Source: a virus (taxonomy: Duplodnaviria > Caudoviricetes). Taken from it: DNA of 36,727 bases. The notes under the pieces were generated by a model. It made no database searches. It had not been told where the DNA came from and saw nothing but the letters and a program-made list of their open reading frames with translations. The position numbers and the translations under genes are program-made. Positions within the stretch are counted from its first letter, which is position 1. Each line of letters begins with the position of its first letter. The stretch is from positions 1 through 36,727 of IMG/VR virus record IMGVR_UViG_3300020043_003766; one strand, given 5' to 3'. This document shows positions 1-36,727 of this stretch, piece by piece.

Positions 1-2
1 AT

Positions 3-254
3 AACAGGGAGCGGGTATTGATTGGATTGAGTGGTAATTATTACAATCACTATTTAGGCGTGATGTTTGAATACGGAACCGCTCCACGTATACAAGAAAA
101 AACTGGAAGGTACACGGGGGAGCTAGGAACACAGCGGGCATTTATGCGCCCAGCAATGGACCAAAACAGAAACCGAGTAATCGAAGGTATCAAAAAAGGC
201 GTTGATCAAATCATTGCCGATTTAGCAAAGAAAAATAACTTAATATATAAATAA
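3..254 (+). CDS. HK97 gp10-like tail completion/neck protein (5' partial)
   Basis: Motifs EYGT and RAFMRPAMD are typical of the HK97 gp10 family. The frame is open to the window start, and the gene sits upstream of the tail tube gene. Confidence 0.75.
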   Translation, partial: NRERVLIGLSGNYYNHYLGVMFEYGTAPRIQEKTGRYTGELGTQRAFMRPAMDQNRNRVIEGIKKGVDQIIADLAKKNNLIYK

Positions 255-256
255 CC

Positions 257-694
257 ATGGCAACTACTGGACCAGTAAACGGCACGCTTATAAGCATCTA
301 TAAAGATGTAAGCGGTACCCCTGTAAAAATCGCAAACGCGACTTCACACTCTATCGACATTTCAAAAGATATGATCGACGTAACCAACAAAGACAGCGCA
401 GGCGCAAAGGAATTTATCGCGGGCGAGTATGGCTACACGTTGAACGTTGAAGGTATCTTTGAAGAGGACGCGTCTGTATCTACAACAGGCCAATCATTCA
501 AAGACTTGTTGACCGATCTTTTGGCAGGTACTTCTGTAACTGTTGTAATGACTACCAACAGCAGCACAGATCAAAAATTAACAGGCGCAGCTTTCTTTAG
601 CAGCTTAAGCCTTAGCGCCCCCAACAATGACAAAGCAACTTTCACCGGTACTTTGCAAGGTTCAGGCGCTTTGACTATCGGCACCGTTGCTTAA
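257..694 (+). CDS. Major tail tube protein (TP901-1/Phage_tail_2-like)
   Basis: 145 aa with IDVTNKDS..KEFIAG, YTLNVEG and ATFTGTLQGSGAL; followed by a chaperone and a tape measure gene. Confidence 0.85.
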   Translation: MATTGPVNGTLISIYKDVSGTPVKIANATSHSIDISKDMIDVTNKDSAGAKEFIAGEYGYTLNVEGIFEEDASVSTTGQSFKDLLTDLLAGTSVTVVMTTNSSTDQKLTGAAFFSSLSLSAPNNDKATFTGTLQGSGALTIGTVA

Positions 695-716
695 TTAATT
701 TTCTTATATTTGTGGC

Positions 717-1043
717 ATGAACCACATTACCATTGGGGGTGTTCAGCACCCCCTTTTGTTTAACATGAATTCGCTGCGCAACGTTATGCAGTTGGCAGGA
801 ATGGAAAATTTCGCAGATCTAAACCTGCAGAAAGACCTCGCTAAATCTATGGACTTCGCACTGGCTTGCGCATTCTATGGCATTGTTGAAGGCTACGAAG
901 CCGAGGGCAAAAAGACGCCATACACTAGCGTGCAGAAATTGGGCGCAGCCGTTAAAAAGTTTACAGAGTTAAGCCCTGCGCTCGATGGATTCACGGCAGC
1001 CGTTACAGACTTTTTTAGCACAGACGAGCCAGAGGGAAAGTAA
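717..1043 (+). CDS. Tail assembly chaperone (gpG-like)
   Basis: Follows the tail tube gene and ends in the slippery sequence GGGAAAG directly before TAA. Confidence 0.85.
   Translation: MNHITIGGVQHPLLFNMNSLRNVMQLAGMENFADLNLQKDLAKSMDFALACAFYGIVEGYEAEGKKTPYTSVQKLGAAVKKFTELSPALDGFTAAVTDFFSTDEPEGK
1034..1040 (+). other. Programmed -1 ribosomal frameshift site GGGAAAG
   Basis: Same heptamer as lambda G/T. The -1 frame stays open from 1034 to 1384 (KVKAKGDSAPLTWRKIERISYGELGLSESEFWKCTP...). Confidence 0.9.
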
Positions 1044-1384
1044 AAGCCAAGGGCGACAGCGCACCGCTAACTTGGCGCAAAATTGAGCGCATCAGTTACG
1101 GCGAACTCGGACTGTCTGAATCTGAGTTTTGGAAATGCACCCCACGCTTTTGGCGTTTGAAATTGGAGGGCATGCGTGAAGCGCAGACGCAAGCCTATAG
1201 AAACCAGTGGGAAATCACACGCTGGGCAGTTGCTACAGGTATGGCGCCCCACTTAAAGAAACCCATTGAGCCGAAAAGGCTGTTAACATTTCCTTGGGAA
1301 GAGCCCGAGTTTTTGTCTATTCACGAAGCGCTTAAACTATATTCGCATGTCTTTGATAAGTTAACCCCAGACGCCAAGGCATGA
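1034..1384 (+). CDS. gpT-like frameshift extension of the tail chaperone (gpGT C-terminal part)
   Basis: The 1157..1384 ORF is in the -1 frame of 717..1043 and is open back to the slippery site. It carries a LGLSESEFW..TP motif typical of gpT parts. Confidence 0.8.
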   Translation, partial: GKVKAKGDSAPLTWRKIERISYGELGLSESEFWKCTPRFWRLKLEGMREAQTQAYRNQWEITRWAVATGMAPHLKKPIEPKRLLTFPWEEPEFLSIHEALKLYSHVFDKLTPDAKA

Positions 1385-1788
1385 GCGCACCCATAAAAAT
1401 AGTTTATAACATTCTCAGCAACAACTCAGCGCTCACGGCCTTAGTTAGCAGCAGGATAAACCCCATACGTATACCGCAAGAGTCGGCATTCCCTGCAATC
1501 GCTTACAACTTAGTTAGCGTTATTGCATCACCTACCAACACAAGCCACAGCCGTACAGACTTTGCACGGGTGCAGGTGAGCAGTTTCGGCACTACGTTTG
1601 CGAGCGCCACAGCGGTGGCGGCAGCAGTGCGCACAGCATTGGAGGCGGTAAGTTTGCCGGGTACTTTTAACGGTGCGAAATGTCAGACTATTGAGTTTGA
1701 TGGCGAGGTGCATCTAGCAGAAGATGAGGCAGGGTTTGCGGGAATCTTTCACGTTGCTCAGGACTTTATAATTAACTATACACGATAA
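1381..1788 (+). CDS. Tail terminator/completion protein (DUF3168/gp17-like)
   Basis: ALTALVSSRINP..PQ..AFPAIAY and RVQVSSF..T..A..VA.AVR.AL pattern. Confidence 0.75.
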   Translation: MSAPIKIVYNILSNNSALTALVSSRINPIRIPQESAFPAIAYNLVSVIASPTNTSHSRTDFARVQVSSFGTTFASATAVAAAVRTALEAVSLPGTFNGAKCQTIEFDGEVHLAEDEAGFAGIFHVAQDFIINYTR

Positions 1789-3674
1789 TGGCAAGGTCCT
1801 TAAATATAGTAATTGGCGCAAACATTGAGAAGCTCAGAGCGGGTTTTAATGATGCGATTTCAGTGATCAAAAAGGCGGGCGGTGAAATGTCTGCCGACGT
1901 GGCGAAGAGTGCAAAGAGCATCGAGGAGAAGTTAGCGGCGATTGCGACACGTAACCCGACGATGGGAACTGTTAGGCAGTTGACACAGTTGGCCATGGAG
2001 GCCCGGGCATTGGGTCCAGAGTTTGCCGCTTCTGCTGACCAGTTTATCCGTGAAGCGGGTAGAATTAAAGATTCTATAGGCGACGCACGTGGGGAGGTTG
2101 CATACTTTGCAAGTGATACCCGTAGGCTCGATGCTGTATTGGGTGGAGTGCAAGCAGTTGCCGGGGCGTTCGGAGCATTGCAAGGGGCTACCGCTTTGCT
2201 AGGTATTGAAGATGAAAACCTTCAAAAAACCATGGTAAAGTTGCAGGGGGCCATGGCTATAGTGAGTGGGGCGCAAGCCATACAGAACGCACTGCAAGCT
2301 GAAAGCGCCGTAATGATTGGAATACAAACAGCCGCCACGAAAGTGCAGACCTACGTTATGGGCCAAGCAACGATTGCGGCACGCGTTTACTCTGCGGCTT
2401 TGTTGGCTACGGGTGCGGGTGCTATCATTGTGGCCATTGGTTTGGTGATCACCATGTTTCAAAAAAGCGGCAAAGCTATTGAAGAGGCAAAGGTAAAACT
2501 GGCAGCATTAGAAAAACAGCAGGAACGTGGTTTAACTTTAGGCCAGCGCAGAATTAAAGAAGAAGAGCGAGCACTTGATTTGCTTGTAAGTAGAGCGCAG
2601 GCAGAAGGCAAAAGCGAGCAATATATTTACAACCTTAAAAAGGCAAGCCTTGAAAAGCAAAAGGCAATATATAAGCAGTACGGAAAGGAAGCACTTGATT
2701 TACTTTTTGAACAACGTGCGCAGGAATTATACACAGTTGAAGCCAACAGTAAAGAGGCCACAGCCATAAGAAAAAAATATGCGCAACTTGAAAACGATTT
2801 AAGGTATTCAATCAATAACGAATATCAGGGCAAAGTTGTAGCTCTTGAAATTGAAAAAAATCAACTGCTGTCTAATGCTCGAAAGAACAATTTAAAAGAT
2901 CACAAACAAGATCTAGACGATCAAGTGAGCGCCGAGGAATTGGCTGCCGTTCGGATTGCCTATTTGAAGAGTACCGGGGTTACTGAAAAGATTCAAAACA
3001 ATGAGCGCCAAGGTCTGAAGGTAATTGATCCTGCGCCGATTGATATTAAGGCACCTCAAAAACTTGAGCACACATTTACCCAAATCGATTATGCTATGCA
3101 AAACCAACTTGCAAAGCAGGAAGAATACGAGCAGGGATTCAAGAAGTCAATGGAGGGAGTTAACCAGGCGTTTAATAGTTTGACAGCTGACGGACTCGAA
3201 GCGTTCGGCGTATTGTTGGGCGACATCATGACGGGACAAGTTGGAAGTTTTCAAGATTTTGGCAAGAAATTACTGGGTGCGATTGCAGGATTTATGAAAT
3301 CGTTTGGTCAGGCGTTAATTGCCACGGCGACAGCATCAAAGGCTTTTAAAGAGTTGTTGATTTCAAACCCTGTGCTCGCAGCTGCCGCGGGTGTGGCATT
3401 GGTTGCGGGTTCGGCCGTAATTACAAACATGCTGAACAAAGGCCCAGAGATGACAGCCTTCGCCGAGGGTGGTATTGTTAGCGGTCCGACGTTGGGGCTT
3501 GTGGGTGAATACCCGGGCGCAAGTTCAAACCCTGAAGTAATTGCACCACTTGACAAACTTAAGGGCATGCTGAACACAAACGATCAAAGCGGATTTGTAG
3601 CAAGTACATCTATACAGGGTAGAGATTTGGCAATTGTTTTGGAACGATATAACAAAGACAGAAATAGGGGATAA
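1788..3674 (+). CDS. Tape measure protein
   Basis: 628 aa, Ala/Gly-rich and helical with hydrophobic stretches. C-terminal FAEGGIVSGPTLGLVGEY...PEVIAPL motif; typical position. Confidence 0.9.
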   Translation: MARSLNIVIGANIEKLRAGFNDAISVIKKAGGEMSADVAKSAKSIEEKLAAIATRNPTMGTVRQLTQLAMEARALGPEFAASADQFIREAGRIKDSIGDARGEVAYFASDTRRLDAVLGGVQAVAGAFGALQGATALLGIEDENLQKTMVKLQGAMAIVSGAQAIQNALQAESAVMIGIQTAATKVQTYVMGQATIAARVYSAALLATGAGAIIVAIGLVITMFQKSGKAIEEAKVKLAALEKQQERGLTLGQRRIKEEERALDLLVSRAQAEGKSEQYIYNLKKASLEKQKAIYKQYGKEALDLLFEQRAQELYTVEANSKEATAIRKKYAQLENDLRYSINNEYQGKVVALEIEKNQLLSNARKNNLKDHKQDLDDQVSAEELAAVRIAYLKSTGVTEKIQNNERQGLKVIDPAPIDIKAPQKLEHTFTQIDYAMQNQLAKQEEYEQGFKKSMEGVNQAFNSLTADGLEAFGVLLGDIMTGQVGSFQDFGKKLLGAIAGFMKSFGQALIATATASKAFKELLISNPVLAAAAGVALVAGSAVITNMLNKGPEMTAFAEGGIVSGPTLGLVGEYPGASSNPEVIAPLDKLKGMLNTNDQSGFVASTSIQGRDLAIVLERYNKDRNRG

Positions 3675-6067
3675 TGGCACGCATTTACTACGGCTTATTT
3701 AAGAGCATTCAAGACGTTGATTATAGGGTTGAGTTGTGGGATGCGCCAAGCGGAAGCACAAGCTCAGGCACCGAGTTAAAACTTGCGGGCGAAGGCTTTG
3801 TAATTGATCGCGAAGGTGAAGGCACTGCAACCTATGAAGAATTTTTAAGGCCATCACGCTGCTCTACCGAGTGGATCATGCCAAACAATACTGTACTGGC
3901 TGACTTTATTTCGATTAGCACAGAGGCCGAGAACAACTGGGCTATGATTGTTTATCGTGAAGATGTACCTATTTGGATTGGCAGAGTTATTGCGGATCAG
4001 ATGACACGCCTAAGGGAAGCCATCCAAGCGAAGCCACAAATAAAACTTGCGGCGGTCGATGGCTTGGAATTGTTAAAAGGCTTTCGGGTTTCTGACACGT
4101 GGTTTACTGATGGCATTATTACAGGCTCTTATCTATTCCGCAAGTGCCTGGAGCAAATCGAATTGAGTGAGTACTGGGTTGTGTTGGGGATCAGTACAAA
4201 TTATTTCTATGATGCGGCTTTGATGTATTCAAGCGATGCGGCTTTGAAAGGTATTCATTTGCTGAGCTTCAACGTTAACGCCTTTGTCAAAAACTTTGAC
4301 CCCATGAAGGACGTGCGGGCTATTGATGTTGACGCTGCCTATTACGCCGACAGCAATATGCTCACCTGCACCGAGGCAATGGAGCAAGTTTGCAGCGCTT
4401 TGCAAGTTAGATTTATTCACGAAATGGCAGGCTATTGGATGGTGCCAGTGAACGGTTATTTTAACACCACGCTCGCCTATCGCCGCTACTCTTACACGCT
4501 CGGCTACCAAGGCACCGGCACCTATACCCACAGGCAGACATTGGCAAGCCCACGGCCGCAATGGGAAGCCAAGCCATCACTGTACTATCAACCCGCTGCA
4601 AAGTTGGTGCGCATAGATACAGAGCGCAGGCTTGCAGGCAGTAACTACAGGACCTATGCAAACCGAACGGACGCCGCTTTCAGTTCTATATTCACAGAGA
4701 TACCAACAGGCAGCACGCCCGACGATGCGCCAATGCGTATAAAGGTATTGACAAAGTTTGGCCGAGCATATCCAAGCGGCTTAGTTGAGAATCAGACACA
4801 AATTAATTATCGCATTTATCTGCGCGATAGTGCTAATACGATTTCCTATTTGCAGGATGATGGCTATTGGTCTGCGGCTGTTAATTCATTTGAGGGCAAA
4901 GTAGATACTCGCGGGCAGAAAACTACCTGGAATAGTTACATGATTGAGCACCAATGTACGACAGCGCCCACAGGTTATGACCGTCTTTTTGTTGATATTG
5001 ATTTTGTTTATTCTGTAGTTAGAACCTATTCAAAAAGTAAGGGATGGCAAACGGCAGCCTCAGCAATAAAACCTTTTTGGGGATCTATTCAAGTGGCATT
5101 TGCCGACAGCTCAGCCTATCAAAACCCAGACTTTGTTTTTGATATTGAGGAGGTATTCAGCCCAGGCACTACGTCGGCTCTGAACAGTACAGAGATTGAT
5201 TTAAAACTTGCGCATTATTCGAGCGATTCAAAATATGCGATCGGCAATATATTGGCGTACAATGGAACCACCAATGTGGTGGCTGACGATTGGTATGGCG
5301 GTTGGGATTCCGTAACCCATGGCACGCTTACTGAAATGATAGGCACGGCAGTAGGCGGTTGCTATAAAGATTTTTTACAAGTGATCCGTGGCAGTTGGGT
5401 AGACAGTGGCACATTGACGGCTATCAAAACTTTGTACTTTGATGGTGGCGCCTGGGTACTGAACGGCTGTAGCTTTAAAGCGAGGTCTGAGGCTTGGGAT
5501 GGCGAGTGGCTTTATCTAGCGCCGACCTATTCAGGGCTGACGTCAACAGGCGAAGGTTACAAAATTGACCCAAACAAAAACGATGATAAGGTAAACTATG
5601 CACTGGAAGCGGTGGCCGACATTAACGGCTCGATAAATTTTGTACCTGAGCAGGTGCTAGAGTTTTTGATTAACGACGCAGAAGGCGCACCGACTGCACA
5701 GCCTACAGTAAATACACGCTGGGAAGTAATGCTCGAGTACGTAGATAGTAGCGAGGTTGTAAGGTGGCACATCCAAGAGCACAACGCTTCTGTGGTTTAC
5801 ACCAACGGCACGCACACCATAACAAATGGCTACGAGCTTATTATTTGCAATACTACCGATGGCAATGTGGTGGTGAACCTACCAAACGCAACCGAGAGTA
5901 AGGGCAAAAAATACTACTTCATTAAGACAGCCAACCCGCACGTGGTAACTATTAGCGGAGGGTCGTATAATATAAACGGGGCGAGCGCAACTACAATCAA
6001 TTCGCTATACGGCAGCAAGACGATAATTTCGGACGGCGCCCAGTGGTATATAATTGCAAGCGTTTAA
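3674..6067 (+). CDS. Tail tip/baseplate hub-like structural protein
   Basis: 797 aa directly after the tape measure gene, rich in aromatic/beta residues. The C-terminal module (VVVNLPNA...GKKYYFIK...ING...SDGAQWYII) is common in phage tail proteins. Confidence 0.65.
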   Translation: MARIYYGLFKSIQDVDYRVELWDAPSGSTSSGTELKLAGEGFVIDREGEGTATYEEFLRPSRCSTEWIMPNNTVLADFISISTEAENNWAMIVYREDVPIWIGRVIADQMTRLREAIQAKPQIKLAAVDGLELLKGFRVSDTWFTDGIITGSYLFRKCLEQIELSEYWVVLGISTNYFYDAALMYSSDAALKGIHLLSFNVNAFVKNFDPMKDVRAIDVDAAYYADSNMLTCTEAMEQVCSALQVRFIHEMAGYWMVPVNGYFNTTLAYRRYSYTLGYQGTGTYTHRQTLASPRPQWEAKPSLYYQPAAKLVRIDTERRLAGSNYRTYANRTDAAFSSIFTEIPTGSTPDDAPMRIKVLTKFGRAYPSGLVENQTQINYRIYLRDSANTISYLQDDGYWSAAVNSFEGKVDTRGQKTTWNSYMIEHQCTTAPTGYDRLFVDIDFVYSVVRTYSKSKGWQTAASAIKPFWGSIQVAFADSSAYQNPDFVFDIEEVFSPGTTSALNSTEIDLKLAHYSSDSKYAIGNILAYNGTTNVVADDWYGGWDSVTHGTLTEMIGTAVGGCYKDFLQVIRGSWVDSGTLTAIKTLYFDGGAWVLNGCSFKARSEAWDGEWLYLAPTYSGLTSTGEGYKIDPNKNDDKVNYALEAVADINGSINFVPEQVLEFLINDAEGAPTAQPTVNTRWEVMLEYVDSSEVVRWHIQEHNASVVYTNGTHTITNGYELIICNTTDGNVVVNLPNATESKGKKYYFIKTANPHVVTISGGSYNINGASATTINSLYGSKTIISDGAQWYIIASV

Positions 6068-6109
6068 TTTGTTAACGAGTCTGCGGTAGGCCTTTTGTAA
6101 ATTTGGCGT

Positions 6110-6448
6110 ATGGCTGTTGCTTTATATACTGGCGAAGATGTTACCATTGCCATCGACTTGGTAGACGACGCTTTTTCTTTAATGGCCGACGTCATTGTAG
6201 GCGTAGTTATTAACGACGTTTTAAAAATTACTTTCAAGAAATCACAGAGCACAGTTACTGCTATCAGTGGTTTCCCAAATCAATGCTCAGTTAAATTAAC
6301 CCGCGCCGTAACTAAGGAGTGGGAGGCTGGCATGCTTTCAATGGAGATAACAAAAGTCTTTACAGATGGGTCTTATCCTTTGGGCAAGCACGTGATCTAT
6401 AAGGATAATATTGTACAGTTCAGCAACGCCCTTACAAAAAATTCATGA
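6110..6448 (+). CDS. Putative baseplate/tail structural protein (BppU N-like Ig fold possible)
   Basis: 112 aa beta-rich ORF (YTGED..I.I.L; V.LT...T..W..G) before the fibre gene. Confidence 0.4.
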   Translation: MAVALYTGEDVTIAIDLVDDAFSLMADVIVGVVINDVLKITFKKSQSTVTAISGFPNQCSVKLTRAVTKEWEAGMLSMEITKVFTDGSYPLGKHVIYKDNIVQFSNALTKNS

Positions 6449-7251
6449 GTAACGATATCATTGTACAGATACCAGGGGCCACAAGTATAACCGTAGACGA
6501 TGCACCCGCGTCGGCCGTGGTTGTAACTTTCCCGGCATCCACGGAAGTGGTAACGTCTGTCATTGATAAAGGGGTATTGTATGGAATCCAAGGGGCGAGC
6601 GGTTTGCCGGGTGGTGTTTTAACCGTAAACAATCAGAGCGGAAACGTAACCCTCACAACGCAAGAGATTCCCGAGGTTTCAACAGCCCTATATTATACAA
6701 ATGAGCGAGTAGATGACCGAGTAAATCAGTTACTACAAGCAGGATCAAATATTACATTAACCTATAACGACAGCGCTAACACGTTAACCATTGCCGCGCA
6801 AGGCTCAGTTACTTCTGTGAATGGCGAGGTTGGTGTTGTGGTGTTGGATAAAACGGATATCGGTTTGGCCAATGTTGACAACACTGCCGACATGGATAAG
6901 CCAGTGAGCACAGCGCAAGCTGCGAGCATTGCAACCAAGGCAAGCACCACGGCATTAACAAACCATACAACCAACTACAGCAACCCGCACCAAGTTACAA
7001 AGGACCAAATCAGTTTGGGCAATGTGCAGAATGTGGACCAAACAGCTGCGGGCAATATTATCAGTGGCACGTTGGATGCTGCTCGATTGCCCATTACGGT
7101 TACACTTGCGGGCAATGTGTTCAATGCTGCGGGCAAACTTGTGCAACTCGACGGCAATTTAAAACTGCCTGCTGTTGATGGATCTAACTTAACAAATCTG
7201 CCGAGCGGTAACAGCGTCGGCGGTAATTTATACCTATTTTACAACTACTAA
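6445..7251 (+). CDS. Tail fibre protein
   Basis: Fibre repeat motifs: SVNG..G.V.L.K.DIGL.NVDNT.D..KPVSTAQ, H..N.SNPH.VTK.Q..LGNV.N and LVQLDG..KLPAVDGSNLT. Confidence 0.8.
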   Translation: MSNDIIVQIPGATSITVDDAPASAVVVTFPASTEVVTSVIDKGVLYGIQGASGLPGGVLTVNNQSGNVTLTTQEIPEVSTALYYTNERVDDRVNQLLQAGSNITLTYNDSANTLTIAAQGSVTSVNGEVGVVVLDKTDIGLANVDNTADMDKPVSTAQAASIATKASTTALTNHTTNYSNPHQVTKDQISLGNVQNVDQTAAGNIISGTLDAARLPITVTLAGNVFNAAGKLVQLDGNLKLPAVDGSNLTNLPSGNSVGGNLYLFYNY

Positions 7252-7254
7252 ACT

Positions 7255-7659
7255 ATGCCTGCAAATACATCACCCATATTCGCACTAACCCCTGAACTCG
7301 CATTCGCAACTGTGACTGCGGCAACAACGGACAGAACAGGTGCGACAATGACAAACACCGTCACACTTTTAACAGCTGCAACAAACGGCACGAAAATTAC
7401 ACAGATTGGGGCGAAGGTTGCTGGAACAAATGCGGCAACTTTGGTTTTGATTTTTGTGAGTGATAGCACGGGTGCAAATTTCAAGTTGTTTGATGAGATT
7501 GCCTTGGCTGCGGTGACTGCTGGAAATACAACCACATCACAAAGAGCAGTTACTGCCTATTCGGATTTGCAATTAAAAGCTGGGCAAGTGGTGAAGGTTG
7601 GAACTACCGTTGCCGTGAGTGATGGGGTAAATGTATTTGCAGTAAAAGGAGATTATTAA
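7255..7659 (+). CDS. Virion/tail-associated protein
   Basis: 134 aa, Thr/Ala-rich and beta-like (MPANTSPIF...GDY), within the tail fibre cluster. Confidence 0.55.
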   Translation: MPANTSPIFALTPELAFATVTAATTDRTGATMTNTVTLLTAATNGTKITQIGAKVAGTNAATLVLIFVSDSTGANFKLFDEIALAAVTAGNTTTSQRAVTAYSDLQLKAGQVVKVGTTVAVSDGVNVFAVKGDY

Positions 7660-7660
7660 T

Positions 7661-7846
7661 ATGCCTGACTTTGGTATAATGCGTGGGTTTGCTGACAAGT
7701 TGTTTGGCGATAAATTATACGCTGGACAATTGCCGACATTCTTGGGATTAATTGGTAGTGTATCAGTTTTAGTCTTTACATTTCAACAATGGCAATTAAT
7801 AACCCCACAAACTTGGGATTCAATAACAACAGAAACTTGGAATTAA
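7661..7846 (+). CDS. Small hypothetical protein (tail cluster)
   Basis: Tightly packed ORF with a Trp-repeat C-terminus (QQWQLITPQTWDSITTETWN). Confidence 0.5.
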   Translation: MPDFGIMRGFADKLFGDKLYAGQLPTFLGLIGSVSVLVFTFQQWQLITPQTWDSITTETWN

Positions 7847-7847
7847 T

Positions 7848-8459
7848 ATGGGAACTTCATTAAACGGATTGACACCAGCCGCCACTTATTCGGGGCTAAT
7901 AAAATTTGGAGATAATAGTGCTATTGGTGCATCGTTAAAAGCATTATCCGATGGTAATGGGAATGATACCATTTTAAGCATTTCAACAACAGCATTACAA
8001 ATTGGAGGGGCTACTGGATTACATTGGGATGATACGAATAAAAGGTTGGGGGTTAACACAATTACACCAACGGCTAAAATTGAAATCATAGGAGGGTCAA
8101 CTTCAGGCACATTTTCATTAAAAATAAAAAAAACAGATGGCACACCTTTATTTCAAATTAGAGATGATGGACAAATTCAAATAGGTAATGGCGTTGGAAG
8201 CATTAACACAATAAACGGGGCAGCAGATTTGCCTCAAATCTATGCCTATACAAGCATTTATACAGGAATTAATACAAAGAACGCATCTGCTCGGATGGAA
8301 TGTGATTCAACTACACAAGGTTTTTTACCTCCCCGAATGACCACAACCCAAAAGACAAACATTAGTACACCTGCTGCAGGATTGGTAGTTTACGATACCA
8401 CATTGGGAAAACTTTGTGTTAGAACTGCATCGTCTTGGGAAACAATAACATCATCATAA
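7848..8459 (+). CDS. Tail fibre/receptor-binding-type protein
   Basis: Motifs WDDTNKRLGVNT.TP.AK and DSTTQGFLPPRMTTTQK..I.TPAAGLVVYDTT, typical of Bacteroidota phage fibres. Confidence 0.7.
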   Translation: MGTSLNGLTPAATYSGLIKFGDNSAIGASLKALSDGNGNDTILSISTTALQIGGATGLHWDDTNKRLGVNTITPTAKIEIIGGSTSGTFSLKIKKTDGTPLFQIRDDGQIQIGNGVGSINTINGAADLPQIYAYTSIYTGINTKNASARMECDSTTQGFLPPRMTTTQKTNISTPAAGLVVYDTTLGKLCVRTASSWETITSS

Positions 8460-8476
8460 TTATATAAATTTACAAT

Positions 8477-8818
8477 ATGAAAGCAATTCAAATCAATACT
8501 CCCGTTAATCTGACAAGCGGAATCGCGATCCCTTCGGGAAGTGTATGTGTAATCGCAGAAGGTTACGCAGATGTCAAAAGCCAAAAAGACGGAGTAATCC
8601 CCGCCCAAATCGCAACCTTTGTTTATGCAAGTTTTCAAGCATTGGCGGAAGGCAAAGCACCGATACAAGGCATTGAGGATTTTAACAGCACTTTTGCAGA
8701 TTTGCAATTAAGCGTTGCGGATTACGAAACACTCGCAGCGGAAACATTGCTTGTCAATGCGGTTGAGTCAGCACTGGAGGCAATCTATCCGAATCAGGTA
8801 GAAGTAATAAGCATTTAA
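8477..8818 (+). CDS. Hypothetical protein (acidic; possible fibre chaperone)
   Basis: 113 aa co-oriented ORF after the fibre genes. Confidence 0.55.
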   Translation: MKAIQINTPVNLTSGIAIPSGSVCVIAEGYADVKSQKDGVIPAQIATFVYASFQALAEGKAPIQGIEDFNSTFADLQLSVADYETLAAETLLVNAVESALEAIYPNQVEVISI

Positions 8819-8828
8819 TTCTAAAGCA

Positions 8829-9110
8829 ATGACGGCAGTTAAGAAAACCCCCTCCCCAATCCCTGTTTCCTTTGATCAATTTCGTAAGAATCCGATTGCT
8901 GCCGTGGCTTTTTGTATGCTTCTGGCTGTTAGCTATTTGTATGTTGACCTTCGCTCGGGGTATAAAGAACAGATTGAAAAGAGCAACCAAAAAATAGATG
9001 CGTTGGATCTAAAGATTGACCGCTTGTCGTATGCTCTCAAAAAATCCGATAGTGCATTGGCTGCTGCGATTACCGAGATCCGTATAATGAACACAATGCG
9101 TAAATTATGA
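8829..9110 (+). CDS. Membrane protein with coiled coil (lysis cluster)
   Basis: One TM segment (PIAAVAFCMLLAVSYLYV) followed by a heptad-rich region. Confidence 0.55.
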   Translation: MTAVKKTPSPIPVSFDQFRKNPIAAVAFCMLLAVSYLYVDLRSGYKEQIEKSNQKIDALDLKIDRLSYALKKSDSALAAAITEIRIMNTMRKL

Positions 9111-9532
9111 AACACTATACTTTGATTTTTGCAGCTTGTTTGTGTATCGCCATTGTTGCCGTGCCACAGCCAAAGGGTAAGGCCGTGCCAGTGGATGAGG
9201 TTGAAATGATGCTGGAGAAGATAAGCAAGAACTTGCAAGCGGCATCTGTTGCAACTGCTCAGGCGCATGAGATGGGCGAGAAAATGGTTGAAAGTAAGGT
9301 TGCGGAAAAGGCCGAACTAAAGCAGGCGGTTGTAGCTGCTGAGGCTAAGGTTGAACAGATGGCAATTGTGCAAGAGGTATTTGTTGCGAAGATGGTAGCC
9401 GCTGGCGTAGATACGGCAATGGTAGAGCAAGAGGCAACTTTAAAAGGCCCTGTTTATGATCAATTTATTGAGTACCAAAAGAACGGAGGCGCTGAAGATT
9501 TTGAATATTTTAGGCTTTATATCTATAAGTAA
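9107..9532 (+). CDS. Secreted or membrane-anchored coiled-coil protein
   Basis: N-terminal hydrophobic segment and an Ala/Glu-rich helical body; ATGA/TAA overlaps with its neighbours. Confidence 0.55.
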   Translation: MKHYTLIFAACLCIAIVAVPQPKGKAVPVDEVEMMLEKISKNLQAASVATAQAHEMGEKMVESKVAEKAELKQAVVAAEAKVEQMAIVQEVFVAKMVAAGVDTAMVEQEATLKGPVYDQFIEYQKNGGAEDFEYFRLYIYK

Positions 9533-9651
9533 TGGCAAAGGCAAAAACTACAGCGTCGGCCACGTGGCAACCCAAGCCCAAAAGAAAAAACAAGGGCGTG
9601 CATTCTAAGAATAATAAACCCGCTAAAAGGTACCGCGGTCAAGGTAGATAA
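9532..9651 (+). CDS. Small basic protein ending KRYRGQGR (39 aa; not in ORF track)
   Basis: MAKAKTTASATWQPKPKRKNKGVHSKNNKPAKRYRGQGR*; TAATG overlaps at both ends fill the gap exactly. Confidence 0.75.
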   Translation: MAKAKTTASATWQPKPKRKNKGVHSKNNKPAKRYRGQGR

Positions 9652-9881
9652 TGAAAAAGATACTCGAAATATTCAAAGGCGATAACGGCCAACTAAGTAG
9701 CAAGCGCTTTGTGGGAATCATTGGCGCTTTCGTTCTGTTCGGCACGATGGCACACAATTCAATGTCGCCTCAAGAGATTGCACCCAGTGCGGAATTGGTG
9801 GCGGCTGTTGAGTGGGTTACGATATTGACATTGGGCTTTACTTCTGTAGATAAGTTCAGCGGCAAAAAAACAGATGAGTAA
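9651..9881 (+). CDS. Putative holin
   Basis: 76 aa with two TM segments, an N-terminal G.LSSKRF motif and a charged C-terminus; upstream of the endolysin. Confidence 0.65.
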   Translation: MKKILEIFKGDNGQLSSKRFVGIIGAFVLFGTMAHNSMSPQEIAPSAELVAAVEWVTILTLGFTSVDKFSGKKTDE

Positions 9882-10176
9882 AACAAGCCTCTCCGTCCTG
9901 CTGTTTGTGCTGCTCTTTGTGGGTGGTATTATGTATGTTGAGTACGCAGTGCCCAGGGGCGAGCAAGTTGTGCACGGGCCTGCTATTAGGATTGTGGAAA
10001 AAGACCTCGACACGCTTTATCAAATCCGCCTTAAATACAAAACCCTGCACGATTTAGACACCCAATTAATAACCAAATATGACACGCTTTATTTATCTAT
10101 TACTGGCGATACTAGCTGTGGCGCCACGCTTCGCCTCATCGCAATGCACCGACAGCTCGACAGCAGCGCAAAGTAA
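9874..10176 (+). CDS. Putative spanin inner-membrane subunit-like protein
   Basis: N-terminal TM plus a soluble domain; overlaps the next gene by 98 bp in the lysis cassette. Confidence 0.4.
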   Translation: MSKTSLSVLLFVLLFVGGIMYVEYAVPRGEQVVHGPAIRIVEKDLDTLYQIRLKYKTLHDLDTQLITKYDTLYLSITGDTSCGATLRLIAMHRQLDSSAK

Positions 10177-10384
10177 TTACTATTTGCTCAAAGGAGCGGA
10201 AGCCAGAGAGCAGTTAGCACTGTGCCGGGAGTACAGGAAAGTGGATGCGGAAGTGATTGCGCAACAGGATAAGATCCAGGCTAAACTGCTCGATGAGTTG
10301 GTGAAACGCGATGATAAGTATAAGCGCCTGAGATCTGCAACCTACGCACTCGCTGCGGTCTTTTTATTATCTTTACTACTATGA
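10079..10384 (+). CDS. Putative spanin-like protein (N-terminal signal, C-terminal TM)
   Basis: Signal peptide-like N-terminus with a Cys, a coiled coil and C-terminal TM YALAAVFLLSLLL. Confidence 0.4.
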   Translation: MTRFIYLLLAILAVAPRFASSQCTDSSTAAQSNYYLLKGAEAREQLALCREYRKVDAEVIAQQDKIQAKLLDELVKRDDKYKRLRSATYALAAVFLLSLLL

Positions 10385-10944
10385 ATATAGCAACACTAAA
10401 GGCCACGATGGCCGCCAAAAAATATGCCTTCTTTGAAGCGGGTGAGTTCAATCTTAATATTATTGGGGTGAGAAATTCCGCCACGGGCAACAAGGTAACA
10501 AACGCCTTCGATGATAAGCTTATTGTAGCCTACAAGCAGGGCGGTGGATGGGTAATTAAAGAGTACCCAATCACTACAGATAATGGCGGAGGGACTGCTC
10601 GCCTAGTAGCGAATCAGTACAGAGGTAGCCACGCTATCGGATTGCACCAGGGAAAGTATGAAGCGCTTAAACAATGCGCCCCAGTAACTGTATACCGGGA
10701 CTACACAAAAGACGGGATCTATCAGACAGACAAAACAGAAACGGGCGTCTTTGGTATTAACATTCACAAGGCAGGAGTTGACAGTGCCCGGGTGGATGAC
10801 TGGAGCCACGGATGTCAAGTCTTTAAAAAGGTTGCGGACTTCAACGAGTTTATGCTACTAGCAAAAAAAGCGGCCGCCTTGCATGGCAACCGCTTCACAT
10901 ATACTTTGATTGAGTCTAAGGATTTGGTTTCTGCTCTTGATTAG
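10381..10944 (+). CDS. Endolysin candidate with L,D-transpeptidase (YkuD)-like catalytic motif
   Basis: GINIHKAG...WSHGCQVF matches the His...S-x-G-C motif; last gene of the lysis cassette. Confidence 0.7.
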   Translation: MNIATLKATMAAKKYAFFEAGEFNLNIIGVRNSATGNKVTNAFDDKLIVAYKQGGGWVIKEYPITTDNGGGTARLVANQYRGSHAIGLHQGKYEALKQCAPVTVYRDYTKDGIYQTDKTETGVFGINIHKAGVDSARVDDWSHGCQVFKKVADFNEFMLLAKKAAALHGNRFTYTLIESKDLVSALD

Positions 10945-11512
10945 TTAGGGCTGCATTGATCCGTGCGACTGCGCTGGGCTCTTCGTGTTGAATATCTACC
11001 ACCTCTTCGACGCTGTGCATCCCCATAGTAATTTCGGGAGCGTACAGACGGCCAAAGAAAGCGGCAGCCCTGTATCTCATCATTAGCTCGGGCATAGTTT
11101 TCCACTTGCTGCCTGCCTTGCTCACCCACCCTTCAGCGTTTGCCATTGCCATAGTTACGGCGGGGCCTTCCACGGTTTCGCCTGTTGCTTTCTCTGTTGC
11201 TACTGCTTTGATTCCCTTATCTAGATCGCCAACAAAACGCAGGGCGGTGAACTTTCCGCAGCCGTTTATCGCAGCGATCACGAAAGTACTGGACCAACTC
11301 GGGCGACCGTGGATAATGTGCAAGTTTTGCATAACCATTAAAGGCGAGGCGCCTATGCGGTTTGCAATCTCAAGGGCTACAAGTGTATTTGCTACGTTGC
11401 CCTTATACTGTTGGGGTACAAGGTCGGAAGCGCTCAGGGCTTTTGCTTGGCGTTGGGCCAACTCAAAGCTGCTAAGTGGCGCGGGGTTTGTTTCTATTAT
11501 TTCTGTGCTCAT
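10916..11512 (-). CDS. RecT-like single-strand annealing protein
   Basis: LVP..YKG..AN..VA, SPLMVMQNL.II.GRPSWSS and W..MPE.M..YRAA.FF.R.Y.PE; adjacent to an exonuclease gene. Confidence 0.75.
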   Translation of the reverse strand: MSTEIIETNPAPLSSFELAQRQAKALSASDLVPQQYKGNVANTLVALEIANRIGASPLMVMQNLHIIHGRPSWSSTFVIAAINGCGKFTALRFVGDLDKGIKAVATEKATGETVEGPAVTMAMANAEGWVSKAGSKWKTMPELMMRYRAAAFFGRLYAPEITMGMHSVEEVVDIQHEEPSAVARINAALTNQEQKPNP

Positions 11513-12273
11513 AAATTTACCTTAGTTACTATTTCACTATAGCCGTGCCAGTTGCCGGACTTTTTGCAGAAGCCGTACGTCATTAAATTTTCTTTGTACT
11601 TCTGTCGGGCTGCCTTCAAATCTTCATTGCCAATAAAATACCATCCAACCAAATAAGGCGGGTGCTTTTCAACAGCTACAAAAAAGAATCCATTGCAGGG
11701 CTTTCCAGTGGCCTCTTCTAAGCCATCGGAATAGAATGCAGCCTGCACATCGTAGCGGTATTTACGGACCGACTGAGCAAATCCCCTGGGGCTTGCGTCC
11801 TCTGTTGTCTTTAAATCAATGATTACATTCTCAGACGTCAACCAATCGGGGCGAGCCTTGCATTCAACTTCTGTATCTTCGTCATTCCAATAGATAGGTT
11901 GCTCTGCGATTCCGTCTTTTAAAAGATACTGCGCAGTCCGATGGCCTCGCACGCTTTCCATAATGCGCTCTACCATTGTGGCGCTTTCGGCATCCAGTGG
12001 CGTGAGGCCTTTGGAGTGCTCGATAAAGTTGGCCCAAATTTCTTTGCCTTCCTTTGTGCGTCGATCGCAATGAGGTGCAACGGCATAACGTTTGCCAAAT
12101 TCTTGCGGTTCAAATACTGCGCAGTGAGCAGCCGATCCGATGATCAAGGCAGGGGTTTCTTTTTGCGCTAAGGCGTTGGGGTTTAGGTAGCGCTCGTAAT
12201 AGAGTGCTGGCGCTTTCGCGATGAGATCTAACCCGCTTTTTGATACGCGGGTTGTGTCGGTGTGGTACATCAT
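11509..12273 (-). CDS. RecE/exonuclease VIII-like PD-(D/E)XK nuclease (DUF3799-like)
   Basis: SKSGL, GSAAH..V.EP, KARPDW, IIDLKTT and YDVQAAFY motifs. Start reassigned to MMYH at 12273. Confidence 0.85.
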   Translation of the reverse strand: MMYHTDTTRVSKSGLDLIAKAPALYYERYLNPNALAQKETPALIIGSAAHCAVFEPQEFGKRYAVAPHCDRRTKEGKEIWANFIEHSKGLTPLDAESATMVERIMESVRGHRTAQYLLKDGIAEQPIYWNDEDTEVECKARPDWLTSENVIIDLKTTEDASPRGFAQSVRKYRYDVQAAFYSDGLEEATGKPCNGFFFVAVEKHPPYLVGWYFIGNEDLKAARQKYKENLMTYGFCKKSGNWHGYSEIVTKVNL

Positions 12274-12314
12274 AACGTTGCAAAAATACAAATAATGTTG
12301 TAAATTTGTAGCAT

Positions 12315-12491
12315 ATGGATAAAAATATAGTAACAGAGTTAAAAATAAAGGCAGTACAAAAGGGCGTAACCCTGACAAAACTTTGCGCACTTGCAGGCGT
12401 GAATCGGTGCGTCTTAACTCACTGGAGCAGAAAGGAGCCAAAGAGCTTAGAAACGTTGAGGAAATTGCAGGATAAACTCGCAGAACTTTGA
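12315..12491 (+). CDS. Cro/XRE-like HTH protein (58 aa; not in ORF track)
   Basis: MDKNIVTELKIKAVQKGVTLTKLCALAGVNRCVLTHWSRKEPKSLETLRKLQDKLAEL*; preceded by GTTG-N20-TAAATTTG at 12277-12308. Confidence 0.75.
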   Translation: MDKNIVTELKIKAVQKGVTLTKLCALAGVNRCVLTHWSRKEPKSLETLRKLQDKLAEL

Positions 12492-12521
12492 GTATATTTG
12501 CGCCGTTAGTGTGGTGCTAAC

Positions 12522-12554
12522 TGCCTCGGGTTTCGGCTCGGGGCATTTTTTTTT
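12522..12554 (+). terminator. Intrinsic terminator
   Basis: TGCCTCGGG-TTTCGG-CTCGGGGCA stem followed by 9 T. Confidence 0.85.
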
Positions 12555-12563
12555 GTAAATTTA

Positions 12564-12594
12564 TTTGGTTTTGTGGAAAACGCCTTTATATTTG
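12564..12594 (+). promoter_or_regulatory. Bacteroidota housekeeping-sigma promoter
   Basis: TTTG-N19-TATATTTG upstream of ATG 12616. Confidence 0.75.
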
Positions 12595-12615
12595 CATCCA
12601 CATAGCACCACATTT

Positions 12616-12831
12616 ATGAGTTTAGATATTATTTACCCAATCATTTTAGCGCCTGCTACCATTGCGGTGGCCTACTGCGCTCACGTAATTCGCCGCAACA
12701 AAAAGCGCAGAATTGAAACCCCTGAAGCCGAGCCCTACAAATTTGAGCGCGATGAATTTCGCCCCGAGTTTGATGAGTTCACGCAGATGCTTTACCAACG
12801 ACGTATGTACAGAGGGAGGGGCGACAAATGA
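12616..12831 (+). CDS. Small membrane protein
   Basis: MSLDIIYPIILAPATIAVAYC TM followed by a basic stretch; start reassigned downstream of the promoter. Confidence 0.6.
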   Translation: MSLDIIYPIILAPATIAVAYCAHVIRRNKKRRIETPEAEPYKFERDEFRPEFDEFTQMLYQRRMYRGRGDK

Positions 12832-13013
12832 GCATCCGCACTACCATGCTCTGCTTTGTGCAGGCCCTGCTGATCACCTATGCAGGTTTTGTATTTGTAT
12901 CGGGTCAATTTAACCCGTTGACGTGGCCAGAGAGCGCTCGCTTTTCTTTTATGCTTTGCGTGGCTGCTTTGTATGTTTTAAACCTTGTAATAAAAAACGA
13001 AAATGATAATTGA
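12828..13013 (+). CDS. Small two-TM membrane protein
   Basis: ATGA overlap; two hydrophobic helices around FNPLTW. Confidence 0.6.
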   Translation: MSIRTTMLCFVQALLITYAGFVFVSGQFNPLTWPESARFSFMLCVAALYVLNLVIKNENDN

Positions 13014-13368
13014 AATCTTAACCGCAGCAACAGCCGGCAGCACGATTGTGCTCGGGCTTGCCATTAACGCCTCACGCGCTCAGGTGCGCGGATTGGGCAA
13101 GGAACTGAACCGCAAGACTTTGCAATGTGCCAAGCAATCCACGCGACTGCTTGACCTGCAAGCTGAAGCCAGAGCAGAAAAAGACAAAGCAAAGACGTGG
13201 GAAGATCGCGGGCAGGAATGCGCCAAGCGTTTGCTTATTGCTGAGAATGATTTGGCAGCAGCGTTGCAGAAATTGTTTGCACTGGAGGCGAAGGAGTCAA
13301 TCAGAAGAGAGCAGGCGAGAGTTAGAAAAGCAAGGCATAGGGCGAAAAAGAAAGGGATGGAGCAATGA
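13003..13368 (+). CDS. Membrane-anchored coiled-coil protein
   Basis: N-terminal hydrophobic helix, coiled coil and basic C-terminus. Confidence 0.6.
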   Translation: MIIEILTAATAGSTIVLGLAINASRAQVRGLGKELNRKTLQCAKQSTRLLDLQAEARAEKDKAKTWEDRGQECAKRLLIAENDLAAALQKLFALEAKESIRREQARVRKARHRAKKKGMEQ

Positions 13369-13562
13369 TTGACCTACCAGAACAAACCATATCCCTGCAC
13401 ATTTACAACGCCTGCTTTATGATCACCAACATTGAAGAGCGGGACAAATTGAGAGAATATATCAAAGTTGCCGAGCAGTACGAACTTTCCAGACATTCAA
13501 TAATAAAGCCAAATGATTACAGACTATTTACAACTATACAGCAGAGCACGCAGGGAGAATAA
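13365..13562 (+). CDS. Hypothetical protein
   Basis: ATGA overlap; protein conserved in the second copy at 24069..24266. Confidence 0.65.
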   Translation: MIDLPEQTISLHIYNACFMITNIEERDKLREYIKVAEQYELSRHSIIKPNDYRLFTTIQQSTQGE

Positions 13563-13956
13563 AGAGCTACAAATGCGCATCCTGCAAATGACATCCAAAT
13601 ATGAGGCCGAGGTGGTAAGGTTGAAAAACGAACTGCTGCGCCCACAGGTGAAATTTACCAGCAAAATGGATGACTTCGCCAAGGTTATGCAATCCGTTTG
13701 CATTGCCTGCGATGTAACCCCTGCGCAGTTGCTTTCAACTTCCAGGGAGGGCGACATTAAGGATGCCCGGCATATGTTGGTGTATATTTTGCGACAGCAC
13801 TACGCCCTAAGATATTCGGAGATTGGCAGACGTTTGGGGCGTGATCACTCGACAGCAATTAACAGTTATCAAAGAATGAGCGAATTTTTGGAGTTTGACA
13901 GATCAGTCCAAAAGATTTACAACACAGTAAAGGAGCTGCTCGGGATATGCAATTAA
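13513..13956 (+). CDS. DnaA C-terminal (domain IV)-like HTH protein
   Basis: ARHMLVYILR....YSEIGRRLGRDHSTAI matches the Bac_DnaA_C signature. Confidence 0.8.
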   Translation: MITDYLQLYSRARRENKELQMRILQMTSKYEAEVVRLKNELLRPQVKFTSKMDDFAKVMQSVCIACDVTPAQLLSTSREGDIKDARHMLVYILRQHYALRYSEIGRRLGRDHSTAINSYQRMSEFLEFDRSVQKIYNTVKELLGICN

Positions 13957-15338
13957 GGCCGTACCAATTGACTGCTGTGGATGAGATTCGCGGGGCATTT
14001 AAGGAGGCCAAGCGAGTTGTGCTATGCCTTCCCACTGGAGCAGGTAAAACGGTTGTATTTTCGGAGATTGTGCGCAGAGTGTTGGAAAAGGGGCGTAGAG
14101 TGGCAATCATTACCCACCGCAGGGAGTTGCTGAGCCAAGCGGGCAAACTAAACCGCTGCGATATCCTAATGGTGGAGACGCTTAACAACGCAATAAAGAG
14201 AGGCAAGGTTGATTTGAGCAGTTACGATTTGCTCGTGATTGATGAGGCCCACATTGGCAACTTTCGCAAAATTCTGGAGGGATTCGACGGCTTTGTGATC
14301 GGCGCAACTGCGACGCCAGTAAGTAAGCCACCGATGGCTCAAAGCTACGGGCGTTTGATCAACTCGGTAGGGATTGGTGAACTGATCGCGCAGGACTATC
14401 TCTGCAATCCCATTACCTACGCAATGCACCCAGTGGACACTTCAAAGATTGCCAGCAGAATGGGCGAATTTACAGCGCAGGGGTTGGATGACGCTTTTAA
14501 CCGCCCGAAAATTTATGAGGGAGTTGTGCAGGAGTATGTTAAGAAATGGAGGGATAAAAAGGCAATTGTCTTTTGCGTGAACATTGAGGCCACAATTAAT
14601 ACCGCTGAGGCTTTTGCCAAGGAGTTGGGGGTTGGCAGAGTTTACGCTGTACATTCAAAACAAAGCACATACGAGCGAGCCGATTTAATACAGGATTTTA
14701 TCACGAGCAAATACGGAATCCTCGTTAACTGCGGAATTGCTACCACTGGATTCGACTGCCCAGATATTGAGGTGGTTGTTGTGAACAGGGCTACCAAATC
14801 CGTAGCGCTTTGGCTTCAAATGGTGGGGCGTGGATCGCGGCCGACGGCGAGTAAAAAAGAGTTCACTATCCTCGATTTTGGCGAGAATGTGCACCGCTTA
14901 GGATTCTGGCAGGAGGCACGCGATTGGGGTAAGGCATTTGCTGGGATGGAGCAAAAGAAAGGGCAAGGCGTGGCACCTGTTAAGGATTGCCCCTGCTGCG
15001 GTGCTGTGCTCTACGCATCCGCTCGATTCTGTGAGTTTTGCGGTGAGGCATTTGCTACCGAAAAGAAGGCCGAGCGCGGTAGTCTGGAATTGATGGCCTA
15101 CGAAAAGCTCAACGGCCGATATCTGTTTGAGATTGCAAAAACGCCCGCCGATCTATGGGAACTTAAAAGCCGTAAAAACTACAAGCAGGCATTTATTGAG
15201 CGGGTGCTGTATTACGCCAATTACTCGGAATTAAGGCGGTTTTGGGATGCAAAAGGCTACACGCAGGGCTATACCAATCGCAGAGAGCGAGAATTTGCTG
15301 AAGGTGGCGCAGTTAAAAACTTTATAGTAAAATTATGA
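13947..15338 (+). CDS. SF2 DEAH helicase with C-terminal zinc ribbon (RadD/YejH-like)
   Basis: LRPYQ, PTGAGKT, DEAH, TATP, TTGFD and QMVGRG.R motifs; CPCC...CEFC zinc ribbon. Confidence 0.9.
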   Translation: MQLRPYQLTAVDEIRGAFKEAKRVVLCLPTGAGKTVVFSEIVRRVLEKGRRVAIITHRRELLSQAGKLNRCDILMVETLNNAIKRGKVDLSSYDLLVIDEAHIGNFRKILEGFDGFVIGATATPVSKPPMAQSYGRLINSVGIGELIAQDYLCNPITYAMHPVDTSKIASRMGEFTAQGLDDAFNRPKIYEGVVQEYVKKWRDKKAIVFCVNIEATINTAEAFAKELGVGRVYAVHSKQSTYERADLIQDFITSKYGILVNCGIATTGFDCPDIEVVVVNRATKSVALWLQMVGRGSRPTASKKEFTILDFGENVHRLGFWQEARDWGKAFAGMEQKKGQGVAPVKDCPCCGAVLYASARFCEFCGEAFATEKKAERGSLELMAYEKLNGRYLFEIAKTPADLWELKSRKNYKQAFIERVLYYANYSELRRFWDAKGYTQGYTNRREREFAEGGAVKNFIVKL

Positions 15339-15481
15339 GAATAGACTTCAAAGGCTACACGCCAAAACAGTATGCCGTTTTGATAATGCGGCAGGATCTA
15401 AAGTATTCAATTAGGGAAATTTCCGAGCGGTTGGGTTACAGCCAGTCGGGCGTTAGGTACATTTTAAGTATGAAAAAATGA
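15335..15481 (+). CDS. Small HTH protein (48 aa; not in ORF track)
   Basis: MRIDFKGYTPKQYAVLIMRQDLKYSIREISERLGYSQSGVRYILSMKK*; ATGA overlaps on both sides; conserved in the second copy. Confidence 0.75.
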   Translation: MRIDFKGYTPKQYAVLIMRQDLKYSIREISERLGYSQSGVRYILSMKK

Positions 15482-15672
15482 AAACATTTGTAATAACAGT
15501 TGAAATCGAGCACACAGACAAAAGCTATAACAGCACAGAAATACAGGAATTTATCCAGGGGATCAGTTTGCCAGAAGCGCAATGGGTGAAGGTTATGAAA
15601 AAGGCTTTTAAGGAAACAACGCTAGGCCATAACGCTTTTGGGATTGAGGTAACTTATGCAATAAAGGAATGA
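15478..15672 (+). CDS. Hypothetical protein
   Basis: Identical protein in the second copy despite synonymous changes. Confidence 0.75.
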   Translation: MKTFVITVEIEHTDKSYNSTEIQEFIQGISLPEAQWVKVMKKAFKETTLGHNAFGIEVTYAIKE

Positions 15673-16283
15673 AAAGAAAACGATGGACCCAAGCCGAAAC
15701 GGCAGAATTTGTGCAGCTGTACCCTACAACAATGGCAAAGGATTTGGCCGAGCGATTCGGTTGTTCAGTTGCGCAGATCTACCACAAACAGCAAAATACT
15801 GGCGTTAACAAAAGCACAGACTTTTTGCATCAATACTACAAGGCCAATTTTAAAGGGCACCCGGCAACCCAATTTCGCAAAGGAATGAGCAGCTGGAATA
15901 AGGGCACAAAAGGCGTAGTTACTGGCGGAGTTGAAACCCAATTTAAGAAGGGGCAAAATCCACACAATACAAAGCCGATAGGCTACCGAAGTACCCGCGA
16001 TGGCTACATGGTTGAAAAGACGGCCAACGGATTTAAAATGGTGCACGTATTGATGTGGGAATCAATTAACGGACCAGTTCCTAAAGGTATGTTTGTGGTA
16101 TTCAAAGACCGAAACAAGACCAACATCACACTGGACAATCTAGAGCTCATCGACCGCCACGAACATATGAGGCGCAACAACATCAAAAACTTGCCCGAGG
16201 AATTGAGGGAAGTATTAAGCATTAAAAGAAGTATCACAAGAAAAATTAACAAACTAGAAAAAAATGGCACGCAACAAAATTAA
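15669..16283 (+). CDS. HNH endonuclease (HNH_3-like) with N-terminal HTH/NUMOD-like repeats
   Basis: TQFKKG repeats and H...WE..NGPVP.G..V.FKD.N..N..LDNL. Confidence 0.8.
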   Translation: MKRKRWTQAETAEFVQLYPTTMAKDLAERFGCSVAQIYHKQQNTGVNKSTDFLHQYYKANFKGHPATQFRKGMSSWNKGTKGVVTGGVETQFKKGQNPHNTKPIGYRSTRDGYMVEKTANGFKMVHVLMWESINGPVPKGMFVVFKDRNKTNITLDNLELIDRHEHMRRNNIKNLPEELREVLSIKRSITRKINKLEKNGTQQN

Positions 16284-16485
16284 TGATCTACGCGATCACC
16301 TATTTGAAACACTAGAACGCCTAAAGGATGGCGATATTGACATAGCAACGGCGAAGGCAATGGCCGACGTCGGGCAGGTTATTATAAACTCGGCAAAGTT
16401 GGAGGTGGATTTCATCCGCGCCACTGGATCAACAAAAGACAGTGGTTTTATTAAGTTGGGCGATGGCAATGAAAAACTGTTATGA
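16264..16485 (+). CDS. Hypothetical phage protein (HNH-associated)
   Basis: MARNKINDLRDHLFETLERL...AKAMADVGQVIINSAKLE; identical in the second copy. Confidence 0.75.
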   Translation: MARNKINDLRDHLFETLERLKDGDIDIATAKAMADVGQVIINSAKLEVDFIRATGSTKDSGFIKLGDGNEKLL

Positions 16486-16658
16486 GTAAACCAACCCACG
16501 CACGAATCGCCCACGTTGAAGTGACCGAAAACGGCATACTGATCAAAGCAATTCACTTACACGATGAAAATGGCGAGTATATTCGCGACGCTAAACTGAA
16601 CGGGCAAATACTTTGCACGCTTACTGAGCACCTGCTTAAAATTACAATATGCAAATAA
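16482..16658 (+). CDS. Hypothetical protein (58 aa; not in ORF track)
   Basis: MSKPTHARIAHVEV...KITICK*; homologue at 20828..21007. Confidence 0.7.
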   Translation: MSKPTHARIAHVEVTENGILIKAIHLHDENGEYIRDAKLNGQILCTLTEHLLKITICK

Positions 16659-18814
16659 CCTATCTGCCGAACATTAGACAGTCGGCAAAGCACCACACAA
16701 TAACGATAGCGGATTATTTCGCATTAGTGCGATCTGGTCAGCATTTGGCTTTAATCGAGGCCTACAGGAATACCAAGGCGTTAAGCAAGGATGAGCAGGC
16801 GGAGGCAAAGCAACGGATTCCTGCGGTTACAATCTCGGGGGTGTTTAAAGACAACGTGAGCAATGCAAACCTCATCCAACACTCAGGGCTTATTTGTATT
16901 GATTTTGACGCTGTGGACGATGTGGCTCGATTAAAGTCTGAACTTGCCAAAGATCCCTATACATTCGCCGCCCTGCTATCCGTTTCGGGCAATGGATTGG
17001 CTGCATTGGTAAAGATTGAGCCAGAGCGCCACCTCGACGCTTTCAATGGACTCAAACAGTACTATTTCAAAAATTACGGTCAACTAATTGATCAGAGTTG
17101 CAAGAATGTGAGCCGCCTGCGGTTCCTGTCTTATGATCCGCTGCTTTATGTCAACGAGCAAAGCAAGACGTTCAAAGAGTACCCGAAAAAGGAGGCCAAG
17201 CCCAAACAAGTGCACACTGTGCTCACAGGCAATGAATTTGATGAATTGATTGATAGGATTTGCAGGGGCGGCTATGATTTGACAGAGGGCGCTTACAAAA
17301 ACTATCTTGATATCGGCTTTGCACTGGCTTCAGAGTTTGGAGAGCGAGGCCGTGAGTATTTCCACGCCATCGCCGCCCAAAATAGCAAATACGATCATAT
17401 TAAGGCCGATAGACAGTATAATTATTGCCTACGAGATACAGGGCAAAGCAAGATTGCAATCGGCACCTTTTACTATTACGCTAAACAAGCGGGCGTTGAG
17501 CTGAAAAGCCAGCAGGCCGTCAAGTTGGAGAACATTGCAAAAATGGCCAAAAAGCAAGGGCGTGCTCAGGAGTCGGTGGTTGAGATTGCGCGGTTGTCTG
17601 GAATGGACGTGGAAAAGGCAACAGAGACTGCCGCCGCAGTATTTGAGGCCAATGTTTCTCTGCAGCTCACAGGACAGACGCCCGTCGCGCTATGCCAGTT
17701 GTATCTGCAAAACAACCACCAACTGCACTATAATACGATCACGGCAGATATTGAGGATCGCTCAGTACTGTTCAACAATCGCCCTAAGATTCTGGATGAT
17801 ATGGCGCTAAATACGATGTATTTGCGCTTCAGCGAGTTGACTGATAACAAAATATCATTTGAGTTTTTCTGCCGTGTGATCTATTCCGAAATGACCCGCT
17901 ATTACAATCCATTCGAGGACTTTTTGAAAGCAAATGAGTCAGTACAGCGCAGCCAATCCCTCATCGATGAGTTGGCCGCTTGCATAGAAACAACCACGCC
18001 GCACGTTGCAAAATATCTCACGCACTGGGGCGTTGGAATGATTGCAAGCGTTTACGGCCATACCTCGCCCCTGGTATTGGTATTGGCAGGCGAGCGCCAA
18101 AATACGGGTAAAACTGAGTTTTTTAGGCGCTTACTTCCCAAACCACTGGCCAACTATTACGCGGAGTCTAAACTGGACGGCGGCAAGGATGACGATATTT
18201 TGTTAACCAAAAAGCTCATTATCATGGATGATGAATTTGGAGGTAAATCTAAGTTTGAGGCCAAACGATTTAAGGAGTTAACGAGTAAGGCCAGTTTCTC
18301 AATCCGCTTGCCTTATGGGCGCACACACCGAGATTTGAAGCGCTTGGCAGTATTGGCAGGAACTACCAACGACTTGGGCCTTATCTCAGACCCAACGGGC
18401 AATCGCCGAATCCTGCCCATTAATGTGCTCGGCATTGATCACGCACGATACAACTCTATTGACAAAACTGCGCTGTTTATGGCCTTCTATGATCTATATC
18501 AATCGGGGTTTAATTGGCACCTTTCGAGTGAGGATATACTGCAACTAAACGAAAATAGCACTGAATTTAATGCAATTAATTTTGAAGCGGAATTAATAAA
18601 CCAATATTTTAGAGTTCCGCAAAATGGTGATTATAGTGATTATTTAACAAATACAGAGTTGAAAATATATTTGGAGGTAAACAGCCAACAGCGGATTTTT
18701 GACACTCGAAAGTTGGGGATGGAAATGAAAAATTTGGGCTTCCAACAAGTGAAAAGGAAAGTGAATGGGTCAACAATGCGCTGCTATGCGGTTGTAAAAA
18801 TAGCCAGACAATGA
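16649..18814 (+). CDS. Primase-helicase: BT4734-like/VirE N-terminal domain, PriCT-2 and VirE (VapE) P-loop domain
   Basis: HSGLICIDFD, S.SGNG, D..CKNVSRLRF.SYDP, GFALASEFGE.GREYFH, Walker A GERQNTGKT, DDEFG and D.TGNRR. Confidence 0.9.
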   Translation: MQITYLPNIRQSAKHHTITIADYFALVRSGQHLALIEAYRNTKALSKDEQAEAKQRIPAVTISGVFKDNVSNANLIQHSGLICIDFDAVDDVARLKSELAKDPYTFAALLSVSGNGLAALVKIEPERHLDAFNGLKQYYFKNYGQLIDQSCKNVSRLRFLSYDPLLYVNEQSKTFKEYPKKEAKPKQVHTVLTGNEFDELIDRICRGGYDLTEGAYKNYLDIGFALASEFGERGREYFHAIAAQNSKYDHIKADRQYNYCLRDTGQSKIAIGTFYYYAKQAGVELKSQQAVKLENIAKMAKKQGRAQESVVEIARLSGMDVEKATETAAAVFEANVSLQLTGQTPVALCQLYLQNNHQLHYNTITADIEDRSVLFNNRPKILDDMALNTMYLRFSELTDNKISFEFFCRVIYSEMTRYYNPFEDFLKANESVQRSQSLIDELAACIETTTPHVAKYLTHWGVGMIASVYGHTSPLVLVLAGERQNTGKTEFFRRLLPKPLANYYAESKLDGGKDDDILLTKKLIIMDDEFGGKSKFEAKRFKELTSKASFSIRLPYGRTHRDLKRLAVLAGTTNDLGLISDPTGNRRILPINVLGIDHARYNSIDKTALFMAFYDLYQSGFNWHLSSEDILQLNENSTEFNAINFEAELINQYFRVPQNGDYSDYLTNTELKIYLEVNSQQRIFDTRKLGMEMKNLGFQQVKRKVNGSTMRCYAVVKIARQ

Positions 18815-18826
18815 AAAACCGATTTC

Positions 18827-19030
18827 CTCTGACCACCGCTCAGCCCAATGTTTGTAAGGGTTTGACCAAAAGGTGGTCAGAGAGGCACGTAAAAAACATA
18901 GCTTCCCTAGAAAAATATTTTTCAAAATCCCATTTTTTTTATTTTGTAGTTCTGGAAAAGTCTTTGACTTTCTCTGACCACCTGACCACCTTTTGCCTTG
19001 CGCCCAATGATAGCGCGCCTTTAGAGGTGG
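18827..19030. repeat. Iteron-like repeats, putative replication origin
   Basis: CTCTGACCACC at 18827 and 18972, inverted at 18872-18882, and CTGACCACC at 18982. GCCCAATG occurs twice, with an AT-rich spacer between units. Directly downstream of the primase gene. Confidence 0.65.
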
Positions 19031-20837
19031 CGTTGTATCGTTGGTGATCAATGCCGAGCACATTAATGGGCAAGATTCGGCGGTTTCCTGTTGGATCTGA
19101 GATAAGGCCGAGGTCGTTGGTAGTCCCGGCTAAGACGGCCAAGCGCTTCAAATCTCTATGCGTGCGCCCATAAGGCAAGCGAATTGAAAAAGACGCCTTA
19201 CTCGTTAACTCCTTAAATCGTTTGGCCTCAAACTTGGATTTACCACCAAATTCATCATCCATTATAATGAGCTTTTTGGTTAACAAAATATCATCATCCT
19301 TGCCCCCATCCAGTTTAGACTCGGCGTAATAGTTTGCGAGGGGCTTGGGCAATAAACGCCTAAAAAACTCAGTTTTACCCGTATTCTGTCGCTCGCCTGC
19401 CAATACCAATACCAGGGGCGAGGTATGGCCGTAAACGCTGGCAATCATTCCAACGCCCCAGTGAGTTAAGTATTTTGCAACGTGTGGCGTGGTTGTTTCG
19501 ATGCAAGCGGCCAACTCATCAATAATTTGCTGGCTTCGCTGTACCGACTCATTAGCCTTTAAAAAGTCCTCGAATGGGTTGTAATAGCGGGTGAGTTCTG
19601 AGTAAATAACCCTGCAAAAAAACTCAAATGATATTTTGTTGTCTGTTAATTCTGAAAATTTCAAATACATCGTATTTAACGACATATCATCGATTTGCTT
19701 TGGCCTGTTGTTAAATGTTACTGAGCGGTCCTCAATATCTGCCGTGATCGTATTATAGTGCAATTGGTGGTTGTTTTGAAGATACAACTGGCACAAAGCT
19801 ACGGGCGTTTGCCCTGTGAGTTGCAGCGATACATTGGCCTCAAAAACTGCGGCGGCGGTTTCTGTGGCCTTTTCAACGTCCATTCCACTCAGGCGCGCAA
19901 TCTCAACAACCGACTCCTGAGCACGCCCTTGCTTTTTGGCCATTTTGGCGATGTTCTCCAACTTCACAGCCTGCTGGCTTTTCAACTCAACGCCTGCTTG
20001 TTTAGCGTAATAGTAAAAGGTGCCGATTGCTATTTTGCTTTGGCCTGTATCGCGTAGGCAATAATTATACTGTCTATCGGCCTTAATATGATCATATTTG
20101 CTATTTTGGGCGGCGATGGCGTGGAAATACTCCCTTCCTCGCTCTCCAAACTCTGAGGCCAAAGCAAAGCCAATGTCTAGGTAGTTTTTGTACGCCCCCT
20201 CTGTCAAGTCATAACCGCCTCGGCAAATCCTATCTATCAGCTCATCAAACTCGTTGCCTGTGAGCACTGTGTGCACTTGCTTGGGCTTGGCTTCCTTTTT
20301 CGGGTACTCTTTGAACGTCTTAGATGCCTCGTTGACGTACAACAACGGATCATAGGAAAGGAACCGCAACCGGCTCACATTCTTACAACTCTGGTCTATA
20401 AGTTGGCCATAATTGCGAAAATAGTACTGCTTGAGCCCGTTGAACGCATCCAAATGCCGCTCTGGCTCAATCTTAACTAATGCTGCCAATCCATTGCCCG
20501 AAACGGATAGCAAAGCGGCAAAAGTATATGGATCTTTGGCCAGTTCATCCTTTAGCCGAGCCACATCTTCCACCGCGTCAAAATCGATACAAATTAGCCC
20601 TGAGTGTTGGATGAGGTTTGCATTGCTTACATTATCCCGGAAAGTCCCCGAAATCGTAACCGCTGGAATCCGTTGTTTTGCCTCGGCCTGCTCATCTTTA
20701 CTTAGCGCCTTGGTATTCCTGTACGCCTCAATTAAAGCCAAATGCTGCCCTGAGCGGACCAATGCAAAATAGTCCGCTATTGTTATTGTGTGGTGCTTTG
20801 CCGATTGTCTTATATTCGGCAGGTAGGTTATTTGCAT
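18939..20837 (-). pseudogene. Second primase-helicase copy, 3'-truncated at the inversion junction
   Basis: Near-identical to 16649..18814 up to ...GIDH.RYN, then reads into the antisense ori sequence; lacks about 120 C-terminal aa. Confidence 0.85.
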
Positions 20838-21007
20838 ATTGTAATCTTCAGTAAATGCTCAGTAAGCGTGCAAAGTATTTGCCCGTTCAGTTTAGCGTCG
20901 CGAATATACTCGCCCTGATCATCGTGTAGGTAAATTGCCTTAATTAAAATTCCCTCTGGCACAACTTCAACGTGTGCAATTTTTGCGTGTGTTGGTTTAT
21001 TTTTCAT
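20828..21007 (-). CDS. Hypothetical protein (allele of 16482..16658)
   Basis: MKNKPTHAKIAHVEV...KITICK. Confidence 0.7.
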   Translation of the reverse strand: MKNKPTHAKIAHVEVVPEGILIKAIYLHDDQGEYIRDAKLNGQILCTLTEHLLKITICK

Positions 21008-21149
21008 CTTTTTGCTGTCTTTTTTTCCATTCATCAATTACTTTTTTTATGGCTTCAGTGATCGTGCTGGCTTTTTGCATAGGAATATCGGAACCTTGCC
21101 GCCATTCATTGTAATAAGCCAAAATAATGATTGCCTCCTTTTCGCTCAT
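20997..21149 (-). CDS. Hypothetical protein (50 aa) present only in arm B
   Basis: MSEKEAIIILAYYNEWRQGSDIPMQKASTITEAIKKVIDEWKKRQQKDEK*; overlaps both neighbours. Confidence 0.65.
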   Translation of the reverse strand: MSEKEAIIILAYYNEWRQGSDIPMQKASTITEAIKKVIDEWKKRQQKDEK

Positions 21150-21367
21150 AACAGCTTTTCATTACCATCGCCCAACTTAATAAATCCCGAGTCTTTTGTT
21201 GATCCAGTGGCGCGGATGAAATCCACCTCCAACTTTGCCGAGTTTATAATAACCTGTCCAACGTCGGCCATTGCCTTCGCCGTTGCTATGTCAATATCGC
21301 CATCCTTTAGGCGTTCCAGTGTTTCAAATAAGTGATCACGGAGATCGTTAATTTTATTTCGTGCCAT
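21146..21367 (-). CDS. Hypothetical protein (allele of 16264..16485)
   Basis: Identical 73-aa protein. Confidence 0.75.
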   Translation of the reverse strand: MARNKINDLRDHLFETLERLKDGDIDIATAKAMADVGQVIINSAKLEVDFIRATGSTKDSGFIKLGDGNEKLL

Positions 21368-21962
21368 TTTTTTCTAATTGGTTAATTTTTCGTGTAATAC
21401 TTTTTTTAATGTGCAATACTTCCCGCAATTCCTCGGGCAAGTTTTTGATGTTGTTGCGCCTCATATGCTCGTGGCGGTCGATTAGCTCGAGATTGTCCAG
21501 CGCGATGTTGGCCTTGTTGCGGTCTTTGAATACCACAAAAAAACCTTTAGGCACTGGGCCGTTAATTGCCTCCCACATCAATACGTGCACCAATTTAAAG
21601 CCGTTGGCCGTCTTTTCAACAGTGTAGCCATCTCGGGTACTTCGGTAGCCTATCGGCTTTGTATTGTGCGGATTTTGCCCCTTCTTAAATTGGGTTTCAA
21701 CTCCGCCCATCATTACGCCTTTGGTGCCTTTGTTCCAGCTTGTCATTCCCTTTTTAAATTGGGTTGCCGGGTGCCCTTTGAAATTGGCTTTGTAGTATTG
21801 ATGCAAAAAGTCTGTGCTTTTGTTAACGCCAGTATTTTGCTGTTTGTGGTAGATCTGCGCAACTGAGCAACCGAATCGCTCGGCCAAATCCTTTGCCATT
21901 GTAGTTGGGTAAAGCTGCACAAATTCTGCCGTTTCGGCTTGGGTCCATCTTTTCCGTTTCAT
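21354..21962 (-). CDS. HNH endonuclease (allele of 15669..16283)
   Basis: Same motifs with scattered substitutions. Confidence 0.8.
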   Translation of the reverse strand: MKRKRWTQAETAEFVQLYPTTMAKDLAERFGCSVAQIYHKQQNTGVNKSTDFLHQYYKANFKGHPATQFKKGMTSWNKGTKGVMMGGVETQFKKGQNPHNTKPIGYRSTRDGYTVEKTANGFKLVHVLMWEAINGPVPKGFFVVFKDRNKANIALDNLELIDRHEHMRRNNIKNLPEELREVLHIKKSITRKINQLEKNGTK

Positions 21963-22153
21963 TCCTTTATTGCATAAGTTACCTCAATCCCAAAAGCGTT
22001 ATGGCCTAGCGTTGTTTCTTTAAAGGCCTTTTTCATTACCTTCACCCACTGCGCTTCAGGCAAACTGATTCCTTGGATAAACTCCTGTATTTCGGTGCTG
22101 TTGTAGCTCTTATCCGTGTGCTCGATTTCTACTGTGATTACAAATGTTTTCAT
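21959..22153 (-). CDS. Hypothetical protein (allele of 15478..15672)
   Basis: Identical 64-aa protein. Confidence 0.75.
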   Translation of the reverse strand: MKTFVITVEIEHTDKSYNSTEIQEFIQGISLPEAQWVKVMKKAFKETTLGHNAFGIEVTYAIKE

Positions 22154-22296
22154 TTCTTCATCATCAAAATGTACCTAACACCCGACTGGCTGTAACCCAA
22201 CCGCTCGGAAATCTCCCTAATTGAATACTTTAGATCCTGCCGCATAATCAATACGGCATACTGTTTCGGCGTGTAGCCGTTTAAATTTAGTTTCAT
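22150..22296 (-). CDS. Small HTH protein (allele of 15335..15481)
   Basis: MKLNLNGYTPKQYAVLIMRQDLKYSIREISERLGYSQSGVRYILMMKK*. Confidence 0.75.
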   Translation of the reverse strand: MKLNLNGYTPKQYAVLIMRQDLKYSIREISERLGYSQSGVRYILMMKK

Positions 22297-23684
22297 AATT
22301 TTACTATAAAATTTTTAACTGCGCCACCTTCGGCGAATTCTCTCTCCCTGCGATTGGTATAGCCCTGCGTATAGCCTTTTGCATCCCAGAACCTACGCAA
22401 CTCGCTGTAGTTTGCATAATACAGCACCCGCTCAATAAATGCCTGTTTGTAGTTTTTTCGGCTTTTAAGTTCCCATAAATCGGCTGGCGTTTTGGCAATC
22501 TCAAACAGATATCGGCCGTTGAGTTTTTCGTAGGCCATCAATTCCAGACTGCCGCGCTCGGCTTTCTTTTCGGTTGCAAATGCCTCACCGCAAAACTCAC
22601 AGAAGCGAGCGGATGCGTAGAGCACAGCACCGCAGCACGGGCAATCCTTAACAGGTGCCACGCCTTGCCCTTTCTTATTCTCCATCCCAGCGAATGCCTT
22701 ACCCCAATCGCGTGCCTCCTGCCAGAATCCTAAGCGGTGCACATTCTCGCCAAAGTCAAGGATAGTGAACGCCGATTTGTTGGCCGTCGGCCGCGATCCA
22801 CGCCCAACCATTTGAAGCCAGAGCGCTACGGATTTGGTAGCCCTGTTCACAACCACAACCTCAATATCTGGGCAATCAAAGCCAGTTGTAGCAATTCCGC
22901 AATTAACGAGGATGCCATATTTGCTAGCGGTAAATTCCTCTATTAGGTCAGCCCTTTCTATTGCGCTTTGTTTTGAGTGAACGCAATAAACCCTCCCCTC
23001 TCCCAACTCCTTGGCGAAAGCCTCGGCCGTATTGATACTAGCCTCAATGTTCACGCAAAACACAATCGCCTTCTTATTCCTCCAACGCTTGCAATACTCA
23101 CTCACAACTCCCTCATAAACTTTCGGGCGATTAAAAGCGTCATCCAATCCCTGCGCGGTAAATTCCCCCATCCTCGTGGCAATCTTTGACGTGTCTACTG
23201 GGTGCATTGCGTAGGTTATAGGATTGCAGAGATAGCCCTGCGCGATCAGTTCACCAATCCCTACCGAGTTAATCAGTTTGCCATAGCTTTGGGCCATTGG
23301 TGGCTTACTTACTGGCGTTGCAGTTGCGCCGATCACAAAGCCCTCAAAACCCTCCAGAATCTTGCGAAAGTTTCCAATGTGGGCCTCATCAATTACGAGC
23401 AAATCGTAACTGCTGAGATTCACAACCCCGCGCTTTATTTGATTGTTAAGCGTTTCCACCATCAAAATATCGCAGCGGTTTAATTTGCCCGCTTGGCTTA
23501 ACAACTCACGCCTGTGGGTAATGATTGCCACCCTGCGCCCCTTTTCTAACACTCTACGCACAATCTCCGAAAATACAACTGTTTTACCCGCTCCAGTTGG
23601 AAGGCATAGCACAACCCGCTTAGCCTCCTTAAAAGCCCCGCGGATCTCATCAACTGCTGTCAATTGGTAAGGCCTTAGTTGCAT
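22293..23684 (-). CDS. SF2 DEAH helicase (allele of 13947..15338)
   Basis: All helicase motifs intact; 463 aa. Confidence 0.9.
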   Translation of the reverse strand: MQLRPYQLTAVDEIRGAFKEAKRVVLCLPTGAGKTVVFSEIVRRVLEKGRRVAIITHRRELLSQAGKLNRCDILMVETLNNQIKRGVVNLSSYDLLVIDEAHIGNFRKILEGFEGFVIGATATPVSKPPMAQSYGKLINSVGIGELIAQGYLCNPITYAMHPVDTSKIATRMGEFTAQGLDDAFNRPKVYEGVVSEYCKRWRNKKAIVFCVNIEASINTAEAFAKELGEGRVYCVHSKQSAIERADLIEEFTASKYGILVNCGIATTGFDCPDIEVVVVNRATKSVALWLQMVGRGSRPTANKSAFTILDFGENVHRLGFWQEARDWGKAFAGMENKKGQGVAPVKDCPCCGAVLYASARFCEFCGEAFATEKKAERGSLELMAYEKLNGRYLFEIAKTPADLWELKSRKNYKQAFIERVLYYANYSELRRFWDAKGYTQGYTNRREREFAEGGAVKNFIVKL

Positions 23685-24118
23685 ATCCCGAGCAGCTCCT
23701 TTACTGTGTTGTAAATCTTCTGCACTGACTTATCGTATTCCAAAAAATCCCGCATCCTGCTATAACTGTTAATCGCTGTAGAGTGATCACGCCCCAAGCG
23801 TCTGCCAATTTCTGAATATCTTAGGGCGTAGTGCTGGCGCAGAATGTAAACCAACATATGCCGGGCATCCTTAATGTCGCCCTCCCTGGAAGTGCTTAGC
23901 AACTGCGCAGGGGTTACATCGCAAGCAATGCAAACAGATTGCATAACCTTGGCGAAGTCATCCATCTTGCTAGTAAATTTCACCTGTGGGCGCAGCAGTT
24001 CGTTTTTCAACCTTACCACCTCGGCCTCATATTTTGAAGTCATTTGCAGGATGCGCATTTGTAGCTCCTTATTCTCGCGTCTCGCTCTGCTGTATAGTTG
24101 TAAATAATCTGTAATCAT
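23675..24118 (-). CDS. DnaA C-terminal-like HTH protein (allele)
   Basis: GRDHSTAI motif; near-identical to 13513..13956. Confidence 0.8.
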   Translation of the reverse strand: MITDYLQLYSRARRENKELQMRILQMTSKYEAEVVRLKNELLRPQVKFTSKMDDFAKVMQSVCIACDVTPAQLLSTSREGDIKDARHMLVYILRQHYALRYSEIGRRLGRDHSTAINSYSRMRDFLEYDKSVQKIYNTVKELLGICN

Positions 24119-24266
24119 TTGGCTTTATAATTGAATGTCTTGATAGTTCATACTGCTCGGCAACTTTGATATATTCCCTCATTTTGTCGCGCTCTTCGAT
24201 GTTTGTAATCATAAAGCAGGCGTTGTAAATGTGCAGGGAGATCGTTTGTTCTGGTAGGTCAATCAT
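24069..24266 (-). CDS. Hypothetical protein (allele of 13365..13562)
   Basis: Near-identical protein. Confidence 0.65.
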   Translation of the reverse strand: MIDLPEQTISLHIYNACFMITNIEERDKMREYIKVAEQYELSRHSIIKPNDYRLFTTIQQSETRE

Positions 24267-24607
24267 TGCTCACCTCCTCCGTAGGTTTGTTCGTAGTATT
24301 GTTCTGCTATTTGTAAAGGATACCCTTCAGTTTGATTGCATTGCCCTTCATAATGAGCATCAATAATTCTTTCCTTCTCCATTGCTTTGGCTTTGTTATA
24401 CCCAGTAATAAAAGCATTTCTTTCTGAATTACTAAATGGATAAAGTTTCATCGCTAATTCTGCAATATCCACTGCCGTTTGGTGTTTATTGTTTGTCATA
24501 TCAATATTTTTAACATAATCTATCTTTTGTGCAAATGTCATAGGTTCGCTATTGCTAAATTGATTGTTAGGGTTTTCTTGTGGGGGTTGTTGGTTATTGT
24601 TTGTCAT
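24263..24607 (-). CDS. Modular hypothetical protein (MTNN..., internal MTNNKHQTAV, AKAMEKE, YEQTYGGGEQ)
   Basis: ORF track; carries shared blocks. Confidence 0.7.
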   Translation of the reverse strand: MTNNNQQPPQENPNNQFSNSEPMTFAQKIDYVKNIDMTNNKHQTAVDIAELAMKLYPFSNSERNAFITGYNKAKAMEKERIIDAHYEGQCNQTEGYPLQIAEQYYEQTYGGGEQ

Positions 24608-24831
24608 AGTGTTTGCTCCCTTGCGAAAATTTTAAATGTGTTTCCTTTACCATCGTCAAATACAAGATTTGAATAACATGTATTATCAAGTTTGATAATC
24701 AATTCTTTTTTTCCTCCAATTGGTTTGGATATTGGTATTGGATTATCATCATTGAATTGAAATACCCATTCTACATTGTCATAAGTTGCAATTCCGATTG
24801 GCACTGCCGTTTGGTGTTTATTGTTTGTCAT
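24604..24831 (-). CDS. Modular hypothetical protein (MTNNKHQTAV...)
   Basis: ORF track; ATGA overlaps. Confidence 0.7.
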   Translation of the reverse strand: MTNNKHQTAVPIGIATYDNVEWVFQFNDDNPIPISKPIGGKKELIIKLDNTCYSNLVFDDGKGNTFKIFAREQTL

Positions 24832-25124
24832 TGCTCACCTCCTCCGTAGGTTAATGGAACTTCAATTACCTGCACTCCGCAATGGTCTGCGTTATCCCAT
24901 AAAGTAGAATCATCACAATTTAGAATCTCTAATAAATGTCTTGCTTCTTCTTCCGTTGTTTCTTTAGTATTGTAGATGATGAGAGTTCTTTTTGTTTCTA
25001 ATCCTCCCAATGACCTAATATGGTTTTCTATAATTCCATCAATTACGCTTTCATTGTATTTTTCAATGTATGTTTTCATTGATATCATTGAGTTTAATAC
25101 TTGTTGTTCTGTGTATAGTTTCAT
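24828..25124 (-). CDS. Modular hypothetical protein (MKLYTEQQV...TYGGGEQ)
   Basis: ORF track; carries shared blocks. Confidence 0.7.
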   Translation of the reverse strand: MKLYTEQQVLNSMISMKTYIEKYNESVIDGIIENHIRSLGGLETKRTLIIYNTKETTEEEARHLLEILNCDDSTLWDNADHCGVQVIEVPLTYGGGEQ

Positions 25125-25294
25125 TGCTCACCTCCTTTGTATGTTAAAATTTCTTTTTTATTAAATGTAATTTGAGTAAGATTCCAACCGTCCTTATCAA
25201 AAATATTTAATTCAAACCTATCTGCAAATACAATTTTCATTATTGCACTTATCTTATAAATAAGTATCAATGTTCTATTTTTAATTACTCTCAT
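25121..25294 (-). CDS. Modular hypothetical protein (57 aa, ends TYKGGEQ; not in track)
   Basis: MRVIKNRTL...KEILTYKGGEQ*; ATGA overlaps on both sides. Confidence 0.65.
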   Translation of the reverse strand: MRVIKNRTLILIYKISAIMKIVFADRFELNIFDKDGWNLTQITFNKKEILTYKGGEQ

Positions 25295-25509
25295 TTGTTA
25301 CCTCCGTATGTTTGTTCGTAGATAATTTCAATGTCTTTATCTTCGATATTTACAACATCTATAAATTCCTTAGCAAATTCAATCATCTGCTCCTTCTCCA
25401 TTTCTTTGGCTTGTTCAAAAATGTCACCTCTTTTTAAGGAATGCCATTCTGGTTTACGTGTTTGTTTTTCCAACCACTCCACCGCCGTTTGTTGTTTATT
25501 GTTTGTCAT
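25291..25509 (-). CDS. Modular hypothetical protein (MTNNKQQTAVEWL...EQAKEMEKEQ...YEQTYGGNK)
   Basis: Start reassigned to the repeat ATG at 25509. Confidence 0.75.
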   Translation of the reverse strand: MTNNKQQTAVEWLEKQTRKPEWHSLKRGDIFEQAKEMEKEQMIEFAKEFIDVVNIEDKDIEIIYEQTYGGNK

Positions 25510-25676
25510 TTGTTTTCTATATGATTGTACGTTAACTGACATACCCAAGCGTTTTCTAGTTCGTAAATCCCACAAGTCAATAACGCATTATCGTAATCTT
25601 CAAATATCTTCACATTGCCATCGGGATCTTTGAAAAATTCTTTGCTGATAATGTCTACAATGATGTATTTAGCCAT
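25506..25676 (-). CDS. Hypothetical protein (56 aa; not in track)
   Basis: MAKYIIVDIISKEFFKDPDG...NHIENK*; fills the gap with overlaps. Confidence 0.65.
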   Translation of the reverse strand: MAKYIIVDIISKEFFKDPDGNVKIFEDYDNALLTCGIYELENAWVCQLTYNHIENK

Positions 25677-25923
25677 TGTTACCTCGTTGTATTAGAAAAT
25701 GCATCAATTTTGCACCAAATAAAAATCCCTTGTCCCATTCATCCATTAATCCATGAAGCGGTTTAATTCCATTTTTAAGTATTTCCTCATCACTTGGTAG
25801 TTCGATGGGGGTTAGTGAGTTTACAATATCACATTCTTCTGATGTTATTAGATAATGATATTTGTCTGCCATTTGAATAGCCTTAAATACTTGTTCTTCT
25901 GTGTATAGTTTATTGTTGCTCAT
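25669..25923 (-). CDS. Modular hypothetical protein (MSNNKLYTEEQV...LTPIELPSDEEI)
   Basis: ORF track; combines two shared start blocks. Confidence 0.7.
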   Translation of the reverse strand: MSNNKLYTEEQVFKAIQMADKYHYLITSEECDIVNSLTPIELPSDEEILKNGIKPLHGLMDEWDKGFLFGAKLMHFLIQRGNNG

Positions 25924-26137
25924 TGTTATGTAAATTAATCCAGTCGTTAAAAGTTATAGTTGGTAAATTATTTATTACACAATTTGTTATGAAAGTTGCG
26001 TAATGTTCTGCTTGTTGTTTTTGCATTGCTTTGGCTTGTTCAATAACCATTGAAAAAAAATGCTTTTGCTCTTGCGTTAGTGATGGTTCAATAAAGGATA
26101 ATAACCACTCAACGCTACTTTGTTTATTGTTGCTCAT
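25910..26137 (-). CDS. Modular hypothetical protein (MSNNKQSSVEWL...EQAKAM)
   Basis: ORF track; carries shared blocks. Confidence 0.7.
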   Translation of the reverse strand: MSNNKQSSVEWLLSFIEPSLTQEQKHFFSMVIEQAKAMQKQQAEHYATFITNCVINNLPTITFNDWINLHNNEQQ

Positions 26138-26370
26138 AGTCCTGTTGGTTTAGTTAAAGGTTTGTTTAAATCCACATTCGCTGTGTCAGTGCTTGTCATC
26201 ATAAGCAGTGTTGTTTTCCAATGTATCTCACTTTCTTCTGTGATTTGTTCTTTACAAAATTTAATGATTGACAAGTACACCCCTTTGTGAATACTTGAAT
26301 CGTTGTCCATTTGTTTTTGGCAAAATTCAATGATTGAATCCACTGCCGTTTGTTGTTTATTGTTTGTCAT
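26134..26370 (-). CDS. Modular hypothetical protein (MTNNKQQTAV...)
   Basis: ORF track; shared start block. Confidence 0.7.
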   Translation of the reverse strand: MTNNKQQTAVDSIIEFCQKQMDNDSSIHKGVYLSIIKFCKEQITEESEIHWKTTLLMMTSTDTANVDLNKPLTKPTGL

Positions 26371-26740
26371 CTTCTTCTTGTATCAGTTTAAGGTAATACT
26401 TGTGTTGGTATTTGTTTGATGTGTCTACCACCAACTCGTGTTCTTCTCCGCAGTGACTGCACTCTTTGTTTTCCTCAATGTACTCTTGGATGTCGTGATT
26501 GTCCGGCTCCCAATCCTCGTAGGATTCGCGGTCCGTATCAACATTTAGTTTCAAACACTTGCAACACTTCCAACTCATGGACATGTTGTATGTTATCTTC
26601 TCGTTGAGGTTGACTTCTACAGGGCTACCATTCTCCGCTTCGCTGAGAGCGTTCTTCAGTAATGCGATCTGCATCTTGTTGCCTATCTCTAATGGGACTT
26701 CCTTTCCGTCCACATAGAATTTTCCATTGCGTAATATCAT
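26357..26740 (-). CDS. Hypothetical zinc-binding protein
   Basis: CCKC and CSHC pairs; acidic. Confidence 0.65.
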   Translation of the reverse strand: MILRNGKFYVDGKEVPLEIGNKMQIALLKNALSEAENGSPVEVNLNEKITYNMSMSWKCCKCLKLNVDTDRESYEDWEPDNHDIQEYIEENKECSHCGEEHELVVDTSNKYQHKYYLKLIQEEDDKQ

Positions 26741-26958
26741 AGGTTTATGTCATCAAGTAGTTCGCTTTCCTCATCCTCGAAGTATGAGTCATTAAAGTAT
26801 TTAGCCATGTCTCCATGCAACTCGAATGGCTGAGGCTTTTTGATTGATGCGACTCTGTTACGCAACAGCATCTTGAATGCATTGCGAACGTGTTGGTCGG
26901 TCATGTCATCCACGTTGATGACAACACCGGCCCGAGTGGTCCAGTAAAGATTGTTCAT
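26737..26958 (-). CDS. Hypothetical protein
   Basis: MNNLYWTTRAG..I.VDDMTD.H.RN; start reassigned; TATATTTG -7 box at 26990-26997 upstream. Confidence 0.65.
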   Translation of the reverse strand: MNNLYWTTRAGVVINVDDMTDQHVRNAFKMLLRNRVASIKKPQPFELHGDMAKYFNDSYFEDEESELLDDINL

Positions 26959-27013
26959 AGTTCTCCGATAAGATTTGCTTTTGTTACTACAAATATAATA
27001 CAAAAGTATTACA

Positions 27014-27187
27014 TCACTTTATTGATTCTTTTATTTTTTCTTTTAATTCTTTGAGTTCTTCCAACCACTCACCAAGCACTACAATTTTCTGCGGATCTTC
27101 AAACCCGTATCGTTCTTGAACGTCTATGTTCTCTTCAATCTGATCAATGATTGTGTGTAGTCTTCTGAATATTTCTTGGTGTGTCAT
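27014..27187 (-). CDS. Hypothetical protein
   Basis: MTHQEIFRRL..., helical; a palindrome copy lies immediately upstream. Confidence 0.6.
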   Translation of the reverse strand: MTHQEIFRRLHTIIDQIEENIDVQERYGFEDPQKIVVLGEWLEELKELKEKIKESIK

Positions 27188-27319
27188 GGTAGTAAGTGTC
27201 TTCAAAGACACTCAGAACTTCCCTGTTTTGTTGAACAGCATAGCGTTCATGCACTGCCGGTCCAACCAACAAAAGAAGTTCCAAGTCTTTTTGATTGCTT
27301 TAATCATGTTCAAATATAA

Positions 27320-27727
27320 TTAACCGAATACAATTTCTCCCATCAACAAGTATTGGAACACAGCATCTGCATCTTCTGCGTCAAAGTCCTCGTTCAATAT
27401 GTTGATCAAACAACCAAGCACTCCCTTGTCGTTGTGTATCGTGAGCATGCGTTGGGCGATTAGGTCGCGGGTCAATACCCCGAGTTGGTCTCCGCTCTCT
27501 ACATCTTTCACCGGTACCTTGACATTGTATTCATGGATGGCTTTCCATGTGGCCTCAGAGAATGATCCATTGGGCACCGCGTTACGGATGGTATCGCATG
27601 TCTTGTTCGACAGGTAGGCCCAGTAGTTACTGCCACCCTCGAGTGCCGTAACGAATAGGTCTTCCATTGTTTGATAGGCGATGGGTAACATCACCATTAG
27701 TTCTTTTTGTTCAGTGTTTGCTTTCAT
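27320..27727 (-). CDS. Hypothetical phage protein
   Basis: TALEGGSNYW...DAEDADAVFQY..GEIVFG; co-oriented gene run. Confidence 0.75.
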   Translation of the reverse strand: MKANTEQKELMVMLPIAYQTMEDLFVTALEGGSNYWAYLSNKTCDTIRNAVPNGSFSEATWKAIHEYNVKVPVKDVESGDQLGVLTRDLIAQRMLTIHNDKGVLGCLINILNEDFDAEDADAVFQYLLMGEIVFG

Positions 27728-27890
27728 CTTTTTCTTGTTTTAGTTTGTATAATGCTACCATTGCGATGAATAGGAACGACAACCCTATGCCACCGGCTAT
27801 GATTTGTGCAGTGATTGGATAGTGAACGATGCACCACCCGTAAAGTAATCCGCTAAGGATTGTCGTAAATACTATCGCAAAGTTTCTCAT
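27711..27890 (-). CDS. Small two-TM membrane protein (59 aa; not in track)
   Basis: MRNFAIVFTTILSGLLYGWC...IIAGGIGLSFLFIAMVALYKLKQEKDESKH*. Confidence 0.65.
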   Translation of the reverse strand: MRNFAIVFTTILSGLLYGWCIVHYPITAQIIAGGIGLSFLFIAMVALYKLKQEKDESKH

Positions 27891-27895
27891 GGTCT

Positions 27896-28090
27896 CTAGC
27901 TGATTGATTTGTAGATACGAGTTGAGCCATCGTCCATGATGGACATCTGAGGTTTGAACTTTTTCATTGCAGTTTGCACCGTGTCGATGAACCGCTCTCT
28001 GTTGTCGGAGTCCAGGTACAACAAGCGATCGATGATCTCTTGCACGAACTCGCGCCTCTCTTCTACCGATGTAATTCTTTTGCGTCTCAT
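27896..28090 (-). CDS. Hypothetical protein
   Basis: ATGA overlap in the minus-strand run. Confidence 0.6.
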   Translation of the reverse strand: MRRKRITSVEERREFVQEIIDRLLYLDSDNRERFIDTVQTAMKKFKPQMSIMDDGSTRIYKSIS

Positions 28091-28365
28091 ATGCGGTCCT
28101 CCTTTTCTATCTCCTTGTTGTCAACCAATAGCACATCACCAAGCAGGAGAATGCCAGCCATGCTTGTCGCTATTGGGTTAGGTTCCAATCCAATCAGCGC
28201 TGCGTCTTCGTTAACGCAGAACGTCATGTCAAGATTTGTACGGACATACTCGATGTACCCACCGACTGCCTTTTGCTTTTTGTTTAGGTCTGATGCGTCA
28301 TACTTGTCGATCACATCACCGTGTCTTGTAATTAGTATTGCCATGTTCTTAGTGTTTGATTTCAA
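28087..28365 (-). CDS. DUF3846-like protein
   Basis: QKAVGGYIE, VNED...L.PN..AT and L.GDVLL pattern. Confidence 0.7.
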   Translation of the reverse strand: MKSNTKNMAILITRHGDVIDKYDASDLNKKQKAVGGYIEYVRTNLDMTFCVNEDAALIGLEPNPIATSMAGILLLGDVLLVDNKEIEKEDRI

Positions 28366-28837
28366 ATTCTACATAATCTTTGTCGAGACTCCGGCGAGCC
28401 AAGACTTTGTAATCGTCATTGGTAATCTCAGTCAGCGCACCATACGAGTAGCCATCGGCACCATACTGGGATTGGTTGGTAATATACGACATCGCACAAT
28501 ACCACTTGTCTCCCGGCTTGATTATCTTGTACTGCTCTCTTGGCATACCCTGTACTGCTTTGTCATTCCTGTAATCTTCGCCATCGAAGAAACCAATCTG
28601 CTCGCTATGCACCTTGATGATTAGCTGATCAGGCGTCGACAGCATGATGCGTGAATCCTCATGTGTGGCTTTCAACTCTTGGATGTTCATGCTTAAATCG
28701 AACGACACATCAACACACCACACACCCTTGCGGACACGCTCGAATACTAAGCAATCTACTGTGTCGCTGACGACACAAGGATCTGATACCACCATGATGC
28801 CTGACTTGTTAATAAACTTGAATCGTAAGTTAATCAT
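28349..28837 (-). CDS. Hypothetical protein (DUF4241-like SDPC motif)
   Basis: SG.MVVSDPC, V..G.W, V.S.QIGFFD and YGADG. Confidence 0.55.
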   Translation of the reverse strand: MINLRFKFINKSGIMVVSDPCVVSDTVDCLVFERVRKGVWCVDVSFDLSMNIQELKATHEDSRIMLSTPDQLIIKVHSEQIGFFDGEDYRNDKAVQGMPREQYKIIKPGDKWYCAMSYITNQSQYGADGYSYGALTEITNDDYKVLARRSLDKDYVEFEIKH

Positions 28838-29160
28838 CTTCCTCCAAATATTGAAAAGTTATTTGTCATTGCCAGTGTAATGATTGAATTAGTTGTGTCT
28901 TCTGATACCAATAAATCACGCTTCAATATGTCCTCGTCGAAGTACCTTGAGCATAGCACATACCGCACCAACTCTGCCTCTATGTACTGATTGATTCTCA
29001 TGCGCACCTCGTCACTGGCTTCCTTGTACAAACTTCTTTGCTTTACAATTGATACCGCGTAGTTTACCTCGCGAATTAATAATGATTCTAAATCTTTTAT
29101 TGTCATATGTCTTCTATTAATTAACCTTCCCAAAGCATGATCGTTCCCGGATCGTGCCAT
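28834..29160 (-). CDS. Hypothetical protein
   Basis: ORF in the minus-strand run; the real start is probably the internal MTIK. Confidence 0.55.
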   Translation of the reverse strand: MARSGNDHALGRLINRRHMTIKDLESLLIREVNYAVSIVKQRSLYKEASDEVRMRINQYIEAELVRYVLCSRYFDEDILKRDLLVSEDTTNSIITLAMTNNFSIFGGR

Positions 29161-29372
29161 TCAAAATACCATCCATTGATCTCTACAAAATTGTGGAGTT
29201 TAGGATTGACACCAAAGGTATCGTACCACCTCTCGCTGTGGTAGTTGAACCATTGGTCGGTGCCCTCTGCCGATATCCAAACACCGCCAATGGCGCCGTT
29301 GAATTCTTCGGTGATGCCCACCACATTAACGCCCTTCTCTTGAAGGGATTTGATAATTTGTTTCCTTGTCAT
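29121..29372 (-). CDS. Hypothetical protein
   Basis: GVWISAE...FGVNPKL...GWYFEWHDPGT. Confidence 0.7.
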   Translation of the reverse strand: MTRKQIIKSLQEKGVNVVGITEEFNGAIGGVWISAEGTDQWFNYHSERWYDTFGVNPKLHNFVEINGWYFEWHDPGTIMLWEG

Positions 29373-29374
29373 AG

Positions 29375-30103
29375 TTATGAGTGATTGAAAATGTATACTG
29401 ATTTACTACCCTTCCCTCTTACACCACTGCACAGCGCACACTTACTGCATGTACTCTTGAAGCCAGCCTCGCTTGATGCCGGGCAGTTGACCATGCCGTC
29501 GTGCTTGGTGTGGGTGCTGTCGTCCATGAACGCGCGCCATCCCATCGTCTCTGCTGTCTTGGTCTGCTCTACATCATGCGTCGATGCCATAAAGAAATCT
29601 CGGTAGTAGTACGCCCATGGCTTGTCCCATTGGTGTGTGTACCCCGACCATGTCTTGGCTACCACTGAGATACATCTCAACAATGAGATTGGTATGAGTG
29701 ATGGCTCGCCATAGGTACCGAACCGTACATACCTTCTGTTGCACATCGCCACCACATCCGCACCGATCTGATCGCTGTATTGTGGTATGTCGTCCCATGA
29801 TTGGTATTGGTTACCGATGCTACGCAGTTGCGATAGCATACCCGAATACTGCATCCGCTTGTGAGTGTAGCAACCCTTCAACTCTGCGCCATTGCTCATT
29901 GCATACGGGCAGTCCAAACATACATCGCCGTCCTTGCTGAAGAACGATTGCATGCTCGTCTTGGATTGTGCATTCTCAAACTGATCTCTACTGTAGTGGT
30001 AGGTCTGAATGATCTTCTCACCTTTGGGTGCGATCTTGTCGTTCGTGGTCTTGTCCAAACGGACAACACACAGGGTGTCCCCGATAATAAATTCAGTTCT
30101 CAT
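29375..30103 (-). CDS. Cysteine-rich phage protein (GP88-like, possibly Fe-S or Zn binding)
   Basis: CLDCP...CY, VRFGTYGEP, GYTHQW, FMAS and CPAS...TCSKCALC; start reassigned to MRTEF at 30103. Confidence 0.6.
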   Translation of the reverse strand: MRTEFIIGDTLCVVRLDKTTNDKIAPKGEKIIQTYHYSRDQFENAQSKTSMQSFFSKDGDVCLDCPYAMSNGAELKGCYTHKRMQYSGMLSQLRSIGNQYQSWDDIPQYSDQIGADVVAMCNRRYVRFGTYGEPSLIPISLLRCISVVAKTWSGYTHQWDKPWAYYYRDFFMASTHDVEQTKTAETMGWRAFMDDSTHTKHDGMVNCPASSEAGFKSTCSKCALCSGVRGKGSKSVYIFNHS

Positions 30104-30184
30104 GTTTGCTTTTGTTTTTTTGTGTCTTCGAAGACACGACACTGAGCAACCAACAAAAGATGCCGTGTCCTCTCCAACACAATA

Positions 30185-30216
30185 CAAAGGTAATACAATT
30201 CTTCTACAATTCCAAA
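30185..30216 (-). promoter_or_regulatory. Bacteroidota-type promoter
   Basis: TTTG-N20-TACCTTTG on the minus strand; a palindrome lies about 50 bp downstream. Confidence 0.8.
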
Positions 30217-30238
30217 TTGCATCCCCATTTGTACACGG

Positions 30239-30463
30239 TTATAGACTGTCGATGTCCTCCAATCTTGATTCTTGTTCGTCCAAGTAGTCAGAATAGTAAT
30301 CGAGCAGTTCCATTGTGTAGTCGGGCTCGAGCCCTCTGTCTTGCAATATCTCTTCTGGGTCTGCCCCATGGTCAATGAGCCTACACATCGTGCGTATCTC
30401 GCTCGCCGCGTCGCACTGCCCGTAGTCATCCTCCCGGCATAGTGCTTCTAATAGTGTCATCAT
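30239..30463 (-). CDS. Small acidic hypothetical protein
   Basis: G.DPEEIL...GLEPDY motif; very Asp/Glu-rich. Confidence 0.7.
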   Translation of the reverse strand: MMTLLEALCREDDYGQCDAASEIRTMCRLIDHGADPEEILQDRGLEPDYTMELLDYYSDYLDEQESRLEDIDSL

Positions 30464-31161
30464 GATAAGTTATGTTGGTCTAATAATTCTTGTGGTACGG
30501 GTTCGTATTCGCTGTAGTCGTAGTAGTAGCCGGCCTCGACACCTTCTCGGACAGGGCTTTCGCATATATCACTCATCAACTTGGTGATCTGTCCGTTGTC
30601 GGTTTCGATGCCCGTACCTTCCCACTCCGGTGCTTCGTACTCCTCGAACAGTTCGAACACCCCATTCTCGTACTGCACATAGCCACCCCACCCCTGCTCT
30701 TCCTCGTAGTGGAGGATGAAGTTGGGAAAGTCCACCGCCAATGCCTCCAATATGATCAGATTGAATGGTGCCCATGCCGTGCTGAATCGAATCGTGTCGC
30801 CATCCACCTCGTGGTCGTAGCATCCCCACTTGGTGCCCCAATTTTGGAACGCCCAGTCATACCAATTATCCACCCCATACTTGCGCATCAACTCCACCTG
30901 CATTTTCTTGGTGATGACCTTCTTCCTGCGTACGCCATACGGATCGTCCTCATCGGTGATCTTGGCATTCTCCTTCATGATTTTGTTGTACTCGCGCTGA
31001 GTTACCACCTTCGTTGGCGATGTGGTATTACGAATGTCGTCCGGCATGGGTCGATAGTACCCACACAATCCGTTAAGTGTTGAGGCAATGACCTCAAGTT
31101 TCTGTCTCTGCTCGTCACTCAAATCCGTGAACGAGATCCTGTTGTAAACGTGGTTTGGCAT
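30460..31161 (-). CDS. YubB/DUF1281-like ferredoxin-fold protein
   Basis: MPN...N.I, WYDW...NWGTKW, F.TAW.P and FP...L.YEEE.G motifs. Confidence 0.75.
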   Translation of the reverse strand: MPNHVYNRISFTDLSDEQRQKLEVIASTLNGLCGYYRPMPDDIRNTTSPTKVVTQREYNKIMKENAKITDEDDPYGVRRKKVITKKMQVELMRKYGVDNWYDWAFQNWGTKWGCYDHEVDGDTIRFSTAWAPFNLIILEALAVDFPNFILHYEEEQGWGGYVQYENGVFELFEEYEAPEWEGTGIETDNGQITKLMSDICESPVREGVEAGYYYDYSEYEPVPQELLDQHNLS

Positions 31162-31165
31162 AGTG

Positions 31166-31681
31166 TTATCTATTTATTTTGTGGTATAGTTGGGTGATGG
31201 CGTTCTTGAATGTATCTCCTTTCATTAGGCCATCGAGTGAAGGGTACTCTATGGTTCGGATGAAATACTCTAAGGTTGGCATCAGTTCGTACTGGCGCAG
31301 TCCGTTCTTGGCACGAAACAATGTTGGTGCTTTCGCGCTGATTGTGAACCGCTCGTCGTACCCTTGAGTCTTTCCGAACCAAACAGTTTCACCGCAATAG
31401 TCCGAGCCGGGGCTCCTGTGAAGCGGATCGCAGTCCACCTCAATACCCAACTTCTCGCACTCGGATATCAAGTACTTCATGTCCTGCTCGAATTGCTTGC
31501 TCAACTCCGCATAGATGGCTCGGTTCTTGATTTCAATGGCCTCGAAGTCACGCTTGGTCTGATTGATTTCGTCGAGCAAAATGTCCGCGAATGATGTTGG
31601 CTTGGGGTAATCGTTCATCGCCATAAATTCTTCCGTAATCTTGGCGATCAGTTGTTGTTGGTTTTCAGTTAGTTGGTTCAT
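31166..31681 (-). CDS. Hypothetical protein
   Basis: 171 aa ORF in the co-oriented run. Confidence 0.7.
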   Translation of the reverse strand: MNQLTENQQQLIAKITEEFMAMNDYPKPTSFADILLDEINQTKRDFEAIEIKNRAIYAELSKQFEQDMKYLISECEKLGIEVDCDPLHRSPGSDYCGETVWFGKTQGYDERFTISAKAPTLFRAKNGLRQYELMPTLEYFIRTIEYPSLDGLMKGDTFKNAITQLYHKINR

Positions 31682-31862
31682 AATGTTGTCCTAGTTTGTC
31701 CCATAAGTTTGCTCGTAAGCCTACTTCTAAATTGTCTACATACACCTCGATGCATTCATCGAGTTGCTCGTTCCATACTTCGACGCACACGCCGAATACG
31801 GTGTTTTCTGCGGTGAACCCCTTACTTTGGTACCACGCCACTGCTTTTTGTTCCTGTGTCAT
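31665..31862 (-). CDS. Hypothetical protein
   Basis: ATGA overlap. Confidence 0.65.
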   Translation of the reverse strand: MTQEQKAVAWYQSKGFTAENTVFGVCVEVWNEQLDECIEVYVDNLEVGLRANLWDKLGQHYEPTN

Positions 31863-32092
31863 ATCGTGTGAATTAATACGGCTCCGCTTTCGTTTTGGTA
31901 GAACATGGCTCCGCCGTCGTTGCCTTCGTCATCTGCTTGTGGGATGAGAAGAGATCCGTCAGTGAACCTGATTACGAGTGGTCTGCTATGCCACCCTGCC
32001 TCGTCCGCTTCTTCTTTGGTCATGTAGCGTACGCTTGAGATTTTCTTTGTCGCTAAGAACATGAAGTTGTTTGCGTATTGTTGGTCTGTCAT
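31859..32092 (-). CDS. Hypothetical phage protein
   Basis: VRYMT.EEA...GW..RP.VI.F.DG....P..DDEGN.GG motif. Confidence 0.7.
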   Translation of the reverse strand: MTDQQYANNFMFLATKKISSVRYMTKEEADEAGWHSRPLVIRFTDGSLLIPQADDEGNDGGAMFYQNESGAVLIHTI

Positions 32093-32643
32093 GATAGTTG
32101 GTTTAAGATTTGTTGTTTGATTTCTTCAGTTGTTATCCGTGTTAGGTATGAGTCCAATTCATCCTTGAGTCCGCTTGTCTCGTGGTCGTATCCGTAGTAC
32201 CCATAGCATGAATCAATCTCCTCAGTGTCTTCGAAGACACGCACCCCATACACCTCGCCGTTAATGTAGTGAGCGAACTCCTTGAGTTCTTCGGTGACAT
32301 TGATGTATGCCTCGTGTGCATTGCCCTCGTTGCTGACGATGAAGCCAACTTGCCCCGAGTCGAATGGGCACTCGAACGAATTGACTGATAATGCCACACC
32401 GCCATGGTCGTACATGTACACTGGGTACACCCACTTATACTCCTTGTCCAATGCATCCTTCATTTCGTCCCACGATGCGTAATCGCCGTGTCTGATACCT
32501 ACCTCGTTCGGAAAGAGGTAGTGTTTGTGGAACATCACGAACTTGGTCGCATTGTCCCATGAGCGTGGGCTGTCCGCAAATTCGTCGCAGATAATCTCTA
32601 CCGAGATGTTTTCTACCTTGATTTCTTGTTGTGTCATAATCAT
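32089..32643 (-). CDS. Acidic hypothetical phage protein
   Basis: SPR.WDN, YMYDHGG..LS, FDSGQVG and DSCYGYYG; contains the palindrome in-frame (VFEDT). Confidence 0.75.
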   Translation of the reverse strand: MIMTQQEIKVENISVEIICDEFADSPRSWDNATKFVMFHKHYLFPNEVGIRHGDYASWDEMKDALDKEYKWVYPVYMYDHGGVALSVNSFECPFDSGQVGFIVSNEGNAHEAYINVTEELKEFAHYINGEVYGVRVFEDTEEIDSCYGYYGYDHETSGLKDELDSYLTRITTEEIKQQILNQLS

Positions 32644-33314
32644 TTTGTGTCTTCGAAGACACTTCTTTTGGTCATCATATCTATTAACTCGTCACTTGTG
32701 TATGTGATACTCGGATCGTCCGAGTCCACCGCTTCGATGAACCCCTCGCGTAGATCTTCGTCAATCTCATAACTGTCCATGTACTCACGCAAGTATTCGT
32801 GTATGCTATACTCCTCGTGTGTGGTGAACAACTTGGCATTGGTGTACCCACCCCGTGCATCGCACCCACCATGGATCTGCAACAGCAAGTACACGTCGCC
32901 GTTGATTTCAACCCAACTGCCCTGCAGTATCTGCGATAGATCCGAGTCTCCGTTGTAGGTGTTGAATGTGTACCCCACTTTGACCTCGAACTTGGATTTG
33001 AGCCAATCCCATTGTGCCTTGCTCACACCATACACCTCGTCATCCGCATCCCAATCCCTGCATGGCATGGCGTTGAACTCCTCACATATCCAGTCCGTGT
33101 CCAACTGCGACAGGAAGTGGAACACCGATACAGTTCTCTCCAAATAGTTGCCACTCTTGTGGTAGGTGTACATCTCCTCGGGTTCGTTCTCGAAGTCTTC
33201 GATCGTCCGTGCTTGGTTTCGCTCCCATGCCCTGCCGTATGCACCCCCACTATCGAGGGGGTGACGGCCGGTGTTCTCGGTGAGCATGTCGAAAATTAGT
33301 TGCTTGATTCGCAT
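32640..33314 (-). CDS. Acidic hypothetical phage protein
   Basis: MLTENTG...LDSGGAYGR.WERN, NTYN..S.LSQ.LQ and QIHGGCDARGGYT; ends in the palindrome (SVFEDTK). Confidence 0.75.
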   Translation of the reverse strand: MRIKQLIFDMLTENTGRHPLDSGGAYGRAWERNQARTIEDFENEPEEMYTYHKSGNYLERTVSVFHFLSQLDTDWICEEFNAMPCRDWDADDEVYGVSKAQWDWLKSKFEVKVGYTFNTYNGDSDLSQILQGSWVEINGDVYLLLQIHGGCDARGGYTNAKLFTTHEEYSIHEYLREYMDSYEIDEDLREGFIEAVDSDDPSITYTSDELIDMMTKRSVFEDTK

Positions 33315-33631
33315 GACAATTCATCTCTTAAGTTAACCATCAACTGATAAGCCCAATCCTTGATTGTGCCTTTAACAGAGTATTCCCATTCCAACTCGAC
33401 TGATATCTCCATTCCACATACACTTGTGTCCATCTCCACCATGTCCGTGAGATACATGTCTGACCTGAAGTTTTCCGACATCTCCTCTGCGATGCGTCGA
33501 ATCACCTCGTCGGTGAGTGTCATCGAAGACACTTGTGTTGCCTTGGCTTCTGCAAGTAATGCTTGCATCTGCTGTAAATTTGCCTCGGTGCGTTGCACCA
33601 TTTCTTCCATGATTTGAATTTGGTTGTTCAT
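33296..33631 (-). CDS. Hypothetical protein
   Basis: Coiled-coil N-terminus; palindrome variant in-frame (VSSMT). Confidence 0.65.
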   Translation of the reverse strand: MNNQIQIMEEMVQRTEANLQQMQALLAEAKATQVSSMTLTDEVIRRIAEEMSENFRSDMYLTDMVEMDTSVCGMEISVELEWEYSVKGTIKDWAYQLMVNLRDELSCESSN

Positions 33632-33643
33632 ATTTTTTTTGTT

Positions 33644-33943
33644 TTAATTGGTTGCGTTTGTTGTGTCTTCGAAGACACTTTCTTTCTCATATTCTACAAG
33701 TGGCTTGTCAGTGCCGTCAACTTCGTTGAACACTTGTATTAGTTCGTTTACATACGTCACATAGAAGTCGGGATGGAACATGGATATACGCCCATTGGCC
33801 GTGTCTTCCCTGTCCTTGGCGTAAATTGCCGGGATTTGTTCCACCAACTCCATCGTGTCGTGCTGAAGCCTCTGCATTAAGTACGATGCGTAGATCGGAT
33901 GCATGTTTCGGATGGCTTTCGCCAATTTGTCTTGTGATTTCAT
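33644..33943 (-). CDS. Hypothetical protein
   Basis: Start reassigned to MKSQD (ATGA overlap); palindrome near the 3' end (SVFEDT). Confidence 0.65.
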   Translation of the reverse strand: MKSQDKLAKAIRNMHPIYASYLMQRLQHDTMELVEQIPAIYAKDREDTANGRISMFHPDFYVTYVNELIQVFNEVDGTDKPLVEYEKESVFEDTTNATN

Positions 33944-34269
33944 GATTTTAGATTTCTTAATAGTAGTTCTACTTTTGATAGTTGTTCTAAGTTCCATATT
34001 ATACCGTCTCTGCTGTCTAACTCTGAGTTGTACTCAATCTCTAATTGATGTTGTGCGTTACCCACAGCGAGAATCATCTCATTCAATTCGGTGTCTGACA
34101 AATCCGCCTTTGGCGTCTTTGTGTCTTCGATGACACTTTCTGTTAGTATTCCACCCCACTCAAGTGCCAACTTCTCCAAGCATGGAAGCAATGCCATATA
34201 CACCCACTCATCTTGGATCGTAGCCACGCATTCCGCATGGACGCTCGTTTCTATATATACTTTTATCAT
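33940..34269 (-). CDS. Hypothetical protein
   Basis: MIKVY.E...HAE.VAT...E..Y...LP.LEKLA; palindrome variant in-frame (SVIEDT). Confidence 0.7.
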   Translation of the reverse strand: MIKVYIETSVHAECVATIQDEWVYMALLPCLEKLALEWGGILTESVIEDTKTPKADLSDTELNEMILAVGNAQHQLEIEYNSELDSRDGIIWNLEQLSKVELLLRNLKS

Positions 34270-34727
34270 TACAATAAGCCCTCCTCGGCCATGGATGTGT
34301 GTGAATCTAATGTGAGAATGATGTGGTCTACCAACTTGATGTCAAACAATTCAAGCCCACGCTTGACACGATCGGTAATTTGGATGTCCGCATCCGACGC
34401 CTGTGTCTTGCCACTCGGGTGGTTGTGCATCATAATCACTGCGGTTGAATTGCACATGACCGCACCTTGCACCAAGCCCTTGATGTCAACCACCGTGGAC
34501 GTGGTGTTGCCCTTTGACAACTGCAAGAACCCAATGGGGCGGTTCGCATTGTTGAGATACCCCACCCACATTTCTTCGTGGTGTTCCATCACGTCTTCGG
34601 GAAAGATACCACGAAAGAAGTTCGCCGCGTGTTCGGAGTTCCTAATCTGAGTTTTGATGAGTTTCTCATCCAAGTTGGTGCGTCGGTATCCAATACTGAC
34701 CTCACCCAAGAACCATTTGTTTTTCAT
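34269..34727 (-). CDS. RadC-like JAB-domain protein
   Basis: EE.....LN.AN, S.G....T.VD and HNHPSG...S.AD..IT......L.DI.L.DHII (JAMM motif); lacks the N-terminal HhH domain. Confidence 0.9.
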   Translation of the reverse strand: MKNKWFLGEVSIGYRRTNLDEKLIKTQIRNSEHAANFFRGIFPEDVMEHHEEMWVGYLNNANRPIGFLQLSKGNTTSTVVDIKGLVQGAVMCNSTAVIMMHNHPSGKTQASDADIQITDRVKRGLELFDIKLVDHIILTLDSHTSMAEEGLL

Positions 34728-34757
34728 ATGTTGCTTTTGCTTTGCCTTTGGTTACGG

Positions 34758-34967
34758 TCACTCGGTGCTTGCACCGTGTGATTGTGTCTTCGAAGACACT
34801 TTGTCTTTTATTTCTTGTGGCGTTTCCATTACACGTATCGTGCCTATCATCGTGGATACGATGGAGCCAGTGCCGTCTTCGTTTGATACATAGTAAATTG
34901 CCTCGGGGTTTACCAATACTCTTTGGATACCACCACTTGCCATGATTTGTTTGAGTGTGATTAACAT
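34758..34967 (-). CDS. Hypothetical protein (possibly FlbD/SwrD-like)
   Basis: MLITL...VLVNP..I.YV...V.ETPQEI pattern; start reassigned to 34967. Confidence 0.55.
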   Translation of the reverse strand: MLITLKQIMASGGIQRVLVNPEAIYYVSNEDGTGSIVSTMIGTIRVMETPQEIKDKVSSKTQSHGASTE

Positions 34968-35221
34968 AATTGTTTTGTTAGTTGGTTGGTGTGGGTTTCG
35001 ATTAAACCATAGGCGTTGCATACATCCTTTGCGAATACTTCTATCTCAATTTGTGTCTTCGAAGACACTTGCTCGAGTAAGTAATAATCGGCGATGGTTT
35101 GTAACATCTCCTTGTACATACACACAGCCCGTTCACGGGTGCATTTGTTGAACGTCATCAACTGCATGATGACCTTTTCTGATAGTGTCTTCGAAGACAC
35201 TTGATTTTGTTGGTTATTCAT
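34961..35221 (-). CDS. Hypothetical protein, first gene after the tandem promoters
   Basis: Contains two in-frame palindromes (QVSSKT twice). Confidence 0.65.
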   Translation of the reverse strand: MNNQQNQVSSKTLSEKVIMQLMTFNKCTRERAVCMYKEMLQTIADYYLLEQVSSKTQIEIEVFAKDVCNAYGLIETHTNQLTKQLC

Positions 35222-35243
35222 AGTGCTGTTTATTAGAACAATA

Positions 35244-35275
35244 CAAAGATACTACAAAGGTATGACACTACCAAA
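35244..35275 (-). promoter_or_regulatory. Bacteroidota-type promoter
   Basis: TTTG-N20-TATCTTTG on the minus strand. Confidence 0.8.
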
Positions 35276-35414
35276 TCTAACTGCGGATAATCCACAGCCA
35301 TGAACTTGCCTTGCCTTGTTGACGTGTCCGCATCGTTTCGATGCGTCCTTGTGTCTTCGAAGACACTTGCCATGATTAATTTGTTGCGTCTTGCCATGCC
35401 TTAATTGAACAATA

Positions 35415-35446
35415 CAAAGGTACTACAAAAATACTACATTGCCAAA
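35415..35446 (-). promoter_or_regulatory. Bacteroidota-type promoter (tandem copy)
   Basis: TTTG-N20-TACCTTTG on the minus strand. Confidence 0.8.
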
Positions 35447-35777
35447 TCAAATGGCGATCCATCCACGGTTATGAACTGGCTGTGCCTTGCCATATAAACC
35501 ACTGCAAAACGGGTTGCAAATTTTATGCGTCCTTACCTTTCCGCTTCGCGTCTTTGTGTCTTCGAAGACACTTTCCACCATATGCGGACGCAATGCGAAG
35601 CGATGCAATGCGAAGCGAAGCGGACGCGTCGTATACTTTCCACCATCAAAATGATGGGCTATTTTAAGCCCATTTTAGGCGATGAAATACGGCGTTAATA
35701 GGTAGGTATACCAAAGGGAAAGATAGTTGTTTATAGGGCTTAAAATGGGGGACAAATTGAAGCCAATATAAAACAAT

Positions 35778-35857
35778 AAAGCCCCAATAAAGGGGCTATT
35801 GATTGGGGGGTAAATTGATAGGGCTATAAACAAAAATAGCCCCAATTACGGGGCTAT
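35778..35857 (-). terminator. Two tandem hairpin terminators
   Basis: AGCCCC-N6-GGGGCT at 35780-35797 and ATAGCCCC-N6-GGGGCTAT at 35836-35857. Each is followed by a T-rich tract on the minus strand, downstream of gene 35879..36541. Confidence 0.7.
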
Positions 35858-35878
35858 CTTTGTGGGTTGGTTGGTCGG

Positions 35879-36545
35879 TTACGCCGTCGCCGTTTCGGTT
35901 GCGGTCGGTTTCTTTTTTACCTCCTTTTTGGTTGCGGTCGGCTTTGCGGTCGTCGCCTTTTTGATGGCAAAGGTTGACAAAATCGAGGGTTTCAATACCT
36001 CATTGAAAAAGGCGTTTATCTCAATTAAGGTAAAATTGGTTTTGTGGGTGTGGTCGCTGTACATGGTGAGCGATTTGTTGCCCTCCTTGATTTGCCACAA
36101 AATCACTTTCCTATCTTCGCCATTGCTACGCAAATCGGCGATACTTTCCGTGTCCGCGTCCGCTTCGCCTTTGTGGTCGTCGAAGTTCTTCGCCCATGTG
36201 TTGAGGGCTTCAATAGAACGGGCAAAATCTTTGCCGTCTTTTTCCGCTTCATCGCATTTGTCTATAAACTTGTTTATCACGGGTTTGGGCAGTTCACCCA
36301 CCTTGATAAGTTTATAGTAATACGATTTTTGAAACCCGTAAACCATTTTAATAAGGTCGTCTTTTTTCGGCAATTCTTTAGAGGTCGCCCCGCCGTCCTT
36401 TAGTTTGTCCGTCGCAGTGGTACAAAAGTTGTTAAATTGCTCCTTTGTTTGTGCCAAAAGTTGGGCAAGTTCCAAAGACGTCATAAACCTTTGTTTTTCC
36501 GCATCATTCACCTTTGAGGTCAAAGATTTTACGGCTACCAAAGAA
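35879..36545 (-). CDS. Putative DNA-binding protein (HTH-like segment, Lys/Thr/Ala-rich tail), probably 5'-truncated
   Basis: DLIKMVYGFQKSYYYKLIKVGELPKPV and C-terminal KKATTAKPTATKKEVKKKP. The frame stops a few codons after crossing into the inverted duplication at 36546. Confidence 0.6.
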
Positions 36546-36727
36546 AGGGCTTATTGTAATGATAAAAGTATACATAGAAACGAGCGTCCATGCGGAATGC
36601 GTGGCTACGATCCAAGATGAGTGGGTGTACATGGCATTGCTTCCATCCTTGGAGAAGTTGGCACTTGAGTGGGGTGGAATACTAACAGAAAGTGTCATCG
36701 AAGACACAAAGACGCCAAAGGCGGATT
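36546..36727 (+). repeat. Inverted near-identical copy of 34101..34282 (contains a partial copy of gene 33940..34269 from ATG 36559)
   Basis: 182-bp reverse-complement match with about 3 substitutions seen by eye; runs to the window end. Confidence 0.92.

Follow-up and report, generated by a model that had tools for sequence, protein, structure and literature searches.

From our analysis of the window (the whole stretch of 36,727 nucleotides considered here), a 16-base palindrome with the consensus GTGTC-TTYRAA-GACAC recurs through the early-gene region, and the product of the first early gene is very probably the protein that binds it, judging by how site spelling and a predicted helix-turn-helix vary together across a group of aquatic phages. 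A reading made from the sequence alone had proposed an undescribed phage site and protein pair, and this proposal is supported, as site and helix are jointly present and jointly changing. For phages that have neither integrase nor parAB, such as those of Cluster O, scattered dyad repeats were on record but lacked a known reader, and a candidate reader is offered here.

The sequence-only reading had counted 12 copies in the window, nine perfect and three with one mismatch, and our counts and positions agree with it; shuffled sequence gave a mean of 0.08 matches at ≤3 mismatches, and the 12 copies are confirmed as real and not due to chance. The gaps are irregular, as had been described, with 2926 and 2103 bp on the left and 269, 132, 166, and 205 bp among the last five copies. 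The leftmost copy (27196..27211, centre TTCAAA) precedes the ATG at 27187 by 9 bp, and the next (30122..30137, perfect) follows a predicted -7 box at a distance of 46 bp and precedes the ATG at 30103 by 18 bp. Eight copies lie inside ORFs, several of them within the last codons, and the ORFs concerned have homologues in relatives. These copies are found in a conserved 184-aa gene (32225..32240, perfect, read as VFEDT), in the last codons of a 224-aa gene, with the following ATG 4 bp away (32647..32662, perfect), in a 111-aa ORF (33517..33532, one mismatch), at a gene boundary (33663..33678, perfect), in a 109-aa ORF (34121..34136, one mismatch), in the tail of an ORF, 57 bp upstream of a RadC/JAB gene (34784..34799, perfect), and in an 86-aa ORF (35053..35068 and 35185..35200, both perfect, the latter 42 bp downstream of a predicted -7 box). 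Two further perfect copies are located inside a doubtful 54-codon ORF, 47 bp downstream of a predicted -7 box (35351..35366), and about 310 bp downstream of the candidate gene (35556..35571). A 13th copy (36692-36707) falls where the contig end (36546..36727) repeats 34101-34282 in inverted form over 182 bp at 98%; it is an artefact of that end and no independent site. Oriented flanks (T before, TT after) had also been claimed and are present at seven of the 12 window copies, but they are no trait of the group. The view that selection acts on the DNA and not on the peptide holds, since synonymous positions are fixed and each helicase gene has a single site, in one or other of two positions and reading frames.

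The window is chimeric, and the motif-bearing phage accounts only for about 26.3-36.55 kb. Motif-bearing relatives align to the window only from 26339 onward, and the left part carries siphovirus tail genes and another phage's helicase/HNH/primase replication module in two inverted copies of 87-90% identity (13360-18454 and 19032-24271, together spanning 13360..24271). Synteny with the relatives stops in a run of small repeated genes on the minus strand (24263..26370), likely the chimeric junction zone, and among the contigs listed from four runs none bridged 24.3-26.3 kb into the left module. Because the window joins different genomes, the contrast drawn earlier with a first 27 kb free of copies is void. 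The motif region itself is seen in independent assemblies, namely relatives at 95% and, over 26349-35351, a contig of 9,096 bp from a different run.

The carriers of the motif are uncultured, aquatic, GroEL-coding podophages of 55-65 kb related to Bacteroidota phages, each with about 8 to 17 copies, densest in the early genes; freshwater Bacteroidota are their likely hosts. The site is group-wide rather than absent from related phages: among 80 loci retrieved by the first early protein alone, 79 carry it and 75 carry three or more copies, and the shuffled control for these loci gave one match in 1.06 Mb. In 18 of 19 relatives retrieved by the motif, a copy is located 16-258 bp upstream of the first early gene; in the remaining one, a variant of its own occupies that place. 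The suggestion that the site marks the first-expressed segment is correct in that density peaks at the first early gene, and incorrect in that complete relatives have sparser copies throughout the genome, in middle and late genes as well. In one relative (G004), the sites are 0.02 kb upstream of the gene and then 1.1, 2.7, 4.8, 8.7, 15.6, 20.6, 23.6, 36.5, 43.6, and 52.2 kb from it. Homologues of the protein form 356 clusters at 50% identity in this widespread aquatic group, and two RNA runs contributed only a small share. Neither gene nor site is present in one complete relative (G012) or in the cultured elemoA, and another relative (G011) has no first early gene yet carries a different palindrome seven times, so arrays are possible without this protein.

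The first early gene (35879..36541, minus strand) encodes 220 aa in the window, and its counterpart in the closest relative has 246 aa; the junction near 36546 has removed about 21 codons from the N-terminal end, together with the upstream site. Homologues are about 200-250 aa long. The predicted helix-turn-helix (36296..36364, minus strand; model helices 53-61 and 65-75) includes YGFQKSYYYKL, residues of which co-vary with the site. Across 77 distinct homologues with sites, the best two of 212 alignment columns for predicting site spelling were positions in the predicted recognition helix. Phenylalanine or tyrosine at helix position +5 was found in 67 of 69 homologues with T-type sites, most of these loci having been retrieved by a pattern that fixes the helix, and in none of eight with G-type sites, which were sought by DNA scans for G-type spellings in which most single matches were unrelated. 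The two exceptions are L002 (tryptophan, with 17 T-type sites) and L269 (one site). Among 150 listed representatives of the protein, 54 have neither phenylalanine nor tyrosine at +5. Near-minimal pairs occur, with FEKS-F-FHK accompanying T-type and FEKS-Q-FHK accompanying G-type sites, and a locus with a wholly different helix (L299), a complete genome lacking GTGTC-N6-GACAC, instead carries GAGAGTTYRAACTCTC seven times (GAGAG arms). As the palindromes co-vary with the predicted helix-turn-helix, they are likely the binding sites of this protein. Two other ideas were rejected. A rule by which serine or threonine at helix +2 denotes G-type sites fits only five of eight cases, and a conserved 150-aa protein beside GroES (annotated as a repressor in MW202828) is 98% identical between G001 and L005, whose sites differ, and also occurs in relatives without sites.

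On a tree built with the helix masked, the G-type spelling required seven changes, of which at least five were forced, and a single clade was rejected. The spelling switched on four or more occasions; the G-type helices in the window's clade may descend from one source and have spread by recombination, in which case the origins may number four and not seven. One close relative (G001) is rewriting its sites in place and is half-way: new spellings stand at orthologous places (those of 32647, 33663, 35053, and 35185), interleaved inside genes with old spellings (those of 32225 and 33517). Conceivably, the protein could serve immunity or a carrier state, repressing the resident genome and any superinfecting phage of the same spelling, with the switches separating heteroimmune groups. 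The repeated switches among close relatives, among them three sister pairs of T- and G-type in the window's clade, would suit this, and stoperator systems diverge likewise (PMC6550527). We nevertheless consider it unlikely, because no integrase or ParA was found by Pfam among 100 proteins (71 from G001 and 29 from part of G005, short ORFs aside) or in the MW202828 annotation, no homologue of the protein occurs in genome_contigs, and the persistence of one spelling across proteins only about 25% alike is slow for an immunity locus.

In the structural model, the N-terminus comprises plain helices, conserved in homologues, and the C-terminus, after a loose linker, comprises three strands and a helix (beta-beta-beta-alpha), which we take to resemble the dimer domains of P1 ParB and SopB. 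Searches of Pfam, PDB sequences, and Foldseek assigned no family, and BFVD returned four unnamed viral proteins. Weak VIA fold matches to Spo0J (1vz0, Z 5.3, rmsd 3.8, 103 aligned) and KorB (1r71, Z 5.0, rmsd 3.9, 102 aligned; 8qa8, Z 4.3, rmsd 3.4, 74 aligned) stand among generic helical matches and are the sole full-domain ones. Alignment with the ParB helix-turn-helix by hhalign was in register, but its E-values (0.09-0.14) were within the shuffled range; one of 42 members matched a ParB-like PHROG (E 0.0035), the Atlas lead was DUF3102, and no member of sets of 18 or 42 matched a ParB Pfam family. The ParB CTPase motif G[EH]RR was present in none of 84 homologues. The parS/ParB comparison made earlier survives as weak ParB/KorB-like features of the candidate, without the CTPase motif and with no ParA among the 100 proteins scanned, and a CTP-driven loading and spreading system is not supported.

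Predicted Bacteroidetes-type -7 boxes, whose consensus we presume to apply here, are located at 35242..35262 (minus strand), with like pairs at 35413-35433, 30183-30192, and 26988-27008, and three window sites are 42-47 bp downstream of such boxes. Across the group, 62% of 429 sites lie between genes or across gene ends against a background of 20%, and the stretch 0-59 bp downstream of detected -7 boxes contains 12 sites where 3.4 would be expected. No site is on a promoter (4.6 expected), and a detectable promoter is nearby for only about 23 of 420 sites. Many-site silencing of the early genes stands about an even chance of being the main purpose of the protein. It would be made first, from host-type promoters, and may bind the palindrome as a dimer, as the palindromic site and the predicted C-terminal domain suggest. 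On accumulating, it could block RNA polymerase just downstream of early promoters and at gene boundaries, much as stoperators do, or KorB operators minus the CTP clamp; many bound sites would together damp early transcription, and those scattered thinly through middle and late genes would carry this control over the whole genome.

Sites at gene boundaries would also suit an RNA hairpin, or a selfish or recombination-spread repeat, and a perfect stem is possible, which flanks lengthen in some relatives. This reading is highly improbable, since the sense strand shows the asymmetric centre in both orientations (187 versus 81), the sites persist in genes transcribed either way and in two frames, no shared flanks and no Rfam match were found, and the covariation with the helix would be left unexplained. 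More plausible, though still tentative, is a physical purpose for the same protein and sites, in which the first-entering genome end is coated, looped, or anchored for compaction, nuclease shielding, or positioning of replication. The avoidance of promoters and the steady widening of spacing from the gene in G004 are compatible with it, the alternative places of the helicase-gene site suggest selection on spacing and not on a promoter, Spo0J and KorB are the folds matched, and the conserved N-terminal helices have no assigned use. The absent CTPase motif, the failure to find ParA among the proteins scanned, the threefold excess between genes with its lean to just downstream of promoters, and the relatives that manage without the system argue against it. 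Somewhat less probable again is that these lytic phages possess their own CTPase-less, ParB-like organiser, in which the first protein coats the incoming genome by way of a graded array of its own sites, and switched spellings act as self-tags that mark, shield, or position a phage's own DNA in co-infection.

A host protein (ParB, Noc, MatP, or LexA-like) for which the sites would be decoys or docking places could be imagined, as a 16-bp dyad with a central CG resembles parS-type sites and the G011 array exists without the phage gene. However, no array was found in 300 Bacteroidota genomes, where the palindrome is at chance level: 39 of them have one or two matches, about the same count as the reversed control, and those listed all contain a mismatch. 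In 596 Gb of sequence, about 260 stretches matched, and the sole multi-copy contig among the first 80 listed was a phage of the group. Bacteroidetes SOS motifs differ from the palindrome (PMC8565304). With no array in the genomes searched and a spelling that follows the phage gene, titration of a host factor, as had been suggested, is unsupported, and a host reader is very unlikely. Literature searches by topic and by three-spelling strings, within openly available main texts, returned no description of site or protein; the strings matched two unrelated papers.

One parallel among known systems is with the Cluster O mycobacteriophages, whose 17-bp dyad repeats exceed 30 copies and have no binding protein named (PMC4351075). 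Common to both are dyads whose arms are fixed and whose centre varies, spread genome-wide but more crowded towards one end, roughly one-third of them within coding sequence, without orientation, mostly off promoters, and without integrase or parAB; sequence, host phylum, and copy number (8-17 here) differ, as does the presence here of a candidate reader that co-varies with the site. Cluster A stoperators (PMC6550527) are likewise many per phage protein, mostly off promoters, and diverge together with their repressor, but they are 13-bp, asymmetric, and oriented and belong to temperate phages, whereas here the sites are 16-bp palindromes with no integrase found in incomplete scans; we found no sequence link between the stoperator repressor and the first early protein. 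The operator OB of plasmid RK2 is also 16 bp and acts near or far from promoters, and KorB shares the weak fold match of the helical domain, although KorB is a CTP-dependent sliding clamp working with KorA and a partition ATPase (PMC11790492), whereas no CTPase motif or ParA was found here. The group offers a candidate reader, natural specificity switches with near-minimal pairs, and a genome half-way through site rewriting, so that short oligos and a single small protein would suffice to test both the recognition code and the purpose. The system shows how many-site recognition changes specificity and may yield orthogonal 16-bp binder and site pairs absent from host chromosomes.

Among cultured phages, the chaperonin-coding flavobacterial podophages Calle, phi38:1, and Elemovirus, which are Pervagoviridae-like (PMC8776804), are similar in the major capsid protein (40-50% identical), GroEL/GroES, and the gene order of the structural module; single-protein comparisons with Pervagoviridae gave cpn10, GroEL, and capsid homology. 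Unlike the motif carriers, the cultured elemoA lacks both gene and repeat. A tblastn of the protein against cultured phages, the only and insensitive search for the gene covering phi38:1, Calle, and Panino, gave no match; as it missed a MW202828 homologue recovered with an HMM (7.5e-36), this result shows no absence in cultured phages. By blastn, the early region gave a single 70-bp match to cultured phages, and a simple pattern for the RNA-polymerase motif had no match in four giant virion proteins. Three observations argue against simple repression: the upstream copy in most relatives stands, by eye, roughly 130-200 bp before the -7 box, few sites are near a detectable promoter, and late genes have sites too.

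The window is more than one genome. From our analysis, siphovirus tail genes precede a helicase/HNH/primase module that is present twice in inverted orientation (13360-18454 and 19032-24271, 87-90% identity); the replication-module copies in 13360-24271 lie head-to-head, with the right-hand primase truncated at 18939. The match to motif-bearing relatives is restricted to 26339-36551 (two at 95%, a third at ∼75%), and 26349-35351 is covered by a 9,096-bp contig of another run. The joins are presumably assembly errors or amplification chimeras. With more than one genome joined in the window, the lack of motif copies in its first 27 kb, noted in the sequence-only reading, carries no information. 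A run of small AT-rich genes at 24263-26370, which open with near-identical codons (MTNNK(Q/H)QTAV) and share 25-33 bp repeats, coincides with the joins or ends of many contigs from other runs and is a likely source of chimeras or of real shuffling. The 12 copies of the palindrome (27196-35571) are where that reading had placed them, nine perfect and three with one mismatch, against 0.08 expected by chance; a 13th copy at 36692 belongs to the contig end, where 182 bp repeat 34101-34282 in inverted orientation. The early region includes a RadC-like JAB gene (34269-34727), also carried by the relatives G001 and G005, with a site immediately upstream of it.

An exact motif scan of IMG/VR returned 91 stretches on 49 contigs. 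Of these contigs, 44 have at least one protein in common with the complete relative G001, and among the remaining five, four are represented by only 340-616 bases. The genomes of this group are 55-65 kb, with GroEL/GroES and a crAss-type muzzle domain, and the capsid protein has 71% identity to that of the annotated phage MW202828 and 40-50% to those of Maribacter, Flavobacterium (elemo), and Cellulophaga phages. A scan of 100 proteins, taken from two complete genomes, detected neither integrase nor ParA. The runs containing the window's stretch are mostly from lake and other freshwater samples, and one group member was binned in a Cytophagales MAG, whose motif matches (8/8) are all on a single phage contig; we infer that the hosts are Bacteroidota. 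The exact window spelling also occurs once on each of five contigs of a Pirellulaceae MAG (L310, G007). Titration of a host factor, a role suggested earlier for the sites, is very improbable, as matches in 300 Bacteroidota genomes did not exceed the reversed control (39 genomes with one or two, one mismatch allowed). From about half of genome_contigs, ∼260 stretches were estimated in 596 Gb, which is not above the chance level.

The consensus is GTGTC-TTYRAA-GACAC, and across 429 distinct sites, 97 of 127 mismatches fall at half-site position 6. The asymmetric centre occurs on the sense strand in both orientations (187 vs 81), which points to double-stranded DNA; that the sites are RNA elements or a selfish repeat seems a very slim prospect. 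Sites lie between genes or across gene ends in 62% of cases against a 20% background, 136 are deep in ORFs with a near-equal split over two frames, and density is highest where the early region begins and declines along the genome. The proposal that selection acts on the DNA rather than the peptide is borne out by 17 helicase orthologues, of which four have a site at one place and frame, ten at another, and none at both. In all ten that use the second place, Val, Glu, and Asp each keep a single codon while the flanking Leu varies over four, and G012, a genome without the system, has a similar helicase peptide and no site.

The site is real and group-wide and has a well-supported candidate reader: the first early protein (35879-36541, minus strand, 5' end cut) likely binds the sites, judging from co-occurrence and covariation. 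Its gene is conserved in 19 motif-fetched relatives, with a site 16-258 bp upstream in 18 of them; G001 has its own variant site 77 bp upstream. Among loci fetched by the protein alone, using a search pattern that fixes the helix, 79/80 had the site and 75/80 three or more (best 80 of 88 confirmed). Fetching by a neighbouring core gene (best 80 of 470) gave 24 loci with the candidate gene, 20 with at least four sites, one with a different palindrome, and three that end at or just past the gene. Ten loci without it reach 7.5-10 kb beyond the core gene, and nine have no repeated palindrome (gene maps inspected for six of the ten). The tenth, G011, carries AGGTTCAC-N4-GTGAACCT seven times, in an array between early genes (L241:6385-11341, equal to G011 44225-49186); this fits, perhaps by chance, the GGTT-N10-AACC listed for Geobacter LexA in PMC8565304. 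Six other loci without the gene (L238, L280, L285, L288, L300, L303) carry oriented, non-palindromic repeats of at least 12 bases, in 4-8 copies with a spelling that differs per member, and the early region of L288, L300, and L303 opens with a different gene of 122-136 aa. The candidate family comprises 356 clusters at 50% identity and had no match in genome_contigs.

Site spelling covaries with the predicted recognition helix. GTGTC-N5/6-GACAC was present in the fetched DNA of 77 of 80 homologues (<90% identity), 69 T-type and eight G-type (GTGTC-G), the latter found via DNA spelling or capsid homology and not via the helix. Phe or Tyr at helix position +5 occurs in 67/69 T-type and 0/8 G-type proteins, F/Y being the common family state (96/150 among representatives listed), and of 212 columns, +5 and +2 carry the most information. 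The exceptions are L002 and L269; the L001-L004 relative, with Trp at +5 yet T-type sites, is the main one, and has 17 copies whose flanks often extend the palindrome to 20-24 bp. On a helix-removed tree of 47 rows (T-type rows thinned), the G label takes seven changes, at least five of them forced, and G-type monophyly is rejected. Three of these changes fall in the clade that contains the window, as T/G sister pairs that may share one origin by recombination, in which case at least four G origins remain. L299 has another helix, with GAGAGTTYRAACTCTC seven times. G001 is caught in transit between old and new spellings: nine 15-bp G-type sites lie near its candidate gene, occupying places orthologous to window 32647, 33663, 35053, and 35185, and old spellings persist inside genes at the 32225 and 33517 places, interleaved with them. 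The other conserved candidate, a 150-aa protein beside GroES, was rejected, being near-unchanged (98% identity) between G001 and L005 although their sites differ. In the G-type lineage of L188 (5538-6212) and L484, a site lies within the candidate gene itself, in a genome with only four sites.

The AlphaFold model has N-terminal helices, a two-helix HTH-shaped unit, a loose linker, and a C-terminal domain of three strands plus a helix (domain pLDDT 91). Foldseek gave no match to the protein; only KorB and Spo0J matches span the domain, weakly (Z 4.3-5.3) among generic helical matches. The profile is in register with the ParB HTH in an alignment without significance, and the CTPase motif was found in 0/84 homologues; the protein is not classed as a ParB. 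KorB (PMC11790492) has a 16-bp site and distance action as proposed here, but requires a CTP clamp. The Cluster O dyad repeats are distributed as here, with no reader named in PMC4351075. Stoperators (PMC6550527) have the same many-site logic and joint site/protein divergence but are asymmetric and oriented, unlike our palindromes. No published description of the site or candidate protein was found in the literature searched.

Promoters were called with a Bacteroidetes-type -7 box consensus. On small numbers, the sites avoid promoters: the 80 bp before a detected box contain none (4.6 expected), and 12 lie just downstream (3.4 expected), three window sites being 42-47 bp beyond a predicted box. 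By eye, the copy before the candidate gene is ∼130-200 bp upstream of the -7 box in most relatives. A classical operator would suit this placement less well than a road-block or a silencer acting at a distance, as the candidate protein may be at sites just past promoters, and we therefore give early-gene silencing about an even chance of being the purpose. A structural purpose appears rather unlikely, and immunity more doubtful still. The predicted early promoters at 35242-35262, 35413-35433, and 26988-27008 each have two -7-like boxes, 11 bp apart.
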